Of a stretch of 64,000 bases of DNA, positions 1-64,000 are shown in pieces (the first letter of the stretch is position 1; the number at the start of each line of letters is the position of its first letter). The DNA comes from Heterodontus francisci. Lineage: Eukaryota. Under the pieces are notes generated by a model. It was not told the DNA's origin and searched no databases. It was given only the letters and a program-made list of their open reading frames with translations. The stretch is taken from the NCBI RefSeq assembly GCF_036365525.1, contig NC_090384.1, forward strand, positions 55,797,895 through 55,861,894. Direction: 5' to 3'. A program made the position numbers and the translations under genes.

Positions 1-2009
1 CATGATTTTACATTTAATTCATATTCGAAATTACACCTCAAGGTTCAGACTGCATTCCTCAGGAACGATTCTTCAATCTGATTGGTTGAAGCCACACACT
101 GTTACTTGTCCTGTTCACACAAGTCCCAGATCCCCTGTTCAATTTGCAGTGAGGTATCAGTTTCCTGATGACCATAAGTTGCCGCTCAAAAGCCCCTAAA
201 GGTCTGAAGGCAACGTCAGCCTAATGAACGGTGGGTGAGTGCCATTCATTTGCTGCTGACTACAAAATCTGGACCAATGTACTTCCCTTCTCTTTCCTAT
301 CCCCTTTTCTATGCCTTTCTTAGTCACCCTGTTTGATATTTACGAATAGCCTCTCGTAAATAAAAGCTAAAAGGATTCTTGGATGTATCAACACAGTGCC
401 ATAGTTGAAGAAGATGGTGTTCCTCAAGTGTGAGCCCCTGCCAAACATGGGGGAGTCTGCAGCCTTTAATATACAATGCTTCACACTTCTGATCTTTTTA
501 CCACAAAGTTGTGAAATTATATTAATTCTCCTTAAAACAAAATATCACTAATACTTAGTCTACAGTTTAAGATGATCTCAAAATGTAAGTTCATCCATAA
601 TTTCAAGTAATTTGGATTCCAAGGATAAACATATTATAAAATGATTTATCAATATGCAACTGTGGAGCAATCACAATTCCATCAGTAAAAAAAAACTGCA
701 TTTGTGTTAGTTACAAAATAATGACATATTCACAAACAAATTACAATAAAACATGCTTTCATTGCCTCATAGAAAAAGTAAAACAGAATTATAGAACAAA
801 TATGGGTTATGGAAATCTAGGTTATGGGAGTTGAAGAGAAATTCATATCTAAAAACATTCGAAAAAACAAGAAGCCTAAAAAAATTATCTTTGGTTATCC
901 ATTCTAATATACAAGCCAAAAATAAAATCTAGTTTGAAGAATTTTTATTCTACACAATAAGCACACAAGCTGTGTAACAGTGTCCAATCACTAACATGAC
1001 AGAATTGTGGACCGATAAGTGCTGTTTGCTACTAGATCAAATCATCGAAGTGCAAAAATGTCACAGGCTCAATTCTTCACTAACTTAAACTAATAAATTG
1101 TCAATGAAAGTGGATGTTGCAACACAGGATGGTTCCTGGCAGCAGTATTTCAAGGCCAGAATGGTAGTCAAAGGGTTAATCAAATCAAAACAAAAGTCTT
1201 CAACTTTAAGGTAAAAACTTATAATGATGGTAAAGTGTTTACCAAGTATCTCTATTTTGCACAGTCACATGGAACAGTGTTTGGAAAACAATTCCAAATA
1301 AAAGTGGGATTAGAAGACAAAATGAGCTTGGCATTGTCCATCCATTTCCGGGTCCTGGATTCAAATATTAGCCAGACAATTAGAATTATTTTTTTCTGCT
1401 GCCTACAAGAATTGAAAATTTAATGAATCTTAGGTGATCTTAACTTCAGTTGCTAATGATTTCAATTCCACAGTGGAAAATTGCCCACATTTCAGTACTA
1501 AACTGTGACTTGGTGCATTAAAAACTGTTCTTCAGAGGCTGGGATCAATGTACATTTTTGGGATACTGCAAAAGGAGCTTAACTCTCTACATTTTCTACG
1601 TTACACCAATCCAAAATTGTGTGATTATATAAACAGTGAAGACAATTAGAAAGATTCCCATTTTCGTCACTAAGGACAAAATTCATAAATTTTCCAAGAA
1701 CAATATTAAGTTTCCATGGTTACTACTAAACAAGGTTGTTTTTCCATCCACAACACAAGTCTTCTTTGTTGCCATTAACATAAACAGCAACAGCTCCCAC
1801 AGATCCAAAATAACTGTTTGTTCTTCCAGCTTCTAACATCAATGTTCTTTTTTGGGATTCCAAAGCAAAGGATATTTTAAAACATTCTTTCACACAGGAG
1901 TCTATTGGAGAAGATTCAAGAGTCTGAAATTGGATTAAAAACTGGTTAGAAGGGAGGAAACAGGTAAGAGTTAAGGACAGTTTTTCAGAGTTGTTCATAT
2001 TTGTAAAAA

Positions 2010-2450
2010 GTAGTTAACGCCTGATGAACTTGAATGAATTTTTTGAAGAGCTGACTAAAGTAGTGGACAGGGGAATGTCTATGGATGTTATTTATGTGGA
2101 CTTCCAGAAGGCATTTGATAAAGTCCTGCATGAGAGACTGTTAGCTAAAGTTGAAGCTCATGGAATTAAAGAAAAATTATTGGCCAGGTTAGGAAATAGC
2201 TGAGCAGTAGGAGACACAGTGGTGATAATGGGCAGCTACTCTAATTAGTTGGATGCGACTAGTGGTGACCCACAAGACTGAGTACTGGGGCCTTAACTAC
2301 TCACTGTACTCAATGGCTTAGATGATGGGACATATCCACATTTACTGATGACATAACGATAGGTGGCATTGTAAGTTGTGTACATGGAAGCACAAATTTA
2401 TAGATATAAATAGTCTAAGTGAATGGACAACAAATTAGCAGATGGAAGTA
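2010..2450 (+). mobile_element. CR1-type LINE RT fragment (degenerate)
   Basis: Reads as DVIYVDFQKAFDKV...RLLAKVEAHGI and later ADD/IGG-like motifs, with stops and frameshifts. Confidence 0.8.
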
Positions 2451-2535
2451 ATGTCAGTAAAGGTAATAAAAAGAGAACATACTGGAAATACTTAACAGTT
2501 CAGGCAGCATCCATGGAGAGAGAAAGAGAGTTAAA

Positions 2536-5500
2536 GGACTAGATTTTGCCAAGTGACGCAAAATCCCAACACCAGGGTCATTTCGGGGTTGCACAAATGG
2601 CAGGACTTCTGTGGGTATCTTGCGCAATGCGGCCAATTAATGACATGTCTGCAGGGGAGCCGACCAATATCGGTTGGGGGGGGTGGGAGTTTGTGTCGGC
2701 AGCGAGCTTGAGGACGGCATCTTTAAGGGATGGTCGGCAGCTTTCATGCTGGCTGCACATAGGGAAGGCTGAAGAGTGCAGCAGAAGGCTGTGTGGGGGG
2801 ATGGCAGGACTGCGAAGAAGGGTCACTCCACAGTTCAGTGGCACCTCCGGCAGGTAGTGAGGGCAAGGAAGGAAGTACTATTTCCAGAGGATGGGATGAG
2901 GAGGCCAGCCTGACTAATGAAGAAGGCCTGGGATGAAGGTGGCCAAAGAGATGAGCAGCCGTGCGGTCATGGTGCAAGGTGGCAGTGCTGCATGTATAAT
3001 ATGCTGGCCATGACATAAGCAGTGATGCAGATGACCCATGCACTGGGACTCAACAAGGACCAAGATAGAGGGTAATGTCACAACAGAGCACCATGACCAA
3101 TCATTAATGCTCAATGCAGTACCAAACATGGGTGAATGCATGCAGTAGTCCTCCCAGTGCTCCATGTAGATGCTGAGCCTCTGGAATCATCAGCTAAATG
3201 GGTGCTTGTAGAGCAGGAGTGGGAAATTAGTAGCCATCTGTCAGAGTTCCCAGAGGCTGTTCACTCCCATGTGTGCATGATGGAGGAGTCCACCAATGCT
3301 ATGTGTGGCAGCACGACTCTGGTTTATGAGCGCATGGACAACTGCATTGAGTGAGTGGTGATCCACACGCAGCAGGCCACCGAGTGGATGCAGGAGGCAC
3401 ATACCAGCCTCCCAGTGTGGCATCAACTTTGAGTGGTATTGAGCACTGGATTGGAAAGATGGCTCAGAGACACATGAATCCAGGTAAGGAGAGTACGGAT
3501 GGCCCATGAAAGGGTCAAGGAAGGGATGGCTGATGGAAACGGCAGCTCTGCTGAAGGCGACCCCAGCTTTGACGGCAGACCCTTGGCCCCCCTGACAGTG
3601 ACTGCTTCCAACCCTGATTTCAGAGGCTGCCCCACCCAGAAGCATGTGACCCAACCCATGCTGGGCCCTCAAAGGCTTTGCCACGCAAAGGTCATCTGCC
3701 ATTGTAGGGCAAGGATGGATGATGCACTTGGGATGAAGTCCTCACAGGATCAGTGACATTGTCACGGCACGGCACTGCATGCCATCAGGGCATCCACAGA
3801 GAGGTGCCTGGCTCTGGTCCAGTGGAGGCATGGAGAGTCTCAGCTGAATCTAGTGTAGATAAGGGAATCATGGATTTCTGTTGTGCGCATGTCAATGGCC
3901 CGGGCATCAACGCCTCCTGTACATAGCCATTGGTTCTAACTCAGCTTACCCCTCAGCCTCCTCATTGGAGGAGGCAGCATGCTCAAGAGAATCATTCAGT
4001 GCCAGTTCAACTCCTCTGTTGCGCCAGCTTGTGCACAGCGCAACACACCATCGGAAACTCTTGAGGGGCTTTACTGGAGGTCTTCCTAGAATGGTCTAAA
4101 CATTTAAAACGCACCTTAAGAAGGCCAATTGCCTGTTCAGTAGTCACCCTTACAAGTTAGATGGCTCTGATTGCATGTTTCTTCTGCCTTGGTGTTGGGA
4201 TTCTGCACTGGTGTGAGCAGCCCTGTCTTTAGTAGATAATCTGCATTACCCAGGACCCAACCACAAAGGCTTGCCAGTGGAACGAACAATTGGGGCACCT
4301 GGCAATGTCTCAGAATGAAAGAGTCATGGCAGGTTTTCAGGAACTGAGAGCACACTTGCAGGATCCTTTTGCAGTGATATCACATACAATTTGCACATTG
4401 AAGGAATGGAACCCCTTCTTGTTGACAAAAGCACTTGGCTGCTCTTGAGAAGCCTTGATGGCCACATGCGTGTAGTCTATTACCTCCTGGACCTGAGAGA
4501 ATCCTGCTATGGTGCCGGAGCCAATCATCCTCTCAGCCAAACGTGGATTATTGGTCAAGATCCTTATGTCGTTCCCTGCCCTCGCAAAAAAGACATCTGC
4601 CACCTGCTCAATGCAATGATGGGCCACAGATTGAGAAATCCTATAATTGTTCCCAGTCAATCCCTGGAATGACTCTGTAGTGAAACCATTCACCTTCACT
4701 GCCACAGGCAATGAGTGCCCACCACATCCCAGCGGCCTCAATTCCTCCTCCAGAATGCTGCATAGGTCAGCGACCACCTGTCTTGATAAATGCATTCTTC
4801 AAGATACTGGTGCTCCAATGGGTCCATCAAGCTGAGCTATTGTCCGTTGCTCCTGTGTACTGGGTAGTGCCTTCATTGAGCATCCGACTGCCTTCATGCC
4901 CCTGAGTACCCTCCACGCGTGCGTGCCAGTACAGCATCATATCACTGGTGCTCCTCCCCATGTGGCTGCCGAAGTTTCTCTCTTTCCTTCTGACTGCAGG
5001 AGGCGATCGCTGAGTGCAGGGCACCCATTTCCCTTTGCAGCCTTCAATGCTCAATGGATGTCATTCCCCCACATAGCCCTGCGCTGCCTCGGTTCACTGC
5101 ATGAGTCCTGGGAGAAAACCTTCCAATTGCTGACGTCCGCCGCAGTTTTTTCACACAGCAATCCCTTTAAATTGAACTCCCTTCAATGGCAGCCCTGAGC
5201 CTTCATACTTGGAAACTCTGCACAGCTGAATGCCTGTCAGTTTCAGCCAACAATCACTTCCTGCTATGCTCTTGTTTCATTTGAGCTGGCTTGCCACTGC
5301 AGCTCTGTGGCACCCGTGTGCCTTCTATAAAATTCAAATCACTGTGCAAAATTGCCATTAATGACTCCCTTAAATGGCTTCAATTGGATGCACTCCTTCA
5401 GCTAGCGGAATCCTTTTTCTGCTCCCATGCCACCCCTGGAAAGTTTTCCCAGAGGCAGGAAGACATCAGGTAGTCATGCCGATGCGGTTTCCCCACATTT

Positions 5501-5542
5501 TCTGGGCCTACCCACCTCCACGGGGCCAGGAAAATCCAGCCC
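2536..5542. mobile_element. Decayed PIF/Harbinger DNA transposon (Myb/SANT-like remnant on +, HARBI1-like transposase remnant on -)
   Basis: TIRs GGACTAGATTTT / AAAATCCAGCCC with AAA flanking both ends; ORF 4337-4795(-) has IDYTHVAI...NKKGFHSFNVQIVCD. Confidence 0.85.
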
Positions 5543-5602
5543 AAATGTTCAGCTCAATGATCTTTCATCTCAATGGCTGCTACCTGACCTGCTAAGTATT
5601 TT

Positions 5603-5949
5603 TTTATATTTTTATATTTCGAGATACAGCACTGAAATAGGCCCTTCGGCCCACTGAGTCTGTGCCGACCAACAACCACCCATTTATACTAATCCTACAT
5701 TAACCCCATATTCTCTACCACATCCTCACCATTTTCCTACCACCTACCTACACTAGCGGCAATTTACAATGGCCAATTTACCTATCAACCTGCAAGTCTT
5801 TGGCAGTGGGAGGAAACCGGAGCACCTGGCGAAAACCCACGTGGTCACAGGGAGAACTTGCAAACTCCACTCAGGCAGTACCCAGAACCGAACCCGGGTC
5901 GCTGGAGCTGTGAGGCTGCGGTGCTAACCACTGCGCCACTGTGCTGCCC
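5603..5949 (-). mobile_element. tRNA-derived V-SINE (HE1-like)
   Basis: Minus-strand head with A box TGGCGCAGTGG and B-box-like GGGTTCGGTTC; central TGAGTGGAGTTTGCAAGTTCTCCC; LINE-like tail GGGCCGAAGGGCCT. Confidence 0.85.
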
Positions 5950-6136
5950 TGCATTTCCTGCATTCTCTGCTTTTATTTCAATTTCCAGCATTCACAGTGT
6001 TTTGCTTTTGTGTCAGTAAATGTATACTGGTTGAAAGAAAAGATCGAGAACAGGAAGCAGGAGAAACATTTTTACACAAAGGGCTATGAAGATGTGCAAT
6101 GCAGAACCAGGGATAGTCAAATGAGGTGGAGATTTC

Positions 6137-6491
6137 TTATTTTATTTATTTTTATTTTTTATTTAGAGATACAGCACCGAAACAGGCCCTTCGGCCCACC
6201 GAGTCTGTGCCGACCAACAACCACCCATTTATACTAATCCTACACTAATCCCATATTCTCTACCACATCCCCACCATTCTCATACCTACCTACACAAGGG
6301 GCAATTTACAATGGCCAATGTACCTATCAACCTGCAAGTCTTTGGAGGTGGGAGGAAACCGGAGCACCCGGCGGAAACCCACGCAGACACAGGGAGAACT
6401 TGCAAACTCCACACAGTCACTACCCAGAACTGAACCCGGGTCGCTGGAGCTGTGAGGCTGCGGTGCTAACCACTGCGCCACTGTGCCGCCC
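6137..6491 (-). mobile_element. tRNA-derived V-SINE (HE1-like)
   Basis: Near-identical to 5603-5949; (TAAA)n-type tail. Confidence 0.85.
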
Positions 6492-7771
6492 TGAGATGGT
6501 CTCAAGATTTAAGAATAGCTTAGACAGGGAGGATTAAATGAAAGGGAAATAAATGGACATGACAGCATGGCAGGTACAGAGAATTAGGACGACTGCTCAG
6601 GTGGAGGCCAAACACCATCACAGGCTGGGTGAGCTGAACAGTCTAATTCCCTGTTGTAATCTCCCTGTAATAAATAGAGATAACATTCTAGTCTTAGCTG
6701 ACAAACAGAAAGGGCCTCAATAAATTAAACATACATGGCATTTATTAACTGTTAATGGCCTTTGCCGCATTTGGTGGATTAAACATAAATTAGACCTGCA
6801 ACTTTATGTTTCCCCCTCTAGAATAATGTTGTCCTTTAGACCGCTTGAATTTAGAAAGAAATGTGGAAAGTTTAAATTAATTTCTGCTTCTTTCACCAAT
6901 TTATGGCTCCTCACAGGATATCACTGTTAGTGCCAATTCAGAGCTACTCCTTAAATCCATACTGATAACTGGTCCCAAAAACAAGAGCCCAGGGAGTAGG
7001 GTGGCTGCTCTCCACCCCACTTGGATGGATACAGGAGCTATGGGAATAGCAAGATCAATGAGGAAAAAGAAATAAAAACAGTTCAGCCTCAAAAGAAAAA
7101 AAGTAAAATATATTAACAATACAAGGCTTCAATGGTTTAGTCAAAATAAGAGGCAGTCATCATGCCGGTCCTGAAGACCTGCCAGTTCCATACCACCATG
7201 ATTGCTTACATCCACCTCTGAAATGCTATCTGCCTCTTACTCTGCCACTGAAATGCTTGCTTATTTCTGCTTTTATCAAATCTAGACTCACTTTCTCTAA
7301 CGCTCTCCCTGCCAACATCCCACCATCACCCCCATCCCTCCATAAACTGTAACCTGTTAAAAACTCTGTTCTCTACTGAGTCCTGATTGCCCATTACCCC
7401 CATCTCCTCAGGCTACACTGACCTCCTTATCGTCCAACACATTCACATTCATTTTCAAATCATTCCTATGCCAATCTACTCTATCTGCTACATCTTCCAG
7501 CCTCAGATCTCCTCCCATATCCTGCTGTCCTCCAACTTTGATCGATTGTGAGACCACTCTTCCTCCAGCCCACCGGTGGCAGAAGAGTGTTAAGCTGTCA
7601 CTCACCTTTAAAAACTTTCTCAAACCCATCTTTTCAACTAAGCATTTGAACTCATTTCCGAACCTCCTCTCTGGCTCCATATGTATTCTTTTACCTTTTT
7701 ATTTTTTCTAGTTTGGGGGCATTTTCTATGTTAAAGGTGTGATTTGAATGTATTAACACCTAATCTGTACT

Positions 7772-8072
7772 AATGCTTTGTCTTTCAACACACCATTAAC
7801 ATATTGTTTGCCTTTGCTCCATGACCTTTTGGTCAGCTATGTGGCCTGGTCCAATCTGCACCTTCTCCTTTGTTATCTCTTGCCCCACCCCCACCTCACT
7901 TGCTTATAATCTGTAACTTTTCTAATATTTGTCAGTTCCGAAGAAGGGTCACTGACCCGAAACATTAACTCTGCTTCTCTTTCCACAGATGCTGCCAGAC
8001 CTGCTGAGTGATTCCAGCAATTCTTGTTTTTGTTTCAGATTTCCAGCATCTGCAGTATTTTGCTTTGATTTG
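7772..8072 (+). mobile_element. Non-autonomous Penelope-type repeat with hammerhead-like core
   Basis: AGTT-CCGAAGA-A-GGGTC-ACT-GACCC-GAAA-CATT-AACT, followed by the shared tail GATGCTGCCAGACCTGCTGAG...TTTCAGATTTCCAGCATCTGCAG. Confidence 0.7.
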
Positions 8073-8144
8073 AATGTAAGTTGTTTTTTATTTCCCCAAA
8101 TAATTGATCCCATTACATATTCTACATGTAATGTGAAGATTATT

Positions 8145-9165
8145 CTTTCGGCTGCATTTGCTGACAATGCAACCACTAGGTGGTGCAGTACTTGCACATG
8201 CGCAAATGCAGCTTCATCCAGTGACATTTCAATGTCTGCGATGTCTAAAGATAGTGCTGCTCAATTTGTCACAAAAAAAATTAAACCCAAACCCCCTCAA
8301 GGGCTGTAATCGCACCGCCATCCCACCTCCAACAGTATCCCTCCTGCCATTGTACTTCTCTTTGCCACTCGCTCCCCACCTCACCACTACCTTCCCACAG
8401 CCACCCGGTCCCGCCCTCACTGCTTCCCCGCCTTGCTGCTTCGGCCACTCACTCCTCGCTTTACCCCCTCACCCCTCGGATGCTCGCCACTTCCTGCCTC
8501 TCGGTGGCTCACTTCCCGCCTTGCCGCTTTGGCAGCTCGTTCCCCGCACCCCCCACTCACTGTTTCTCCAGGTGAAGCAGAAGGGAACAATCGGCCAAGG
8601 TGGGGAAGCGGCAAGGCCAGGAGTGACCGGCCGAGGGGGGAAACGGCAAGGGTGGATGCGATTGGCTGGTAGTGGTGGGGCGGGGGGGGACACGAGACCG
8701 GGAGCAAGTGGCTGGGGGGGTGTGGGGGAAGCATGAGGCCGGGAGCGATGACGGGGGGGAAGCAGCGAGGCAGGAAGCCAGTGGCCGAGGGTGAAGCAGC
8801 GAGGGTGGAAGCGAGTGGCTGAGGGAAGGCAGCGGCAAAACGGGAAGTGAGCAGCCGAGGAGGGAAGCAGCGAAGGCGGGAGCGAATGGCTGAGGGGAGG
8901 GAAGCGGCCAGGCAGGATGGAGTGGCGAGTTGTCGGAGCAGGAAATTGAAAATGGCAATTGAAGCATAGATGGCGAGAGGAGCAGGTTTCTATTAGGGGG
9001 AATGGAGACAGCGATTGAAGGGTGAGGACGTCATTGCGCGGTGACGTCAGCACAAGCATGCGCAAATTTGTACTGGAAAACAGGCAAATGTTCTCACGCT
9101 ACGATGACGTCCGCGATCGCTCTGCGTGTGCTCTGCGTTGTCATGAGTCACTGTGTATTTAGTTT
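8145..9165. repeat. GC-rich interspersed repeat with internal foldback (related inverted copy at about 50360-51245)
   Basis: 8150-8350 is the reverse complement of 51040-51245; a pyrimidine-rich half is followed by a purine-rich half. Confidence 0.6.
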
Positions 9166-9866
9166 TCCCCAAGAAGATAAGATTGTATAACAGTGTAGAA
9201 TATTTGAAGGAATACATCCCATTTCCTCATCTCACTGGGCCAGACATCAATTCTAGCCACCAGGGCAGCCAGGCAATTTACGCTTATGCTCCTTGATCTT
9301 GTATGCAGTTAGCTACATGGTAGATTGTTTATGGGCTTTTTACAGCTGATAAACATTTGTACCCACATGTGTCTGATCTCATTGAAGTTGTTACTCTTCT
9401 TTCTACCTTTAAGGAGATAACAGCACTGAAGTTAACACCTGACACTAAATACAAAGCAGCAACTCTAAGCCACTGATTTAAATCATATTTGCTGATGATA
9501 TCTATAAAACTGAAATCCCCTCTGCAGTTATTGCTCAAGTCTTGACAGAATAAACATGACTTGGAGTAATGCCTAAAGTAAAACATTCCATCTGTTGAAA
9601 GCAAACGGCACACACAGGGAAAGCTAAGCAAGAATTTGCACTTTTCTTTCTTACACAAATACGGGATTGACAAGGCTTTACTTCTGCTGCCTGTACCCAT
9701 TGCTTAAAAAAATATACTATAATTATGGAGCAATGGTAATAACTATAATGTTTACCCTAATCTTGCACTTAGCAGGACTGGCGAGTTTTGTTATAGCTGA
9801 AAAAATAGTTTTTAAAAAATGTAGTCAACCTTCCTGTGGTACTCTATACAAAATGTGAAGACCAAG

Positions 9867-10511
9867 GGCAGAATTTTCACTCTCATATGGGGGCGAGAAT
9901 GGAGGTGGGCAGGCGCACAATTTCACACCACCAGCCAGTATGCCAGTTTGCTGGGACCATCCCACCCCGGGCCATTTTCCCGGAAGTGGGATTTGGGCCG
10001 GAAGGACTACACGTCTGCAAGCGGAGAGTAGCCAATGTAAGTCAAAGGCCGACTGGAATATTCCAGTTAGTCTGCAGGCCCCCTGCGGCATTGGGAAAAC
10101 ACCAGCTGCCTGGAGGTGGCAGACCGGGGTGTGGGGGGGGGGGCCAGCATTCCATGCGGATTTTGAAGTCCTCCCTATCTACCTGGCCATAGCTGTGCCA
10201 CCCTGTGGCGGATTCCCTCTCAAGAATGGTGGCCCAGCAGCTGTGGCCATTTTTTAATTCAAAGCTTTTAAAAGTGCTGAGAGAGCCTCAAGATGGAGGT
10301 GGCCTCTCTCTCCCTTGTCTGCCAAGACTGCAGCTCCTTCCATGCTGCAGGGCCTCCTATTCGGCCTCTAGCTTCAAGGGCTCGCCCGCCCTCCTTAATT
10401 GGCCACTTTAGCAAAAATCATTGCCGGGTGACTGCTCTTAACATAGTGCAAGGTCAGGGCCCCAATTTGACCCCAACATTGGGGTCCCGACCCAAAACTC
10501 AAAATCCTGCC
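9867..10511. mobile_element. Harbinger-type MITE
   Basis: Ends GGGCAGAATTTT / AAAATCCTGCC. Confidence 0.6.
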
Positions 10512-10782
10512 TTCAGTATAATCTCTTGGTGAAAGAGGAGGACAGAGAGATAAGCAAGAAATAAGGGCAATGTTGAGATGCTAAAAGCCAGCAACAATAT
10601 ATAAAGATGCCAATGAGTGCAAGCAGGCCAGAATGAGCTGCAAGACCCGTATGGGCAGCACTGAACAACAGCTATGGTAGAAGTAGTGATAATAATGGCT
10701 GCATAACCAAGGATATTGAGCAGCTGTGTCTAAGCAATAAGATGGGAAAGGCATTCAATGCTGGCTCAAATGGTGGGGAGGG

Positions 10783-11121
10783 ATGCTTTGTCTTTCAGCA
10801 CACCATTAGCATACCGTTTGCCTTTGTTCCATGACCTTCTGGTCAGTTAATCTCTATGACCTTGTCTTATCAACACCTTCTCTTTTGTCATCTCTTGCTC
10901 CACCCACCCCACCCCCCGCCCCCCCCCCCCCCCCCCCCCCCCGCTTTACTTGCTTAAACTCTTTTATATTTGTAATATTTGCCAGTTCTGAAGAAGGGTC
11001 ACTGACCCGAAACATTAACTCTGCTTCTCTCTCCACAGATGCTGCCAGACCTGCTGAGTATTTCCAGCATTTCTTGTTTTTATTTCAGATTTCCAGCATC
11101 TGCAGTATTTTGCTTTTATTT
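10783..11121 (+). mobile_element. Non-autonomous Penelope-type repeat with hammerhead-like core and internal poly-C
   Basis: CTGAAGA-A-GGGTC-ACT-GACCC-GAAA at 10988-11012; same family as 7772-8072; C run about 10900-10943. Confidence 0.7.
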
Positions 11122-11324
11122 TGGAAGTTTAAATAACTTTGCTGTTGGTGCATAGATACTGGGAAGGAGAACATTTTAGCAGTTACTAAACAGTTTCTAT
11201 TTTTTGAAAATACCTGCCAAATATATGAGGGAGGAGGGATGTTGCTGTCTGATGCCAAAGGCTTTAAACTAGTAAGATGGGGGGAAGGATCTACAAGAAA
11301 TGTAAGCAGCCTAAATTTTTTTAT

Positions 11325-11650
11325 TTTTTTTTAATTCATTCATGGGATGTGGGTAGCGCTGGCCAGGCCAGCATTTATTGACCATCCCTAATTGCCCTTG
11401 AGAAGGTGGTGTGAGCTGCCTTCTTGAACTGCTGCAGTTCATGTGAGGTAGGTATACCCACAGTGCTGTTAGGAAGGGAGTTCCAGGATTTTGACCCAGC
11501 GACAGTGAAGGAACAGCAATATAGTTCCAAGTCAGGATGGTGTGTGACTTGGAGGGGAACTTGCAGGTGGTGGTGTTCCCATGTATGTGCTGCCCTTGTC
11601 CTTCTAGTTGGTAGAGGTCGCAGATTTGGAAGGTGCTGTCTAAGGAGCCT
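11325..11650 (-). mobile_element. 3' end of a non-LTR retrotransposon (same family as 31281-31960)
   Basis: Reverse complement of 31650-31960, with A-rich tail. Confidence 0.75.
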
Positions 11651-12294
11651 ATTAAATAGGAAATCCTATTAAAAATTAGATAAAATGTCTGTACAGCAAT
11701 GTGTACAGTGTGTGTAAATAAACAGGGGAGCTGGAGGCAATCGTGCATCGGGAGGAACCAGACATATTAGGGATTACTGAGATACAGCTGCAGAAAAGTC
11801 AGGACTGGAAATTAAACAATGCAGGGTGTAACATATTTAGAAAAGATAGAGGGGAAAAAAGGGGAGGTGGAGTAGCTGTAGTTATTAGGGATAACATAAT
11901 GGCAGTAGAAAAAAGGGACACATTTATCAGCAAGACAAAAATAGAATCCATTTGGATAGTGATAAAAGATAATAAAGGATGAATCGTACTAATAGGTGTC
12001 ATCTGCAGACCACCTAATAGTGGAAGGGAGATGGAGGAAGAAATATACAGACAAATTAGGAAATTGAGTAAGAAACACAGAACAAAAATCATGGGGAATT
12101 CAACTACCCTGAAATTAATTGGACAGAAGAGGTAGGTAAAGGGGATAAGGGAATGGAGTTCCTACAATGTGTACAGGACTCTTTTCTAACCCGATATGTA
12201 AAAAGCCCAATAAGAGAAGATTTGTTATTGGATCTAGTAATGGGAAATGAACCAGAGCAGATAAGGGAAGTAAAAGTAAGGGAACATCTAGGCA

Positions 12295-12641
12295 TTAGAT
12301 TAGATTAGAGATACAGCACTGAAACAGGCCCTTCGGCCCACCGAGTCTGTGCCGACCATCAGCCACCCATTTATACTAATCCTACACTAATCCCATATTC
12401 CTACCAAACATCCCCACCTGTCCCTATATTTCCCTACCACCTACCTATACTAGTGACAATTTATAATGGCCAATTTACCTACCAACCTGCAAGTCTTTTG
12501 GCTAGTGGGAGGAAACCGGAGCACCCGGAGAAAACCCACGCAGACACAGGGAGAACTTGCAAACTCCACACAGGCAGTATCCAGGATCGAACCTGGGTCC
12601 CTGCAGCTGTGAGACTGCAGTGCTAACCACTGCGCCACTCT
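12295..12641 (-). mobile_element. tRNA-derived V-SINE (HE1-like)
   Basis: Same family; (CTAAT)n tail; inserted in the CR1. Confidence 0.85.
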
Positions 12642-13302
12642 GCACTGACCATAATATAATACGCTTTAAGATGATAATAGAGAAGGACATATGTATGACG
12701 AAAATCAAGTTAATAGATTGGACAAAATCTGATTTTGAGGGGCAGAGACTACAACTTGGGAAAATAAAATGGGCAACAATATTGGCAAACAACGATGTAG
12801 AACAACTATATGAAACATTTAAAATGGTGTTCAAAAGAGTGCAGGAAAGATATATTCCACTAAAAGGACAGAACAACCTAAACACTAGTGGGACTCTTTG
12901 GATGAATAAAGACATAAGGAACAACTGAGGGTTAGGAAAGAGGTACACGGACAGCAGATGACTGCATGATAAGAGAGGATATGAAGAGATTAGGAGAGAA
13001 GACCAAAAAAAAATTAGGAAGGCAAATAGGAACTATAAAATTAAATTATCATGGAACATAAAACAAAATAGTAAAATATTTTACAGGCACATCAATAAAA
13101 AAAACACTGGGATGGGAATAAGGCCATTAAGAGATAGACAGGAGAATACTATAGGTAGAGATAGAGCGATAGCAGAAATATTAAATAATTATTTAGCTTT
13201 GGTCTTTAGCAAAGAGATAGGACAGGTAGACATGACATTGAATGATGATCTGATTAACAAGTGCATTTAAAGTTTATAAAGGGGGTGTATTGAATAAACT
13301 AA

Positions 13303-14267
13303 TGCTACAACTGAGATGGGAGGAGCGCACTGTCTTTTCTAGTCCCACTTCTCCGCAGGTCACAACATATATTTTAAAAATGTTTACCCAGTTACCGATT
13401 CGGCCAATTGTATACTCTACTCTTTATCCCAGAATAAAATAGATTAACCAGGTTTCTTTAATAAACTGACTTTCTTTAATAAACTTTCTTTAATAAACAA
13501 AATTGTCAGTTTACTATCAAACATGACGTATCCAATAATGAAACAAAGCATTAATGTACAGATTGAAATATGAAATTTCCCTTTTTAAATTCCCAAAATA
13601 CACTCACACACATTCTGAAATAAAAATACATAAATTCACCCTGCGGAGGTTTGCAATAAACAAAACAATACTTTGGTTAAATACTTTAATTCTTGAAGAA
13701 AAAAAGAAGATATGGAAGAAAGCCAGTTGTCCATTTTGGTTTGGCATCTGGGTATTTGGAGACGAGTCACTGAGATCTTTTCTAAAGCAGTTCTTTTCAG
13801 GTGGCACTGAGAATTAATCTGACAGGTTTTTCCAGCTTTTCAGGAGAGATGCAATACCAGGGATTTTAGCTCTCCCACACTGGAGCGTTGCAGGGTTTCT
13901 TCAAAGAGGTAGAGAAAGAGGTAAGCTGGGTAGTTTCTTTTTCCTTGGCAGGCAAAACACCAACTGTCTTCAAAACAGATCACACCCCAACTGACTTGAA
14001 AACAATATCTTCCCCAAACAGAAAGTCAACCGCCTAATCTCCATAAACCTTCACATGTGGCTTCTCTGTAAACATCTTCCCCAAGTCATCAAGGTTTCTG
14101 TTGTTTATAGAGCTTAAAGCACATGATTTCCAGCACAGGTTGTTTTCAAACAACATCCCAAGTGTCCTTTCAGTGAACTTAGTAAAAGAAAAATCCATGG
14201 AATCGTTTCAGTTTTAACACAAGTCGTCAAAAAATAAAATATTAAAAAATGGAAGCATTTCATAACA
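13303..14267. mobile_element. Solo LTR
   Basis: TG...CA termini with 4-bp TSD CTAA (13299-13302 and 14268-14271); the flanks rejoin as CR1 sequence. Confidence 0.8.
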
Positions 14268-14367
14268 CTAAATCAAACTCAAAGTGGATAAAACCCCTGG
14301 TCCGGAAGGATTGCATCCATGCATTTTAAAATAATCTAGATAAAAGATTGCAGAGGCTTTGATTCGT

Positions 14368-15178
14368 GCAGGACACCGGGGATAACTCTCCTGCTATTCT
14401 TTTGAAATAGTGATGTGGTACATTTTACGTCCATCTAGAACGAGCAGAAGGGGCCTCAGTTTAATGATTCATCTGCAAGATGGCACTCCAAGGGCTGAAT
14501 TTAGTGGTGCTGGGAGGACCCCTGGCACCGAGCTGAAAAGGCGAAGGGGTGGGCGGAAATCCCACCTTGATCACTTGGACTGCCCCCAGGCATGATTCTG
14601 CAACACCAGGCCAATTTACAGCCCCAGTACCAGGATCCCCATCCCTTTAAAGAGAGGGATCCCACCTCCAAAAGCTGCCAGCATCTCAGATCGGCAGCAC
14701 CACCGGGAGCAGCGGCTACTGCCAGTACTGCAGGAGGCTTCAGACCTAGGCCCCGTGCTGGAGCCATAGAACGGAGGCCACAGGTTGCCCACAGAGCAGG
14801 GCCCTCCAAAAGCCCGCAGGGAGGATGCTTCGTTTTACAGGGTGACCTCCCCATAAGGCGGAAGCCCCTCCAGCAGTGGGTGGAAGAGGCTGTTAAGTGG
14901 CTGTTAATAGGCCTCTGAAGGGCCTCAATCAATTTTTGGGCGGGAAGGCCATCGTTGGCCTATCCCGCACCCAACTAAATTGCGGTGCAATGGGAAGGCA
15001 ATGGGCCCTCTGCTTCCTAGCCCACCAACAGAAAACCCATAAGATTCAGCCCCAACCGTGCAGCACTCCCGCAGTACTGCACTGGAATGTCAGTTTTGAT
15101 GTTTATGCTTAAGTCCTGGAATGAGATTTGAATTCATAACCGTCTGATTCACATGTGAGAATGCTACTAACTGAGCTA
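14368..15178 (-). mobile_element. SacSINE/Deu-SINE-like element split by a Harbinger MITE (14491-15052)
   Basis: tRNA-like head near 15178 on minus, similar to 28212-28615; MITE ends GGGCTGAATTT / AAGATTCAGCCC. Confidence 0.6.
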
Positions 15179-15438
15179 CTTTTAATTAAAGCTTTAATAA
15201 ATATGACAGCAACCACATGCTTAGGTAGCCAGGCTGGTTACAGGTCCAACTTCTTCCAGTCCGAAAAAGACAGAAGTAATTTTGTCTTAATTATTGGGAA
15301 CTGCCTGTAAGGTTCAAATGTCAAAAAAAAATGTAAAAAAATACTGAGTGCTGAAAAATCAGTCTTAAAATTGTCCGCAGTGCTGAAAGCAAATTTGCAC
15401 GCATAGGAATTATTGGAAGTTAATGTTTTTCAATATAT

Positions 15439-16091
15439 AGGCTGGAAATTTGCCACAATGGCATTTGGCCTTGGGGCCAAATGCGCGGGGGCCGAACCTG
15501 CTTTGGTGGGTGGCAGAACCCAGAGAGGCATTCTGCTCCCACGAATGGCCAGCCTAATCAGAGGGCTGGCAGCTCAGCACCGCCACTGCTAGTGCTGGCC
15601 ATTGCTGAGGCTGCAGCTGCTCAATGGCCAAGGCGCCCTCGAATTTGGGTAAGTATCCTTGGGGGACTCCGGAGCCAAGCAGGTAGAACCCAGCAATTGG
15701 TGGGGGAGGGAGGGTGCGGTTGTGAGGAACAGGTGGCACCATTACTGCTGGGGCAGCTCCTCTGTGGACCATGGAATGCCCAAAAAGGAGGCCTCCCCCC
15801 ACCCCCCAACCCCGGAGCCCACTGGATGGTCTCCCCATGTGGTGGCAAGCCCTGCAACCACCCACCCCCAGACATAGGCAAAATGCCCACAAAGGTGGCA
15901 AGTGACCCTTAATTGGTCACTTAAGTGGCTCAGTTGTGCTCCGGATGGGCGGCTCGTTTATCACCTTTCCTGTTGCTGGCAAAATGGCATGGCGGCACCC
16001 CCCCCCCCCACCCCTTGGAGTCCTTATGGCATCATTTTGCCAGCCTTCCTGCCTCCCAGCTTGTCGCCAGAGGGCTGGTAAAATTCAGCCC
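15439..16091. mobile_element. Harbinger-type MITE
   Basis: Ends GGCTGGAAATTT / AAAATTCAGCCC. Confidence 0.6.
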
Positions 16092-16289
16092 ACATTTTTA
16101 GTCCCATTTATCTTCCAAATAATCATACCACTTCAATATTTGAAAATATCACCTTTACAAATTAAGCGACGTGCGAATTCTAACATAAGCCTTTATAATA
16201 AGATTCACTTATGGATCCTGAAACAACCTACATTTACAGTAGCTTTTTAATTCGATGTATTGTGATCAAGTGAAAAGCTGAACTTACCA

Positions 16290-16606
16290 TCAAAACTGAA
16301 GCAGGAAACTGCGTTCTGTAGGTGATATGTTTGAACTTATTCGAGTAACTTTAATCCTATATTCCATTTGATCATCATCAGCACTTGCAGTGAAAGTTAA
16401 CTCTGTGAACTTGAAATATGTGTTCTCGATGGATTCTTCTATAGTCACTCCAAGTTTGTCATTTGTCTCTAATATTGCTTCACCTCGGTACCATTCTACA
16501 TTAATATCTTTTGGAAAATATGCACATATATTAGAGCATAAAGTCACCTCCTCTCCTTCTGTAGGGGCTGAACAGCAAACGATATTTGGTACAATAGGAG
16601 GGGTTC
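16290..16606 (-). CDS. NCR3LG1-like: Exon 8: post-TM C1-like Ig domain 4, ending in TGA
   Basis: Acceptor aatttcag|[44 protein letters not shown]...[13 protein letters not shown]...FLLQF*. TGA at 16292-16290, then a GTAAGT donor starting at 16287. Confidence 0.85.
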
Positions 16607-19600
16607 CTGAAATTAAGTGGGAAAGACAAGTTTAGCCATGCAAAAAATTAATTTGTGTACTAGCTTTGCACACATTTATTTTTAAAGTACTTTTATACCT
16701 AACATTCACTCACCATTGCTTTCACTTTGTAATTCTTACAATTACCCACAAATTGTTTTTTTTTTCACTGTAATCAGATTATTAACCCTTAGATTAACAG
16801 GAGCTCCAGGAATTTCAGGCTCCCCAGGGCCAACAACCACTGTTATGAACAAGTCCTTAGCTCACATATTCATATTGCAGTAATAAAGCAATCACATTGG
16901 ACTGTGGCTACTTTAAGAAAATAATTTTTTCTGCTTCTGTAGCCACTGTCTATTGTGGAAGAGAGTTCCATGGGACGGGCCACCCTCCAATAATTCAACT
17001 AAGTGGCTATTCTACACAAGTGCACAAAGACAAAATGCAGCAATCTATTCAACAGAGGAGGGCATCACGTTCAAGCCTGGTCATGTCCTGACCCAATGTC
17101 TACATATGTACATTTGTGAGCCGAGTCACTGGATAGTGACTAGGAGCAGTAGCTCTCACTGATTTTCCCTTCTGTAATCCAGGTGCACTGAGGCAGATTG
17201 AAGTGCCCAGTTGCTGAACCTAGCACAGATCACAGATTGAACTTGGGCCTTCTGGTCTCTATGCCTTAGCATTATCTAGAACAGCGCCTTTATCAACTGG
17301 GCCATCAAAGGAAAAGTCAGGAAGTAGCTTTAATGTTGCGAGAATAACACTATACTACAAAATATTACGGCACAAAATTGGATGTGTAGCACCCATTTTT
17401 TGGGCACTATAGTGCCCTTACAGATCCAATGTGGTATCCACAGTGAACGCACACACCTCTGCTGTGAGCCGCACCAGACGCCATATTGATGAGAACATTA
17501 GCACGTTTGCAGTGAGACCACTGGAAGTATGCAGAGTAAGCAGATACTAACGTCAATCAGCGTGCAATACAGATTTGACACGAACGTTGCCATTTTGGCA
17601 CTCAATGCTCCAGCTAACACCCTCTTTTAACCTCAAACAGTTGAACATGTGTCCAGCAGCAGGAAGAACGGCACCCCCACCATCCCCCCACCCCGCCCAA
17701 CAATGACAATTTAAAGGTATAATCAACTACTTTCACATTAGTTACTGATTCATTGCAACAGATTCTTGCTACAATTGTGCAAATCTATGGTGCTTTCTAG
17801 TGTTCTTTAAAATTACTAAAGTCTACAGAAGTGGTGTGGCAGAAGGCATTCTGCTTGGAATACAGCATGACTGGCAGAATAAGCAGAGGCCAGACAGAGC
17901 AGTGCAAGCTGCTAGCAAAGTAGAAGGAGGGGGAGAAGGAGGCCATATCCGGCCAGTGTGTTCAGGCAGCAAATCTCCTACCTGAACCTGAGCAAAAAAC
18001 AATATAAGACATCTGTAGTTCACTGAAGACATTCTCACTGTAATGCATCACCTGCTGCAGCCACATCTACAACCTCAGAGGAGGCCAAGGGCCACGTTGC
18101 CAGTGGCTGCGAATTTGACTGTGGCCATGAACCTTTAGGGGTCTAACTCCTTCCAGGCTAGAGCAGGAGATATTTGCAACATCGCATAGTTTGCTGTCCA
18201 CTTTTGCATAAGGGAGGTCACTGACGCTCTCTATTCAAAGACAGCTGATTACATTCCATTCTCTCCTGTCAATAAGCAGCACGCAGAGCAAGCGCACAGC
18301 TTGACAAGGATTGCAGGCTTCCTCATGGAGAAGGACTAGACCATCTGCATGCAGATCACTTTGCCGCAAGTTAACTCACATGTTCCGCAACCGAAAGGGA
18401 TTCCACTCCCTGCACGTCCAGTTGGTGTGTGACCATCAACAGCGAATCATGCAGTTCAATGCCCAGTATCCTGGCATCCATCATGATACCTTGATTCTGC
18501 AGCAGTCCACTGTGCCATTTGTGCAACCACAACAAACTAAAGAGTAGCTACTGAATGACAGGCCTATCTGTTGACAACATAGTTAGTGACTCCGGTGCAC
18601 AACTCAAGCATACAAAGGCAGCCTGCATATAATGAATGCCATGCTGTCACATAACATGTGGTGGAGCAGATCATTGGCATGCTGAAATAAAGCATCTGCT
18701 TCCTGGACCACACGAGAGGGGTCCCGCAGTACTCAGCAGAGCAGGTGTCAAGATTCATGGTTGTCTGTTGTATGTTCACAACCTTGCCGTCATGACAGCA
18801 CTGCCCTTGCCACCAGCTATTCAAAGAACAAAGAACAAAGCAGGGGAGGGGGAAGAGGGCGACCTAGATGGACCCTTTCTGGACAGGCTGCCCATGAACA
18901 ACACATCTGACTGGTACCTTTAGATTAGATTAGAGATACAGCACTGAAACAGGCCCTTCGGCCCACCGAGTCTGTGCCGACCATCAACCACCCATTTATA
19001 CTAATCCTACACTAATCCCATATTCCTACCAAACATCCCCACCTGCCCCTGTATTTCCCTACCACCTACCTATACTAGTGACAATTTATAATGGCCAATT
19101 TACCTATCAACCTGCAAGTATTTTGGCTGTGGGAGGAAACCGGAGCACCCGGAGAAAACCCACGCAGACACAGGGAGAACTTGCAAACTCCACACAGGCA
19201 GTACCCAGAATCGAACCCGGGTCCCTGGAGCTGTGAGGCTGCGGTGCTAACCACTGCGCCACTGTGTCGCCCTTCCAATAGAAGCAACCCTAATTCCCCC
19301 ATTCAATAACGATCCCACACCTTCCCTTCTCTCTGTTGTTGGCTATTACTGTGTCTGCTTGGCCACAATGCAAAAATAAAGCTCAACACAAAATAAACAT
19401 TCCAAACCAAGTTTAAAAATTAAAACATGCTATATTGCATAGAAACATAAATAATCACCCTTGTACATTCCCTTGGTGCCTGTTTTGCATGTGTCTTTGC
19501 CTGTCCTAGTGCTCCTTCATAATGTTACCCCATTGGCTGCAGAATGGCTGATGAAAGGCTGCTGACAGCCTTGCAGGAGGACCTCAAGCACCTCTGAGAG

Positions 19601-22600
19601 TGGAAGATCTAGCTTCAGACTGCACCATCTCAACATGCATGGCAGCAGCCTTGGGGGGCTGGCTGATAGGCAACAGCCAGGATGGTATGGCAGCAGACGG
19701 AGCACAAATGCTGTCATTTTGAGAGAGATCAACAGGCTTATGCTCCTCGGTGCCACTCCCATTACCCCGGGGTGGCAATTCTGCAATTCCAGTAAAATCT
19801 GTTGGAGGGCAGATTGCTGGACTGCTGTGTTATCCTGCAAGCTCTTTACAATGCTGGGATCCATAACCATGATGGCAACAGGCTCACCTTGCATGACAGA
19901 CGTTTAAGCTTCCACTGTAGCACCCAGACATTGGGCGGCTTCTGCTTTTGCTGCAATGGAAGCTGTGTCATTGGCCACCAGACATTGCACAATGACTGGG
20001 TGTCAATGGAGGTGGCCACCACTTCCAAGTTGGGAAGGATGGGCTCCAGGTTCTGTGCCATGTGCAAAATTGGTGCTGGACTCCTCCATGCTCCTTGACA
20101 CCCTACCCAAGCTTTCTGGTAGGCTTGCCAATGTACCAATCATTTCATTGTGCATATCCATCAGCCTTCTTTTGTAGCCTGCTCCATTTCAATGCTCATC
20201 TGAGTTCTCTGTAGCAGAACTCATACGCGACCTCGCCTCTGCGGAGCCAGCATCTGCGTTACCCTTGCCCTAGTCTTACCATTCATGCCAGGTGTCTCAC
20301 CACATTCAGATCTCTCAGCTACCTTCTAAGCATGCACAATGTCAGTATCTGAGCTGGAGGCTGTGAGTGTAAGATCAAGTGAGGGTGTTCATCATCACTG
20401 CTGTTGCACCACTGCCTGGCCAGGCGGCAGTTCTCGGACATTTATAAAGACAAAGGCACAAGGATACGCTTCTGATGAAGGGTCGTCAACTTGAAACGTT
20501 AGCTCTGTTTCTCTCTCTTTAGATGTTGCCTAACCTGCTAAGTATTTCCAGCATTTTCTGTTTTTATTTCAGATTTCCAGCATCCATAGTATTTTGCTTT
20601 TGCACAAGGATATGTTTGTGGTGAAGGGCTGGGATGGACGGTAGGGGCATAAAGAGTAAGGGATGCATACTTACACTATCTGCAGCTTCAAAATTAGAAA
20701 AGGCTGTGGGATGAGAGGGGTGTGAGGAGGAGGAGGATTAGGTATTATGATACTACCATCTTCTATTATTTCAGCCCTGCTGCTGTCTACGGTCTCATCA
20801 ATGGATATTCCAATAATGGCCAGCACCATCTCCTCCATGATGATGAGTACATGCAGGCTTGCCTATCCCCTATGGGTAGCATCTGCTGTCTCTGGTTTTG
20901 TGCCACCTTCTCCTGCAAGAGAGAGGGATGTGTGTCAGTGTGTCTGATGCAATCCATAGCTGTCATGGTTAAATAACTGGCAACATGTGCAAGCTCTGTG
21001 AGATATGGGTGTGAGACTTGCAGCAGTAGTAAGTGTGTGAGGGTGAGGTGAAGTTATGACTGTTAGGATGTTAGGTATGAGTCCCAGTTGGTACAGATTG
21101 TTGTAAGTGAATTGAGTAGGGTCTGTGCTTAGGAGTGCAGTGGTGGAAATGGTACTTGAAGAAGCACTCAAAGATCTTAACCACTTCTGTGAGGTCATTG
21201 AACTCTTTGCAGCACTGCATCCAGGCCTTTGTGGATTGACTCCCATGGCTATCTGGTCCCACAGCCTTCTGAGAGTTAGTCTGGAGGGCCTCCTGACCCC
21301 TTACTGATAGAGCACATCACTCCTCCTCTGCATCTCCTCAACCAAGGCCCCCAGAGCAGCATCTGAAAATCTTGGAAACCACTCTCTCCCATGTTGTGCT
21401 ATCCTTTTATCGTTCCCAGGTCAGAATCAGTTATAGAATGATTACCAGCATCTACACCAACCGCAATGCTTCTCCCCTTTAAGAGGTGCAAGTTAGCTTT
21501 AAGTAGTGCAGGCTAGTTTAACTGGTGCTAGTGTCTCACGATTTTGCCCCACTCCGCACTCTCCACCGTGCTGAAGCATACAGCCACTCAACGGCATGGA
21601 AATTTTCCATTAAGAAATTGTTCAACATGGCCTGTTCAATTGCCCCTTCCCACCCCCACTCATGCGGCCAACTCCATTTGCCTTTTTTTCCTGTGCACCT
21701 CTGTATCTGCTATATACACATTATACCCTGCTTTCATTTCACTCATTAGTATTTCATCTTCAAGGAGGTGAAGGAAATTAGTGCTGGAGTACTTCCATGT
21801 GGAGATTTGTAGGGTTATAATGCACAGCCAAGTTCCTAATAATGTGTCCAAAACCCAAACTCAAAATAGCACCTGGTACTCACCAGTGTGATATTATTCT
21901 ATGTTCACCACCCCCTCCACAAACCACCCCCACCCCCACCATTATCCTGTGCCCTTTCTGATTGCCAATCTAGTACCAGTGAAGAATTATGAATAGTCCC
22001 TACACTTTGGGCTTATGGTCATGAGGAACTGAGTTTGGACTACCACTTATTGTATATAAAAGGCAGCCATGAGCAACAAAGGATACTTTCAACTTATCTG
22101 TCAAGGTTGCATTTGTACCCAAGGTAAAAGTTTAATATATATTCCACTACATCATTCTATTAAATGCCTATTGTTATCATCAAGAAATATCAAAAGATGT
22201 TGCGACTGATTTTTACGACCTCGTCCCTCAGGAAAGAACCATTACCCTGGCAAAATGTTGGGAAAAAAGGGGCAGAGATCCATTACACTTGATCTCTTCT
22301 CCTTTTATGTTGCCCTCGCGATTCCAGGCCTAATACTGGGATGGGAAGAGGTGAGGTGGAGATTGGCCTATAGCTAAGTTCACATGTAAATGAGGCCAGA
22401 GAGAGAGTGTTCCTGCTCCACTGACTATTTTCTGCTATGACATCCATGAGGCACTCAGCTGCAAAGGTACCGAAGAAGCTTATGGTGAGCTTGCACTGAA
22501 ATTCTGATGGAGGTCCTGCAGCACACCACTGGATTCCTCAAGGTAAGGAAACTACTAGTGACCCACCAGATCTTCAAACCTTCGAGGCTTCCAACTGCTG

Positions 22601-25600
22601 CTTCCCACTAAGAGCCAGAGGCCCAAAGGCTGCTAACCAGACTTGAGTTAATCCCCACATTTGTCCTCCCAGGAATAGGCTTGTTCCATAGGTGCAACTT
22701 CGAAACTTAAATAGCCCAGAACACCAAATCATCTGTACAGCAGTCTTAACAGGCATAGCACACTTCAGGTACACGGCTCCTATCCAACATTGGAGCAGAG
22801 GGGGTTAATAAAATCGATCCCGTCATCTCTTCCAACCCAACACCATGCTTCCCTTACACATATTCAAATTGCAAAATCAGGACCAATGAATATTATGAAT
22901 AGATCCAACTGTATCTCAGATATCTAAGATAGAGCAAACAACTGAAAATTACCCCTTACCTTTTAGATCAAGTAGAAAATTTCGCTCAGTAGGCTTCATG
23001 GCTATCTGTGGATAAGCAACTTTTATCCTATATATGACTTGATCATCATCAGGGATTGGAATCAAGGTTAGCTTTGCTATCTTGAACAGTCCTTGCTCAC
23101 TGACCAATTCTTCCATGCTTATTCCATATTTATCACTATTTTTGATTATTTTCTCCCCTCTGAACCACTGAACTTCTATCTCTTTTGGAAAGAACATACT
23201 TATGGTACTGTGGAGAGTTGATTTCTGGTTTGGTTGAGGGTTAGAGGTGAAAGCAATTTCTGATACTAAAGGATGGAGCACTGAAATAAAAGAATGAGAA
23301 ACAGTGATGGAGTGAGAAACTACACAAGGAATATTGAAGGCACTTTTAATTAGTCATAATTTTAAACCATCAATATTGTCAAAAAATACAGGAAATATTA
23401 TATTCACTCTCATGGCTGATTCAAACATCTCTCAATATCCAAGAAATTAACTGCAGAAATTCACTGTTATAGTTCTCCAACTATATGTAAAGATTTAATT
23501 ATTATAGTGTAGTGACCACCTGAAAACTTTCTCTTACCTTGAAGGTTAAACTGGAACATCCGTTCAATTGGTGTTGAGGATAGTCTTCTATGAATAACTT
23601 GTATTCTGTATTCAATCTGATCATCATCAGTGGCTGGAGTGAATGTTAATTTCGCTGTAATGCTTAGGCCATCATTGGAAATGGACTCTTCCCTGATCAC
23701 TTTATCTCCTTTGGACTGTTCTATTGTTTCCTTACCTCTATACCATTCAAACTCAATCTCCTTTGGAAAGTATGTATGCACACAACAGGACAAAGTTACT
23801 CTACTTCCTGGTTTAGGATCAGGACTGCAGGTGATTTCTGATACAGAAGGTGGTAATACATGTACTGCAAAACACAAATGAATAATCACGTAATCAAGGT
23901 GATACACTGCCCAGAGGTTTTCTCACTATATTTTGAAATAAATATATACCTCATGTTCAATACAATCACCAGTAATAGTCTACTTTTTCAAGATGTTAAA
24001 TTAAAACCACTAAATGGAAGGAAAACAATGTCTAAATGCCTTTCCAGTTTTCAAACGCAATCCATGCTGGTGGTATAAAATTTTGCATCATTTTCGAGGT
24101 TTTCTTTGGTTTCATTCTGACTTTTTCTCCAGTATATTTTGGTCATTTGCAGACTTCATCATTCCTATATTTTTCTCTCCTGCACCAAGGCTTTACCCTC
24201 ACCTTTACCTTCTTTCTCTTTATTGCTTGAATGTGAAATTGCAATCAAACAAAACCATATATTGTTCTTAAAAGGTACTTCGACATATAAAGGATCATGT
24301 GAACCCAGAAATTACTATTCCCAATATTAACTGATCAATGCTTAATGCATTTGGATGGCATTCTTCTGACTGCTATTTTAATCTAAGTATTAACCTGTCT
24401 ATTTTAAATAAATTAATATCTTTGACAATATAGCAGGCAAGGGAACATTATATAAATATAACAGTACACCTATTAACAATCACCAATCATAATTTTTGGG
24501 CTTTACTTCTTAATGACACACTAATGTGATTTTATAAAAGTTCATGTTAACTGTTAACCCACGAAAGAAGCTCTAGTAAAAGGTCAGCACAATATGATTT
24601 ATTTTACAAATTTGTGCCAATGCCATACATGAGGAACAAACCAAATGTACAGAAAAGGCCAAACAAATGGTAGCAACACAAGAAAAATCTTAAAGCACAA
24701 CTTTGGGAATAATTAAAATATCTTGTTCTTTCAAAAGTGTAGGTTAATATAATACCAATCATTTTCTACTTAATTAAGATAATTCACAATACATATCCTT
24801 CTTTCAGTCTTTACTTTCTGCCTGATATGTGAAAAATAGAATATTTCAAACATTAATGTTATCAGTTTGAAAATGCACAAATACTAGATGTAACCACAGC
24901 CAGTTTCTCACCCATTACTCTGACTCAATATTTTTCCAAACAAAAATGCACATGCAACATTAACTCACACCCAGTACATTCTTTGTACTCGAGAATATTA
25001 TGAATGGGCCCTGAAACTCATTTTATAGCAAGGTCTTTATCTTGCAATCTACTAGCTGCAACATATATGCTTAAATATGCTACATTTTGGACAATTTCAC
25101 TCATTGTTTTTAGAATTTTACTTAATATAAATTGTTGTCAGAATATTCAACATAATCACAATATAAATTAATCTCATACTACCGAAAACAGTTCATAAAA
25201 ATTACCACTAATAAATACTTCTCACACTGTGCATACAAATTTCCTGAAGCCAAAGTTTCTTAGCCACAAGATCCACTCATGATTCCTATTATGACTTCAA
25301 AAGTCTAAATACTCTACTGTAATGGAACCAAAGGAAAATGTCACCTTTACCCTGCAGCATTAGCTTCAAACTGCGTTTAACAGGTATTGTCGATACCCGC
25401 GGATGAGTAACTTTGATGCTGTATTCCACCTGGTTGTCATCCAAGACAGGAATGAAAGTTGCTTTTGCAGTTATATTGGACAATCCACCTTCAGAAAATC
25501 CCTCTTCCATCACCATTCCAAAGTTAACTCCATTTATGATTTTCACTTTGCCTCTGTACCACTCAGTCTCAACCTCTTCTGCAAACAATGTATTTATGGT

Positions 25601-28600
25601 ACATAGCAATGTGACTTCTTTTCCTGGCTCAGCATCGTGACTACAGGTAAGTTCCGATACTTTGAGGGGTGGCACTGAAGCATAAAAAGCAATGGGGGGA
25701 AATATAAATGGAGACCTTCATGATGAAATAAGCATAAATTAAGCATATTAGTTTTAGAAATAAGCATATCACTTTCATTTCTAACAATGTAAGCTCTCCA
25801 TAGAAACATACTGAAGCTGACAACATGTTTCCAAGTTGTAACATATTGAAGGTGCTAATTTGGCATGTTCTAAACTCCACTAATGTGCTATCCAAACGCT
25901 CTTTGTTGACTAAAATGCAGTTTCCTGAATTCTTCCACTCAACATCTGGTATTAAAGAGATCAGATCTCACACTGCCATGCCAATTTTTCTTTTCTACTG
26001 TAAAATGTCAGTCGTACAGCAAACAACTTTCAACAAGTGGGTATGCATCAGGTTACAGGCAGAAGCAATGTCTTTCAGGATTGAAACACCAAGTCAGGGT
26101 TATAATAGGCTTAAATGATACCCAATGTTAGTGAGCAATTGGCGAATTTTATTGCCATCACACAACTGTGGTAACAAAATATGGAAACTATACAAATACA
26201 TCTGTTTCAAAGATATTAGCAGAAGCCTAGAAACTCCTTGTGTAATTGTATCCGCTAGTGTGAAAGTGTACATATAGCAGAATATGCAATATTTGTATAC
26301 GTTCATTTTAACATTTTCTGTCTGCTATCGTAACAAAGGAATCACTCTAATTCAATTAAACAACAATAATTTTATTAAAAGAGATGATAGTCAAGTGAAT
26401 TGATTAATGAAATCAAATACTAAGATCACCAGTGGATTTCACCCTGCAATGTATTTACTGTGTGTGATTGTAGAGTAATAAATGTATTTACTGTACACCA
26501 CTGTACAGCACAAATGTATTTACGGAAGGCGGGCTGGTAAATTGCACACAGTGCAAATGTATTGTACTGAAGCAACGAAAAGTAACAAACCCACTGAAAA
26601 ATGTAAGCATAGTATATGAATTTCAGAAATCAAGAGGTTACAGTCTTAACAGTTCTACTTATAAAGATAAATGACCTTACCTTTTTGATGATTTTTGAAG
26701 TAATAATATCCAGCAGCAAGAAATGCAGCAATTACCACTACAACTAAAACGCCAACAATTGCTCCAACTGAGGTAGTGCTCTTGGACTCTGCAATTAAAA
26801 ACACATGTAGAGCAGATAATATGTGCCAAAGCACCTAACCTGCATGTATTAATAGGAAGCGGAAAGAACCCCCTATTAGAATATTTTCTAGCAAATGGCT
26901 ATTGGTGGCTCTTAATTACTCTGTTTAAGATAAGGATTCTAAGCTGCCTCCATGCTTTTTTTTTTAGCAATACGGAGAACTTTTTCATTTTCCCTCAACC
27001 CTCCTGAAGTTAGAAAATGAGGTACACACACTGTGTAAATGTCTTTACTGATGTATGAGTCAGGTGAGTCACATGCATGATGTAAATATACTGATACCAC
27101 GGTATGTAGAATTGGACAGATATTAATCATTTTTGTGCACAAATAAAATATACACATGCAACATTAACTCACACCCAGTATATTAGAATATTATGAATGG
27201 GCCCTGAAGTGCATTTTATAGCAAGGACTTTATCTTGTAATCTACTAGTTGCAACAAATATGCTTATATATGCTACATTTTGCACAATTTCACTCATTGG
27301 GCTGGATTTTATAGAGGCCTCGACGACAGGATCCATGGCGGGGGGAGGGGGGGGCACATGAAGATTGCCCCGGATGAGGCTCGCCACAGACCTCGACACC
27401 GGCAGGGCCCATTCTGATATTGGCAGTGGTGACCATCCCCTGCCGCTCAGCGATGGGACTGTGATTTAAATATTCAAATTCATTAACTTGCCCGAGTTAA
27501 TTACATTCCTGTCGCCTCTTGAAGTGCCGCCGCGATCTTTATCCCAGTGGCTGGCACTGCCGCACCTTCAAATCCCTGTCTGGGGAAACGAGGCGCAACA
27601 CCTGTGGGGAGGGGGAGGAAGTAAGTTTCTCAGTGTGGGAGGCGGGGAGCGGGGTCAAACTATTCTGATTGGTGGACGGAATGGTGGGGAGGGGTAAATT
27701 TAAAAGTTTATGAACTTTGTGGGGGGTGGGGGGGGGGGAGGTCAGTTATGCAGGGTAAATTTTTTTGAGGGGAGAGGGCAAGGAATGAGTGTATGAATGG
27801 GGATGGGTGGGAGAGGGGCTGAAAACATGTATGTAATTTTTTTTAAATCAGTTTTATTGAACTTTCCTTTCAAACATGTAAATTAAATGCAAGGGCTGGG
27901 AGCCCTTTAAAATGGCGCCGGTGCTTGCGCAGTGGTGCCAGATGCCGTTGCCAGGCACGGCTTACCCACCCCGTCTACGCCATCGGGAGTGGGGAGACGG
28001 TCCACCCCAGCCATGTAAATGAGCCGCTGCGTATAATATCGCAGTGGCTACGCGGAGTAAAACCCACGTGTGCGGGCCAACATCTTTTACGGCCGCCACC
28101 ATAATTGGTGGCAGCAACATAAAATTCAGCCCATTGTTTTTAGAACTTTAAAGCAGTAAACATCTTTACTCCTTAGGTCTTCAATTCCTTGTACAATCCA
28201 CAGGCTACTGTCAGCCACGGCTCAGTGGTAGCATACTCACCTCTGAGTCAGAAGGCTGTGAGTTTAAGCCCTACTCCAGAGACTAGGCTGACATTGCTAT
28301 CTTGTACTTAAGGAGTACTGCACTACCAGAGGAGTCGTCTTTCAGATGAAGTGTTAAGCTGAGGCCCTGTCTGCTCACTCAAATGGACATAAAATATCCC
28401 ACGGCACTATTTGAAGAGGGGAAGGTGTCCTGGGCAACATTTATACATCAACCATCATTTATACCTAAAACTTTGTCATTTATTTCTTTACTGTTTTTGG
28501 GAGCTTGCTATGTGCAAATTGGGGATCTTATTTCCTGTATTACAACAGTCGTTACACTTCAAAAGTATTTCATTGGTGCTGAAGTGCTTTTGAATGTCCT

Positions 28601-31600
28601 GAGGTTGTGACTTTCTTCCAAGTTTGGCGTCACCTAACTTCTATTTATCAACTTACCTACACCAGTGGTTGTCAACCTCTTTGACTGAAATATCCCTTTC
28701 AAATGTAATCACAGACCCCCATCTAATGTAGGATACTAACTAATACTCAGATTATGAAAGTGTTGCATGTAAGGAGTGTTTTATAATGCTTTAAGGAAGG
28801 AAGGTATTTACTTATAGTTATCAGTAAGATATGTCATCACATCAGAGTGTGCCTGCTTCTCACTGCAGAGTCTGTTTATGCTTGGTGGGTTTTTTGACAA
28901 TGATGCTCATAAATCATTCTCCACTTCCAGAATGGACCTGTACTTTGCCTTCACAGCCTGAGGGAAATAGTGGCCTGGGCTAACTTATATTTTGACGCTC
29001 CTTCTCTAAATATGTAGTACTTAATTTTTTTTTTTTTAAACTCCCCTCTCTGGGACAAGGCTGAACTCACCTGGCGCCCATCATCAACCTTGATAATTGT
29101 GATCTTCATGCCATGCATAGCTCTCCTCTATGCATGTTCCCCTCCTAGGTGAGAGAGCCGGTCCATTCTGTGCTGTGTATGTGGCGGCCACACTCCGCTC
29201 CCACTTCTGAGCTTACACCAAGCCCACCTCCTGACACCGTTCATTCACTTACACTTGACCACAGCACCCTTGGCAGTCAGCCCTCAGAGCCCACCAGTAA
29301 GGTTGGCCCTACTCAGTAAGTACTTTATTTCACAGGCCCCCTGAAAAGTTTCTATGGACCTCATTTTGAATACCAGTTGACCTACAATATGGACATTGGA
29401 CCTTGATGTAGATTTCTCAAGATTAAAAATCTTGCCTCTTGATTTGCAAATATGTGCTCAGAATTGTTAATTGCACGCAAAACAGCATTGGTGTTTAAAA
29501 TAGGACACAAGCCATTTGCTTACAGATAATTTCAAATGTCAGAAGTCAGCAAGTTCTGTCCAACCTAAGAATCTAGTTATTATCAGAATATGAGTACAAT
29601 AATAAGAATTAGGCTTAAAAGTTTTAATCCAAAGTTTTGGGGAAAAAGCAATACTTTTCTGCTGCTAACCCAGATAAACCCACTTGTCCCATGTGTACTG
29701 TCAAGATGATATTATATGCGCTGGTTCATTTAAAAGACTGGGGTACACCGCACCCCCCCCCCACACCCTGGTGGAGGGGGCGGGTGGTCCGTTCCTAGCA
29801 ATGGTGTCAGCTGCCTTTGCGCAGGCGCCGACGCCATTTTCAAAGGGCTTTGAGCCCTACAATGCAATTTAAATATTTAAAGGAATCCTGATCCTTACCT
29901 TCTCCCACACCCCCGCCAATAAGCATAGAAGTAATTAGCTGTGCTCTCCCCAAAAACAAAACAACTACCTAGTGCTCCCGACCTTCCCCCCCAAAGTTCA
30001 TCAACATTACACTTTTGCCCTTCCCACCACCCCCTAGACCAATGAAATGACTCTGACGCCGCTTCCCCTCCACCCCCTCACTGACAAACTTACCTGCTTC
30101 CTCCTCCCCACCAGTGTTCCACCTCAGATCCGAAGGTGTGGAAGTGCTGGCCACCAGCACCAATATCGCTTTGGGACAGACGGTGGGAGCGGGTAAGTAA
30201 TCAATTTGTTTATTTAAATAAATTCAAATATTTAAATCAATTTGAATATTTAATTGGGGCTCCTGTTGCCAAGCGCCGAGAGGGTGCCGCCACGAGGCTT
30301 TGCCGCTGGCAATATTGGGTCGTGCCTTCCCAGCTGGAGGCATGTTCCGGCCCCTCCTGCCACGACCCCCAACATCAGAGGGGCTGTAAAATTCAGCCCA
30401 TACAGTCCAAGACAAGCCGAGGTTTCATCCCCAGTTTATACTGATTTATCTGATGACAGCTGTACTGTCAATTAGCTTCAGCCGGGTAAATAGAAAAAGA
30501 AAAAAAATCGATCAGCCATGAATCCTTCTTCTCACCATGCAGCCATCGATACTAGGAACTGCTTGCTTGTGGAATCAGATGAAGATAGGATCCATACTGG
30601 GATTGCCTGTCAGCACTCAATGGATAGGTACAAAGATGAAGAATGGGCACTTGGTGAAGTATAGGAGAGCAGTGGTAACCACATGACCTTGTTCTAGTAA
30701 GGATTAACCACCCCTCAGTCCAGGAAGGGAGTAAGTACTTTACCATCGTCGAAGTAACTTGTTTTAATTGCACTGTCTACAGTAGAATTCCAAAGAGTGT
30801 CAAATGATTGCTTATATCTCCTAATCTTAGTACTTGAAAAACTTTATTCCTCATAAAAGAAGACATACCTGTGACAATGAGTTGAGCTTCGAGTATAGTG
30901 GCATTAGGATATGACTGGTGCTTCACAATGCATCTGTAAATATTACCATCATCTTCTGATGTTGCTGCAATATATATTTGACTGGATTTATTAAATGTCC
31001 CATCATCATTGCTATCCAATTCACCTCCACCATCCTTGCTCGTAACACTTTCCGTTTTCCCATGCGATCGCTTTTCCCAGCGTATATCTAGCTGCTGCGG
31101 ATAGAATCCAGTAACGTCACATCTCACAGACCCCTTTGAGCCATTTGGGATCGTAATACGTTCATTGGACAAGCTGATCTTTGGTTGAGCTGCATACAAG
31201 ACAAAACTAAATTGAAGATTGACTCATTATAGCTGGATATTATTCATTGTTAATTGAGCAGATGTAAAATATGGATGCTTGCTATCAACATCCTGGGGGT
31301 CACCATTGACCAGAAACTGAACTGGAGTAGCCATATAAATACTGTGGCTACAAGAGCAGGTCAGAGGCTGGGAATTCTGCGGCAAGTAACTCACCTCCTG
31401 ACTCCCCAGTGCCTGTCCACCATCTACAAAGCACAAATCAGGAGTGTGATGGAATACTTTCCACTTGCCTAGATGGGTGCAGCTCCAACAACATTCAAGA
31501 GGCTCACCACCATCCAGGACAAAGCAGCCCATTTGATTGGCACCCCATTCACCACCTTCAACATTCACTCCCTTCATCACATAAGCACAGTGACAGCAGT

Positions 31601-34600
31601 GTGTACCATCTACAAGATGCACTGCAGCAACTCACCAAGATTCCTTTGACAGCACCTTCCAAACCCATGACCTCTATCACTTAGAAGGACAAGGGCAGCA
31701 GATGCATGGGAATACCACCACCTACAAGTTCCCCTCCAAGCCACACACCATCCTGACTTGGAATTATATCGCTGTTCCTTCACTGTCAATGGGTCAAAGT
31801 CCTGGAACTCCCTTCCTAACATTACTATGGGTGTGCCTACAGCTCAAGGACTGCAGTGGTTCTGGAAGGCAGCTCACCGCTACCTTCTCAAGGGCAATTG
31901 AGGGATGGGCAATAAATGCTAGCCTAGCCAGCAACACCCACATCCCACGAACGAAGAAAATAGAAATTACTCATAGTAAAGATACTAGCGACAAACCTAT
32001 CTTCCTTTTATTGTTTTGGTCTGGTTTTCAGTACAAAAATTATTGTTCTTGTGATGAATGACCCATCAACCCTCATTCAGTGTCTGCTCTTTCCCATTAT
32101 TAATTTAGCTAATCTAACCTTAAGCAGTGGTAAACAACAGTTAGAGTCCTGTGCAGGACAGCCGCCATTTTCTACACCTGGTGGAAGAATAACAAAATCC
32201 AGCCCCTCATCTGTGCTGAGTTCACAACATAAAAAGATCTGGGATGAGCAAAGGTCATTCAAGGTGAATGGACGGGAAAGTGAAGCAGCGTGAGAGTCGC
32301 ACAACATGCTCAGGATTGGGAACTGCAGGTAAGATCACAGGGAATTAAATTTAAATTTATGCAGAGAGGTATTTTACATATGTAAAGTTGGGTCCCATCG
32401 CACATAGCAGAGGTGCTGCCACGGAGCCTCGCCACCACCGGGATGATCGGACCCGGCAATCCCAGCATCAGGCTCCATGATGGTCGCTGCTGCTCGATTC
32501 TCCAGCCACCGTCCCCCACCCCCCCCCAACCCCCCCTTACCGGCCATGAAACCCAAAGTCGAGCTGGGAACAAAGTCCAGCCCAAGGTATCAAACGTAAG
32601 ACCGTCCTATCATATCATCAATTCCCTTCAAATATTGTGTATTTTTAATCTTTTTTTGTCTATCCAAAGGTTTGATCTTACTGTCTTGCACTCATATTCA
32701 CAAGGATGGAGCTATTTTAGCTTTTCCCATCAGAATATTACACAAAAGGTTTCTCTGAATTACTTATTTGGTTAATCCAAAAAAACCGCAACACTTTCGC
32801 AAGCCTGTTTTTTTTTCAATTTTGGTTTCTGTATAATTAATGAAAGATTTTTGAACAGAACTAAAAAAGATTACTGCTTGGAATGGAACTCTGTGTGCTC
32901 AAGAGAAAGAAGAGAAAATAAATTTGAAAATTCTTCCCTGACTATCATTCTGGGTGGATACCATTTTACCTTACCCAACACTCTTCACCAACACGTAACC
33001 ACCTGCAAGTCGAAATACCAAACTGAGTTCAATACCAATAGATTAGACAGATGTTTTAGCCACATCCAGGAGATTCTATGTAATAGGTGGAAATGGTATG
33101 TGTGTCAGGATGGAATGTTTTTTTTTCCAGCTCCTCCTTTCCTATGTTAAACATAAACAAGTCCTATATCCTGAAATGGTAATGACTTTTATCTTAAGGC
33201 TTCTTCACATTATAACACTGCTGCTGACAGCAGCCCAGGCTGCAGTAGCACCAATCAGCATTACTATCTCCAGAGGTGCACAGTAACATCTAAAGATGTG
33301 GTTATCCCTGGCTCCTGGAAGGTAGCAGCAATACGAGCAGAAAATATATATGCTGCCATCACCAGTCACCAGCTACCTCAGCACAGACCAAGGATCAAAC
33401 TTGGGACCTGTCTCATCAGTTAATTTAATTTACTGAGTTACTGCACTGAGCTAGGGGAATTACTTGGCAATTTCCACAAAGGAAGTTCAAAATAGCAGTT
33501 GTGAAAAATGGAAAAATGTCACAAGGTGCAAAAGTGGGAATTAATTTTTCTGATTAGGGCTGAGGCACATTATTAGAGGGAGCTTTACTGTGCATCCAAC
33601 ATTGCTAAACCTGATCAATGGTTCTATGACAAAGGAATGCTTGATGCTAACACTGGGAAGATGTTCCTTCCCCAATACTAACATCTGCCACTTTGATGAA
33701 CACAAAGTTCATTAAAAAGTCAAGAAAAAACAAGCTTGTTAACACCAAACCACGACTTAATTCCATTATTTGCAACCTTTGTTGTGTCCTGCATTGGGGG
33801 GCCTTGACCTATGTCCTTCAATGCGAAAAAAAATCAAGGGCTGGATTTTACAGCACCCACCCCCGACGTTGGGGGCTGTGGCGAGGGGGCCGGAAAATGT
33901 CTCCGGGACAGGCCCGCCACAGGCTTCGACGCCGGGAAGGGCTGGCCCGATATTGCTGGTGGCGGCGAGGCCTCGGGACGGGCCCCTCCCCCCCACTGCT
34001 TGGCGATGGGAGTAGCATTAACATAGTCAACAAAATGCAAGTGAATTAATTAAATATTTACCCGCTGTCCGGTCCAGTACCACATTGGTACTGGATGACG
34101 TGGAGGGGGCAGGTAGTCCTGCCACACATTCAGATCTCTGATGTAGACCACTGGTGGGAAGGGGGGAGCAGGTAAGTATTTCAGTGTGGGATGGGGGAAG
34201 CGGGGTCAAAATATTCTGATTGGCAGAGAGAATGGTGGGAAGGGGATGAAGTTAAAAGTTAATGAACTTTGGGGGAGAAGGTCAGGTACACAAGGTAAGT
34301 ATTTTGATGGGAAGGGTGAGAGGACAAGGAATGAGCTGAATGGATATTGGGAGGGTGGGAGAGGGGATAGAAACATTTCTTTAAGCTTTTAAATGAAATC
34401 TAAAATGCCTATTCCTTTAAAAATTTAAACGAAATGTAAGGGCAGGATGCCCTTTAAAAGTGGCATCGGCACCTGCACAGTGGCGCTGGACACTGTTGTC
34501 GGGGACGGACCACCTGCCTCCACGTCATCGGTGAATATCGCGCTAGGTCCGCAATGAGCAGTCTACGCAGGCGGACAGCCATTTTTGAAGCTCGCCGAGC

Positions 34601-37600
34601 ATTTAAAATCTAGCCCCATGATTTTACACCAGGTTATATCCAGAGTTACTCCACTAAATACAGTCCCAAACAATAACAGGGAATGTGCCAGCCTTGGCTC
34701 AGTGGTAACATTCTCACTTCTGAGTCAGAAGGTTTTTGAGTTAAGCTCCAGTCCAGAGACTTAAGCACATAATCAGTGCAGAAGTGAAGGAGTGCAGCAT
34801 TGTTGGAGTTGTCACATGGCACACTATGAAGAAGAACAAGGGAATTCTCCCAGTGTCCTGTTTAATATTTGTCCCTCAGTTACCACATTGCTGTTGGTGG
34901 GACCTTGCTGCATGGAGATTGGCTCCTGCATTTCCCTACATTACAATACTGACTACATTTCAAAAGTTCTTAATTGACTGTGAAGCACCTGGGGCATCCT
35001 GAGGCATTGAAAGGCCAATATAATTGTACTTGTGTCTGCTATAATCAATTTCAGTAACCAAGTTTATACTTTATACAAATATACTTTAAGATAGGTTTCA
35101 ACAATACAAATTTTATTTATAAAACGTTACCTAACACTTGAACCACTGAGCTCTTTTCTGCTTTTGCTGGTGTATAAAATACAGTACAGGTATATTGCCC
35201 TTCTTCATTGATTTGTATTTTTGGAAGATATAGTGAAGCATTTCCTTTCCGCAAATCATCTTCATTCATTCTTGCGCCTGGTCTATTTGAGGAATGATTC
35301 CCTTCATTGAACACATACACCTTTCTCCTGCTTTTTTCATGTATAAAGAACCACTGGATAGCTACATAGTGCAGGTCAAGCTCAGCAGTGTTAAAGTCAG
35401 ATACTTTACATCTCAGAAGAACATCTTCATTCACTAGAACTTGCAGTGGACTTTGAAATATTTCCATAAGCAATGTATCTATACGGAAAAAAAAGTTTGA
35501 AATATATGATAAAACATCTTGTATCATGATTACAAACAGAAGAATTATCACCTCAGATTAAAATATATCACACGTTTGCATTCTTTTAATTAATTATTAC
35601 ACAAAGAAAACCAAGAAATTTGAAACAAATTTGATTTCTAAAGTAAAGTACAATTTAATGTGACATTAAGGACATTGTTAGACTATAGATACCCAATACC
35701 AAAGCCGAAGAGGGCTGCCAGAGCTGAGTTACAATACTGACCCTACATCCCTCTGTGATGGGACTTCAGAGTTCTCTATATGTCGACTTGTACACATCTG
35801 TACAGTTTCACCTACCAGCATCCAAATGCAATTTAATTTTAATACTAGGACAGATCAAAAGTATTATGGCTAATGTAACCAGAGAGCTGCCAAAGACTGT
35901 CAACTTTCGGCAAAGTCAGCATACCAAACATCCTGAGACAACTAATATTGAATCAGGATCAGGGACCCACCAAAATTAACATAAGCAAAATCACAGTAAC
36001 AAAGAAAATAATGGCACTAAAGAGTGACAAATTCCCAGGACCAGATGGGTTCCATCCCAAGGTTTAAAAGAAGTAGGTGGGAACATTGCAGATGTTCTAA
36101 CTATAATCTTCTAAAGTTCTCTTGATTCAGGAATCATTCCTTTTGATAGGAAAATTGTGCATGTCACTTCGCTATTTAAGAAAGATGAGAGAGGGAAACC
36201 AGGGAATTCCAGACCAGTTGGCCCAAAATCTGTGTTGGGAAATTACTAGAATCTATATTTAAGGATAGGGAAACTGAATACCTTAAAAAGTTTTGACATG
36301 GTTAGGAAATTGGCTGAGCAGTAGGAGGCAGACAGTAGAAATAATGGATAGGTGCTCTAATTGGCAGAATTTGACTAGCAGTGTCCCACAAGGAACTGTG
36401 TTGGGCCACAACTGTTCACCATATTTATTAATGAATTAGATGATGGAATAGAAAGCCATATATCCAAATTTGATGATGTTTCAAAGTTGGTGGCATTGTA
36501 AGCAGTGCAGCTGGAATCGTAACATAAGAGATATCGATAGGTTAAGTGAATGGACAAAACTAAAGCAAATTGATGTCAATGTAGGCAAATGTAAGGTTAT
36601 CTACTTCGGACCTGAAAACAATAGAACAGTGTACTTTCTAAATGGTGAAAAGCTGGAAATAGTGGAGGCCCAAAGAGATTTGGGGGTCCAAGTACATAGA
36701 TCATTAAAATGTCATAAACAAGTACAGAAATAATCAAAAAGGCTAACACATTGCTGACCTTTATATCTAAAGGATTAGAATATAAACAGGCTTCAGTGAT
36801 ACAAAGCCCTGGTCAGACCGCACATGGTGTATTGTGAGCAATTCTGGCCTTGGAGGGAGTGCAGCATAGATTTACCAGAATGATACCTGAACTCCAAAGG
36901 TTAAATTATGAAGGCAGATTACACAAATTAGGTTTGTATTCCCTGGAATTAAGAAGGTTAAGGGGTCAAAGTTTTCAAAATAGCAAGGCGAGCAGATAGG
37001 GTAGATAGCGAGAAACCACTTCTGCTGTTTGGGGAGTCTAGGTGTAGGGGGGATTAGTCTAAAAGTAGGAGCCAGACCTTTCAGGGGTGAGATTAGGAAA
37101 CACTTCTACTTGCAAAGGGTGGTAGAAGTTTGGAACTCTCTTCTGAAAATGACATTTGATGCTAGATCAATTGTTAATTTTAAAACTGAGATTGGTAGAT
37201 TTTTGTTAACCGAAGGTATTAAGGGATATGAGAAAAAGGCAGGTATATGGAGTTAGGTCACAAATCAGACATGATCTCATTGAATGGTGGAATAGGCTCA
37301 AGGAGCTAAATGGCCTACTCCTATTCCTCGGTTGATTTCGCTTGTAGACTTGTGGCAAAGGCATTTCACAGTATAAACCTAAACCATATATATTAAAAGG
37401 TTACAGGTTCAATTCTTTATTTGTGCTGATCCAGCCCACCTCAACTGGGACAGTCTTTGAGGCACTACAGTTTGCTTCAGTCGGAAGTAAAAAGTGAAAC
37501 CATGGTTTACACTCATGATCTCTACCTAGTGGTCATTGTAGATATGTGGATATTGAAGGAGAGCAGGATTGTGTTCAGCAGTGATCCTTCCACCATCCCT

Positions 37601-40600
37601 TTTAGCCCTGCGTCAAATTATCTGCAGACACTCATAATCTGAGCTCATATTTGAAGAGTGGCCACTTGGGTGAGTTATTGGAGACCTGTTGAATCTGCAC
37701 CTCCAGAAGAGGGAGAAGATTAAGGGGGAAATTTTCATACATATATAAGAAATATCAGCCTGAGAATCTCTTTTGAACCACTACAGTACAACTGCACCAG
37801 GTATGAATCTTACAACTCTTGGCTATATCTGGTTCTGGCAATTTCATACCCAAATTATCAACATCGTTTACATTTAAGCAAGTTTAAAAGCACTTGTAGA
37901 AATTACTTCACAGAAGGAGGCACACCTACACTTGTGTTAATTCTTCAAATACAGCAATCCACTACAGTTCCTGTCTTTCTTCATATTAATTTACAGACTT
38001 TGGGCTGAATTTAGTGCGGCCGTTTGTAATGGGAATGATGGTGTGCGAAACCGGAGAATTGCGTTGGAAGCGTCCACCAGGAAATCTGGTGTCATGACGT
38101 CGGTTCCAGATTTAGTCAGTGGCGGGAAAGTACCAAGCCACCATATGGTACCAAGTACCATAGCCACCCACCACCCTTCCCCCCAACGCAACAGGAATGC
38201 AATCTAAATTGTAAAACGCTTACTTTTACTAAATTAGTACTTAATTTGTCACAATTCAATGGGGGGGCTTGGGATTAACTAGACGACGGACGGCCCTCAT
38301 GTGCCTCCGGATTGCTGACTGTTGAAAGTTGGCAGCACCAAAGCAAGGCCTCTGTGCCATGACAGGTAGGTAGCCATGACCAATACTGCATAGGGGAAGA
38401 GGGGGGAGGGGAGGCCCTTGTCAGTCTTCATGGCTGTACACTCTTCAAGTGGGGTTGTGGTCTTGGGTGCTCTGCAAGGGGGGTTGGGGTCTCAGATGTT
38501 CTGCAGGAGAGTCAGGGTCTTGTGTGGGAGTGCTAGCTGAGCAGGTTTTCTGGTGATCTTCAAGAGGAGGCTTGTGCTTGGTTGGCTGTATCAGTTAATG
38601 TTACAACTAGGTGAGAAAGAGGTCTAGGGTTCTCTCTCAGCCTTTACCTGGTCTTACCATAACAGGGTTTAATTTAAAACACGCTGTTTTTTAACTCCCC
38701 CTTGATGAATCCTTATTGACTGCTTTCCAATTATAAGGCAAAGAAACCAGCCAAACAGGTTTTCTTAGGCTTAAAGAAGAAAGGTTGACCTTTATTAAAC
38801 TTAAACTCTAATTCCGTTAACGCCTACGGATACGTGACGCGCCCAAGCTAGCATGCATATGTGATACATGCTGATAGAGGCAGAAAAGAGCAGAATAAAT
38901 ACAGTGGAAAGGTTTGAGGCAATATCTGAAGTTGGTTTTGGTTACTGTTCGAACTTGCTGTAGAGTCCTTGATTATAGGTAGGTCTTGCTTTTCGTTGCG
39001 GCCCTGTATTCTTCTTAAACCTTGTTCTGTTGAGATTCATGTGTCGTCAGTGGTCCAGAGACTTGTGAGAAAGAGGTGGGAGCACACAGGTCTTCTCAGT
39101 CCAGGAGCAAGCAGTCTTTCTTAGTCCAAACTGTCTGTGGCTAGTTCAAAAAACCCTGGACCTGCCAGTTAGTCATGGTACAAGCTGGTTTAACCAGCTT
39201 TGGCTTTGTGGATTGGATCACTTTAGCAGTCTCTGGAATGCCCTTTCTACACCTTCAATGTCTGGTGATCAAAAGTCCATTGTGGGTTAAATGGATCATT
39301 TGTCTCCACAAGCACTGTCTGTTAGTATGCAAATGTTTTTTTCCAGCCATGGCTGATCTGTTTAACAAGTCATTTCCTCGCTCCAGCAACAGTTTAAAAT
39401 CAATGTTCATATGACAAAATGAATATGCCTCAGTCTTGGCATGACACTGCAACACCCAGCAGAATGACTTGCGATTTGAGAAAAACGCATTTTATTAAAA
39501 AGGGTCGAAAGAGAAAATACAAGATACTGAAAAAAAACCATGCATCCCTCATTCATTCATAAATCCCAAGATTAATTACAGACCATCTTTTCTTGGTGCC
39601 AGTGTTGCTTTAAACTGCCCTTTCTGGCCTCCCAGTAAACATGTGCTTCTTTGAGGTGGGGGGGGGGGGTTTCTTCAGTTTCCCCATTCCCATGACTGCC
39701 TAGGTTCTTTGATCCTGCTGAGGTCTGCAAAGGGTGGGAATTAGATTTAATTAGCCCCAAGTTGGAATTTTTTGCAGGAAAGTCGGTAGTGGGCAGGTCT
39801 ATCCTGAACTCTCTTTCAGTGCTTTGTTGAGTCATGCAAAGGCTTTTGATCGATTTATTAGTATATAAACCAAAAACTAAAGCGGATTAAAAAACTAAAG
39901 ACCAGTCAGAAATTTAAAAAACAAATTAATATCTAATTAAATAAAATAGAGCAGGGCCAAGCGATGTGTTGTACCTGCATGATGTGGGAGCTGGTGAACC
40001 CCATTGTAATTCCTAGTGACCACATCTGTAGCAAGTGCTGGCTGCTCAAGGAACTCCGGCTCAGAGTTGATGAGCTGGAGTCTGAGCTTCGGACACTGCG
40101 ATACATCAGGGAGGGGGAGAGTTACCTGGACGCTGTGTTTCAGGAGTCAGTCACACCCCTTAGATTAACTACCTTGAATTCAGCAAGTGGTCAGGGACAA
40201 GGGTGTGACTGTGAGTGAGACAGGAGGTAGTGTTGCAGGAGCCTCAGCCCTTGCCTTTGTCCAACAGGTTCAAGATTCCTGCTCCCTGTGTGGACGAGAG
40301 CAGGGACTGTAGGGAGGATGAACAAACTGACCACAGCACCATGGAATAGAGAGCCATTCAAGTTGGGAGAGAGAAAAGAGTAATGTAGTCGTAATCAGGA
40401 ATAGTATAGTTAGGGGCATAGACACTGTTCTCTGTGGCCTGGATCGAGAGTCCTGAAGGCTGTGTTGCCTACCTGGTGCCAGTGTTCAGGATATCTCAAA
40501 CGGGCTGCAGAGGAACTTGGAGTGGGAGGGGAAAGATCCAATTGTCGTGGTCCACGTAGGTACCAACAATATAGGTAGAATGAGGATAGAGGTTCTGCTG

Positions 40601-43600
40601 AGGGAATATGAGCAGCTAGAGGCTAAATTAAACAGCAGAACCAAAAAGGTAATAATCTCTGGATTACTACCTGAGCTACGAGCTAATTGGCACAGAGTCA
40701 ATAAGATTAAAGAGGTAAATGCGTGGCTCAAAGATTGGTGTGGGAGAAATGGGTTCGAATTCATGGGATATATTGAGAGATGACCTTAGGTCAAAAGATC
40801 AAGATGTAGAATCAGTTTGGGAGGAACTAAGAAATAGCAAGGGGCAGGAAACATTGTGGGAGTTGTTTATAGGCCATCAAACAGCATGCTAATGCAAATC
40901 ACAGTATAAATCAGGAAATTAGAGGTGCGTGTAACAAGGGTAATGCAGTAATCATGGGGGATGTAATTTGCATATAGACTGGGTAAACTTATTGTGCAAT
41001 GAAAATGGACTAATAATAAAAACAAGAAATGCTGGAAATTTTGCTTTTATTATTGGACTAATTAATAGTCTTGTTGTAAAGGAGCCTTTAGGAAAGAGAG
41101 ACTGCAATATGATAGAATTTTACTTAAGTTTGAGAGTGATGTAGTTCAATCAGAAACTAGGATCTTAAATCTAAACCTACCCCAAACGCTGCCTCACTTA
41201 TGCTCAGGCGGCAAGATCCAAGGAAAGGCCGGGAGAAGAAACGGTGAATGCGTCTGGTGCTGGGAAGGAGAAAAACAACCCTCTCCACAGCGAGGATAGT
41301 CTACCTGAGAAGGAGAAGGGGAGGCAGCTGCAACCAGCCACCCAACACCTACCCTGTGCTCAGAAACCCCTCCTCTACAGACCCCTCCTCAATGGAGGAG
41401 GAGGCAGCAGATGGACAAACTGGTCAGTGGCAAGTGGTACAAAGGAAAACCACAAAGAAAAAAACCTCTAAAAAAAAAAAGGAACAGGTCACCACCCCAA
41501 CCAGTGGCAAGAGGAGGCGACCGTCTGAGACAGACTACAGCAGCTCCTCTTCATTGGACGAGGAAGGGCCGGAACGACGGCACCTGCAAAAAAGTGGCAG
41601 AACTCAAAGCAGCTGGAAGATAAAGCCCCCCAGCTCCAGGGCACTGGAAGATGTGATGGGCCCATTGTGCCCCAAACCCAAAGCACCGAATCCAGCAACA
41701 TGCCTAATGCATTTTAGTTCCGGGATACCGAGAGCAAAGAAGCGTCTGCCGCATTCCAGCTCCAGGAAGTCGGCAGCAGTGACATCTTTGAGGAGGAATA
41801 GAGGGGAAAGACAGCAACAGCAGAGGACAGCCCAAGCCTTGCTGCCTACAAGACCACCTCCCCCCGCCCCCCGATGTCACCCCAGCAGAACAAACCCCCC
41901 ATGAGAAACCAGGAGGGGTTTCTGAGCCCAACGAATGTGAAACAGCTTGTGTACACTATGGGTATGCAGGAACATACCCAAGGACGGGGACTAGCAAGGA
42001 CAACTGATGTGGGAATTAACTACTAACCTAAAAATGGGTATAAAGATTGCTTCGATTAGCATGCGTAGCATTAAATCCACTATGCAATCTGTTTCAAAAT
42101 TGAACTACATCGCCAAGGTCAAAGCCTACCTGCTCTTTCTGCGGCAGTGTGGATACCACACCTCAGCACCTACAGGCAATGGTCAGGATGGTGGTCCCAC
42201 AGGACATCAATCTGGTCAGGGGAAATGATTCCCGTTCCTCCGGCCTGAGTATTCTGCTGCAGGGAGGCAACCTCATCATCTCCGAAGTTAAGGAGGTAGT
42301 AGGCGGCCGCATCCTCGTAGCAGATGTAATGTACAACACTGCTCCGCTCCGGTTGATCAATGTTTACGCCCCGGCTCAACGCAGCGAGCGACTGACCGTC
42401 CTCCAACAGCTCTCACTGCTGCTGGCAACATCCAGACCGATCATTCTAGGTGGTGACTTCAACTGCATCATTAACGCAGCTGAACAATCCAGCAGGAACG
42501 ATAGCAAACTAGACGCTACGTCCAGATTCCTAATGGAAACAGTAAAAGATGCCAAGCTGCACAACGTCTTCAGCAACCCTGCAGACGGAGCGCAGTGTAG
42601 ATACACCTGGTCAACTCCAGACGGGTCTGCCCATTCCAGGATTGACTTCCTGTTTGTGTCCCGTGCTTTCACGGTCAGATCCACCGCATCAAGCCGGTGT
42701 TCTTCTCTGACCACTGCCTCTTACTGGCCGACTGCCTCTTACAGGATGATCAGCGGGTTGGCAGAGGGAGATGGAAGCTCAACGCTACACTGCTAACCCC
42801 AGAGAACGTTGAGGAACTCAAAATGGATTACAAAGGTTGGAGAACCTGAAACCCCTCTTTGAGTCTCCAGTTCACTGGTGGGAGGCGATCAAGGCGAACA
42901 TCAAGAGGTTCTTTATCTTCAAAGGTGTTCAGAGGGTGAGAGAGGGACAGAGGGAAATGTCCCGACTCCAGAAAAGAGTGCAAAATCTGCTCCAGCTGCA
43001 GTCGATGGGGGTAGAGGTCAAGGAGGACCTCCAATAGGTGAAGAACCAGCAGGCCTCGTTCTTTGCCACGGAGGCCTCCAAGATCATCTTGCAGTCCAGA
43101 GTCTGCTCTGTTGGGCAGGATGAGATGTGCTCGCGTTACTTCTTCCAAAAGGTACACCGAGAGAGCTCTGTGATCAGCAGCCTGAAGGAAGAGGATGGCT
43201 TGGTAACGTCTTTGCAGTCCGACATAGTAAGGATCAGCAAATTCTTTTATGCTGGGCTGTACGACGTTTAGCCCACGGACAGCACTGCTTCCTAGTCCCT
43301 CCTGTCATCTATCATGGAGGTCTTGGATGACAGCATGAGGGAGAGACTGGACAAGCTCTAACTCTGGATGAGCTGACAAACGCCGTCAGGTCCTTCGAGA
43401 TGAGTAAAACTCCTGGAAGTGACGGCTTACCGGTTGAGTTGTATTCGGCCATGTGGGACTGGATCGGCCCAGACCTGCAGGAAGTATACGAGAGTATGCT
43501 TCTGGCCAACAGCATGTCAGAATCCATGAGGAAAGGCATCATCACCCTCATCTAGAAGCAGAAGGGAGAGAGGGCGGAAATCAGAAATTGGCGGCCCATC

Positions 43601-46600
43601 TCACTGCTTAATGTTGACTACAAGATTCTGTCTAAAGTCATCGCAGGTCAGGTCAAGTCTGCTCTGCAGTTGATGAGTCACCCTGACCAGACCTGTACTG
43701 TACGCGACAGGTAGATCTCTGATAGTCTTGCGCTACTCAGGGATACGATCGCCTATGTACGGGATGGAAGGTGAACACCTGCCTCATCAGTTTGGATGAG
43801 GAGAAGGCCTTTGACAGGATATCACACACCTACATGATGGATGTACTCTCCAAAATGGGGTTTGGGGAGGGAATCCGCAATTGGATCAAACTGCTCTACA
43901 CAAACATCAGTAGCGCAGTCTCAATCAATGGGTGGGAATCAGAAAGTTTCATGATCCAATCTGGATTCAGACAAGGCTGTCCTTTCTCCCCTGTCTTGTT
44001 TGTTTGCTGTATCGAACCTTTTGCTGAGTCCATTAGGAAGGAAGCAGGCCTAAGAGGGGTGACAATCCCAGGCAGTGGAGGCACTCAGGTAAAAACCTCC
44101 CTGTACATGGATGACGTCGCCATCTTCTGCTCGGATCCACTGACCGTTCGCAGACTGATGAGCATCTGCAACCAGTTCGAACTGGCCTCGGGAGCGAAGG
44201 TTAATCACGGCAAGTGTGAGGCCATGTTCTTTGGGAACTGGGTTGACCAATCCTTTGTTCCCTTCACCGTCAGGTCAGATTACCTGAAGGTGCTGAGGAT
44301 ATGGTTCGGAAGGGCCGGGGCGTGCGCCAAAAACCTGGAAGGAGCGAGTAGCCAGGATACACCATAAAGTGAGCAAGTGGGAGCAGCGATCTCTCCGCAT
44401 TGTAGGTAGGAACCTGGTCATCAGGTGCAAGGCACTCATGTTGTTGCTGTATGTGGCGCAGGTCTGGCCCATACCCCACTCCTGCACTGTGGCGGTCACC
44501 CGAGCCATTATCTACTTTATCTGGAAATCCAAAATGGACCAGGTCTGAAGGGAAACGATGTTCAAACCTCTGGAGAAGGGCGTAAAAAATGTACCCAACA
44601 TCGCCCTCAACCTGATGACCACCTTCAGGTGCGGCTGCATCAAGCTGTGCGTCCAGCCCCAGTACGCAAACACCAAGCGTCACTATGTGCTGAGGTTCTA
44701 TCTGTCCCCAGTGTTGTGAAGGATGGGTCTGGTCACATTGCCGCGGAACGCTCCATCCAGTTGGACCGTGCCGTACCACCTATCCTTCATGGGAAAGTTT
44801 CTGCGGGAAAACACCTTTGACCACCAATCCATCAGGCAGTGGTCTGCACGGAATATCCTCAAGGCCCTACGGGAAAAGGAGATGGTGGATCCTGTCGGAT
44901 GGTTCCCCGAGCAGACTGCCAAAGTCATTTAGCAGAATGTCTCATCACCAGAACTTTCAAACAACCACCAAGGCGTAGCTTGGCTGGTGGTGAGAAGGGC
45001 CCTTCCAGTCAGATTCTTCCTGCACGCCTGGAATCTCACCCCCTCCACATGCTGCCCTTGAGGTGGCTGTGGTGGGGAAGAGACAGTTGCCCACCTCCTT
45101 CTGGAATGTGTCTTTGCAAAGCAGGTGTGGAAAGAGATGCAGTGGTTTTTGTCAAGGTTCATCCCAAGCAGCTCTGTAATACAGCAGTCTGTGCTCTACG
45201 GGCTGTTCCCAGGGACGCACACTGAGATAAACACCAACTGCTGCTGGAGGATCAATAATTCAGTGAAAGACGCTCTTTGGTTTGCCCGAAACCTGCTGGT
45301 CTTCCAGCGCAAAGAGTTGTCCATGACCGAGTGCTGCAGACTGGCACATTCCAAGGTCCAGGACTACATGCTGAAGGACGCACTAAAGCTTGGGGCAGCC
45401 ACTGCAAAGACTCAATGGGGAAAGACGACTGTGTAAGGTCCTCCTGCCGTAGTGAACTGAGGGGCTGGACACATAGGAAGCCCCTCGGGGTGTATACACC
45501 AAATATGGGTTATCTGTAAAATGTATATGGCATATAAAATGGAATGGAAGGATTGTGAGGCAACTCATTCCTGTATTGAAGAAAACTGATTTCCTTTGCA
45601 CTTTTTGGAATGTCAACTTGGTGCTGTTTTGAACTGTTTTGTGATGTACTTTTTACAGATTTTTATGAATAAAGTATATTTTTGGGTGGAAAAAAATAAT
45701 GGTATGAGGGGTAGATTGGCTATGGTGGATCAGGAAACTGCATTAAAAGGTATGATGGTAGACAGGCAATGGCTAACTTTAAAGAACTAATGTATAGTTT
45801 ACAACAAAAATACATTCCTTTAATGTACAAAAACCCAGCAAGTAAAGTGTTCCAACTGTGGCTAACAAAAGAAATCAAGAGCAAGAAAAAGGCGTATAAA
45901 GTTGCCAAAACAAATAGTAAGTCTGAGGATTGGGAGCATTTTAGAATTCTGCAAAGGAGGACCAAGAAAAAGATTAAGGAAGGGAAAATAGAATATGAGA
46001 GTAAATTAGAGAGAAACATAAAAACGGAGTATAAAAGCTTCTATAAGTATGTAAAAAAAAAGTGGGTCAATTACAAATGGAGGCTGACGACTTTATAATG
46101 GAAATGGCAGAGAAACTAAACAAATATTTCGTGTTTGTCTTCATGGAGGAAAATACTAAAAACCTCCCAGAAATCAAGGGACTAGTGAAAATGAGGAACT
46201 GCACGATATTAATATTAGTAAAAAAAGGTAGTACTAGAGAAATTAATGGGACTTAAAGTCGATAAACCCCCGGGACCTGACGATCTACATCCCAGAGTGT
46301 TGAAAGAAGTAACTGTAGAGATAGTAGATGCATTGGTGGTCATCTTTCAAAATTCTGGACCTCCTCCTGCCCCCGCTACAAATTTATGCGGTGGCGGTGA
46401 GAAACGGCCCACCCACCCCAGGCCAATCAAGGCCCTTAAGTGGCAAATTAACTAGTACTTAAGGGCATCCACCTGCCGCCATGGGCATTTTACCCTTGGC
46501 TGGCAGGCAGCTGAGGCCTCAAAAACCCCGCCTAGTGAAACCAGGCAGCCTTCTTGTGAGCTGGGGGACCCTGTGCTTCACGAGGGCTGCCCCCAACTGC

Positions 46601-49600
46601 CCCAACACACAACATTCCCCCCGGCCCCCTAACTGACCCCTCTGCCTCGCCAGGACCCAACCAGTTGTCCCTGGCGAGGCCCTAAAAACTTACCTTAGTT
46701 CCGGGGCCATCCTCCCTCTTGCTGCCGATGGTTGGGTGTGGTCCCAGCAGTGGCCACCGCTCCCAGTGATGCTTCGGGGATTAAGAGCTGCTGGCCCGCT
46801 GATTGGCTGGGACCTCCATTCGGCGATCCTTCCTGCCTTAAGGAGGTGGAAGTCCCGCCCAAGACCAATTAAGGGCCTGGGGAGCAAAAAAACTGGTCTG
46901 GTTCCCCAGGCCCCACAGAGGTGGGCTAGCCACCGATTTTTTGCCCGGTGGACTGGGCCTCCCGCTCAAAGAAAATTCCAGTCTATATCAATAATTTAGA
47001 TGTGGGGATTAAGTATAATATTTCCAAGTTTGCAGATGACACAAAACTAGATGGAAGCGTGAGTTGTGAGGAGGTTGCAAAGACACTTCAAGGGGATTTG
47101 GAGAGGCTATGCCAGTGGGCAAAAATTTGGTAGATGAAATACAATGTGGACAAATGTGAGGTTATCCATTTTGGTAGGAAAAACAGAAATATACAGTATT
47201 TCTTAAATGGTGAGAGGCTGGGAAATGTTGTACTTCAAAGGGTCTTTGGTGTCCCTGTTTATGAGTCACTGAAAGCAAAGATGTAGATACAGCAAGCAAT
47301 TAAGAAGGCAAATGATATGTTGGCCTTTGTTACAAGAGGATTTGAGTATAGGTGTAATGAGTTACTGCAATTATATACCGCCTTGGTGGACCGCACCTGG
47401 AGTATGGTGTGCAGTTTTGGTCTCCTTACCGAAGGAAAGATATATTTGCCATAAAGAGAGTGCAATGAAGTTTCACCAAACTAATTCCTGGGATGGAGGG
47501 ATTGTCCTATGAGGAAAGATTAAATAAACAGGGCCTTTATTCTCTGGAGTTTAGAAGAATGAGAGGTGATTTCATTCAACACAGAACATTCTTACAGGGC
47601 TTGACAAGGTTGATACAGAAAGGATGTTTCTCCTGGCTGGGGGTGGCGGGGGGTGGGGGGGTGAGAACCAGGGGACACAGTCTCATAATGAGGTAGGTCA
47701 TTTAGGACGGAGGAGAGGAGGAACTTCTTCACTCAGAAGGTGGTGAATCTTTGGAATTTTCTACCCTAAGGGCTGTGGAAGCTCAGTCATTGAGTATATT
47801 CAATACAGAGATCGATAGATTTCTACATATTAAAAACATCAAGGGATACGGGGATAGTACAGAAAAATGCTGTTGAAGTAGATCAGCCATGATCTCATTG
47901 AATGGCAGACTGGACTCGAAGGGTTAAATGGCCTTCTCCTGCTCCTATTTCTTATGCTCTTATGTTCTTAAGACACAACTGTGTCTAGAAGCCCATTTCA
48001 CACGATCAATCTTTGCACAAATAACTTCCAGGCATCAATACAAAATTGGTTTTTCATCCACTTGAACCTCCATCCATTATTCTTACTATTATAGTTTTAC
48101 AAAGTATAGCTCCAGATTTGTATTTTCTATATCATTATCTATATCTTCTAGATTTTTCTATGTCTTCCTTGTCTCTATTTACCTTATGATCTTGTGAATC
48201 TGATATCTATATTGCTGTTAAGTGGCCCCATTCAAGGCAGCATGTGGGAAGACAAGGCTATCATTGCATCCCTGTAGTTCTGCCCTCCAACCTGTATTTA
48301 CATATATTGTGCAGGATTTTCCTGCAGGCTTCAGAACCCCAACATCAAAACCAAATGGTGCCCCAAGCCACACGTGCCAGGAGCAAGACCATCTCAGTGA
48401 TCTTCCTGGAGGCAGCTTTCCAATTGGTCGCCTCTGCATTCACCATCATATTAAGGATGGCGAATGGGCTCCAAATGCTGCCAATAAGAAGGGCAGCAAC
48501 TCTAGAGCAACACCAGCCCTATGAGGAGAGGTGGGTGCTGCTGAAGCAGGTAGAAGACTGCAAGGGTGCCTCAAAATGGAGGTGCAGGCAGCCAATCCAT
48601 AATCCTGATGCGCTTCCCCACTCCCTTATTTTCCCCACCTACAAATCTCAGCCAAGAAAATTCTGCCACTGATTTTCCTACCAGGTTCCTTTGCTGCTAC
48701 ATGGAGACTTGACTAATGACATAAAAATAAAAGTAAAACATAGTGCATGTACAGACTAAGACCCCATTCATCAATGCTATTGGTGTATGTATTTTTACCT
48801 TAAGTAGAAGTTAGAGTAAATTGAGCAAAATCAGTGGTATATGCTGGCTTTAAAAAGATTGAAGTTGTTAGGATCAGGTAAGGAGGGGTCAAAGGGCTCC
48901 CCTCTTGTCCCTCTCCTTGTTTGACCACAACAGGTTTATTTCTTTTTTACCGTAGATATGCTTCCCCAATCATTGAGTGTTTAACTATTTACGTGCTATG
49001 ATCATATAAAAAGAAACCATTGGACAGGTTTTCTTGAGTGTAACAAAGAAAGAGGTTAGCTTTATTGTACTTAAACCAATTTAAAATAATAAAACTACAC
49101 TCCAACTTTCACACACACAAATATGTTACAGAGTGGGGGAGGATAGATTGGTCGGATTACAGTCCACATCAATAAAAAGGGGCATAGAGTCTGAGGAGGT
49201 TGGTGGCTGATCTAGCTTTCAGCTGAATTCAATGCTCCTGAGGCTTCCAGTTTGTAAATGTTAACAGCAGATTCAATGGTTCTCCTGGAAACAGTGATAC
49301 AGAGGATTTCCTTCATGAGGTCTCTGTCTGCAGCAATGATAGGCCCAGGTGGTTACAGCCAGCAGGTAGAGTTAAAAACTTGCAAGGTGGACTGGGGGGA
49401 GAGAGAGAGTGAGAGAGAGAGGTGGTGGATCCCACTTGGGTCTTCTCTGGTCAGTGTCTAGTTTCTGGTCTGGACTGCAGAGAGAAAAACCAACTTAAAC
49501 ACACAGATGGTGGGCCTATCACATGACCATCACCCAACGATTCAACAAGGTTATCAGTGTGTATTCTCTCTTGTACCTTAATCAGCCCATGTCTAGGAAT

Positions 49601-52600
49601 TCCCTTCTCTCAACCAGGGTCCCATTGTTCAAGTGATTAGGTTTGAGTGGTCCATCTCCATCAGTTTAATGTCCAAGTTATAGCCTTATTGTTCTGTTAA
49701 TGGGGACAGGATAGCTGGTTTACTCAGACTTCCCGTTGTTCCTGCTGGGACTGAGCAGACAACATGTCTCCACCTCGATGTATTGGAATGTAGGGGAAAG
49801 TGATGCCAATTGCGGCATCTTAGCTGCTAGCAGTCACCTTTTATGTGGTCCTTTTTTTTCTTTTTTGTTTAAATTTAATTTAGGTTTCCAACCAGTGAAT
49901 TAAAAAAATCATCATTTGGCATAGTACGCTTTTGTGACAAAGTGCATGGGATTTGGAAGTTGAGGACAAATATTTCTTTACTGAGCAGAATGTTGAATTC
50001 ATCAGAACTTGTACCAGCATCTGAGATGGGTTCAGTCAGAGTTTGAAATCGGCAGAATTAGCGTGTGAATATGGCTTGTAGTGGGATATTAGAGTGATCG
50101 CTATAGACATCTTTTAGACTGGAGGGTGGGCACTGTAGGAAATTAAGGATTCTGTATAGAAGCTCTTAGTTTATTAAGATAGCATACAGAAGCAGGAAAT
50201 ACTATTAAATATTGTCAAAGCAGAGGAATTGTGGGAAATCATCTCAAGCTGTCACATGCTCACTGTATCTGAAGCTAAAGGTCCTTGAAAACTATCTGAG
50301 CCTGTTTGTGTACTGTCTAGCAGGAATGCAGAGGTCTCTCTCAAGTAAATAAGAGACCATGGGATGTCGCTTGACAATGTAGCCAAGCATCAACGTCATC
50401 AGTGCGTTCCCAGCTACACACATGCACAGAATGGTTTCTTCCTGCCAGTGTAGTGCTGCGTATGAGCAGCCTACATCAGCACCCGGATTGCCAGGACTAA
50501 TTTGTGCATGAGCTCTTAAAAGTCATAGCATGCTAGAACGGGGTCGCCTGCTCCCCACCTCGCCACTGCCTTCCTTCAGCCACTCGCTCCCCACCTCGCC
50601 ACTGCCTTCCCTCAGCAACTCGCTCCCCGCTGCCTTCCCTCAGCCACTCGCTCCCTCCCTCGCCGCTTCCTCCCCCTTATCCGATTGCTCCCTGATTTGC
50701 CACCCGAAGAAGCGGCGGGGTTGCGGGGCAGGGGAATGAGCCGCCGAATTGGCAAGGTGGGTAGAGAGTGGCCGAAGGGTGACAGGGCGATGCGGGAGCG
50801 AGTGGCCGAGAGGAGGGAGGTAGCAATGACTGGAGCGAGTGGTCTGAGGTGGGGTGGAGGGAGAGGGAGCAAGCAGCCGAAGTGGCAAGGCGGGGAGCAA
50901 GCGGCTGAGGTGGGGGAGGGAATCATTGAGGGCAGAAACAAGTGGCTCAGGGAAGGCAGCAGTGAGGCGGGGAGCAAGCGCAAGCAGAATGGCACGTGAG
51001 GGAGCAGCAAAGAGAAGTACGATGGCAAGAGGGAGCTGGGTACTGTTGGGGATGGGATGGAGGCAGCGATTGCAGCCATTGAGGGTTAGGGTTTAATTTG
51101 TTTTTTTGCAATAAATTGAGCAGCTCCATATTTATTACTGGCAGTTGCCTATGACGTCGCAAAGTGACGTTTCAGTGTATGGGCTGCATTTGCGCATGTG
51201 CCAGTACTGCGCCACCTAGTGATTGCATGGTCAGCAAACGCAGCCTTTTACAAGGCACTCTCCTTGTCTGGCGGAGGCAACCCCCTGCCACTGGTTAGAT
51301 CCCAGCAGCGGTGCGAAGAGACCCTTAAGTGGCCAATAACAAACCACTTAAGGGCCTCCATTGGCCTCTGGGCAGGAAGGCTGTCGTCGACCGATCCTGC
51401 CCCCGGCAAAATTCCTTGGCGAGGGGGCAACAATGGGCCCCCTGCCCCGCCACCCATTGCAATTCTATGGGCACCCCCACCTCCAACCCCGCATCCTGGG
51501 TGCCCATAAAATCCAGCGCATGGTGTCTCCATTAAGTGGCCTCTAAGGGACCTCATTTGGCCTCTGGCTAGAAAGGCCATCTTCGGCCTTCCCTGTCTTT
51601 GACAAAATTGAATGGTGTAAGGAAGGCGACAGCTTATAAAATGAGGCACCCTCCCTGCGGGCTTGGGGGGTGGTCCCTCCTTCATGGACAATCTGTAGCC
51701 CACGGAGTAACCCCGCTGGCAAAATCTTCACCTCCATAGAACCCCCTCCCCTGGATTTCAAACCGAACCTCTCACCATGCCACCACCTCCCACATCCTCT
51801 GCCTTGCTGGGGCCTTTCGGACTGGTCCCGGCGACCCTGCCTCACTAACCTGAGGTCCAGGGTTCCAGCACTGGTCCTGGGTCCAAGGCTTCTGCAGTAC
51901 CAGCAGTTAGAGGCCTACTTTAGGTCGGGACAACGAACCCAACCCGAACCCAACTGAACCATCATGGACTCGTGCCCGACCCGGTCCGAGTCCCTCCGCC
52001 TTTGCCCCGAGCCCGACCCGACCCAAGCCCGCCCCGACTCGACTCGACCCGACCCAGCCATCCGTTTACTGCCTCCCAACTCGGAACCTCCACGAAGCTG
52101 CCGTGCATGCCTGATGACATCATAGTGATGTCACTCGCTCACTGCGCAGACTCAGTTTCGTCCTGGACTCCCAGCTCAGCCAAGTTTTTTATTTTTAATA
52201 CTTACCGGCACAGCACTGATCCTGTGTGTCCGGCCTGACCCAACCCGACTCGACTTGGACTTGGCCCAACCCGACCTGAGCCCGAAAGTCGGAGCCTGAA
52301 GATGGGCCCAACCCGACCCGAACCCGACACATGTTGTCAGGTCCCGTCAGGTTCGGGTCGGGTAGCAGGCCTCTACCAGCATTGACCACCACTAGCAGTG
52401 GCTCTGTTGATACTGCTGAGCTGCCGGCCCAGCTTTAAAGGGACAGGGATCCCGGCACAGGACACTTAGGCAGAAAAACAATGGAGGATTACTCGGCAGG
52501 GGGGGGGGGGGGGCGGGGTGGGCGGCACAAAAGGCAGGGTCCCCCCCGTCTTTTCTGACCAGCGCTTGGTGCCCCGCCTCCTACACAAAATCCAGCCCCA

Positions 52601-53360
52601 TGTCTATAAAGAACCATCAAGGACAAAAACCTGGGGAATATGAGGGAATCACATATCCTGTCCCCATTAGCAAGGCAACAAGGCAATCACCTGAGGTATT
52701 GAACTGGTGGAAATGAACCACTAAACCTAACCGTGTGGACAATGGGACCCTAGCCAAGAGGGGGTTCCTAGACATGAACGTATCAAGCTATAATGGACAT
52801 GCCTTAAACCCAATCACTTGAACAATGGGACCTTAGCTGTGAGAGGGGGATTCCCAGACATGAATTGATTAAGTTACAAGAGGGAATACACTAGTCACAA
52901 CCATGTTTGAATCACTGGGTGATGGTCATGTGATAGGCCCACCTTTCCTGTGTTTAAGCTTCTGTTTTCTGTGCAATAAGTGGACAAGTAGCTGAGACGC
53001 TGATGACAGTAGATCCAAGTAGAGTCCCTCCTTCCTCCCTCTCTCTCTCCAACCCAGCTTCGAACCCTGTTTGCTGATCATGAGCACCCAAGAATGCCCC
53101 TGCTGCAGACAGAGACTCCTTGAAAGAAATCAGCGCCACACGACTGTCTCCAGGAGAACATCAAAAACAGTTGTCTACATTTTTAAATCAGAAGCATCAT
53201 TCCCCATGAGGGAAAGTCATAAGAGCACAAATTTGGCCTGAAATCAGCCAAGTAGCCATCCTCCACAGACTGTATACCCCTTTTATTTCCCTGGACTCTA
53301 ATTTGACCAATCTATTCTTCCCCACTCTGTAATCTATTTGTGTGCATGTGTGAACTTCGA

Positions 53361-53391
<31 letters not shown>

Positions 53392-54670
53392 GAAGTCAGA
53401 ACGTATTTTATTTAGATCGGTTTAGGTATAATAAAGCAAACCACTTTCTTTGTTAAACTCAAGAAAACCTGTCCGATTGGCTCTTTTATGATCACAGCAC
53501 GTAAACAGTTAAACACTGTCTGAATTGAAAAGCTTATCCTGTTCAAAAACATAAACCTGTTGCAGTCAAACAAGGAGAGGAACCATTTGACCCCTCCTCC
53601 CCTGATCGTAACAAGATACTTAAATAAAACATTGATACTCTTCTGAATGCAAAGCTTTAACTCTTTCCTAAAGATCTACAACACAAAGAAAATTGTTTTC
53701 CTATATTTTCTTCCAGAATGCACTGCGTTATACTGGTGCACACCAAATTTAATCTGATACAATTCCTCTAAATGTCACGTGTTATCTAGTTAATTCTCAT
53801 AGTATCCTTGACCCCGTCAGACCCAACTCTCCATTACCTGAAGTTGACCATCTGCAAATTTAAACCACTCTACATTACAGTTTCTGAATTCATGTTGCTG
53901 ATATAAATTGAAACACTCACACACCAGCAACACAACACCTCAACAAGTACCTACTGCTTTCTTCCATTTTGGTCATTCAAAATAAATCTATTTTCAGGCT
54001 TTGCTTTTCAGTAGTTCTGACATTAAAGGATCAATTCTGTTGCTGTCTTAATTTTGTGAATACTGGCAAATACTCTAGCGAAAGTGAAGCCGAATTGTTG
54101 AGGTCATGTCTGTAATCCCCTCCTTCCAGGGACAGGTGAAGTAAGGTTAGCCTCCTCATGCACTTTTATACCAAGGCAGGTGAAAGTGCACCAACAAATA
54201 ACAAACATCATTGAAAATTTATTATTGAAAATTCATAGTTGGGTTTATTCCATCCAGTAACTAAACTCGTTAGTAGATCCATCCAACAGTTAAGGTCCGA
54301 GGATAAAAATAGCTTTAGTAAAAGTGATGCAATCGGAAGATTGTGCGCTTTCAGTTCCAGGTTTTCTGAGGGACGAGGCGGGGACAAAGTGTGAGTTTTG
54401 TCCAAATAAGGCAAACAGAAGGCGCTCGATGACAAACCGCAGCAAGACTCGATCCTGCAGCAAAACAAAACCCCACCCTGTAACCCGGCCTGGCAGCGGC
54501 CGGCCATGGGAAACAGAAGATTAACTTTCTGTTCTGCCACTGCCATGTTGAGATTAAATAACTGAAGTAAACAGTTGACACAACATGTTACCTGAGGGTG
54601 AAAATAAGAGGGTGACAGCGCTCAACGTTAGGAAGACTTTTGCGGCGTAAAATCCAGCAACAGGCGGCAT
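16290..54670 (-). CDS. NCR3LG1-like: B7-H6/NCR3LG1-like type I membrane IgSF protein, SP-V-C1-TM-(C1-like)x4, 8 coding exons, 714 aa
   Basis: Exon lengths 79+348+321+108+324+327+321+317 = 2145 nt, open throughout; every intron is GT-AG and phase 1. V and C1 motifs ([29 protein letters not shown]; [13 protein letters not shown]; NDDGTFN; [14 protein letters not shown]) match B7-H6 as I recall it. Orthology not tested. Confidence 0.85.
18920..19272 (-). mobile_element. tRNA-derived V-SINE (HE1-like)
   Basis: A box TGGCGCAGTGG, B box GGGTTCGATTC, (CTAAT)n tail. Confidence 0.85.
20470..20601 (+). mobile_element. Short hammerhead-bearing Penelope-type repeat
   Basis: CTGATGA...GAAACGTT plus the family tail. 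Confidence 0.65.
22960..23280 (-). CDS. NCR3LG1-like: Exon 7: post-TM C1-like Ig domain 3 (no cysteines)
   Basis: Acceptor tttatttcag|TG, donor AAAG|GTAAGG, 321 nt. STLHS (B-strand Cys lost), [26 protein letters not shown]. Confidence 0.88.
23538..23864 (-). CDS. NCR3LG1-like: Exon 6: post-TM C1-like Ig domain 2
   Basis: Acceptor ttttgcag|TA, donor CAAG|GTAAGA, 327 nt. [32 protein letters not shown]. Confidence 0.9.
25351..25674 (-). CDS. NCR3LG1-like: Exon 5: post-TM C1-like Ig domain 1
   Basis: Acceptor cttcag|TG, donor CAGG|GTAAAG, 324 nt. [23 protein letters not shown] (Ile in place of F-strand Cys). Confidence 0.88.
26448..26570. repeat. Imperfect 32-43 bp tandem repeat, core AATGTATTTAC, 4 copies
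   Basis: Cores at 26448, 26481, 26513 and 26556 (last one degenerate). Confidence 0.7.
26681..26788 (-). CDS. NCR3LG1-like: Exon 4: stalk and transmembrane helix [36 protein letters not shown]
   Basis: Not in the ORF track; read by hand. Acceptor ttttaattgcag|AG, donor AAAG|GTAAGG, 108 nt, phase 1-1; about 22 hydrophobic residues followed by basic stop-transfer residues. Confidence 0.9.
27299..28132. mobile_element. Harbinger-type MITE with 3-bp TSD
   Basis: GGGCTGGATTTT / AAAATTCAGCCC, TSD ATT; empty site visible in the paralogous segment near 25100. Confidence 0.85.
28212..28615 (+). mobile_element. SacSINE/Deu-SINE-like tRNA SINE
   Basis: GGCTCAGTGGTAGCA...CTCTGAGTCAGAAGG head; GGGAGCTTGCTATGTGCAAATTGG core; second copy at 34687-35025. 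Confidence 0.7.
28663..29379. mobile_element. hAT (Charlie-like) non-autonomous element
   Basis: CAGTGGTTGTCAA...TTGAATACCAGTTG with 8-bp TSD ACCTACAC / ACCTACAA. Confidence 0.65.
29720..30399. mobile_element. Harbinger-type MITE, inverted relative of 27299-28132, left end eroded
   Basis: Right TIR AAAATTCAGCCC; internal blocks are reverse complements of 27299-28132 and 33838-34616. Confidence 0.6.
30869..31189 (-). CDS. NCR3LG1-like: Exon 3: extracellular IgC1 domain
   Basis: Acceptor ttgtatgcag|CT, donor ACAG|GTATGT. C1-set motifs [24 protein letters not shown] with both cysteines; sequons NGS, NKS, NAT. Confidence 0.93.
31281..31960 (+). mobile_element. 3' end of a non-LTR retrotransposon (RT C-terminus and 3' UTR)
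   Basis: [18 protein letters not shown]...[14 protein letters not shown]; A-rich tail. Confidence 0.8.
33838..34616. mobile_element. Harbinger-type MITE (family of 27299-28132)
   Basis: GGGCTGGATTTT / AAAATCTAGCCC; shares internal blocks with 27299-28132. Confidence 0.75.
34687..35025 (+). mobile_element. SacSINE/Deu-SINE-like tRNA SINE
   Basis: Similar to 28212-28615. Confidence 0.65.
35131..35478 (-). CDS. NCR3LG1-like: Exon 2: IgV domain (B7-H6-like)
   Basis: Acceptor ttttttccgtatag|AT, donor TTAG|GTAACG. B-strand LLRC, C-strand IQW, GNASL, EGQYTC; sequons NHS and NAS. Confidence 0.93.
35990..37330 (+). mobile_element. CR1-type LINE 3' half (degenerate)
   Basis: [50 protein letters not shown]; CR1 3' UTR. 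Confidence 0.85.
38599..39850 (-). mobile_element. LTR (38599-39446) with adjoining internal remnant
   Basis: TGTTACA...ATGACA termini; resembles the LTRs at 13303 and 48866 (CAGGTTTTCTT, TTTATT blocks). Confidence 0.6.
39900..47965 (+). mobile_element. Near full-length decayed CR1 LINE (ORF1 zinc finger, zipper and esterase; ORF2 EN/RT), interrupted by a Tx1 LINE and a MITE (about 46360-46980)
   Basis: CCTCMMWEL...CSKC...LRVDELE; [10 protein letters not shown]; [13 protein letters not shown]; [10 protein letters not shown]; (TTATG)n-type tail near 47950. Confidence 0.85.
41176..45697 (+). mobile_element. L1/Tx1-clade LINE, 5'-truncated, ORF2 (EN-RT-zinc finger) disrupted
   Basis: LINVYAP, GGDFNC, SRIDF; [19 protein letters not shown]; [10 protein letters not shown]; AATAAA 45668-45673 then an A tract. 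Confidence 0.9.
48866..49939. mobile_element. Solo LTR
   Basis: TGTTAG...GTGACA with 4-bp TSD AAGT (48862-48865 and 49940-49943). Confidence 0.8.
51908..52375. mobile_element. hAT-type MITE with (ACCCG)n subterminal repeats, nested in a Harbinger MITE (about 51250-52599)
   Basis: TIR TAGAGGCCT / AGGCCTCTA; 8-bp TSD CCAGCAGT / CCAGCATT; host ends AAAATCCAGCCC at about 52599. Confidence 0.75.
52601..53613 (+). mobile_element. LTR related to 48866-49939, in opposite orientation
   Basis: Right end TTTGACCCCTCCT...TGATCGTAACA is the reverse complement of the 48866 terminus; internal ~84-bp duplication and (TG)n at about 53365-53391. Left end uncertain. Confidence 0.65.
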
Positions 54671-55013
54671 TCCTGCTGAGTTAGAAAGAACGAAAATCTT
54701 GCGACAGATAGTTCGATCCCTTTCGCTGTGATTGTTTAAACCTGGCTGTAAAATGACACCGAGCGCAGCTCCCGGTCTGCCTGTCATATATCTCTCCGGT
54801 GACCACTTCTCACCCCACCTCTTCCTCTGGAATAAAGGCGACAACTTCCACCGAACTCTCAATAACCTTAAAAAGCACTGTGTCTTTCAGTAAACTTACT
54901 GGATGTGTCATTACCTACTTTCCTTAAAAATCAGGAACTGAAACTGTCAGTATGTTGCATTTTGCGGTAACAAAGTGTTAATTTATTTTACCCTCAGGGA
55001 GTCTTTCGGTTTC
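54080..55013 (-). promoter_or_regulatory. Putative promoter and first-intron enhancer with IRF/ISRE and ETS-IRF composite motifs
   Basis: Plus-strand text: TTTCGGTTTC 55004-55013; GGAACTGAAACT 54934-54945; TTTCAGTTCC 54349-54358; GAAAGTGAAG 54080-54089; GC box GAGGCGGGG 54375-54383; CpG-retaining block around exon 1. Confidence 0.55.
54592..54670 (-). CDS. NCR3LG1-like: Exon 1: signal peptide [26 protein letters not shown]
   Basis: ATG at 54670-54668 with purine at -3; basic residue then hydrophobic core; phase-1 donor TCAG|GTAACA fits the phase of the V exon; sits in a CpG-containing, repeat-free block. Confidence 0.75.
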
Positions 55014-55114
55014 GTGCACTTCAGCAGCTCCACTGTTTTCTCTGACTTGCCAAACACAGATTGAAAGCCTAGATTTGATGTTAATCTACCTCTCATTTCA
55101 GTAATGATTATTAT

Positions 55115-55248
55115 TAAAAGCAAAATACTGCGGATGCTGGAAATCTGAAACAAAAACAAGAAATGCTGGATTCACTCAGCAGGTCTGGCAGCATCTGTGG
55201 AAAGAGAAGCAGAGTTAACGTTTCGGGTCAGTGACCCTTCTTTGGAAG
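55115..55248 (-). mobile_element. Short hammerhead-bearing Penelope-type repeat
   Basis: Reverse complement of the 7935-8070 block; flanked by direct repeat GATTATTATT. Confidence 0.7.
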
Positions 55249-57446
55249 GATTATTATTGAGATGGATTTAAGGCAGCAAAATGAATTGACAGCAATCATA
55301 GGGGTGCATTATTACAGCCAAATATGCCCCACCCCAGAAAAGCTATAACACAGAAAAACTGCATACAACTGTTGGACCAGTTTCATTTCAACTTAATATA
55401 TTGTGATATGATCTGCTTTATTATTAATGTAGTGTGTAAACATTGCACAGACTCATTTCTTAATGTATTTTATAGTAATCTTGTCTTTTATTGAACGAGA
55501 AGGGCTATGTGGGCGTACGGAGGGGCCCCAAATCTTCAAGAAACTTTAATCTAGTTTTAAATAAAAGGAATCAATCAATTGTTTTGGTGTACATGTGAAT
55601 GCGGAAGTCTCATTTCCGTGAGGGAAGGTTGGGCTTTCTAACTCCCTGTCCCATTGATGTTTCAGGGGATCAGGGGCAGAGAAAGACAACTTGTAAATGC
55701 ACTGTGCTGCAACTTCTCCATCCCAATGTTTCACAGCATCTGGTCTCACTGGGGTGCATTATTCCTGCCTGCTGTATTTCGTGCCATTTGCACTCTTCAA
55801 ATTCTGGGCACTCAAGCCACCTGTTAGGCTCCAGCATTCAGACAGAGAAGCAGAGGGGGCTTCAGGTCAAAAAGGGAAGCAGCCCTAAGTATGCCCATGG
55901 CGATGCACAGATGCTGTTCACTGAAACCAATATTTTCCATTTTTGAGAAGCATTTTAACACCAGGCAGTTGCTGGCCATCATTTTCTCTCACTTTCTTTC
56001 CCCCTCCAGGCCTGCCACTGGAGGCCTAACCCCCTGGCAGAGACTGGGGAACCTGCTCCTGTGTGTAAATGACCCTGGGGCAAGAGATATTGTTGGAATC
56101 AGCAGTGCATCTCCAGGGTGGGCTCCAGTTCTGATGAAAGGTCATCAACTTGAAATGTTCACTCATTCTCTGTCCACAGATGCTGTTTGACCTGCTGAGT
56201 TTTTCCAGAATTTTCTGGGTTTTTTTGGTGATTTTATGTGGCCATTTTGTCTCGTATTCTTCTCTTGCAGCTTAACATCATAGTTAGGACCTAAAGAGCT
56301 GAGAAGAGATTAAGTGCTGAAGAACAGGCAGGCTCAGACAGTGATGTGCTTGAAAGATTCATAATGCTTTCCCAGAGGAGCTGAGGTTTACTAACTTTGA
56401 GTAATTGCCAAACACAAGTTGATTTTCATATATACATTGAATTTCATTGATCAGGGAAAAAGTCCAGAGATGTAAAGAAAAGAGCCCTGAGATTTATGCT
56501 TACGAGTTAAACTGTAAAGTTCTTTAACCGGTGACCTCACTGATGATTTTCCCTTCTTTCCTGTGAGAGAGTGCTACTCTTATATTATCGTCAAGATCTG
56601 CAAGGAGTTAGAAAAGAACACATGGCTGCACTTGTCCATTCTATTATTCTGTTCTACATATTGGAACCCCAGCAAGAGGGTCTTCATGCTACCAGGGATC
56701 TTAGAAAATTGGCCCTTATTTGTGTTAAACAGTCAAGTCAGAATGTATCTTTTTGCAGCTGGAGGCCTAATATTTATACTTGCAGTGTACTAAAACGATT
56801 TCTATAATACTCAGCAGAAATGGTTATTGGAGTTACTGCACATGAACAGTAGTAGCCTAGATGTTCCAATCACCCATAAGCTGGGTCAGAATTCAGGTAT
56901 TGTGGGAAGTGTCTGACCATTAGTACACTGAACCCACAGCTTCATTAACATGAAATAATGAAGAATCACAAACACCTGTGTTTGGGAGCTCACCCTTCGC
57001 AGGATGGGAAATTAGATGCTACTTCAGGACTTAAAGGCCTGGAATCCTCTTTATAGCTGCGTAACTTGTTCACTACCAATTGTGTTACTGTTTTTAAAAA
57101 AACTCACAATAAATGTAGCTTTTATTTCTCCTTCTCACTGCCTGGTCGCTGCATATAGATCAGAGCTTTGAAAAGACTGAGTAATAGATATTATGGCACA
57201 ATATTAGTATATATTCAATGACCGCAATATGACTGAAATATTGAAGCAAAAGTGTTTCATGACATATTTTCATACTGGATCATTCCAAAGATTATTTGTT
57301 TTCTTTCAAATTTTGTTACTGTTTAGAATTTCCTAATTCTTCTCCTCAAGTTCTACTCAAAAGTCAGCTTCCATAGGGGAACCTGAGTTCCCTTTTGTTG
57401 TTCCAGTATGGAAAGGATCTAGAAAGTAACAAGACCTGGGTGAATG

Positions 57447-59688
57447 AACAAAGAACAGTACAGCACAGGAACAGGCCATTCGGCCCTCCAAGCCTGCGCC
57501 GATCTTGATACCTGCCTAAACTAAAACCTTCTGCACTTCCGGGGCCCATATCCCTCTATTCCCTTCCTATTCATATATTTGTCAAGATGTCTCTTAAACG
57601 TCGCTATCATATCTGCTTCCACCACCTCCCCTGGCAGCAAGTTACAGGCACTCACCACCCTCTGTGTAAAGAACTTGCCTCGCACATCCCCTCTAAACTT
57701 TGGCCCTCGCACCTTAAACCTATGTCCCCTAGTAACTGACTCTTCCACCCTGGGAAAAAGCTTCTGACTATCCACTCTGTCCATGCCGCTCATAACTTTG
57801 TAAACCTCTATCATGTCACCCCTCCACCTCCGTCGTTCCAGTGAAAACAATCCGAGTCTATCCAACCTCTCCTCATAGCTAATGCCCTCCAGACATCCTG
57901 GTAAACCTCCTCTGTACCCTCTCCAAAGCCTCCATGTCCTTCTGGTAGTGTGGCGACCAGAATTGCACGCAATATTCTAAGTGTGGCCTAACTAAGGTTC
58001 TGTACAGCTGCAACATGCCTTGCCAATTTTTATACTCAATGCCCCGACCGATGAAGGCAAGCATGCCGTATGCCTTCTTGACTACCTTATACACCTGCAT
58101 TGCCACTTTCAGTGACCTGTGGACCTGTACGCCCAGATCTCTCTGCCTGTCAATACTCCTAAGGGTTCTGCCATTTACTGTATACCTCCGACCTGCATTA
58201 GACCTTCCAAAATGCATTACCTCACATTTGTCCGGATTAAACTCCATCTGCCATTTCTCCGCCCAAGTCTCCAACCAATCTATATCCTGCTGTATCCTCT
58301 GACAATCCTCATCATTATCCGCAACTCCACCAACCTTTGTGTCGTCCGCAAACTTACTAATCAGACCAGCGACATTTTCCTCCAAATCATTTATATATAC
58401 TACAAACAGCAGAGGTCCCAGCACTGATCCCTGCGGAACACCACTAGTCACGTCCCTCCATTCAGAAAAACACCCATCCACTGTTACCCTCTGTCTTCTG
58501 TGACTCAGCCAGTTCTGTATCCATCTTGCCAGCTCACCTCTGATCCCGTGTGACCTTTTGCACCAGTCTACCATGCGGGACCTTGTCAAAGGCTTTACTA
58601 AAGTCCATATAGACAACATCCACCGCCCTTCCCTCGTCAATCATCTTCCTCACTTCCTCAAAAAACTCAATCAAATTAGTAAGACACGACCTCCCCTTCA
58701 CAAAACCATGCTGTCTCTCACTAATAAGTTAGTTTGTTTCCAAATGGGAGTAAATCCTGTCCCGAAGAATCCTCTCTAATAGTTTCCCTACCACTGACGT
58801 AAGGCTCACCGGCCTATAATTTCCTGGATTATCCTTCCCACCCTTCTTAAACAAAGGAACAACATTGGCTATTCTCCAGTCCTCTGGGACCTCACCTGTA
58901 GCCAATGAGGATGCAAAGATTTCTGTCAAGGCCCCAGCAATTTCTTCCCTTGCCTCCCTCAGTATTCTAGGGTAGATCCCATCAGGCCCTGGGGACTTAT
59001 CTACCTTAATGCTTTGCAAGACGCCCAACACCTCCTCCTTTTTGAAAATGAGATGACTGAGACTATCTGCACTCCCTTCCCTAGGCTCATCATCCACCAA
59101 GTCCTTCTCCTTGGTGAATACTGATGCAAAGTACTCATTTAGCACCTCACCCATTTCCTCTGGCTCCACGCATAGATTCCCATCTCTGTCCTTGAGTGGG
59201 CCAACCCTTTCCCTGGTTACCCTCTTGCTCTTTATATATGTATAAAAAGCCTTGGGATTTTCCTTAATCCTGTTTGCCAATGACTTTTCATGACCCCTTT
59301 TAGCCCTCCTAACTTCTTGCTTAAGTTCCTTCCTACTGTCTTTATATTCCTCAAGTGCTTCATCTGTTCCTAGCCTTCCAGCCCTTACAAATGCTTCCTT
59401 TTTCTTTTTGACTAGGCTCACAATATCCCGTGTTATCCAAGCTTCCCGAAACTTGCCAAACTTGTCTTTCTTCCTCACAGGAACATGCTGGTCCTGGATT
59501 CTAATCAGCTGACGTTTGAAAGACTCCCACATGTCAGATGTTGATTTACCCTCAAACAGCCGCCCCCAATCTAAATTCTTCAGTTCCTGCTAATATTGTT
59601 ATAATTAGCCTTCCCCCAATTTAGCACCTTCACCCGAGGACTACTCTTATCCTTATCCACAAGTACCTTAAAACTTATGGAATTATGG
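57447..59688 (-). mobile_element. Relatively young CR1-type LINE, 5'-truncated
   Basis: Long ORF pieces 58729-59532, 57879-58640, 57521-57865: KSPGPDG, NYRPVSLT, SGVPQGSVLGP, FADD; (TGTTC)n-type tail. Confidence 0.93.
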
Positions 59689-60554
59689 AATGATGAATCA
59701 TTATTACCAAAGTATGTAGGAATTCCACATCACTTCTTACAATTATCTCCTATTTAATTTTTCAAAACAAAACTGATGTATTTATGGATACAACTACTTA
59801 CAACAGCAACTCGCGAAACTGAATTACTATTCTTCCACATGTTGAATCTGTCTCAAATATGTATGATGCATGATCACTTTTGTGTTAACCAAACATATAC
59901 CTGATGACTATTGTCACGTACATTGGAAGTGCGATGATACAACATTCATGGAGTAACTCTGAAGAGTTTTGAAAAACCCATCTCACACTTATCATTAGAA
60001 ACATTCGAGAATTGAATGTCTTCTTCTGAAACAAAGGAGGTGTGAAGTAGCCACTTCCTGGGTCATTGTGCGATCACCATGGGATAGAAGCAAGAATGTC
60101 TCTGAACAGGAGGTGGGAAGTCGCAGTTTTATCTTTAAAAAAAAGACAGCCAGAAAGAGAGAGAGAGACTGACCCAGAAGGTGAAGTTACTTATAACTGC
60201 TGGTATTCCAGCAAGCCAGACAGCACATGCCCTGCTAAACAATCTGACATCTACATCATACAGCAGAGAGAGAGCTACGTGACCCATCATCTTCAACAGA
60301 ACCTTCAATCAAGAGAGAAATCTATAATCATCGCAAGTCTGCAACCCTCTATAACTCAAGTCTCAAGAGAATTCAACAGATTTATCATAACCCTTCTCCA
60401 CCCACTAAAACCTTCCTACCTCTTTCCCTTCCCTATCTGTTTCATATGTGTGCGAGCGAGCAAATGCATGAGTGAATGCAACTGTGACGATTTCGGAATA
60501 ATGCATATTAATCAAATAGTCGTTTAGTAGTACAACTTTAGTAGTAGAACTTGA

Positions 60555-61685
60555 GTATTGCTGTAAACAGAGACATGTTGTCGAAGCTTTTCCTCTTGCA
60601 CTCATCAGGACAATCACAAGAATAACCAATGTAAGGGAAAGTAACAACTTATACTGCATGAGAAGAGAGTGCTAAATAATAGTGGCCTGAGTCATTTGTT
60701 CACCATGCAAGCTTGATGCTGAAATAAGGTGAATCAAAGACATCCTGCGTGACAATGGCTATCCTGATCAGATCATTTCTCACTGTATATCACGCAAACT
60801 TATGAATGGGCTAAGGCCGTCTTTTTCGGCCCTGACAAGTGCCCAGTCTACCTCAAATTACCCTGGAACGGTAATGTATCCCAAAAATTTGAGCAACAGG
60901 TAAAGCTAGCTGTTTCACGCTGCTACTATGCAGTAGCAACACGTGTGGTGTTCGCCACTGACAGGATTCTGCCGTCAAGTCAAAAAGACATTCTGCCTAT
61001 CACACAATTGAGTAATTTGATACATGAATTTCAATGCCAGTGTGATGCTAGGTATATAGGCCGTATAGCCCAAAGACTGGCGGATCGTATCAAACAACAT
61101 GTCCCTTCTGCTGTTTGCAACGGGCAAGGTACGGGTTGTACCTTAACAGCCCGTGCTTGCAAAACTCAAAACACAGTGTCCAACATTAAATGTGATTCCG
61201 CGATTGGACAACATTTGCTAAATATTCCACAGTGTGCTAAGAATTATGCTGATAACCAATTTAAGATTGCCAGTAGGGCTCACAGAGTGGCGCATTTGCA
61301 CATACTGGAACTTACATATAATAATACACAGGGCCCTGTTCTTTGCAGACAGAAAGAACATGTACAAACATTGCACCTGTTTCAGCTGAACAAAATAAGT
61401 GACAGCCATTTGCTGGCTCATTCCTCAGGGCAATGCCTTGACCAATCAAAGCCAAGCGGCCTGGTTTAAATTTTAAACAAAGCTTGGCAGTTCACTGTCA
61501 GTCTCTGTAAACTGGTGCATTTTCCATGACAACATCTCTACAGTCAGAGTTCACTTGCCAACCAATCAGCATTCTCTTCTCATGCAGTATAAGTTGTTGT
61601 TTTCCTTCACATTGGTTATTTTTGCGATTGTCCTGATAAGTGCAAAACGAAATGCTTTGACAACATGTTTCTTTTTTCAGCAATA
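60555..61685 (+). mobile_element. Penelope-like element 3' part (GIY-YIG endonuclease) with inverted terminal copy, inserted in the Gypsy LTR
   Basis: ORF 60945-61469 LIHEFQCQCDARYIGR...RIKQH...SAIGQHL; 60570-60673 is the reverse complement of about 61568-61670. Confidence 0.85.
60578..60613 (-). ncRNA. Minimal type I hammerhead ribozyme motif
   Basis: Minus strand TTGTC-CTGATGA-GTGCAAGAG-GAAA-AGCT-TC-GACAA: 5-bp stem I, intact core, palindromic AAGCTT stem III; stem II weak. Confidence 0.6.
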
Positions 61686-64000
61686 TGCATACTAATCAAT
61701 AAACAATTGACATTCTGTTTTGAAAAACCTACAAGAAAACCTGTCGCTGTCTGTTTATTTGAAAAATAAAACACAAAAGGGCTAAACTCTTAATACAAAT
61801 ACATTTGCTGCGGTCAGGTGGGGAGTTGAACAGTGGGAACTACCTATGTCACACCACGTGGCTGTAACAAATTGGGGGCTCAACTGGGATCTGAACCGCC
61901 AGACAAATGAGAGATTTGGAAAACGGGAGGGAAATTGACCTCTAAAATTGTAGAAAAATAAACAAACAGGTTTTCTTGTATTCTTGGTGCTAGAAACAAA
62001 AGAGATGGCCACATTTAATGCTAAGGAGTTTGTATAGCAGGGAAAGATATCCAATAATAAGTTAAACAAATTAAATGTTGAAGATTTAAAAAGATTAGCT
62101 ACAGAGGTGGGAGTAACTTTCAGACAAAAAGCGAAGAAACCTGAACTGGAGAAAAGTCTAGCCAACTATTTTGAACTTATCCCTGAACTAGAAGAAGAAA
62201 GCCTGGAATCCGAGCCTGAAAAAATAACTTCAGCCAAAATCCAGTTAGGATGAAAAAGGAAGAAAGGGAAATGCAGTTAAAAAGGGAGAGCTGCAATTTC
62301 AAAAGGAAAGGAAGAAAGGGAGTTTCAATCTCAAAAGGAAAAAAAGGGAAGAGAGTTTCAGAAGGAAAAGAAGAAAGGGTGATGCAAAGAGAGGAAGCAG
62401 CAAGAAGGTTTGAGTTACAGAAACTGAAAATCCAAAATGAAAACGCTGCTAGCCTTTCAAAACACAATCCCCAATTCAGAGAAAAGCTTTGATATGCTGA
62501 GACACTCAAGACTAGTGCCAAAATTTAATGAGGAGGAGGTTGAGTCATATTTTATCTCATCTGAGAAAATAGCTACCAGGCTAAAATGGGCAAAATAATT
62601 CTGGACTCTCAGGGACAAGCCTTTCATGATAATCTCCAGAGGTTCGGAAAGGGAAGAAAGTGGGAAAGTAATAAAAGAAGGAGTGTTGGCGACCGAGAAA
62701 CAAAAGGTGAGCACACAAGAGAAAATGAAGAGGGCAGGAATGTATACCACAGGCCTGTGTGTTCCCATTGCAGCAAAACAGGGCATTTCAAAGCTGACTG
62801 CTGGAATTTAAAATGGAAGCACATTAATCTTGTATGGGTGCACAAGATTAACAAAGAAAAGGATGCCTCGGCAGATCCAACTGTGGCCCTCGCCATAGGA
62901 AAGAACTCCACAAAAAATACTGCCATAGGTACGGGATAAATAGAGAAAGTTCCTGAAGCCTAGTAGGTTTGTTTTAAAAGGAACGGTGTCTCCATACCCC
63001 TCTAGTGAGGAAAGTAAACCCATTGTCCTGCTTCGAGACACCGGGGCCATTCAATCCCTTATGCTGAGTAAAGGAATGACCTTCTCACCAGACAGCTCAC
63101 TAAAAGTGAAGGTTCTGGGAAAAGGAATTGAAGGAGGATACATGTCTCTACCCATGTCTTGGGTCCACTTGCAGTGCGACCTTGTTTGTGGGTCAGTTAC
63201 TCTAGAAATTGTCTCTAATCTACCCGTGGCTGGCATAGACTTGCTACTCGGCAATGATTTGACTGAGGTAAGGTGTTCGCAGCCCCAGTGATATTAGATC
63301 AGCCAAATGAGGCCAAGGAGACAGAGCAAATACAGGAGGAAGTCTGTGGAATCTTTCCTGCTTTTGCAGTAACAAAGGCCATGGCCAAGCCAGCTGCTCC
63401 AGAGAAAGCTGAACCAGAAAGTTAGCCCAATGACTCAGAGGTCTAGCTGGCTGAAACGTTTTTTGGAGATCTAGGGGAAGTATATGACAGACCCTCCATA
63501 ACTGAAGCCCAAAAAGCAGACCCTGATTTAAAAAAGATAACACAGCCAGCTTACTGCAAGGCAGACATAGAGAAGCTGCCTGAATGTTACTGTTTAAAAA
63601 ATGAAATTTTAATGAGGAAATGGAGGCCCCCATAGCGATCCACAGAGGAGGAGTGGACAGTAGTTCACCGAATTGTGGTTTCCCACCCCCCCACCCCTAA
63701 ATATCGCAGAGAGATTCTACAAATTGCCCATGCAATCCCAATGGCTGGGCATGTGGGTATTCAAGACCCAAGCCCAAAGTAGCAGACACTTTTACTGGCC
63801 ACAACTCCACAAAGATGTAATTAAATTCTGCCAGACCTGCCATACCCACCAGATTATTGGGAAACCCTAATCTGCCATTAAAACTGCACCACTGATCCCC
63901 ATTCCTGCTTTCGAAGAACCTTTCAGTAGAGTTCCAATTGATTGCGTGGGACTCCTATCCAAAACCAAGACAGGCCATCAGTATCTGTTAACTATCATGG

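What the first reader, a model, noticed from the sequence alone, without database searches (positions are those of the whole stretch)
16290..26788. B7-H6-like receptor with four tandem cytoplasmic Ig-C1 domains that have lost the canonical disulfide
Seen in sequence: a clean TM exon (26681-26788) is followed in frame by four ~107-aa exons sharing C1-set motifs (VTLxC, Y/FFPKEI..W(Y/F)RG, DDxQxxYxIxV). All four have Ile where the extracellular C1 has the F-strand Cys (YRC versus YSI, YRI, YRI, YRI), and domain 3 has no Cys at all. N-glycosylation sequons number 5 in the ~220-aa ectodomain against 2 in ~430 aa after the TM. Established: C1-set domains are normally extracellular or lumenal in antigen receptors, MHC, tapasin and B7 proteins; human B7-H6 is the NKp30 ligand and has a Gag-related, non-Ig tail. 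Inference: these are C1 domains adapted to the reducing cytosol, forming an intracellular scaffold for reverse signalling, oligomerisation or sensing. I have an uncertain recollection that non-mammalian B7-H6 relatives with intracellular Ig domains have been mentioned, so novelty needs a literature check.
Basis: partly seen in the sequence, partly recalled or inferred. Interest (0 to 1): 0.9.

Follow-up and report, generated by a model that had tools for sequence, protein, structure and literature searches.

The report
B7-H6-like protein with intracellular Ig domains
A horn shark immune-ligand gene makes a membrane protein whose anchor is followed by four antibody-type (C1-set) Ig domains that should lie inside the cell; unnamed relatives from sharks to reptiles share this layout, and I found no published description of it.

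Summary
On the minus strand, a leader, V, C1 and TM exon are followed by four ~107-aa phase-1 exons with clean AG/GT sites. All four match Pfam C1-set. All four have Ile at the F-strand Cys position.

Spliced RNA contigs from two studies join ecto-C1 to TM to the first tail exon exactly at the predicted sites. The whole exon chain equals a RefSeq model, "obscurin-like isoform X2" of Heterodontus francisci (753 aa).

There is one TM helix, no second hydrophobic segment, a positive-inside charge pattern, and 5 sequons outside against 2 in the tail. The tail should therefore be cytosolic. AlphaFold gives Ig sandwiches closest to MHC class II alpha2 and beta2-microglobulin.

The layout is a family trait: 93 of 164 fetched relatives, from sharks to alligator (named NCR3LG1 there), have 1-2 Ig domains, a TM and 3-14 Ig domains.

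The "Cys lost to suit the cytosol" reading is only partly right. All four domains descend from one ancient tail-domain type that had already lost that Cys, and half of the family's tail domains keep both Cys.

Tail function is untested. I found no paper describing this, but two key papers were not readable.

The scan has already flagged and followed up the same architecture in paralogues on this chromosome (s1-871830, s1-872180, s1-872333).

The parts
54592..54670 (-). Leader exon, coding part. ATG at 54670-54668, 26 codons plus 1 base, hydrophobic signal peptide, GT donor at 54591.
   Evidence: Sequence read. Matches P0161 residues 40-65. The sawshark orthologue P0160 starts at the equivalent Met.
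35131..35478 (-). V-set Ig exon, phase 1-1.
   Evidence: Splice sites read. Pfam V-set E 2.5e-9. Best single-domain PDB match is B7-H6 at 46 bits. 100% identical to P0161.
30869..31189 (-). Ectodomain C1-set Ig exon with the canonical Cys pair (YRC).
   Evidence: Acceptor read. Joint 30869|26788 in four spliced contigs. Pfam C1-set E 5.8e-11. PDB B7-H6 E 1.6e-11.
26681..26788 (-). Transmembrane exon. It holds the only strongly hydrophobic segment after the signal peptide and is followed by KNHQK.
   Evidence: Sequence. Kyte-Doolittle 19-residue mean 3.0. Predicted as a single helix, residues 302-322. Both flanking joints seen in RNA contigs.
25351..25674 (-). Tail domain A (C1-set-like; B-strand Cys kept, F-strand Ile). 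A possible second donor lies 6 nt downstream at 25345. This exon is skipped in isoform P0162.
   Evidence: Joint 26681|25674 in four contigs, and the X1 contig runs on to 25345. P0162 lacks this exon.
23538..23864 (-). Tail domain B (C1-set-like; F-strand Ile).
   Evidence: Pfam C1-set E 1.3e-8. AlphaFold pLDDT 84 with seven strands. Foldseek top hits are MHC II alpha2 and beta2-microglobulin.
22960..23280 (-). Tail domain C (C1-set-like; no Cys at all).
   Evidence: Orthologous domain present in three shark species.
16290..16606 (-). Tail domain D and stop codon (TGA 16292-16290). The protein ends at the end of the domain.
   Evidence: 100% identical to the C-terminus of P0161.
15186..16289 (-). 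3' untranslated region with ATTAAA signals 39 nt and about 1,100 nt after the stop.
   Evidence: The signal positions fit the contig lengths (about 93 and about 1,116 nt beyond the stop). This is arithmetic, not a direct alignment.

Best explanation
This is a real, transcribed horn shark (Heterodontus francisci) gene for a type I membrane protein of an old B7-H6-like family: signal peptide, V domain, C1 domain, one TM helix, then four C1-set Ig domains and a stop.

Shown here:
- The exon chain and its splicing from the ectodomain C1 through the TM exon into the first tail domain.
- Identity with a RefSeq model.
- C1-set sequence and predicted fold for each tail domain.
- Domain-by-domain orthologues in two other shark orders.
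- The same layout in relatives from sharks to alligator.

Inferred from standard membrane-insertion rules: the V-C1 part is outside and glycosylated, and the four tail domains stay in the cytosol and fold without the usual disulfide.

Inferred origin: every exon is phase 1-1, so C1 exons placed behind the TM exon stay in frame. The four domains are tandem copies of one ancestral tail-domain type that had lost the F-strand Cys before cartilaginous and bony vertebrates split.

Inferred function (speculative): the ectodomain is a ligand for an NKp30-type receptor. The cytosolic Ig rod, starting about 8 residues from the membrane, is a docking scaffold that presents four copies of one surface to cytosolic partners. 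This would couple the ligand to signalling or clustering, much as the B30.2 domain does for butyrophilins.
For: Splicing:
- Four contigs (2,188-4,099 nt; 2 samples, 2 studies) carry the joints 30869|26788 and 26681|25674 with GT..AG ends.
- Their lengths fit inclusion of B, C and D plus 3'UTRs ending at ATTAAA signals.

Gene model:
- P0161 is 100% identical over V, C1, TM, A, B, C and D.

C1-set nature:
- Pfam C1-set for all four.
- PDB profile hits are Ig constant domains.
- AlphaFold pLDDT 84 for domain B and 79.7 for the whole protein, with four tail sandwiches and one helix.
- Foldseek top hits are MHC II alpha2, beta2-microglobulin and HLA-DM/DO.

Topology:
- One TM at 296-314, and the tail's maximum hydropathy is 1.0.
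- Net charge is +2.8 after the TM against -0.27 before it, with the after-side higher in 41 of 45 family proteins, and no tail segment reaches 1.8.
- Sequons are 5 against 2 here, 8 against 1 and 6 against 1 in the orthologues, and 1.19 against 0.57 per 100 aa across the family.

Conservation:
- Tail domains are 66-84% identical between shark orders, like V and C1 (76-88%) and above the TM (47-68%).

Family:
- 93 of 164 fetched proteins have 1-2 Ig domains, a TM and 3 or more Ig domains.
- Species and source names are, including alligator and frog proteins named NCR3LG1.

Origin:
- Domain tree.

B7-H6 likeness:
-.
Against: - No experiment places the tail in the cytosol; the topology is inferred.
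They rest on the RefSeq model and on contig lengths.
- Half of the family's tail domains keep both canonical Cys, which is unexpected for a purely cytosolic life.
- A caecilian predicted isoform lacks the TM (P0156), so soluble forms may exist.
- The tail-dimer prediction gave no answer.
- Support for nesting A-D inside the d5-type clade is 89-91% SH-aLRT on 104 columns, which is not decisive.
- NKp30 binding and any cytosolic partner are untested.
- The runs are only guessed to be RNA by their records. The spliced contigs are the evidence that they are.
Confidence: 0.7

Rival explanations
1. The four domains act outside the cell. The main product skips the in-frame TM exon, giving a secreted V-C1-C1x4 protein, and the TM-containing form is minor.
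For: All exons are phase 1-1, so skipping the TM exon keeps the frame. A caecilian relative has a predicted isoform without the TM (P0156, 916 aa against 953). Exon skipping does occur in this gene: P0162 lacks exon A.
Against: All four long contigs contain the TM exon, and no C1-to-A joint is among the listed joints. Tail sequon density is at background and the canonical Cys pair is incomplete in every tail domain, unlike secreted C1 domains.
Confidence: 0.08
2. The tail is evolutionary debris: recently exonised C1 duplicates that are translated but have no function.
For: No function has been shown. Domain number varies: five in sawshark, four here, three in isoform X3.
Against: A, B, C and D each have one-to-one orthologues in Heterodontus, Heptranchias and Pristiophorus (99% support). 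Reading frames are intact, and identity is 66-84%, above that of the TM segment. Tail arrays are conserved position by position between sharks and tetrapods.
Confidence: 0.05
3. It is not a B7-H6 orthologue and does not bind NKp30. It belongs to a separate B7 branch (for example CD276-like) with another receptor.
For: The best whole-chain PDB hit of the V exon is 4Ig CD276 (E 1.4e-12). NCBI calls the sawshark orthologue 'CD276 antigen-like' and this gene 'obscurin-like'. Many paralogues exist, so one-to-one orthology with the human gene is unlikely.
Against: The CD276 score sums two V domains. Per domain, B7-H6 gives 46 bits against 30.5 for 2Ig CD276. The C1 exon hits B7-H6 at E 1.6e-11 with no CD276 among the best 60. 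Its C1 groups with the ectodomain C1 of proteins NCBI names NCR3LG1 (99%).
Confidence: 0.3
4. Unconventional topology: the tail is returned to the lumen or cell surface, as in IGSF1, where an internal hydrophobic linker and cleavage reorient Ig loops.
For: Half of the family's tail domains keep both canonical Cys, which would make sense in an oxidising compartment.
Against: This protein has no second hydrophobic segment (tail maximum hydropathy 1.0), and neither do the 45 relatives tested (maximum 1.74). The positive-inside pattern holds. Sequon density in the tail is half that of the ectodomain.
Confidence: 0.03

Closest known systems
Human B7-H6 (NCR3LG1), ligand of NKp30
   Same: Type I protein with V, C1 and TM. 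The V and C1 exons match solved B7-H6 chains at E 2.5e-11 and 1.6e-11. NCBI names alligator and frog family members NCR3LG1.
   Different: The human protein is 454 aa, with an intracytoplasmic domain homologous to GAG polyprotein that carries ITIM, SH2-binding and SH3-binding motifs (PMC2715080). The shark tail is four C1-set Ig domains with no such motifs noted. Orthology and NKp30 binding are untested.
Butyrophilins (e.g. BTN3A1): B7-like V-C ectodomain with an intracellular B30.2 domain
   Same: A B7-type ectodomain coupled through one TM to a folded intracellular domain. This is a model for inside-out or reverse signalling (PMC8968916 abstract).
   Different: The intracellular module is B30.2 (PRY-SPRY), not Ig. 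No ligand for the shark tail is known.
Integrin beta4 (own knowledge, not checked here)
   Same: A membrane protein that uses domains usually found outside the cell (fibronectin type III) as a cytoplasmic scaffold.
   Different: Different fold class and different family; it links to the keratin cytoskeleton.
Cytosolic Ig arrays of titin, obscurin and myotilin (I-set)
   Same: Tandem Ig sandwiches that fold in the reducing cytosol without disulfides. NCBI's automatic name for this gene is 'obscurin-like'.
   Different: Those are I-set domains in soluble muscle proteins. Here Pfam C1-set outscores I-set for all four domains, Foldseek's nearest folds are MHC and beta2-microglobulin C1 domains, and the array is membrane-anchored.
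UrIg2 of sharks (V plus nine C1 domains, then TM)
   Same: A shark non-rearranging V-C1 protein with tandem, recently duplicated C1 exons (PMC12227049). The ectodomain C1 here matches the solved UrIg2 chain at E 3.6e-12.
   Different: In UrIg2 all C1 domains precede the TM and are extracellular. Here four follow it.
IGSF1 (PMC6552037 abstract: type 1 TM protein; linker and cleavage details from own knowledge)
   Same: A multi-Ig membrane protein with a hydrophobic segment in the middle of the Ig array.
   Different: IGSF1 needs further hydrophobic segments and cleavage to keep its Ig loops lumenal. This protein has a single hydrophobic segment.

Membership tests
Ig C1-set domain (tail domains A-D) | Match to the Pfam C1-set model at or above the gathering score (21 bits), and better than the other Ig sets. 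| tested here: met
   B 35.5, D 27.3 and C 22.6 bits, all above the cut-off. A scores 20.1 bits, just below. C1-set is the best Ig family for all four.
Ig C1-set domain (tail domains A-D) | Seven-strand sandwich without C'/C'' strands, structurally closest to known C1 domains. | tested here: met
   seven strands, pLDDT 84.3; the top Foldseek hits are MHC II alpha2, beta2-microglobulin and HLA-DM/DO, with TM-score 0.62-0.78. This is a prediction, not a solved structure.
Ig C1-set domain (tail domains A-D) | Canonical B-strand to F-strand disulfide. | tested here: not met
   the F-strand position is Ile in all four. The B-strand Cys is present in A and B, absent in C, and shifted by one residue in D.
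Ig C1-set domain (tail domains A-D) | Core motifs: C-strand Trp, the FYP-type motif before it, and the D-x-x-x-Y tyrosine corner before the F strand. | tested here: met
   W, F, D-D-x-Q and Y are invariant in the four domains. The YxIxV(T/I)H motif replaces YxCxVxH.
B7-H6 (NCR3LG1) family | Signal peptide, V domain, C1-type domain and single TM, with the ectodomain closest to B7-H6 among B7 proteins. | tested here: met
   Per-domain PDB scores favour B7-H6 (V 46 bits, C1 48 bits). Only solved structures were compared, not all B7 families.
B7-H6 (NCR3LG1) family | Phylogenetic grouping with recognised B7-H6 orthologues. | tested here: inconclusive
   the ectodomain C1 groups (99%) with the ectodomain C1 of an alligator protein that NCBI names NCR3LG1. 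That name is automatic, and no mammalian B7-H6 or outgroup B7 was in the tree.
B7-H6 (NCR3LG1) family | Binds NKp30. | not testable with these tools
   This needs a binding assay with shark NKp30.
B7-H6 (NCR3LG1) family | Conserved synteny with NCR3LG1. | not tested
   The window holds only this gene and LINE fragments. Earlier scan notes report paralogues nearby.
Unnamed V-C1-TM-(C1)n family (this report) | One or two Ig domains, one TM helix, then three or more C1-like Ig domains with no further hydrophobic segment. | tested here: met
   P0161 reads as two Ig domains, a TM, then four Ig domains. 93 of the 164 fetched proteins share the pattern.

The most novel reading that the evidence does not exclude
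Cytosolic C1-set Ig arrays are an ancient intracellular module of B7-H6-type NK ligands. They bind cytosolic partners and so control display or signalling of the ligand from inside the cell, as B30.2 does for butyrophilins. They date from the common ancestor of jawed vertebrates. No mammal or bird appeared among the 30 relatives whose species I looked up, and the human protein has a Gag-like tail instead.
Probability: 0.2. Interest if true: 0.9.

Novelty: new variant of a known kind. Interest (0 to 1): 0.74.

Why it matters
To my knowledge, C1-set domains are known only from the extracellular or lumenal parts of molecules linked to adaptive immunity (Ig, TCR, MHC, beta2-microglobulin, tapasin, SIRP, B7-H6). 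A membrane protein that places arrays of them in the cytosol, with each position conserved between sharks and tetrapods, would be a new use of this fold.

It would also give the B7-H6 family an ancestral intracellular part that the human protein lacks. That makes two questions testable: what an NK-cell ligand does on its own cell's side of the membrane, and how C1 domains fold and pair without disulfides.

For genome annotation, names such as 'obscurin-like', 'CD276 antigen-like' and 'uncharacterized' hide one coherent family.

Tried and rejected
- **Tail homodimer.** Complex prediction on residues 325-753 of P0161, two copies, scored 0.00 in both runs. The verdict was 'no answer', and the tool says my alignment was not used. 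This is evidence neither for nor against pairing.
- **dN/dS.** Selection is argued only from protein identities.
- **Differences in the second study's contigs.** They are too few to use: exon A has 2 non-synonymous and 1 synonymous, the TM 1 synonymous, and the ectodomain C1 6 non-synonymous and 1 synonymous.
- **Literature.** Eight searches and reading of PMC12227049, PMC10751288, PMC11599192 and PMC6514059 found no mention of Ig domains in the cytoplasmic tail of B7-H6-like proteins. Flajnik et al. 2012 (PMC3709836) and Ohta & Flajnik 2015 (PMC4594805) are not held.
- **Extra or decayed copies.** I looked for them in the 6.3-kb C-D intron and elsewhere in the window and found none.
- **C-terminal PDZ motif.** I considered -LQF as a class II PDZ motif and rejected it. 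It aligns with the strand that ends each of domains A-C.
- **Joined model.** Exons were searched one by one by reference. Whole-protein work used P0161, returned.
- The window has no N.

Full report
**1. What is in the sequence**

The gene lies on the minus strand. ORF listing and direct reading of the splice sites give these exons:
- Leader exon, coding part 54670-54592
- V exon 35478-35131
- Ectodomain C1 exon 31189-30869
- TM exon 26788-26681
- Four further exons: A 25674-25351, B 23864-23538, C 23280-22960, D 16606-16290

Every exon from V to C starts after an AG and ends before a GT, and is phase 1-1. D ends with TGA at 16292-16290.

The four tail exons are 32-49% identical to each other. 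They share invariant W, F, D-D-x-Q, Y-x-I-x-V and other core positions.
- YRC in the ectodomain against YSI/YRI/YRI/YRI in the tail.
- No Cys in domain C.
- 5 sequons in 224 ectodomain residues against 2 in 429 tail residues.

A profile of the four domains finds only these four exons, plus weakly the ectodomain C1, in the six-frame translation of the window. There are no hidden or decayed copies. The window has no N.

**2. Is it one transcript?**

The look-up of sequencing runs returned seven runs from two studies holding 8-15% of the sampled words of 22949-31199. Exons make up about that share of the stretch.

I laid four of them on 25300-31250 (5,951 letters, within the operators' limit). 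Each run has one long contig (2,195, 2,188, 3,500 and 4,099 nt). Each aligns to 30869-31191, 26681-26788 and 25351-25674 and to nothing between. The joints 26788|30869 and 25674|26681 have GT..AG ends on the gene's strand.

The run records only guess 'RNA'. The intron-free contigs are themselves the evidence. No joint from C1 directly to A (TM skipping) is among those listed.

The contigs of the second study differ at 13 of about 755 aligned positions, so they come from a divergent allele or a close relative.

One contig runs 6 nt past the A donor to a second GT at 25345. This would add two codons in frame and is an inference.

They rest on two things:
- The database protein P0161 (NCBI: 'obscurin-like isoform X2 [Heterodontus francisci]', 753 aa) is 100% identical to V, C1, TM, A, B, C and D.
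- Arithmetic on contig lengths. After exon A the contigs continue 1,058, 1,929 and 2,081 nt. B, C and D together are 965 nt. The remainders of 93 and 1,116 nt end just after ATTAAA signals 39 and 1,092-1,104 nt past the stop.

**3. What the tail domains are**

- Pfam's best family for all four is C1-set: E 8e-4, 1e-8, 1e-4 and 5e-6. Three are above the gathering score and A is 0.9 bit below it. I-set and V-set score lower.
- A profile of the four against PDB sequences hits Ig heavy-chain constant domains first.
- AlphaFold2 on domain B, with the four paralogues as the alignment, gives pLDDT 84.3 and seven strands.
- Foldseek's top matches are MHC class II alpha2, beta2-microglobulin and HLA-DM/DO C1 domains, with TM-score 0.62-0.78.
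- The full-length model of P0161 (50-sequence alignment, pLDDT 79.7) shows V and C1 above 90, one helix at 302-322, and four further sandwiches at about 70-90.

**4. Topology**

P0161 has a signal-peptide-like segment (residues 43-61 of the RefSeq numbering) and one strongly hydrophobic segment (296-314, mean hydropathy 3.0). The highest value in the tail is 1.0.

The TM is followed by KNHQK, and domain A begins about 8 residues later.

Across 45 relatives, net charge in the 12 residues after the TM averages +2.8 against -0.27 before it. The after-side is higher in 41 of the 45. No tail has a segment reaching 1.8.

Sequons are enriched outside: 5 against 2 here, and 8 against 1 and 6 against 1 in the two orthologues. 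Across 93 relatives the density is 1.19 against 0.57 per 100 aa.

By the standard rules (cleaved signal, single stop-transfer helix, positive-inside) the tail is cytosolic. This is inference; no experiment exists.

**5. It is a family, not a one-off**

The profile search of 1.84 billion representatives gave 439 proteins at E<=1e-3 and 165 at E<=1e-10. Of the 164 proteins fetched, 93 read as 1-2 Ig domains, one TM, then 3-14 Ig domains.

Names and species, as the sources give them:
- Sharks: Heptranchias perlo, Pristiophorus japonicus, Scyliorhinus torazame
- Reedfish, lungfish and coelacanth
- A caecilian
- Many frogs, including Xenopus laevis
- Turtles and a lizard
- An eel
- Alligators

Almost all are 'uncharacterized'. 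The alligator proteins (964-965 aa) and two frog proteins are named 'natural cytotoxicity triggering receptor 3 ligand 1', which is B7-H6.

None of the 30 clusters I looked up was from a mammal or bird. That is a sample, not proof of absence.

Close orthologues are P0001 (Heptranchias, four tail domains) and P0160 (Pristiophorus, five, with A duplicated). Identities to the window's exons:

| Exon | Identity to the two orthologues |
|---|---|
| V | 79-88% |
| C1 | 76-82% |
| TM | 47-68% |
| A | 73-75% |
| B | 70-83% |
| C | 66-76% |
| D | 71-84% |

The tail is about as conserved as the ectodomain and more conserved than the TM.

**6. Origin of the four domains and the missing cysteine**

A maximum-likelihood tree of 62 family domains (104 columns, SH-aLRT support) shows the following:
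- A, B, C and D are each one-to-one orthologous in the three sharks (99%).
- All four nest, at 89-91%, with one particular tail-domain type of the long-form proteins: sawshark d5, caecilian d5, alligator d4, coelacanth d5 and lungfish d5. In all of these the F-strand position is already I, M or V.
- Other tail positions also form clades that hold both shark and tetrapod members.
- The ectodomain C1 groups (99%) with the ectodomain C1 of the long forms, including the alligator NCR3LG1-named protein.

The simplest reading is that a multi-domain cytoplasmic array existed before cartilaginous and bony vertebrates split. One of its domains had lost the F-strand Cys. This shark gene's tail was then built by tandem duplication of that domain.

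Phase 1-1 exons throughout make such duplications frame-neutral.

Across the family both canonical Cys are present in 108 of 125 ectodomain domains (86%) but in 281 of 565 tail domains (50%). 24% of tail domains have neither. The counts are not phylogenetically independent.

Disulfide loss is therefore more common behind the membrane, but it is neither universal nor, in this gene, fourfold independent.

**7. B7-H6 likeness**

For the V exon, the best whole-chain PDB hit is 4Ig CD276 (50.5 bits, summed over two V domains). Per domain, B7-H6 scores 46 bits against 30.5 for 2Ig CD276.

The ectodomain C1 exon hits B7-H6 at E 1.6e-11, behind only antibody constant domains and UrIg2.

Human B7-H6 has an intracytoplasmic domain homologous to GAG polyprotein, with ITIM, SH2-binding and SH3-binding motifs (PMC2715080). 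The tails therefore differ completely. Orthology, synteny and NKp30 binding are untested.

**8. How it most likely works**

- **Shown:** transcription, the splicing of C1 to TM to A, and the domain identities.
- **Inferred:** type I insertion; a glycosylated V-C1 outside acting as a ligand for an NKp30-type receptor; four disulfide-free C1 sandwiches in the cytosol forming a short rod next to the inner leaflet.
- **Speculative:** the rod is a docking scaffold.
  - The long forms keep each tail position distinct over hundreds of millions of years, which suggests position-specific partners.
  - This short form repeats one domain type four times, which suggests multivalent binding of one partner.
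  - The nearest functional analogy is the butyrophilin B30.2 domain.
- A test of tail self-association gave no answer.

**9. Novelty**

I found no description of Ig domains in the cytoplasmic tail of B7-H6-like proteins. The two most relevant papers could not be read, so prior mention cannot be excluded.

The gene models themselves are public but unnamed.

Within this scan the same architecture has already been noted, and once followed up, in paralogues 390-560 kb before this window on the same piece of the genome (s1-871830, s1-872180, s1-872333). I reached my reading before seeing those notes, and they agree with it.

**10. Limits**

Exons were searched by reference, and P0161 stood in for the whole protein.

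Noticed in passing
window 25345-25351 (minus strand): One RNA contig (run X1) continues 6 nt past the exon A donor to a second GT (gtaaag|gtgaca). This alternative donor would insert two codons in frame. The sister run X3 stops at 25351.
   Followed up: partly
window 30869-31189: Contigs of the second study (runs X4, X5) differ from the window in the ectodomain C1 exon by 6 non-synonymous and 1 synonymous changes among the 7 listed. Exon A has 2 non-synonymous and 1 synonymous. This may hint at fast evolution or polymorphism of the ectodomain, but the numbers are too small to test.
   Followed up: partly
window 41248-45436 (+) and 57521-59532 (-): LINE fragments. An endonuclease (Exo_endo_phos, E 4e-8) and reverse transcriptase (RVT_1, E 3e-24) lie inside the 19-kb first intron. 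Another RVT_1 ORF (E 6e-16) lies upstream of the leader exon.
   Followed up: partly
window 27290-28700 and 29680-30270: Intronic stretches are covered by many short, 90-95% similar RNA contigs with loose ends. These are transcribed interspersed repeats, not part of this gene's mRNA.
   Followed up: no
window 54671-54862 (minus strand): The RefSeq model P0161 starts 39 codons upstream of the conserved Met (MPPVAG...). The sawshark orthologue starts at the downstream Met, so the annotated N-terminal extension is probably 5'UTR read as ORF.
   Followed up: partly
P0156 (Microcaecilia unicolor isoform X3; not in the window): This predicted isoform of a family member lacks the TM segment (916 against 953 aa). 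It is a possible soluble form in which the 'tail' Ig domains would be secreted.
   Followed up: no
family proteins P0003, P0004, P0027, P0028, P0039, P0045 (frogs; not in the window): Their tails alternate domains that keep both Cys with domains that have Leu/Val at both positions (pattern LV CC LV CC...). This suggests two-domain repeat units expanded in anurans.
   Followed up: no
window 4337-4795 (-): ORF with a weak DDE_Tnp_4 (Harbinger-type transposase) match, E 4e-4, below Pfam's cut-off.
   Followed up: no
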